Below, in pieces: positions 1 through 19,766 of a stretch of 19,766 nt of DNA; the stretch's first letter is position 1; each line of letters starts with the position of its first letter. Both the position numbers and the translations under genes were made by a program. The notes beneath the pieces were generated by a model, which saw nothing but the letters and a program-made list of their open reading frames with translations, had not been told where the DNA came from and searched no databases. This stretch comes from Armatimonadota bacterium (GTDB taxonomy: Bacteria > Armatimonadota > UBA10988), in contig JACRKZ010000001.1 of assembly GCA_016235455.1 (NCBI GenBank), forward strand, positions 1 through 19,766. Direction: 5' to 3'.

Positions 1-657
1 CAGCAGGTCGGTCAGCGAGCGATGGAAGACCCACTGCGCCTCGGGCTGGCCGACGATGCCTTCGGTCAGCCGCGCGGTCGGCGCGCGATAGCCCAGCACG
101 CGCACGCCGGCGCGGGGGGTGTAGCGACCGTCGGATCCCTCGGTCAGCTCGCAGAACCGCTCACTGGGCGCGGAGTGGAAGCAGGGGTGCGTGACCGAGA
201 AGACGAACGACCCGCGCGCGGACAGCAGGCTCGGCAGGGCCGCGAGCAGCGGGGCGATGTCGGGCATGTCCATCAGCGCCATGGTGCAGACCGCGCGGTC
301 GAAGCCCCGCTGGCCGAGCGCGGCCAGGTCGACGGCGTCGGTGGCATTGCACACACGGTAGTCGATAGGCAGCTCGCCGGGCGTACGCTGGCGAGCGAGT
401 TCGATGAACGAAGGGCTCTGGTCGAACGCGGTCACTCGGGCGCCAAGGGCGGCCATGCGCCGCGCCAAGCGGCCGCCGCCACAAGCGATGTCGAGCACCG
501 CCATGCCGGGCGCGAGATCGAGCAGGTCCAGCGTGGCCGGCTCAATGAGCAGGTCCTGGAAGTCGTTGCCGTCACCGATGCGAGCGTCCCACCACGCCGC
601 GTTGGCGTCCCAGCGGCGCTCGTTGTCGGCGTTTTGCTCGGCGAACCCTGCGTCCAC
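1..657 (-). CDS. Class I SAM-dependent methyltransferase (Methyltransf_11/25-like), 3' end outside the window
   Basis: Not in the ORF track because it has no stop in the window. Manual translation from GTG at 657 gives MDAGFAEQNADNERRWDANAAWWDARIGDGNDFQ...VLDIACGGGRLARRMAALGARVTAFDQS...FDRAVCTMALMDM...FVFSVTHPCF...FHRSLTDLL. Motif I (VLDIACGGG) and the following acidic residue are intact. It starts 5 nt after the upstream stop. Confidence 0.9.
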   Translation of the reverse strand, partial: MDAGFAEQNADNERRWDANAAWWDARIGDGNDFQDLLIEPATLDLLDLAPGMAVLDIACGGGRLARRMAALGARVTAFDQSPSFIELARQRTPGELPIDYRVCNATDAVDLAALGQRGFDRAVCTMALMDMPDIAPLLAALPSLLSARGSFVFSVTHPCFHSAPSERFCELTEGSDGRYTPRAGVRVLGYRAPTARLTEGIVGQPEAQWVFHRSLTDLL

Positions 658-662
658 GGACG

Positions 663-2129
663 TCAGTCGTCATCGCCGAAGGTCGGCCGCGAGCCGCTCG
701 GCGAGTAGACGCCGGTGAGCTGGGTCAGCCGTTCGCCGGCCTCCCACATGGCCCAGCAGGTCGGGCAGTCGCCGTTGGGCGGGCGCTTGGCGCGGTAGGC
801 GCGATGCACCTTGCAGCCTTCGGCCAGCAGAATAAGGTCTTGCAGGAAGCCCGAGAGGATGGCCAACTGGCTGTCCTCGCGCTCCAGCGCCCGGTCGCTG
901 GACAGCGCCATGGAGATGCTGGGATTGATGATGCGCTGCAGGCGCTCGGTCTCGGTGATGTCCTCGATCGCCTTGTCGTAGCGCGGCAGGAAGCCGTAGG
1001 TGCCGTTGGAGACGCTCCAGGTCACCTGGCCCGAGGGCAGGTCGACGCAGATGAGCGGCTGCCCGTCGTTGCGCTTGCCCAGGCCGGCTTCGTAGCCCAT
1101 GGCCAGAGACAGGCGCGCCACCAGCGAGGCAGCGTCGGTCTCGCGGCGCAGCAGATCGGTGTCGCCCAGCGGCACTTCGACGCGCTGGACCACGTCGGAG
1201 CCACGTCGGGCCTCTTGCGCCGCATCGAGCTGAGCGCTGAGCTGGGCCACGCGAGCGCGCAACTGCTCCACCTCGCCGGCGGCGGCGGCACTCGGCGCGG
1301 CCGTGGCCGCGGGCGGCGCGGCGGTCGCCTTGGCCTGCAACTCGGCGATGCGCGCGTCCCGCTCGGCGACCTGGCGCTCCAGCCCGGACTGCACCTCTTC
1401 GAGCCGCTTGCGCAGCGCGTCATGCTCTTTGGCCGCCTGCTCCTGCACCCGGCGCACGGGGTCGTCATCGCCCGTGGGCTGCACCTTGACCTCAACCTTG
1501 GAGCCGGCCGCCAACTGCATGGGTGCGCCGCGCAGGTGGCCGAACACGGCGGCCAGAACCTGGTCCTGGAGGTCGCTGAGCGCACCGTCGTTCTTGACGA
1601 TCAGATCGCACTCTTCCAGGTCAACATCGACCCCCGGCCGGTCGATACCCACCAGCAGGCCGTCGAGTTCGCGGATCAGCGCGCGCTCGGCCTCGGAGGT
1701 GACATCGTCGACCACCAGGTTGGGATGGGCCTCGGGCTTGTTGTGCTGGCGGAAGACGTCCAGCCAGAACGTCTCGGCGACGCTGTCGGCAAACAGCTCA
1801 AAGACGAAGTCCATGACTTCGCGCGCCGTGGCCAGCGGCTGGCGCCGCGCGGTCTCGCGCATCTTGTGGCTGGCAGCCGGCGGGATGGTGCGCCAGGCCG
1901 ACGCCAGACGGACCATGCCGTCGATGTGGAAAGGCTGCAGGGTGACCGGGTTGGGGAAGGCCTCGTCGGCCTTGGCGGTCATGGTCTCCTCGGATAGACC
2001 GGCAGCCATGGAGATCATATAGCGCAGCCGCTCGCGGAACCCGACGCGCTCATATCCCAACAGTGCCAGCGCGCCAGCCGCCGTGCGACGGCCCGAACCA
2101 CGCGCCCCGGTCAGTCCAATGATTGCCAT
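663..2129 (-). CDS. Multidomain protein: degenerate dNMP-kinase-like P-loop domain + coiled coil + DLPSGQVTW domain + C-terminal CxxH-CxxC putative Zn finger (488 aa)
   Basis: ATG at 2129 has GGAGG 6 nt upstream, so it is preferred over the track start at 2177. The N-terminus IIGLTGARGSGRRT...FW...VVDDV...IDRPG...DLIVKNDGALSDL follows the dNMP-kinase layout. The middle is heptad- and Ala/Pro-rich. The C-terminus reads CKVH-x12-CPTC-W. Confidence 0.8.
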   Translation of the reverse strand: MAIIGLTGARGSGRRTAAGALALLGYERVGFRERLRYMISMAAGLSEETMTAKADEAFPNPVTLQPFHIDGMVRLASAWRTIPPAASHKMRETARRQPLATAREVMDFVFELFADSVAETFWLDVFRQHNKPEAHPNLVVDDVTSEAERALIRELDGLLVGIDRPGVDVDLEECDLIVKNDGALSDLQDQVLAAVFGHLRGAPMQLAAGSKVEVKVQPTGDDDPVRRVQEQAAKEHDALRKRLEEVQSGLERQVAERDARIAELQAKATAAPPAATAAPSAAAAGEVEQLRARVAQLSAQLDAAQEARRGSDVVQRVEVPLGDTDLLRRETDAASLVARLSLAMGYEAGLGKRNDGQPLICVDLPSGQVTWSVSNGTYGFLPRYDKAIEDITETERLQRIINPSISMALSSDRALEREDSQLAILSGFLQDLILLAEGCKVHRAYRAKRPPNGDCPTCWAMWEAGERLTQLTGVYSPSGSRPTFGDDD

Positions 2130-2177
2130 TAATCCCTCCACGGCGAAGCCCCAACCGACTTCGTCATGAGCCCGCAC

Positions 2178-2188
2178 ATCTTAGCACA
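2178..2188 (-). promoter_or_regulatory. Putative extended -10 promoter (TGTG-C-TAAGAT) for the kinase-like gene
   Basis: The minus strand reads TGTGCTAAGAT about 50 nt upstream of ATG 2129, matching TRTGnTAnnnT. No clear -35 was seen. Confidence 0.55.
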
Positions 2189-2286
2189 GGTGCCGCCATT
2201 CCCTCCACCCGATCCCCAAGGTCGGTTCGTTTGGGCGCCATGGCACACCGTGAAACGTGGCGGAGATTGAGGGTTTGCACAGGCCC

Positions 2287-2321
2287 AACCGCCGCCCTCC
2301 CGGGTGGAGAAGACGACGGTT
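2287..2321 (-). terminator. Hairpin downstream of nrdJ (putative terminator or 3' stabiliser)
   Basis: Minus-strand RNA AACCGUCGUCUUCUC-CACCC-GGGAGGGCGGCGGUU forms a 15-bp stem that relies on G-U pairs, so it is strand-specific. It lies 21 nt after the nrdJ stop and has no U-tract. Confidence 0.45.
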
Positions 2322-2342
2322 GAGGCGTGATCTGGCAAACGA

Positions 2343-5300
2343 TCAGCTACAGCCGCTCGTCGACCCGCAGGTCTCGCACTTCAGGCATGTGCCGTTGCGG
2401 ACCATGGTGAATGAGCCGCACTCAGTGCAGGCCTCTCCAGTGTAGCCCTTCAGCCGGGCTTCCGCCATCTTGGCCTGCTTTTCCGTGCCCACACCGGTCG
2501 TCAAGGTGGCGTGCGCCGACTTGGGCACCTTCTGACCGTTGCTGCCGTCCGGCGGCGCCGGCACATCGTCCTCTTCGTTCTCGTCATCGAGCTCGTCGCG
2601 GTTGACCGCATCGCCGCGCAGGTCCTCGGGCGTGACATGGGCCAGGTCGACACGGTCCAGGTAGGTGATGGCCAGCTCGCGGAAGATGTAGTCGATGATC
2701 GACGTGCTCATCTTGATGCGCTCATGACCAGAGACCATGCCGTTGGGCTCGAACCGCGTGAAGACGAAGGCCTCGACATACTCCTCGAGCGGCACGCCGT
2801 ACTGCAGGCCGAGGGACACCGCGATGGCGAAGCAGTTCATCAGACTGCGGAAGGCGGCGCCCTCCTTGTGCATGTCGAGGAAGATCTCGCCCAGGTCGCC
2901 ATTCTCGTATTCGCCGGTGCGCAGGTAGATCTTGTGGCCGCCCACATGCGCCTTCTGCGTGTAGCCGCGCCGGCGGAACGGCAGCTTGTGCCGCTCGGTG
3001 CGCCATCGATAGACCAGTCGCTCGGCCAGCGCCTCGGCCTTGCTCTGCGCCGCCACGGGCGCCGGCAGGGCCGTGGCCAAGGCCAGCGCCACTACATTGC
3101 TGGTGCCGTCCGAGGTGGCCGACAGCGGCTGGCTCAGCTTGCTGCCGTCGCGATACAGCGCGTTGGCCTTGAGCATCATGCGCCAGGACAGCAGGTAGGC
3201 ATCCTTGACGTCGTCGACCGAGGCGTCCTGGGGCATGTTGATGGTCTTGGAGATGGCGCCCGAGATGAACGGCTGGGCCGCGCCCATGATGCGGATGTGG
3301 CTCTCGGCCGACAGGTAGCGCTGGCCATAGCGGCCGCACTTGCCGGCGCAGTCGAACACGCTCAAGTGCTCATCGCGCAGGCCCGGCGCGCCTTCCAGCG
3401 TCATCGTGCCGCAGACGTAGTCGTTGGCCAAGCGGATCTGCTCGGCGGTGAAGCCCAGCGCGGCCAGCAGGTTGAAGTCGAAGCGACCCAACTGCTCGGC
3501 GCCGAAGCCCAGTGACTTGGTGCAGAACTCCTCGCCAAGCGTGAACCGGTTGAACACGAAGGTGATATCGAAGGCCCCTTCGAGCGACGATTCCACCTGG
3601 GCGATGACCTCCGGGGTGAAGCCCTTGGCCGCGAGCTGATCGTGCGTCACCGCCGGGCTGCCGACCAGCGTACCGGCGCCACGGCAGTAGCGGATCATCG
3701 CGTCGACCTCGTCGTCCGCGTAGCCGAGCTTGGTCAGCGCCGCCGGCACGCTCTGGTTGATGATCTTGAAGTAGCCGCCACCGGCCAGCTTCTTGAACTT
3801 GACCAGCGCGTAGTCGGGCTCGATACCCGTGGTGTCGCAGTCCATGACCAGGCCGATGGTGCCCGTGGGCGCCACGCAGGAGACCTGCGCGTTGCGGTAG
3901 CCGTGCGCCTCGCCCAGGTCCTGAGCGCGGTCCCAGGCCCCGCGGGCCGCTTCGCCCAGCGCCGCCGGAATGAACTCGGCGCGCAGGCCTTGGGGCTTGA
4001 TGCTCAGGCCCTCGTAGTCGTCCTCGGCGGCGGCGTAGGCCGCGCGACGGTGGTTGCGCACCACGCGCAGCATGGCTTCGCGGTTCTCGCCATAGCGCAG
4101 GAACGTGCCCAGCTCGGCGGCCATCTCGGCCGACGTGGCATAGGCGTCGCCGGTCAGGATGGCCGACAGCGCCGCCGCCCAGGCGCGGCCCTCGTCGCTG
4201 TCGTAGGAGATGCCCATCTGCATCAGCAGCGCGCCCAGGTTGGCATAGCCCAGGCCCAGCGTGCGGTACTCGTAGCTCAGCCGGGCGATCGTCTCGCTGG
4301 GGAACTGAGCCATGAGCACGCTGATCTCGAGTACGACGGTCCAGAGCCGGATCACGTGCCGGTAGGTGTCGATATCGAACTCGCCCGTGGCCGGGTCAAG
4401 GAAGCGGCACAGGTTGATGCTGGCCAGGTTGCAGGCCGTGTCGTCCAGGAACATGTACTCGCTGCACGGGTTGCTCGCGTTGATGCGGCCGCCCGCGGGG
4501 CAGGTATGCCACTCGTTGATGGTGGTGTCGAACTGCAGACCGGGATCGGCCGAGGCCCAGGCGGCTTGGGCGATCTGGTCCCATAGGTCCACCGCGCGGA
4601 CGCGCTTGGCCTCTTCGCGCCGTGTGCGCCAGCGCAGCACCCACTCACCGTCGGCCAGCACGGCCTGCAGGAAATCGTTGGTCAGCCGCACCGAGTTGTT
4701 GGCGTTCTGACCCGAGACGGTGTTGTAGCCGTCGCCCTGCCAGTCGGTGTCGAACGATGGGAAGGTCAGGCCGGTGTAGCCCTGACGCGCGAACTCGACC
4801 ACCTTTTGCAGGTAGGCGGCCGGCACCGAGGCTTCCACGGCATCGCGCAAGGCCGCGTTGAGCTTGGGATTGACTCGCGGGTCGAACCGCGCCTCGCCCT
4901 CACCCTCACCCTCGCCACATGCGGTGAGCACGGCGCTCAGATGCTTCTGGCACAGCTTGCTGCCGGCGGCCAGCGCGGCCACCTTCTGCTCCTCGACCAT
5001 CTTCCAGGAGATGAACGCCTCGATGTCGGGGTGGTCGATGTCCAGGCAGACCATCTTGGCCGCGCGGCGCGTGGTGCCACCCGACTTGATGGCGCCGGCG
5101 GCACGATCGCCGATCTTGAGGAACGACATGAGCCCAGAGCTGCGCCCGCCGCCACTCAGCCGCTCGCCCTCGCCGCGCAGTGCGCTGAAGTTGCTGCCGG
5201 TGCCCGAGCCGTATTTGAACAGCCGCGCCTCGCGGGTCCACAGGTCCATGATGCCGCCGTCGTTGACCAGGTCGTCGGCCACGGACTGAATGAAGCAGGC

Positions 5301-5843
5301 GTGCGGCTGCGGGTGCTCATAGGCGTTGGTCGAACGGGTCAACTCGCCGCTCTCGGGGTCCACATAGTGGTGGCCCTGGGCTGGGCCGGCGATGCCATAG
5401 GCCCAGTGCAGACCGGTGTTGAACCACTGCGGGCTGTTGGGCGCGGCCATCTGCGCGGCCAGCATGTGGCACAACTCGTCCTGGAAGGCGTCGGCGTCGT
5501 CCTTGCTGTCGAAGTAGCCGTACTTCTCACCCCAGAAGCGCCAGCAGCCCGCCAGCCGCAGGAACACCTGCCGCGCATCGGTCTCGCCCGCGGTGATCGC
5601 ATTGCCCTTGGCATCCTTGCGCGGCTTGCCCTTGGTGTCCAGCACCGGCACGCCCGCACGCCGGAAGTACTTCTGCGCCAGGATGTCGCTGGCCACCTGC
5701 GACCAGTGCGCCGGTACCTGGAACCCCTCGAGCTCGAATACCACCGACCCGTCCGGATTCACAATCCGCGACGTCCGCTTGTCGAACGGCATCTCGCCGT
5801 ACGGCGACTGCCCCGCCTTGGTCAACCGACGCTCAACCTTCAT
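2343..5843 (-). CDS. nrdJ: Adenosylcobalamin-dependent (class II) ribonucleotide reductase with fused TSCPD domain and C-terminal Zn ribbon (1166 aa)
   Basis: Motifs include [40 protein letters not shown], catalytic [40 protein letters not shown], a TSCPD-type [12 protein letters not shown] and terminal CTEC...[11 protein letters not shown]. Start reassigned to ATG 5843 (AGGA upstream) because the track's extension to 5966 runs through the NrdR boxes into the promoter. Confidence 0.97.
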
Positions 5844-5905
5844 GATTCCTGCGCGCTCCTCTACGCCAACGCCCGACTTTTCCACCACGACCGGTGGATA
5901 ACCAA

Positions 5906-5953
5906 CCACTATATGTAGTATGTCCCACCTCGGCGAGACACCATATGTAGACA
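5906..5953. promoter_or_regulatory. Tandem NrdR boxes
   Basis: ccaCTATATGTAGtat (5906-5921) and acaCCATATGTAGaca (5938-5953) match the NrdR consensus acaCwAtATaTwGtgt. Their starts are 32 bp apart, the typical tandem spacing, and they lie directly upstream of an RNR gene. Confidence 0.92.
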
Positions 5954-5966
5954 CCGCGAGGTGCAA

Positions 5967-5995
5967 AACGTAGCGCCTGCCAGAAGCCGTGTCAA
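5967..5995 (-). promoter_or_regulatory. Sigma70-type promoter of nrdJ
   Basis: The minus strand has TTGACA (5995-5990), a 17-bp spacer and TACGTT (5972-5967). The predicted TSS near 5960 lies just before the first NrdR box. Confidence 0.85.
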
Positions 5996-6191
5996 CGCCA
6001 TTTGAGCCTAGAACTTATGTTTGCATACGCGGGTCGGCCCGTCAAGCGGGTTCGCGGCGGCCGTGGTGGTTGCCAGCGGTCCAACGCCAGGCGACGGGTG
6101 CGCGAGTCGGGCCTGACGGCCAGCCGGGGGAGTTGGCAAGCGCGGGGCGGGCATGGGTGCGATGCCACTGCCCGGTGGACCGCGCCGGGGC

Positions 6192-7286
6192 TCAGCCTTC
6201 GGCGCGAGCGATGAGTCCGGCGGCCAGCGCGCCGAACACGACGACGTGCAGCCAGGCACCCGCCTCGGGCGAGAGCCAGGCGTTACTGCCGGCGAGCGCG
6301 AGGACCTTGGCCCAGTTGATGGTGCCGTTGGCGAAGAAGACGACGATGATGGTCAGCAGCACGCCCATCATGGGGCTGGTCTGCGGCCGCGCGAAGCGCA
6401 TGCTGAGCGGCGCGGCCAGCATGGTGAAGATCAGGCAGGTCAGCGGCAGGGCCAGCTTGGCGTGCAGGAAGTAGCGCAGCTCGACGGCGGCGCGGCTCTC
6501 GCCCGCGGCGCGCATCAGCGCCAGGCGAGCGCGCGCCTGGCGCACGGTCAACTGCTCGGGCGACTTGTCCTCGTCCCACAGCGAGACCAGGTTGTCGGCG
6601 AACTCCACGGGGTAGGTAGCGAACGGCTCGGTGCGCTCCAGGCGGCCGCGGTCGTCGAACCAGCTGTGCTGGCCGCTCTCGAGCTGCCAGCGCTGGCCCA
6701 CGCGGCGGGCGCGCGCGGCGAGCAGCGCCTCGCGCGGCACGCCGCTGGTGTAGCGATAGATGAGGACGAAGTCCATCTGCGCCGCGCGCATGTCCACCCG
6801 CTGGACGTGACAGAAGGCCTCGCCGCCGGTACGGAATGTCTTGTTGGCCTTGACCACCTGGTCGGGCGACTGGAGGATGACCTTGGCCAGCACCTCGTTG
6901 GCGCGGGCCAGCGACTGCGGCACGATGAACTCGCTGACGGCGAGCGACAGCAGACTGCCGGCCAGACCCGCCCAGAAGAAGGGCCGGAACAGACGCCGCA
7001 CGCTCATGCCGCCCAGGCGTAGGGGCACCAACTCGTTGTCGCGACCGAGGCGGATGACGGTCAAGTTGGCGCTGAGCATGGCGCCCACCGGCAGCGCGAA
7101 GACGAGGATGAACGGCACGCGGTGCCACAGCCAGGCGAAGACCGCGCCGGGCGGTGTGTGGAGCTGGAAGATCTCCTCGCTGGACTGGATGATGGTGTTG
7201 GCCAGGATGACGGCCGCGAAGACCAGCGTGCCGGCCAGGAAGGGCGGCACCATCTCGCGTAGAATGTAGCGATCGATTCGGAGCAC
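6192..7286 (-). CDS. LptF/LptG (YjgP/YjgQ) family LPS export permease
   Basis: N-terminal RIDRYILRE, ALPVGAML...RLGRDNELVPLRLGGMS motif, three TM segments, a periplasmic beta region (ARARR...W.L..G), then KLALPLTCL...APL and three further TM segments. LptF and LptG cannot be told apart here. Confidence 0.92.
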   Translation of the reverse strand: MLRIDRYILREMVPPFLAGTLVFAAVILANTIIQSSEEIFQLHTPPGAVFAWLWHRVPFILVFALPVGAMLSANLTVIRLGRDNELVPLRLGGMSVRRLFRPFFWAGLAGSLLSLAVSEFIVPQSLARANEVLAKVILQSPDQVVKANKTFRTGGEAFCHVQRVDMRAAQMDFVLIYRYTSGVPREALLAARARRVGQRWQLESGQHSWFDDRGRLERTEPFATYPVEFADNLVSLWDEDKSPEQLTVRQARARLALMRAAGESRAAVELRYFLHAKLALPLTCLIFTMLAAPLSMRFARPQTSPMMGVLLTIIVVFFANGTINWAKVLALAGSNAWLSPEAGAWLHVVVFGALAAGLIARAEG

Positions 7287-7325
7287 GATGGCCTCTGGGT
7301 GATCCTCGACGCGGCGTTGCGTCGT

Positions 7326-7336
7326 CTATCATAGCA
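7326..7336. promoter_or_regulatory. Overlapping divergent -10 elements (putative bidirectional promoter)
   Basis: CTATCATAGCA gives TATCAT on + (7327-7332) and extended TG-C-TATGAT on - (7336-7328) inside the 70-bp gap between divergent genes. Confidence 0.55.
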
Positions 7337-7356
7337 GGCTCTCGGGAGGAGCACTG

Positions 7357-8238
7357 ATGCGCTCTAACGCAAAACGCCACCGGTATCTTCCGGCCCTGGC
7401 GGCACTGTTGGTGCTGGCGGCGCCGGTCGTCGCACAGACCGCGCCGGCCGATACGGCCACGGCGTACGAGGAACTGCTCATCGTGCGGCGGCTGCGCGCG
7501 CTGCAGTTGATCAAAGCGCAGGCCGAAGCCATCGCGCCGATGCTGCAGGAACTGGCCAAGGCACGCGTGCGGGCGGACGTGCTCGAACGCGCCTTCTACC
7601 TGGAGACAGCCGACGTGGTGTCCACTTGGGAGATCGGCCAGCTCCGCGGCCAGCCCTTGCCCGACGACGTGCGGCTGTGGCTGGGTACCGCCTGCACCCG
7701 CTACGCCAGGAGCCGGGGACCTGAGGACCAGGCCAGCTACGCGACGGCCAACGCCGTGTGGGCCAGGCTCAGCGAGACGCAACGCACGCTCATCGAGACC
7801 GACGCCGCCGCCAAGGTGCGGCTGGCCAAGGAGGAATCGGAGCGCCGCCGGCGCGATGCCTCGATGCGGCTGGCGCTGTCCGATCTGTCCTGGGTGCGCA
7901 ACGCCGACGATGCGCAATACCCCACGGAGCGTGCCACCCGTGCCGAGGCCGTGGCCAAGGCCATTCGACCCGACGGTGACGCGGCGACGCTGCAGATGCT
8001 CAGCGGCCGCATGGTGGCGTTCTACGACGCGGTGCGCCGCATGAGCGCGGTGCAGTACAACGCGTCGCTGCCCCGGCTGCCCCAGCAACTCAAGTACGTG
8101 CTCGACCCGCCGCTGCCCAAGCCGGCCAACGCACCGCTGATGACGGGCGCGGAGTGGGTGGCCTTCATCCAGGATCCGCGGACGCTACTGGTGCTGATCA
8201 AGATCATGCCCGTTCTGCCCACCGAGGTGGCGCCATGA
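7357..8238 (+). CDS. Secreted all-helical hypothetical protein with LTxxQ-like motifs
   Basis: GGAGGAG RBS, Sec signal (KRHR...LAALLVLAAPVVA|Q), and motifs LQLIKAQ and RLSETQRTLI. Confidence 0.8.
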   Translation: MRSNAKRHRYLPALAALLVLAAPVVAQTAPADTATAYEELLIVRRLRALQLIKAQAEAIAPMLQELAKARVRADVLERAFYLETADVVSTWEIGQLRGQPLPDDVRLWLGTACTRYARSRGPEDQASYATANAVWARLSETQRTLIETDAAAKVRLAKEESERRRRDASMRLALSDLSWVRNADDAQYPTERATRAEAVAKAIRPDGDAATLQMLSGRMVAFYDAVRRMSAVQYNASLPRLPQQLKYVLDPPLPKPANAPLMTGAEWVAFIQDPRTLLVLIKIMPVLPTEVAP

Positions 8239-9197
8239 TGCAACGCAAACTGACCTTGGCGCTGGCCGCTCTGCTGGTCGCCGCGCCGCTGTCGGCTCAG
8301 GAGCCGCCGGCCAACCCGAACCTGGAAGAGGCCCGACTAACGGCCTCCAAGCTGGCCTGGGCCGACCTGCCCATCGTGCGCGTGCTCGACGACCTGGGCC
8401 TCAGCAGCGACCAGGCGAACCGCCTGCAGCCCGTGCTCGCCGCGCTGCAAGCCCAGTTCCGCGCCATCGACACGCGGCTGGCCGCCGCCCTGCAGGCGGC
8501 CGCCGCCGATATCAGCGCCACCAACAAGGCGTTGCTGGCCGGACGGCCGGCGCCGGTGGCGGCCGACCTGGCCCGCTACGAGCAGATGCGAGACGAGGCC
8601 ACGCGGGAGCGTGACGACGCCGTACTCACGGCCACCACCAAGGTCGATACGATCCTCACCAAGCAGCAGCGGGCCCTGATCCAGCAGTCGGACATGGCCA
8701 CGCCGCCAGGCCAGCCCAAACCTCGGCCCGAGTACCTGCTCAAGGCGCACGAGGCCCAGGCCCAGTGGCAGGCGCAGGTGCAGCAGACCATGATGCGCCT
8801 GTTGCAGCAGGGCCGCGGTGAGACCAACCCGCAGCGCTACGCCCAACTCGCCCCGCAGGCTTGCCTGCAGGCCGCCGCGCAGGCGACCGGACTGGCGCCG
8901 AGAGAAGCCGCCGTACAGGCGCTGGCCAAGCAACTCGTGGCCGGTCTCGACCAGGCCAGGCGCCTGAACCCCGCCGAGGTGGCACAACGCATCGTCCAGC
9001 TTGCCGCGGCCATGGTCCGCGCCGTGAGCGACACGCTGGCCAGCCTGCCCAACAGCGGCTTGCGCCCGCCGGTACTGGTCACCAGCGCCGACCTCGAAGA
9101 CCTGGTGCGCTACGAGCGGTCGCCCTTGCTGCTGCAGAGCTGGGTGCGCGAGCGCCCGGCGGTGCTCATCGAGGCACCTGAGCAGCCAGGGGTGTAG
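8235..9197 (+). CDS. Secreted all-helical hypothetical protein with LTxxQ motifs (Spy/CpxP-like), probable paralogue of the upstream gene
   Basis: ATGATG overlaps the upstream TGA (start is 8235 or 8238) with a GAGGTGG RBS. Signal MQRKLTLALAALLVAAPLSA|Q and motifs LGLSSDQ and ILTKQQRALI. Confidence 0.8.
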   Translation: MMQRKLTLALAALLVAAPLSAQEPPANPNLEEARLTASKLAWADLPIVRVLDDLGLSSDQANRLQPVLAALQAQFRAIDTRLAAALQAAAADISATNKALLAGRPAPVAADLARYEQMRDEATRERDDAVLTATTKVDTILTKQQRALIQQSDMATPPGQPKPRPEYLLKAHEAQAQWQAQVQQTMMRLLQQGRGETNPQRYAQLAPQACLQAAAQATGLAPREAAVQALAKQLVAGLDQARRLNPAEVAQRIVQLAAAMVRAVSDTLASLPNSGLRPPVLVTSADLEDLVRYERSPLLLQSWVRERPAVLIEAPEQPGV

Positions 9198-9213
9198 AAA
9201 CGAAGATGGCCCA

Positions 9214-11235
9214 ATGGACCTGATCTGGCAGAGCTGCCGAGCAACCTTCGACGGCGCTGAACTGGTGGTCGCCAACGCCCTCGTCGAACGCCGCTGGCGC
9301 GTCGACCGCGGTCGCCTCTACCCCACCTCGCTGCGCGATCTGCTCGCCGGGCGCGAGTGGCTGACCGGCCCGTCGCCCCTGGCCGCGCCGACGCCGGCCG
9401 GAGGGGACGACGACGACGAGCCCTGCGAGTGGCACGTCGAGATGGTCGCCGACCGGGCGCTGCCGGTGGAAGAGCCGGCGCTACGAGTGACCTTGACCGC
9501 GTCGCAGGCGCGGGCCACGGTGGTCTACCACTTCGAGGTCTTCGAGCACGCCGCGGGCGTGGCCCTGCGCGTCGATACGTCGCTGGCGACCGCGGCCCAG
9601 ACCGGCGAGCCGGCCAACGCCGAGGCGGCGGTCACGGGCGTCGAGTTGGCCGACCAGGCCCAGGCCCGTGCCGCCCTGGCCGATGCCGACGTGATGGAGT
9701 ATCTGCTGCCCGCGGCCACCCATCTGCGCCTGACGCAGGTCAGCCTCTACGACCAGACGGACATCCGCAACGAACTGGTCTTCGAGAACGAGTGGCTGCT
9801 GCACACCAACGAGCGCGAGATCGCCCTCGATGGCTGCCTGTTCATCGTCGAGGAGACGCTGACCGGTGACGGCCTGATCCTGCTCAAGGAGGCGCCGCTG
9901 CCGCATGTGCGGCCCGTGCCCGGCGACCGCGACCTGCGCGTGCGCCCGGCCGGCGCCGGCTACAGCGTCAGTCTGTGCGGCCACGGTGCCGCCCCAGCGG
10001 GCGGCGAGGGCTATCGCTTCGTGACGCTGGCCTATCGCGGCGGCCGCGTGGGCCGCACCGCGGCACTGCACGGCTACCAGCGCTGCCGGCGTCGCTATGA
10101 GCCCGGCCGCGACGGCCTGTTCCTGAGCAACACCTGGGGCGACCGCAACCGCGACGGGCGCATCTGCGAGTCGTTCATGCGCGAGGAGATCGAGGCCGGC
10201 GCGGCGCTCGGCGTCGACGTCATCCAGATCGACGACGGCTGGCAGCGCGGCACGACCGCCAACTCGGTGGTGCCCGGCGGTGTGTGGGAAGGTTTCCACG
10301 ACGCCGACCCGCACTACTGGGAGCCGCACCCCCAGCGCTTCCCTCACGGCCTGGAGCCGGTGATCACGGAGGCCCGGTCTCGCGGCCTGCGGTTTGGTCT
10401 GTGGTTCTCACCCGATGCCGCCGACGACTACGTCAACTGGGAACTCGATGCCGCGCGGCTTCTCGATCTGCATCAGCGCCTCGGCGTGGAGTGCTTCAAA
10501 ATCGACGGGGTGAAGGCGCGCACCAAGCTGGGCGAGGCGCGCCTGCGCGACTTCTTCGCGCGCGTGCTCACCGCCTCCGCGGGGCGCGTGGTGTTCGACC
10601 TCGACGTCACCGCCGAGGTGCGCCCAGGCTACTTCGGCCGGCCCGAGGTGGGCCCGTTGTTCATCGAGAACCGCTACACCGACTTCCACCGCTACTGGCC
10701 GCACCAGACGCTGCGCAACCTGTGGAAGCTGGCGCGGTACATCGATCCCGTGCGGCTGCGCATGGAATTCCTCAACAACGCTCGGCACATGGACAAGTAC
10801 GCGGACGACCCGCTGGGGCCGCATGCCTACTCGCCGAGCTACCTGTTCGCGACGACGATGATGGCCAGCCCGCTGGGCTGGTTCGAGCTGTCCAATCTGC
10901 CCCGCACCTACTCTGGCGAACTGCCGGCGCTGGTGCGCGTCTGGCGCGAGCACCGCGACCGGATGCACGGTGGCTGCATCCAGCCCGTCGGCGACTGCCC
11001 CGACGGCACCGCGTGGACCGGCTTCGTGTCGGTCGGCACGACCGGCGGCGGCTACGCACTGGTGTTCCGCGAACTCAACGACCGGCCCGAGGCCAGCTTC
11101 GACCTGAGCGCCTTCGGTCAGCGGCCCACCCGCGCCGAGGTGCTGGCCGGCGAGGGCCGGGCCTGGTGCGCCGATGGGCGGTTGGTGGTAGCACTGCGGC
11201 AGCCGCTGCGGTTTGCGTTGGTGGCGCTGGGCTGA
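9214..11235 (+). CDS. GH36-like (clan GH-D) glycoside hydrolase, putative alpha-galactosidase
   Basis: SNTWGD, IQIDDGWQ, RFPHGL, GLRFGLWFSP and FKIDG (nucleophile Asp) TIM-barrel motifs. No signal peptide seen. Confidence 0.85.
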   Translation: MDLIWQSCRATFDGAELVVANALVERRWRVDRGRLYPTSLRDLLAGREWLTGPSPLAAPTPAGGDDDDEPCEWHVEMVADRALPVEEPALRVTLTASQARATVVYHFEVFEHAAGVALRVDTSLATAAQTGEPANAEAAVTGVELADQAQARAALADADVMEYLLPAATHLRLTQVSLYDQTDIRNELVFENEWLLHTNEREIALDGCLFIVEETLTGDGLILLKEAPLPHVRPVPGDRDLRVRPAGAGYSVSLCGHGAAPAGGEGYRFVTLAYRGGRVGRTAALHGYQRCRRRYEPGRDGLFLSNTWGDRNRDGRICESFMREEIEAGAALGVDVIQIDDGWQRGTTANSVVPGGVWEGFHDADPHYWEPHPQRFPHGLEPVITEARSRGLRFGLWFSPDAADDYVNWELDAARLLDLHQRLGVECFKIDGVKARTKLGEARLRDFFARVLTASAGRVVFDLDVTAEVRPGYFGRPEVGPLFIENRYTDFHRYWPHQTLRNLWKLARYIDPVRLRMEFLNNARHMDKYADDPLGPHAYSPSYLFATTMMASPLGWFELSNLPRTYSGELPALVRVWREHRDRMHGGCIQPVGDCPDGTAWTGFVSVGTTGGGYALVFRELNDRPEASFDLSAFGQRPTRAEVLAGEGRAWCADGRLVVALRQPLRFALVALG

Positions 11236-11254
11236 GCCCGGCCGGAGAGATTGC

Positions 11255-12742
11255 GTGGCGCATCGACCGTGGTGGTACCTGTTCCTCCTGGCGTCCGCGC
11301 CGCTCTGGGCGGCCGAACCGCCGCTGGTCGCCACCATCGACACCGGCCGCGTGCTGGCCGACCCGTTCCTGGGTTTTGGCGTGCAGTGGGAGTATGAGGG
11401 CGATCACCCGGAGAACAACGTCGCCAACCCGACTTGGGAGGCGAACTGGCCACGCATGCTCGAGCGCCTCGACTTCATGCGCCCGGCCATCCTGCGCGTC
11501 ATGCACCACGCCGGCATGTACAGCCGACTGGACGGCGGCCACGTGGTCGCCGAGTACGACTCGCCGCGCATGACCGCCATGTACCGGCTGCTGGACTACA
11601 CCAAGGCCCGCGGCATTCCCTTGGTGTTCGGCGAGTGGTACCTGCCCAAGGCCTACATCGAGCCGCTGGGCGGCCTGGCCAGCCCACGCTGGGCGGATGA
11701 GCTGGTCGTGCCCTTCTTGCGCCACCTGCGACAGGTCAAGGGCTACGAGAACATCCGCTGGTTCAACCTGATGAACGAGCCGGTGGGTCTGGAGTCAGCG
11801 CCCGGCGTGCCGCTTGACTATGACACCTGGAAGGCCGCCATCACCCATTTACACGAGGCGTTGCGGCGCGCTGGGCTCGACCAGGCGGTGCGCATCGTCG
11901 GCACTGATGGGCCGGGCGACTTCAACCACTGGATTGAGCGCGTCGCCGGCGACGCCGACCTGCGCGACCGGCTGGGCGCCTACGAGTACCACATCTACGC
12001 GCACCTCGGCACCGACAAGTGGTTGCCCGGCCTGCTGACCGGCAGACTGGGGCCGGACGAGCTGGCCGTGCGTCGGCAGATCGTCAACCGCCTCGACCCG
12101 CGCGGCGCGAGCAAGCCGTTCTTCATGGGCGAGGCCGGCATCGATGACGGCAACAAAGGCGACAATCAGACCAACCGCGGCAGCTTCGCCTACGGCGTCT
12201 GGATGGCCGACTACGCGGTCCAGTCCATCAATGCCGGACAGGCCGGGCTGATCGCCTGGGACATGGACGATGCCATGCACACCTGGGGCTCCTACGGCGC
12301 CTCGGGGCTCAAGGGCTGGGGATTCTGGAACAGTCTCGCGGGCTTCAACGGCTACCCGGCCGACGACTTCGACATCCGCCCGTGGTTCTACACCTGGTCG
12401 CTGCTGTGCCGCCTGTTCCCCGCCGGCGCGCACCCGCTGCCGGTCAGTGACCTCGCCGACGAGGCCTGCCGCGTGGCCGCGGCGCGCCTGGCAGACGGCC
12501 AGGGGCTGTCCCTGGTCGTGGTCAACGAGGCGACCACACCGCGCGACGTGCTACTACGCCTGCCCGACCCTCGGCCGCTGACGCTGGTCGAGTATCGTTA
12601 CTTCGACGGCGAGCGGCCCGTGGACGCCAAGGGGCTACCCATGCCGAGCGCGTTACGGCGCGACTGCCGCCTGGACGCCGGCGTGACCGTCGCTCTGCCG
12701 GCGCAGGGCGTCGTCTTTCTGACCACCGCGCAGCCGCACTGA
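11255..12742 (+). CDS. Secreted clan GH-A glycoside hydrolase (GH30/GH5/GH39-like)
   Basis: GTG at 11255 follows GGAGAG and gives the signal MAHRPWWYLFLLASAPLWA|A. It has FLGFGVQW, acid/base NLMNEP, YEYHIY, nucleophile FMGEAG and a C-terminal beta-sandwich (LSLVVVN). Exact family uncertain. Confidence 0.78.
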   Translation: MAHRPWWYLFLLASAPLWAAEPPLVATIDTGRVLADPFLGFGVQWEYEGDHPENNVANPTWEANWPRMLERLDFMRPAILRVMHHAGMYSRLDGGHVVAEYDSPRMTAMYRLLDYTKARGIPLVFGEWYLPKAYIEPLGGLASPRWADELVVPFLRHLRQVKGYENIRWFNLMNEPVGLESAPGVPLDYDTWKAAITHLHEALRRAGLDQAVRIVGTDGPGDFNHWIERVAGDADLRDRLGAYEYHIYAHLGTDKWLPGLLTGRLGPDELAVRRQIVNRLDPRGASKPFFMGEAGIDDGNKGDNQTNRGSFAYGVWMADYAVQSINAGQAGLIAWDMDDAMHTWGSYGASGLKGWGFWNSLAGFNGYPADDFDIRPWFYTWSLLCRLFPAGAHPLPVSDLADEACRVAAARLADGQGLSLVVVNEATTPRDVLLRLPDPRPLTLVEYRYFDGERPVDAKGLPMPSALRRDCRLDAGVTVALPAQGVVFLTTAQPH

Positions 12743-12756
12743 AGGGAAGCTGATCC

Positions 12757-14163
12757 ATGGCCTCTGACGGTCCTGACCGACGCGACTTACTGCAGACCGC
12801 CGCCCTGACCGCCGCCGCGCTGGGCGTGGCCCCAGAGGCCCTGGCGCAGCCGGCCGGCGCGCCCAAGCGGCCCAACATCCTGGTCATCCTCACCGACGAC
12901 CAGGGCCGCGGCGACTACAGCGCCTTTGGCACCCGCGACATCCGCACGCCAGGCATCGACCGCCTGTGCGCCGAAGGCGTGACCTTCGACAACTTCTACG
13001 CCAACAGTTCGGTCTGCTCGCCCAGCCGCGCGGCGCTGCTCACCGGCTGCTTCCCCGACCGCGTGGGCGTGCCCGGCGTCATCCGCGAGGAGCACCCACA
13101 GGACTCCTGGGGCTGGCTCTGGAAGGACGCCACGCTGCTGCCCGAGGTGCTCGGCCCGGCCGGCTACCACTCCGCGCTCATCGGCAAGTGGCATCTGGGC
13201 CTGTCGTCGCCCAACACCCCCACCGACCGTGGGTTCGACCACTTCCACGGCTTCCTGGGCGACATGATGGACGACTACTGGACCCATCGGCGGAACGGCT
13301 TCAACTTCATGCGCCAGGACAAGCAGGTCATCGACCCGCCAGGTCATGCCACCGACCTGTTCACCCAGTGGGCCTGCGAGCACCTGGAGGTGCGGGCCAG
13401 GTTGGACCAGCCGTTCTTCTTGTATCTGGCCTACAACGCGCCGCACGACCCCATCCAACCGCCGCCCGAGGCGCTGGCCAAGGTCAAGCAGCGCGAGCCC
13501 GACATGACCGACAAGCGCGCGCGGCTGGTGGCGCTCATCGAGCACATGGACGACGGCATCCGCCAGGTACTGGACACGCTGGACCGCACCGGTCTGGCCC
13601 AGAACACGCTGGTCGTCTACACCTCGGACAACGGCGGCGTGCTGGCCAATGGCGCTAACAACGGCCCTTGGCGCAGCGAGAAGGGCCACATGTATGAAGG
13701 CGGCCTGCGCGTGCCCGGCGCCGCACGGTGGCCCGGCCACATCGCGGCTGGCAGCCGCACCGAACGCATCACGCTGACCATGGACATCTTCGGCGCTGCC
13801 TGCGAAGCGGCCGGCGTCAAACCGCCCGCGGGCATCGACGCTTTGAGCTTCCTGCCGGCGCTGCGCGGCGAGGCCGATGGCGAGGCGGAGCGGGACCGCT
13901 ATTTCGTGCGGCGCGAGGGCGGCCTGGCGTATGCCGGCAAGACCATCGAGGCGCTGCGCCGCGGCGACTGGAAGATCCTCCAGGACAGCCCGTTCGCGGC
14001 GTTGGAGTTATACGATCTGGCCCACGACCCGCGGGAGACCACCAACCTGGCGGCCAGCGAACGCCAACGCTTCGGCCAAATGGCCGCGGCGCTGCGCGGG
14101 CATGTGCAGCGTGGCGGCGAGGTGCCTTGGCAGCCAGCCCACGAGCCTGGACAAGAGAGATGA
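12757..14163 (+). CDS. Formylglycine-dependent (family S1) sulfatase, Tat-exported
   Basis: Twin-arginine DRRDLL leader, RPNILVILTDDQG, CSPSRAALLTG signature, GKWHLG, TSDNG, KG..YEGG.RVP and ELYDL..DP.ETTNLA. Confidence 0.96.
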   Translation: MASDGPDRRDLLQTAALTAAALGVAPEALAQPAGAPKRPNILVILTDDQGRGDYSAFGTRDIRTPGIDRLCAEGVTFDNFYANSSVCSPSRAALLTGCFPDRVGVPGVIREEHPQDSWGWLWKDATLLPEVLGPAGYHSALIGKWHLGLSSPNTPTDRGFDHFHGFLGDMMDDYWTHRRNGFNFMRQDKQVIDPPGHATDLFTQWACEHLEVRARLDQPFFLYLAYNAPHDPIQPPPEALAKVKQREPDMTDKRARLVALIEHMDDGIRQVLDTLDRTGLAQNTLVVYTSDNGGVLANGANNGPWRSEKGHMYEGGLRVPGAARWPGHIAAGSRTERITLTMDIFGAACEAAGVKPPAGIDALSFLPALRGEADGEAERDRYFVRREGGLAYAGKTIEALRRGDWKILQDSPFAALELYDLAHDPRETTNLAASERQRFGQMAAALRGHVQRGGEVPWQPAHEPGQER

Positions 14164-14171
14164 GCTTGCGA

Positions 14172-14258
14172 GCAGCCCCCACCCCAGCCCTCCCCGCGAG
14201 CGGGGAGGGAGTCAAGACCACCGTCCCCCCGCCCGCGGGGGACGACCGTGGGGGCTGC
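14172..14258. repeat. REP-like composite palindrome (outer inverted repeat enclosing two hairpins)
   Basis: A perfect 11-bp outer IR, GCAGCCCCCAC (14172-14182) / GTGGGGGCTGC (14248-14258), encloses CCCTCCCCGC-GA-GCGGGGAGGG (14188-14209) and CGTCCCCC...GGGGGACG (14222-14244). Confidence 0.8.
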
Positions 14259-14288
14259 CCAGCGCGCCCACGTCAAGGGAGACCCAAC

Positions 14289-15941
14289 ATGCCACAGCGC
14301 ACCGCTCTCATTCTGATTTGCGCGTTGAGCGCCGCCGTCAGCGCCGCCGACCTGGTGCCCAACGGCTCGTTCGACGAGGCCGACGCCAAGGGCGACATCG
14401 CCGGCTGGACCACCGATGCCGCCGGCATGAAGGGCATCACCTTCGCCCGTGACACGGAAGTCAAGCGCAACGGCACCGCGTCGGCGCGCATGACCATCGT
14501 CGGCGCCGACAACCCCAGTTGGCCCGCCTTCGTGGCCAACGTGCCGGTACGGCCCGAGCAATGCTACCGCGTGGACCTGGCCATCCGCACGCGCGATGTC
14601 GAGCGCGTGGCCTATGTCGCGACCGACTACCTCGACGCCAAGGGTCAGCGCGTCACCTTCAGCTCCAGCGCCACCATCAGCGGCACCTCAACCGACTGGC
14701 AGGCCGTGTCGCTGGCCGCGCGCATCCCCCAAGGCGCCGTGACCATGTCCATCCGGCTCATCCTCTATGGCAACGGCACCGCCTGGTTCGACGATGTGCA
14801 GGTGGTGCGCGACGAGGCCCGGGAGGCGGCCTACGCCAAGCTCCAGGCGCCCTTGCCCGCCGAACTGGTGACCCGCGGCACGGTCAGCGCCGGCGATTTC
14901 GCGCGGCTGCACCGTGTCTTCCAGGCGGCGACGCGCGGCGGCGAGTTCACGTTCGGCGTCATCGGCGGCTCCATCACCGCCGGCGCCTCGGCCACCAGCG
15001 TCGAGGCGCGCTACTCGGGCTACGTGCTGCGCTGGCTTAGCGCGCACTTCCCGCAGGCCAAGTGGACGCTGGTCAACGCAGGCATCGGCGCCACCGGCAC
15101 CAACTACGGCTGCCTGCGCGCCCAGCGTGACCTGCTGAGCAAGGCGCCCGACCTGGTGATCACCGAGTATGCGGTCAACGACGGCAACACGCAGGAGCAC
15201 GCCGAGACCTACGAGGGCCTGTTGCGGCAGATCCTGACCAGCCCCAAGCAGCCCGCGGTGGTCATGCTGTTCATGATGGCCAACGGCGGCGGCAACGCCC
15301 AGGAATGGCAGAGCAAACTCGGGAAGCACTATGGGCTGCCCATGCTCAGCTACCGCGACATGCTGTGGCCCGAGATCGAGGCCAAGCGCATGGCCTGGAG
15401 CGACATCAGCCCCGACAGCGTGCACCCCAACGACGTTGGCCAGGCTTACACCGGCAACCTGATCAACACACTGCTCGACCGTGCGCTGGCCAGCGCGCCC
15501 CCGACCGCGGCCGTCGCCGGTGCACTGCCGGCGCCGCTGCTGACAGACGTCTACCAGTTCGCCCATCTGGCCGAGGCCGTCGATCTCAAACCCTCGGCCA
15601 ACCAGGGCTGGGCGCTGGACAACGATCAGTGGGCCAAAGGCTGGAAGGCCACCCAACCCGGCAGCACCCTCGAGTTTGAGGTCACCGGCGAGCAGGTCTT
15701 CCTCTCCTACTGGCGCATCCGCGGGCCCATGGGCCGCGCACGAGTGACCATCGACGGCCAGAACCCGAGTGTGCAGGAAGCCTGGTTCGACCAGACCTGG
15801 GGCGGCTATCGCCACATGATCAAGCTGCCCACCGGTGCGCCAGGCAAGCATGTCGTCAAGCTGGAACTCCTGGCCGAGAGGGCCGCCGAGAGTGCCGGGA
15901 ATGAGTTCCGGCTGCTGTGCCTGGGCACGGCAGGCAAATGA
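14289..15941 (+). CDS. Secreted SGNH/GDSL hydrolase with N-terminal CBM4/9-like domain and C-terminal beta-sandwich (550 aa)
   Basis: ATG at 14289 follows GGGAG. Signal peptide, LVPNGSFD...AWFDDVQV (galactose-binding-like fold), and SGNH blocks IGGSIT, NAGIGAT, EYAVND and DSVHPN. The track start at 13728 overlaps the sulfatase and the REP and is rejected. Confidence 0.9.
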   Translation: MPQRTALILICALSAAVSAADLVPNGSFDEADAKGDIAGWTTDAAGMKGITFARDTEVKRNGTASARMTIVGADNPSWPAFVANVPVRPEQCYRVDLAIRTRDVERVAYVATDYLDAKGQRVTFSSSATISGTSTDWQAVSLAARIPQGAVTMSIRLILYGNGTAWFDDVQVVRDEAREAAYAKLQAPLPAELVTRGTVSAGDFARLHRVFQAATRGGEFTFGVIGGSITAGASATSVEARYSGYVLRWLSAHFPQAKWTLVNAGIGATGTNYGCLRAQRDLLSKAPDLVITEYAVNDGNTQEHAETYEGLLRQILTSPKQPAVVMLFMMANGGGNAQEWQSKLGKHYGLPMLSYRDMLWPEIEAKRMAWSDISPDSVHPNDVGQAYTGNLINTLLDRALASAPPTAAVAGALPAPLLTDVYQFAHLAEAVDLKPSANQGWALDNDQWAKGWKATQPGSTLEFEVTGEQVFLSYWRIRGPMGRARVTIDGQNPSVQEAWFDQTWGGYRHMIKLPTGAPGKHVVKLELLAERAAESAGNEFRLLCLGTAGK

Positions 15942-15952
15942 CCCGGCACCTG

Positions 15953-16240
15953 TTCGTTGTACCGGCTTCAGCCGAACGGCGATTCCACACGGGCTCAGCG
16001 CAGCCAGTGCCGGACCGCCACGCTCCAGCGTGGCATCGGCCCAGAGGCGAAGCCGGCGGGCCGACTAGCGTGCGAAGCGGTTGGGAAGGTCGGGTCTTCG
16101 ACCCGATGCCACGCTGGAGCGTGGCGGTCCGGCACTGGTTCGGGCTGATCCGCGCATGGGCACAACCTGCAGACCGCCAGTGGAGTCGCCATCCGGCTTC
16201 AGCCGGCCTGTCGGACACCGGCTGAAGCCGGTGAAACGAG
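15953..16240. repeat. Nested REP/REPIN-like cluster of two palindrome families
   Basis: A perfect 36-bp IR (16004-16039 / 16103-16138) has arms that each contain GCCACGCT-CC/GG-AGCGTGGC. It is flanked by three CCGGCT(TC/GA)AGCCG(G) palindromes at 15962-15974, 16193-16206 and 16218-16231. Confidence 0.85.
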
Positions 16241-16273
16241 CAAGCGCGCCGTGACGCGATGGAGACGGAGCCC

Positions 16274-17374
16274 ATGGTGAGGACATGGTGTATAGCGTGG
16301 CTGCTCGTGACCGCGGCCCACGCCGCCGAGCCCCAGCGCATCCTCGTCGTCGGCACCAACACCGCCGCTGACGCCGCCGCGGTCAACGCCGCGATCGCCG
16401 CCAGCCCCGAGGGCAGCGAAGTGGTCTTCCGCGGCCGGTTCCTGCTCACCGCCACCGTCCGCCTGCGCGCGGGCCGCTCCTATGGGGGCGAGAGCCGCGC
16501 GGGCACGGTCTTCCGCCAGGCCGACGGCGCCAATCTGCCCGCGCTGGTAGCCTCCGATGTCTGGCTCGATAACACCACCTGGACCGGCTCACCCATGGCC
16601 ATTCGCCGGCTCACGCTGGACGGCAACCGCGCGGGCAACCCCACCGGCAAGACGGCTGGCCTGGTGCTGCGCGCCTGGCTGAGTGTTGCCGAGGATCTGC
16701 ACATCACCGGCATGGGCAGCGACGGCCTGCGCCTGACCAGCCTCAGCGCCGACGGCACGGCATTGAAGAACAGCCAGGTCAACGGCCGCATCGCCGACTG
16801 CTTCATTGAGCGCTCGGGCCGCCACGGCATCTTCGTCGAGGATCCCGGCAATGCGGTGACCGACTGGATCCTGCGCGACAATTGGATCGCGAGTTCCGGC
16901 GCCGACGGCATCCACCTGGACAACGCCGCCGGCTGGATGATCGAGCGCAACCACATCTACGGCGTGCCGCACCATGCCATCTACGCCCACCGCCTGTTCG
17001 CCACGTCCATCAGCGACAACTACATCGAGGGCTTCGGCGAGACCACCGAGCCGGGCACCTGGTGCGGCATCGCCGCCACGCTCCAGGGCGACGCTGCCTC
17101 CACGCTCGTGGGCAACCGCGTCTTCTGCTTCGCCGGCGAGAAGCAGGAAGCCTCGACCTACCGCTACCTATCGCTGACGGTCAACTACGGTGAGGCCCTG
17201 GCCAGCGTCACCGGCAATACCATTCGCGGCGCCGGCACGCCGCGCGGCACGGGCCTGTACTACGCCGCCGACGCGGGTCGCGCGCTGACCGTGGTGTCGG
17301 CCGGCAACGCCGTGGACAAGGTCGCGCTGGTGCGGTCCGTCGGCGAGCGAGTGACCGTATCGGCCGGGCAGTAG
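16274..17374 (+). CDS. Secreted right-handed parallel beta-helix protein (pectin-lyase-like fold)
   Basis: Signal MVRTWCIAWLLVTAAHA|A, D.AAVNAAI...G..V.F.G start, LTLDGN, and repeated beta-helix turns (DGLRL, HGIFV, DNWI, DGIHL, RNHI, DNYI, GNRV, GNTI). The start could alternatively be 16259. Confidence 0.85.
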   Translation: MVRTWCIAWLLVTAAHAAEPQRILVVGTNTAADAAAVNAAIAASPEGSEVVFRGRFLLTATVRLRAGRSYGGESRAGTVFRQADGANLPALVASDVWLDNTTWTGSPMAIRRLTLDGNRAGNPTGKTAGLVLRAWLSVAEDLHITGMGSDGLRLTSLSADGTALKNSQVNGRIADCFIERSGRHGIFVEDPGNAVTDWILRDNWIASSGADGIHLDNAAGWMIERNHIYGVPHHAIYAHRLFATSISDNYIEGFGETTEPGTWCGIAATLQGDAASTLVGNRVFCFAGEKQEASTYRYLSLTVNYGEALASVTGNTIRGAGTPRGTGLYYAADAGRALTVVSAGNAVDKVALVRSVGERVTVSAGQ

Positions 17375-17561
17375 CGCTACCGGCCACACCGCGCGCCGCC
17401 GTTGCTCGCGAATCCACACACTTCCGACCGCGACTCTACGCGCTTGTCCCCATGGTCCGTCAGGTCACCCGACACCAGAATGGCCGGTATGGCCAGGCCT
17501 GCGCCCGGCCGCGCCTGGAGTAGTGACCCATGCCGACCACGACCCACCCCGGAGGCCCGAT

Positions 17562-17738
17562 ATGACCGGCCCCAGCCGATGCCGTCGCCTGCGGCAGATC
17601 CTCGCGGCACTCCTGGCCGCCATCGCCGCCGACCTGGCGGCAGCTTATCAAGCGCACAACGGTTCGAGCAACACCGGCAGCCGGCCGGGCAGGACGCGCA
17701 GGTCGTCCTGGCTGGCAGCCAGACGCAACTACCGCTGA
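17562..17738 (+). CDS. Possible small protein (58 aa)
   Basis: GGAGG lies 6 nt before ATG 17562. The product is MTGPSRCRRLRQILAALLAAIAADLAAAYQAHNG...WLAARRNYR and it ends 27 nt before the next start. No recognisable family. Confidence 0.5.
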   Translation: MTGPSRCRRLRQILAALLAAIAADLAAAYQAHNGSSNTGSRPGRTRRSSWLAARRNYR

Positions 17739-17765
17739 ACCACGAATCCGCAACGGAGGAGAATC

Positions 17766-18659
17766 ATGGTAGGTCAAGACAGATACCGACGCGCGCGTCT
17801 GGTGTTGCTCGCTCTGGTCACGGCGGCCTCGGTGGCCATCGCCGGCAAGGGCGGTGAGGGCAACGACAAGGGCGGCGGCAAACCGTCGGGCCAGTCGGAA
17901 CGTCGCGGCAACAGCGGCGGTGCCAAGCCCGGCAAGCCGCAGGGCCAATCCGAGAGTCGCGGCAACAGCGGCGGTGCCAAGCCCGGCAAGCCGCAAGGTC
18001 AGTCCGAGGGTCGCGGCAACAGCGGCGGTGCCAAGCCCGGCAAGCCGCAAGGTCAGTCCGAGGGTCGTGGCAACGGCAACGGTGCCAAGCCCGGCAAGCC
18101 AGACGGCCACGCCGAGGGCCGCGACTACGGCGACAAGCGGCGCAAGCCTGTGACCGGCTCGTTCGCGCCGCCGCGCGGCGGGTATACGGCCTGGCGCGTC
18201 CGCACCGAAGCCGTTCGCCCGCGTCCGGTGTTCGTCGAGCGCGTGGTGGTACTGGACCAGCGTGGCTGGGGCTCCGGCTGGCACTATGGCTGGCGCAACA
18301 AGCCGGCCAAGCAGGTGGTCATCAGCACGCCGCACTACGTCTGGCGTGAGGCCATGTACGTGCCCGTGCAGCGACCATTCACCCAGATGGGCTGTCAGGT
18401 CAGATCGTGGGGCGGCAACACGGGCGCAGTCGTGGCGCACGAGGATCGCGAACTGATCGTCGTCCGCGACTCACCCGAGGTCATTGTGGTCGAGCGCGGC
18501 ATCGCCTACCCCGTCTACTGGGAAGAGCCGCCGGTCGTCTACGAGCGTGAGATCTACGTGCCTGTCCGGCCAGCGGCGGTGAGCCTCGGGCTTGGCGTGG
18601 CGGGCACCGGCCCCGGGCTTACGGTCGGCGGCGGGTATTCCTTCTCGTCGACGTGGTAG
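17766..18659 (+). CDS. Secreted hypothetical protein with Gly/Lys/Pro tandem repeats and a Val/aromatic-rich C-terminal half
   Basis: Strong GGAGGAG RBS, signal RYRRARLVLLALVTAASVAIA|G, 18-aa repeats, and C-terminus ...VGGGYSFSSTW. Confidence 0.75.
   Translation: MVGQDRYRRARLVLLALVTAASVAIAGKGGEGNDKGGGKPSGQSERRGNSGGAKPGKPQGQSESRGNSGGAKPGKPQGQSEGRGNSGGAKPGKPQGQSEGRGNGNGAKPGKPDGHAEGRDYGDKRRKPVTGSFAPPRGGYTAWRVRTEAVRPRPVFVERVVVLDQRGWGSGWHYGWRNKPAKQVVISTPHYVWREAMYVPVQRPFTQMGCQVRSWGGNTGAVVAHEDRELIVVRDSPEVIVVERGIAYPVYWEEPPVVYEREIYVPVRPAAVSLGLGVAGTGPGLTVGGGYSFSSTW
17907..18122 (+). repeat. Intragenic 54-bp tandem repeat, 4 copies plus a partial copy upstream
   Basis: Units start at 17907, 17961, 18015 and 18069 and encode GNSGGAKPGKPQGQSE[S/G]R. 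The fourth is diverged (GNGNGAKPGKPDGHAEGR). Confidence 0.95.
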
Positions 18660-18679
18660 CTGCCAACAGGGAGACTGAC

Positions 18680-19570
18680 ATGGTCGGTTCAACATCCAAC
18701 TCACGCACCCCGCGCCGATGGCTCGTCGCCACGTCCCTGGCCCTGATGACCGCTGGCTGCGGGCGTCAAGAGCCGGCCAAACCGCCAGCCAAGCCCGTTC
18801 CGCCGGTCGCGGCGACCCCGGCGGCGGCCGATGCGCCAGACGCCGTGGCCAAGAAGCTCCTGGTCGCGTATCTCGGCACGGTGGAGGTGACGGTGGCGCC
18901 GGCGGACGTGTTGCCGGTCAGCGGCGAGTCACGGCCACAGAAGGCGCTGACCTGTACCTGGCCGGCCACCGAGCAACCGGCGGGCAGCGCCACGGTGCAG
19001 GTTGATGAGGGGCGCGGCTACGTGTCGCTGGCCATCCTGCGCTGGCCCCAGGCCGAGGGCGCCAAGGTGAGCGAGGAGCAACTGAGCAGCATCGGCCTGG
19101 ACCTGCTGCGCAAGTGGACCGGGCAGGAGATGCCCGACACCGACGTGACGGCGCAGGCGCTCAGCGACAAGTCCCGCGCCGCGTTCGTGTGGGACGCCCG
19201 TGCCGGTGAGCGTTACAGCGGCCAGCGCGCTCATGTCGTCCTGTCGCGCGCCAACGGGTTGCCCGTGAGCTTCGCTCAGTACCAACCGGCCGCCGAGGTG
19301 ATCGCGCCCAAGCTGACCAAGGAGCAGGCCGAGGCCGCCGCGATCAAGGCGCTCTCGCCCCTGCCCGAGGGGTTCAAGCAAACGGGCACCGAGGCGCGGC
19401 TGTATGAACACAGCCCGCTGGCCAAGGACGACGGTCCTGTGTGGGCGGTGGCCATCATCGGCGGCCAGGGCGACGAACCGCAGAAGGCGCAGGCCGGAGC
19501 AGTGATCGACGCGGTCAGCGGCGCCGTGTTGGCGCCCAAGCCCCGCGCGGAAGCAGCGCCTGAGACGTAG
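18680..19570 (+). CDS. Lipoprotein with PepSY/YcdB-like domains
   Basis: ATG 18680 follows AGGGAG. Lipobox-like LMTAG|C, Pro/Ala linker, and C-terminal KLTKEQAEAAA...PVWAV...AVIDAVSGAVL typical of PepSY-type domains. Confidence 0.75.
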   Translation: MVGSTSNSRTPRRWLVATSLALMTAGCGRQEPAKPPAKPVPPVAATPAAADAPDAVAKKLLVAYLGTVEVTVAPADVLPVSGESRPQKALTCTWPATEQPAGSATVQVDEGRGYVSLAILRWPQAEGAKVSEEQLSSIGLDLLRKWTGQEMPDTDVTAQALSDKSRAAFVWDARAGERYSGQRAHVVLSRANGLPVSFAQYQPAAEVIAPKLTKEQAEAAAIKALSPLPEGFKQTGTEARLYEHSPLAKDDGPVWAVAIIGGQGDEPQKAQAGAVIDAVSGAVLAPKPRAEAAPET

Positions 19571-19581
19571 GCAGAAGCCGA

Positions 19582-19624
19582 TAGCCCTGGAGCACAGCCG
19601 GGGGGCGGCTGTGCTCCAGGGCTA
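19582..19624. terminator. Perfect 19-bp hairpin between convergent genes (putative bidirectional terminator)
   Basis: TAGCCCTGGAGCACAGCCG-GGGGG-CGGCTGTGCTCCAGGGCTA lies between the stops at 19570 (+) and 19640 (-). There is no adjacent U-tract. Confidence 0.75.
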
Positions 19625-19639
19625 ACCGCACGCTTTGTG

Positions 19640-19765
19640 CTAGGCCGGCACCTCGGCCTGCTCATCGGTCTTGGGCGTGAACATGAACCGCGGCGTGCCT
19701 TCGGCGCTGTCGGGGTCGACGTCGGCCAGCAGTGTCACGCCGCCGCGGAAGCGACCCGACAGGAT
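19640..19765 (-). CDS. 3' end of a convergent gene, possibly a ClpC/ClpB-family ATPase
   Basis: Manual translation gives ...ILSGRFRGGVTLLADVDPDSAEGTPRFMFTPKTDEQAEVPA*, which resembles the IL.G.F..G..I.VD tail of the Clp D2-small domain. Only 41 codons are visible. Confidence 0.5.
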   Translation of the reverse strand: MLSGRFRGGVTLLADVDPDSAEGTPRFMFTPKTDEQAEVPA

Positions 19766-19766
19766 C

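Follow-up and report, generated by a model that had tools for sequence, protein, structure and literature searches.

We analyzed a 19,766-nucleotide stretch of an Armatimonadota genome (contig JACRKZ010000001.1, positions 1–19,766; hereafter the window) that encodes an unusual fusion protein on its minus strand. The gene occupies positions 663–2129 as one open frame of 488 codons plus a stop codon at 663–665, and a Shine-Dalgarno sequence, GGAGGG (2134–2139, minus strand, read from the sequence), stands 4 nt before the ATG, in agreement with an initial annotation that had described a 488-residue reading frame with its own ribosome binding site. The ATG at 2129 is favored as the start over a GTG at 2177 because the homologs begin at the same MAIIG/MPIVG. 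That annotation had also divided the protein into four segments, each of which was found in its place, and had not recognized the combination. No described whole-protein family matches in Pfam, NCBIfam or PADLOC, and a literature search on the combination of a dNMP kinase, a coiled coil and a DUF gave nothing relevant among the matches listed; the four-part architecture is undescribed.

Directly upstream and co-directional lies nrdJ (2343–5843, minus strand), which encodes a class II ribonucleotide reductase of 1166 residues with matches to Pfam Ribonuc_red_lgC, Ribonuc_red_2_N and TSCPD. On the other side, a SAM-dependent methyltransferase gene (1–657, minus strand) begins 6 nt past the fusion stop and runs off the window; no such gene was found beside the homolog in locus L010, and the genes downstream of the homologs in L010 and L057 differ. 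Pfam searches found no integrase or phage structural genes among the 16 ORFs of the window, so the chromosomal setting free of a surrounding prophage stands as first described. A promoter had been proposed for the gene as well. A scan for two-hexamer sigma-70 promoters over positions 500–2500 gave nothing, but an extended −10-like motif, GTGCTANNNT, occurs once in the window at 2178–2187 of the minus strand, and each of the loci L010, L056 and L057 has the same motif once, 31–45 nt ahead of the start codon, so that it is conserved in all four nrdJ-linked loci. Located 49 nt before the ATG, this element (GTGCTAAGAT) may serve as the gene's own promoter. Across the whole window no Rfam family reached its gathering score, and no riboswitch was found before nrdJ.

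The fusion is real and maintained. An assembly artefact, named at the outset as a possible explanation, is dismissed by a 2764-nt contig from another sample (run X2) that covers positions 600–2400 with 5 differences, and by full-length relatives, 42–88% identical, from independent assemblies. The family is very rare, with 8 relatives among 5.8 billion proteins. Within a sample of 401 genomes of the phylum the gene is present in 4 of the 6 genomes of one family; the other two, G043 (95% complete) and G069 (72% complete), give no match, and the gene is therefore dispensable there. No full-length copy has a broken frame, even at 42% identity; these copies come from three genera of the family and from three metagenome contigs. 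All 20 of the ORF differences listed fall at third codon positions (5 in X2 and 15 in contigs from RNA libraries, with 38 more beyond those listed), and 84 residues are invariant in the family. The gene is thus conserved and under purifying selection. It may have been domesticated and inherited vertically, which forms part of the joint reading that we develop below. The RNA-library contigs (X16 and X19), which derive from a close relative, match stretches of the gene at ~91–97% identity and give a weak hint of expression; DNA carry-over is possible, and a contig that spans two genes is no proof of a single transcript. A decaying prophage remnant without function, which the loss of conserved motifs from both recognizable domains might suggest, is already contradicted by these conservation data, including the intact frames, the third-position differences, the invariant residues and, as a faint pointer, the RNA-library contigs; we regard it as hardly credible.

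The first segment (residues 1–205; positions 1515–2129, minus strand) has the fold of the T4 gp1-type dNMP kinases, with its helical second domain (1DEK/1DEL; PF21448; phrog_139). The PHROG dNMP kinase profile phrog_139 matches residues 1–205 with an E value of 4.1e-12, and a Foldseek search with the AF2 model, which has a pLDDT of 93–98 across residues 1–200, returned the T4 dNMP kinase (1DEK_B) as the top match (E 1.1e-8, TMt 0.70, rmsd 3.4 Å, 231 columns). A profile built from the family and its relatives matches 1DEK with an E value of 1.2e-33, but the Pfam DNMK model (PF21448) reaches only 15 bits, short of its cut-off of 27.1. The segment also shares with its nearest stand-alone relatives a helical insertion that separates the P-loop from the R..LQ region. 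Unlike T4 gp1, the fusion protein has about 280 more residues with three further modules, and its catalytic motifs are degenerate. The Walker-A Lys (G-x4-G-K-[DST]-T), present in 120/120 stand-alone relatives, is replaced by Arg in 9/9 family members, and the P-loop Asp is found in none of the nine. The R..LQ..G motif (102/120 relatives), the H-x-S/T-E lid (109/120) and the Arg of D-x-R (119/120 kinases) are likewise absent from all nine. Matched by motif to Table 2 of PMC10653934, rather than by direct structural superposition, the lost residues map to T4 K14, D15, Q136, R177 and H206/T208/E209; the same table assigns the residue roles, for example dNMP-phosphate binding by T4 R177.

Other positions of the domain are strictly kept. 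Residues R103 (T4 R132), D142 (D175), E148 (E181), R164 (R197), N180 (N223), W122 (W152) and R36 (K37) are conserved in 9/9 members, R14 and the P-loop glycines are invariant, and F67, H68, D70 and G71 are new invariants specific to the family. By the same correspondence, the family retains the residues with which T4 gp1 contacts the bases of ATP and of the dNMP. The replaced positions 114, 144 and 147 are variable, the commonest residue occurring in only 4/9. Judged by its motifs the domain is most likely catalytically dead. The initial description of a dNMP-kinase-like domain holds for the T4 gp1 fold and the phage relatives and is weakened for kinase status by the loss of the catalytic motifs. 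A Walker-A Arg does not by itself prove inactivity; in phage T7, gp1.7 works as a nucleotide kinase although it has no canonical motifs. The protein might still be a divergent (d)NMP kinase whose C-terminal modules dock it on the reductase or on the replication machinery, which would resemble the dNTP-synthesizing complex of T4. The fold, the position of nrdJ directly upstream in 4/7 loci, the retention of R103, R164, D142 and E148 and the ability of an Arg to contact phosphates are consistent with such an enzyme. Nevertheless, the Walker-A Lys, the P-loop Asp, the D-x-R Arg and the lid are missing from every member while stand-alone relatives keep them in 102–120 of 120 cases, and the DNMK score lies below its cut-off; we consider continued kinase activity improbable.

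A T4-type dNMP kinase has likewise been domesticated in the chromosome of Pseudomonas putida KT2440. According to PMC10653934, this protein, PP_1964, retains its P-loop (R-S-G-K-D-T) and 8/10 ATP-contact residues and provides essential thymidylate kinase activity. Compared with PP_1964 as described there, the fusion protein is without those residues and is joined to other domains.

The second segment (residues 224–312; 1194–1460, minus strand) is a presumed coiled coil. In the AF2 model two long helices, residues 224–270 and 281–312, flank an Ala/Pro linker (271–280), and the helical segment shows a heptad bias. It is the least conserved part of the protein, with a mean identity of 28%; the kinase-like and the WDGH-like domain average 55% and the C-terminal module 69%. 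A sequence search of the PDB with the single protein returned coiled-coil noise only.

The third segment (residues 326–408; 906–1154, minus strand) had been singled out for its VDLPSGQVTW sequence and proposed to be of phage type. Phage relatives were indeed found, and the segment is a divergent WDGH-type domain (PF25311). Its conserved core consists of a helix, a DLPxGQVxW hairpin and an EKYxR helix, and residues 333–407 align with nine bona fide WDGH proteins over 75 columns (hhalign 98.7%, E 3.5e-16). The PF25311 profile itself gave no match to the window protein (P0001) at E values up to 1 and none in its genome at E up to 0.1; 14 control genomes likewise had no match. The W-H and W-D-G-H motifs are invariant in 9/9 bona fide members, and their family counterparts read W-S/P/T/F and A/S-x-x-x. 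Thus the core is homologous to that of the phage WDGH proteins (PF25311; phrog_16023, 3392, 26338 and 3769), but the fusion protein has neither the His of WH nor any of the WDGH motif. With phmmer the family is linked to proteins around the PF25311 cut-off, three of them above it (P0071, P0077, P0113) and one 0.4 bits below (P0082). The closest relatives form a WDGH-less subgroup (P0041, P0051, P0060, P0078), of which P0051 had no match in isolated phages. BFVD structures of phage WDGH proteins were among the structural matches, with probabilities of 0.87–0.93 and rmsd values of 3.0–4.1 Å at E values of only 0.25–0.32. The stand-alone WDGH relatives, phage proteins included, commonly carry a comparable N-terminal helical or coiled-coil stretch, as in the fusion protein. 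Around nine viral loci with a WDGH gene, in flanks of up to 6 kb on either side as far as the contigs reached, we found no dNMP kinase and no copy of the C-terminal module. The neighborhoods of viral WDGH genes are mixed (recombinase/integrase, SNF2-methylase, HNH, portal-capsid and glycosyltransferase genes). A tblastn search of residues 326–488 against isolated phages found no match, the ESM Atlas returned no usable match for residues 410–488 or 210–488, and a full-text literature search for 'WDGH' gave nothing relevant among the matches listed.

The fourth segment (residues 421–475; 705–869, minus strand, with the knuckle at 744–815) is a helix-knuckle-helix module and the best-conserved part of the protein. 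The pattern C439-x2-H442-x12-C455-x2-C458-x3-W462 is invariant across the family and its stand-alone relatives, Y445 is a further invariant residue of the module, and from the ligand pattern the CHCC knuckle is presumed to bind zinc. The knuckle is basic, with a pI of 9.5 (8.6–9.9 in 7/8 stand-alone relatives). The module, too, had been taken to be of phage type, which present evidence does not bear out. One and the same query located 30 loci in bacterial genomes and none in viral contigs; most of the 30 belong to marine Alphaproteobacteria, and their neighbors are ordinary metabolic genes. A tblastn search of phages with the stand-alone module P0093 yielded two matches at E values of 0.01–0.2, and a search for shorter proteins with the module yielded one match. 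The knuckle, C-x2-H-x2-Y-x9-C-x2-C-x3-W, with a hydrophobic helix alongside, is shared with unnamed small CHCC proteins of 45–90 residues (for example in SAR116/Puniceispirillum), for which Pfam, PHROG and NCBIfam offer no model. Unlike the fusion protein, these basic proteins stand alone, and they are encoded in other phyla in ordinary chromosomal surroundings.

The genomic neighborhood was compared across seven loci. The initial annotation had stressed a link to nrdJ, and this gene is indeed directly upstream and co-directional in 4/7 loci. These four are kin and belong to one subclade, so the adjacency may be inherited synteny, and it is absent from the remaining three (G015, G029, L058). 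Neighbors are mostly housekeeping or signaling genes, and only two defence-type genes occur, in one locus each, an AAA_15/AAA_21 ATPase ~3 kb away in L011 and a ParE-type toxin in L058. A search of PADLOC-DB 2.0 gave only coiled-coil matches to LmuB and JetC (E 0.0055–0.033, residues 220–324). With no defence-island linkage and only such noise from PADLOC, the idea of a multi-bait decoy for phage proteins is unsupported. More broadly, an anti-phage component or decoy that uses phage-like domains as bait could draw on the two domains with phage relatives and on the same-genus copy in G056, whose identity is only 42% compared with 74% for the adjacent NrdJ, a difference that could reflect fast evolution. 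Against it stand the largely unrelated neighbors, the lack of PADLOC matches beyond noise, the single copy of the gene, for which we found no paralogs in its own genome, and the lack of any recognized effector domain; a defence role thus appears very unlikely.

Our preferred reading, which we hold tentatively and at somewhat less than an even chance, is that the protein was domesticated and acts as a nucleotide-binding adaptor that is non-catalytic and probably dimeric. The analysis shows the fold, the motif losses, the conservation under purifying selection, the distribution and the neighborhoods; from these we infer nucleotide binding, the lack of catalysis, dimerization, zinc binding and any connection to NrdJ. 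Because the T4 gp1 fold and base contacts are kept and the phosphoryl-transfer residues are lost, the N-domain most likely takes up a (deoxy)nucleotide but does not phosphorylate it; the earlier idea of a non-enzymatic sensor or scaffold fits this loss of catalytic motifs. In the model, the long helical segment most likely dimerizes the protein. The output end would then consist of the WDGH-like domain together with the basic Cys/His knuckle and would bind a partner, either protein or nucleic acid, although the label 'output end' for the C-terminal half is a guess. The placement of the gene behind nrdJ in one subclade, with a candidate promoter of its own, fits a role coupled to deoxynucleotide supply.

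The protein could instead be a coiled-coil scaffold or a nucleic-acid-associated structural protein, in which the dead kinase domain is only an interaction or dimerization module and no nucleotide is sensed. The loss of the phosphoryl-transfer and dNMP-phosphate residues, the variability of several replaced positions, the heterogeneous neighborhoods and the fact that the basic C-terminal module, not the kinase domain, is best conserved all agree with this. However, the absence of a ligand pocket is hard to square with base-contact residues kept in 9/9 members and with the invariant P-loop glycines and R14, and we consider a pure scaffold unlikely, though still worth serious consideration. If the adaptor reading is correct, the protein would be a clear example of a pseudoenzyme that bacteria derived from a phage enzyme and built into a new multidomain protein, and it links the T4-type dNMP kinases of bacterial chromosomes, the phage WDGH domain and the unnamed small zinc-knuckle proteins. 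Its practical reach is limited, given a tiny protein family that occurs within a single family of uncultured bacteria and is dispensable there.

A more specific and rather improbable proposal is that the protein senses deoxynucleotide status and is a kind of sensor not recognized before. A dead phage dNMP kinase would sit at the head of a coiled-coil dimer and bind the ligand, the new CHCC zinc knuckle and the WDGH-like domain would contact nucleic acid or the class II reductase, and the protein would operate beside NrdR. If true, this would open a first route to the function of the widespread phage WDGH domain and of the marine small CHCC proteins. NrdR is a repressor of nrd genes composed of a zinc ribbon and an ATP-cone. 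The likeness is one of possible working mode only, in that a Cys-rich metal module would be combined with a non-catalytic nucleotide-binding domain and the gene lies beside the reductase. Unlike NrdR, the fusion protein has no ATP-cone and no NrdR-type ribbon, and Pfam and NCBIfam searches gave no ATP-cone or NrdR match in it. It is neither a member of the NrdR family nor a replacement for NrdR, since true NrdR (TIGR00244, above cut-off) is encoded in 6/6 genomes of the family, even in the two that lack the fusion gene.

The fusion gene forms a single open frame at window positions 663–2129 on the minus strand, with an ATG at 2129 that yields 488 residues and a GGAGGG 4 nt ahead of it, as the initial annotation of one 488-aa ORF with its own ribosome-binding site had described. 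The start, MAIIG or MPIVG, is common to the fusion protein and its homologues. All four segments were located where they had first been placed: the kinase-like domain at residues 1–205; a coiled coil of two helices (224–270 and 281–312) flanking the Ala/Pro linker in the AF2 full-length model (mean pLDDT 87.2); the 'VDLPSGQVTW' domain at residues 333–407, by alignment to WDGH proteins; and the Cys/His module, C439-x2-H442-x12-C455-x2-C458-x3-W462, by alignment of the family with stand-alone relatives. An assembly artefact, a possibility raised earlier, can be rejected: window positions 600–2400 are spanned by a 2764-nt contig of another sample with 5 differences, and full-length homologues are present in independent assemblies. 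All 20 ORF differences among those listed, 5 from the DNA contig and 15 from two RNA-library contigs of a relative (~91–97% identical), fall on third codon positions (38 more lie outside this list), while differences in the spacer next to nrdJ, the class II ribonucleotide reductase gene directly upstream, are scattered and include indels. This pattern indicates that the fusion gene is translated and under purifying selection. That it is a functionless remnant is scarcely credible, as the conservation data contradict this.

The kinase-like domain has the T4 gp1 fold, as expected from its description as dNMP-kinase-like, but not the catalytic motifs. A Foldseek search with the full-length model ranked T4 gp1 (1DEK) first (E 1e-8, TMt 0.70), followed by dephospho-CoA kinases (E 6e-3). 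A profile of the fusion family and its relatives matched 1DEK with an E of 1.2e-33, and the domain matches phrog_139 (dNMP kinase; E 4e-12); the Pfam DNMK model gives the fusion protein only 15 bits, with a cut-off of 27.1. Using phmmer we found about 120 stand-alone relatives of 150–260 aa. The Walker-A Lys is present in 120/120 of these stand-alone kinases, the R..LQ..G motif in 102, the H-x-S/T-E lid in 109 and the Arg of D-x-R in 119, and none of the four is found in the nine fusion family members, all of which carry Arg in place of the Walker-A Lys. A Walker A Lys-to-Arg change usually preserves binding and abolishes turnover. According to the substrate contacts tabulated for T4 gp1 in Table 2 of PMC10653934, K14 and D15 contact the ATP phosphates, R177 contacts the dNMP phosphate and base, and H206, T208 and E209 lock the pocket. 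With equivalents of the residues in that table assigned by motif correspondence, the fusion family lacks K14, D15, Q136, R177 and H206/T208/E209, and keeps in 9/9 members R103 (T4 R132), D142 (D175), E148 (E181), R164 (R197), N180 (N223), W122 (W152) and R36 (for T4 K37). R14 is invariant, as is a motif of the family's own, F67-H68-x-D70-G71, in a helical insertion. Residues that recognise nucleotide thus appear to be retained and those that move phosphate lost, which, with the usual effect of the Walker A substitution, leads us to infer a nucleotide-binding pseudokinase. A still-active, if odd, kinase would fit the shared fold and would have to work without these motifs; we consider it improbable. 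Elsewhere in the phylum, a genome of another family (G270) encodes a stand-alone dNMP kinase of the canonical type, its catalytic motifs all present (1447–2160, minus strand, of its locus L005), adjoining a helicase-like ORF, possibly within a mobile element or prophage.

The third domain can be assigned, by profile similarity, as a divergent WDGH domain. Alignment of the fusion family to nine bona fide WDGH proteins with hhalign gave a probability of 98.7% (E 3.5e-16, 75 columns), although the Pfam model PF25311 does not detect the fusion protein. Of four stand-alone relatives of residues ~300–405, three exceed the PF25311 cut-off and one, P0082, falls 0.4 bits below it; these relatives match four PHROGs labelled unknown function. 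In agreement with the initial annotation of this domain as phage-type, WDGH-type domains occur in 36 records from isolated phages (Vibrio, Bacillus, Streptomyces and others) and in 9 viral contigs; among the 30 phage matches listed, every annotated one is a 'hypothetical protein'. BFVD matches of the AF2 model include phage WDGH predicted structures (probability 0.87–0.93, rmsd 3.0–4.1 Å), with E values of only 0.25–0.32. All nine bona fide proteins have the 'WH' His and the 'WDGH' motif, both of which the fusion family lacks. Its closest relatives form a WDGH-less subgroup, likewise with an N-terminal helical stretch, one member of which (P0051) had no match among isolated phages. In two related viral contigs, L019 (5864–6634, a putative frame) and L022 (4593–5018), a WDGH match lies between a P22-type portal gene and a capsid gene, an unusual position for a non-structural gene.

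The C-module is the most conserved part, with a mean identity of 69%, compared with 55% for the kinase-like and WDGH-like domains and 28% for the coiled coil. In the AF2 model a helix (423–437) is followed by an 18-residue loop containing C439, H442 and C455 and by a second helix (456–475); the domain-only model has pLDDT values of 94–98. An alignment of 11 sequences, from the family and from stand-alone proteins, shows C, H, Y, C and C to be invariant and W almost invariant, a ligand pattern from which zinc binding can be predicted. The knuckle of the fusion protein is basic (pI 9.5), as are stand-alone C-module proteins of 45–90 aa (pI 8.6–9.9 in seven of eight). One query alignment retrieved 30 bacterial-genome loci, mostly from SAR116/Puniceispirillum and other marine Alphaproteobacteria, and no match in viral contigs; judged by these matches the module is not of phage type, contrary to what had been proposed. 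The 36 neighbour ORFs scanned at nine of these loci are ordinary metabolic and regulatory genes, and in a different family of the same phylum as the window, housekeeping genes flank a 70-aa stand-alone copy. A flavin reductase gene is directly upstream of the stand-alone CHCC gene in several related loci, among them L035, L046, L050 and L053 (~3300–4130), where the mini-protein gene directly follows a flavin-reductase-like gene; these four SAR116-type loci are related and count as one observation. In L046 and L050 a SRAP (SOS-response peptidase) gene lies just beyond.

The fusion gene is genuine and conserved, if unusual. Of its parts, the T4-type dNMP kinase fold and the WDGH domain are already catalogued; the CHCC knuckle is not, and neither Pfam nor PHROGs nor NCBIfam has a model for it. 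The domain combination, in which both catalogued domains have systematically lost their signature residues, is absent from the libraries searched, so that the view of an architecture unmatched by any described whole-protein family stands. A full-text literature search for WDGH and a search on a kinase/coiled-coil fusion gave nothing relevant among the papers listed. We tentatively favor a domesticated, non-catalytic nucleotide-binding protein, probably dimeric: the kinase-like domain would bind nucleotide without catalysis, the coiled coil would probably make the protein a dimer, the WDGH-like domain and basic zinc knuckle would bind a partner and, in one subclade, its gene is positionally coupled to that of the class II reductase. 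A pure scaffold that senses no ligand, against which the retained nucleotide-recognising residues speak, is a rather doubtful alternative.

The predicted association with nrdJ holds in part. nrdJ is directly upstream and co-directional in 4/7 loci (the window, the same-genus genome G056 and two short metagenome contigs, L056 and L057), all of one subclade and hence kin rather than independent cases, but is not adjacent in the other three. The neighbors there are URO-D, DUF711 and PGK in G015, where another ORF comes after nrdJ; PGA_cap, an AAA ATPase and acetate kinase in G029; and, in metagenome contig L058, carB, a ParE-like ORF, HAD and a Glycos_transf_3 gene on one side and HD-GYP and HDOD response regulators on the other. 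The ParE-type toxin ORF (3773–4144, minus strand), flanked by carB and the HAD hydrolase gene, is ~3 kb away from the homologue of the fusion gene. NrdR, the repressor of nrd genes, is present in 6/6 family genomes, so the fusion protein is not an NrdR substitute. The window's nrdJ (2343–5966, minus strand) encodes a long protein of 1166 aa that has a TSCPD domain and ends in a Cys-rich tail. Across the whole window, no Rfam family, cobalamin riboswitches included, scored at the gathering threshold.

The spacer between nrdJ and the fusion gene in the four nrdJ-linked loci, about 110–215 nt long, has diverged apart from GTGCTANNNT, which lies 31–49 nt ahead of the start in all four (window 2178–2187, minus strand; L010, the G056 locus, 6091–6100; L056 528–537; L057 373–382) and has a single occurrence in each locus, as it does in the window as a whole. 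We read it as a possible promoter of extended -10 type that belongs to the fusion gene itself, perhaps a promoter type of the lineage. This would be a conserved candidate for the putative promoter first proposed; a two-hexamer scan found no sigma-70 promoter.

A defence component or multi-bait decoy, as the initial annotation had entertained, would suit the phage relatives of the kinase-like and WDGH-like domains; it is nevertheless highly unlikely, as none of the seven loci contains a defence island and the PADLOC matches are coiled-coil noise only. Consistent with the earlier reading, the 16 window ORFs scanned against Pfam include no integrase and no phage structural gene, and the neighbours are of ordinary kinds. 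Downstream, 6 nt past the stop, is a SAM methyltransferase gene; LptF/G, glycoside hydrolases, a sulfatase and a GDSL lipase are encoded at greater distance. The run at 9214–17374 on the plus strand (melibiase-like, GH5-like, sulfatase, GDSL hydrolase and beta-helix protein genes) resembles a cluster for polysaccharide degradation and seems to have no connection with the fusion gene.

The fusion gene is narrowly distributed and dispensable within its family. From 5.8 billion proteins, a word-indexed search retrieved 9, including the query, that are 45–88% identical, one named as a Fimbriimonadaceae MAG protein; exhaustive phmmer against 1.84 billion representatives gave 157 matches at E ≤ 0.001 and only 5 at E ≤ 1e-30. 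In P0013, a 271-aa database protein, an N-terminal part resembling an MFS transporter precedes the final ~85 residues of the fusion family; a frameshift or an assembly error on its short contig is the probable cause. Among 401 genomes of the phylum there were 7 matches at E ≤ 0.001, only 4 of them full-length and all in one family, where the gene is found in four of six sampled genomes and has no match in G043 (95% complete) or G069 (72% complete). In the source genome (93% complete) it is single-copy, and no paralogues of any part were found. The fusion protein of G056 (L010 6145–7566, compared with window 666–2129) is only 42% identical to the window copy, whereas the adjacent NrdJ and LptF/G are 74% and 65% identical and fusion proteins of other genera 46–52%; the divergence may have been unusually fast, or the split may be old.
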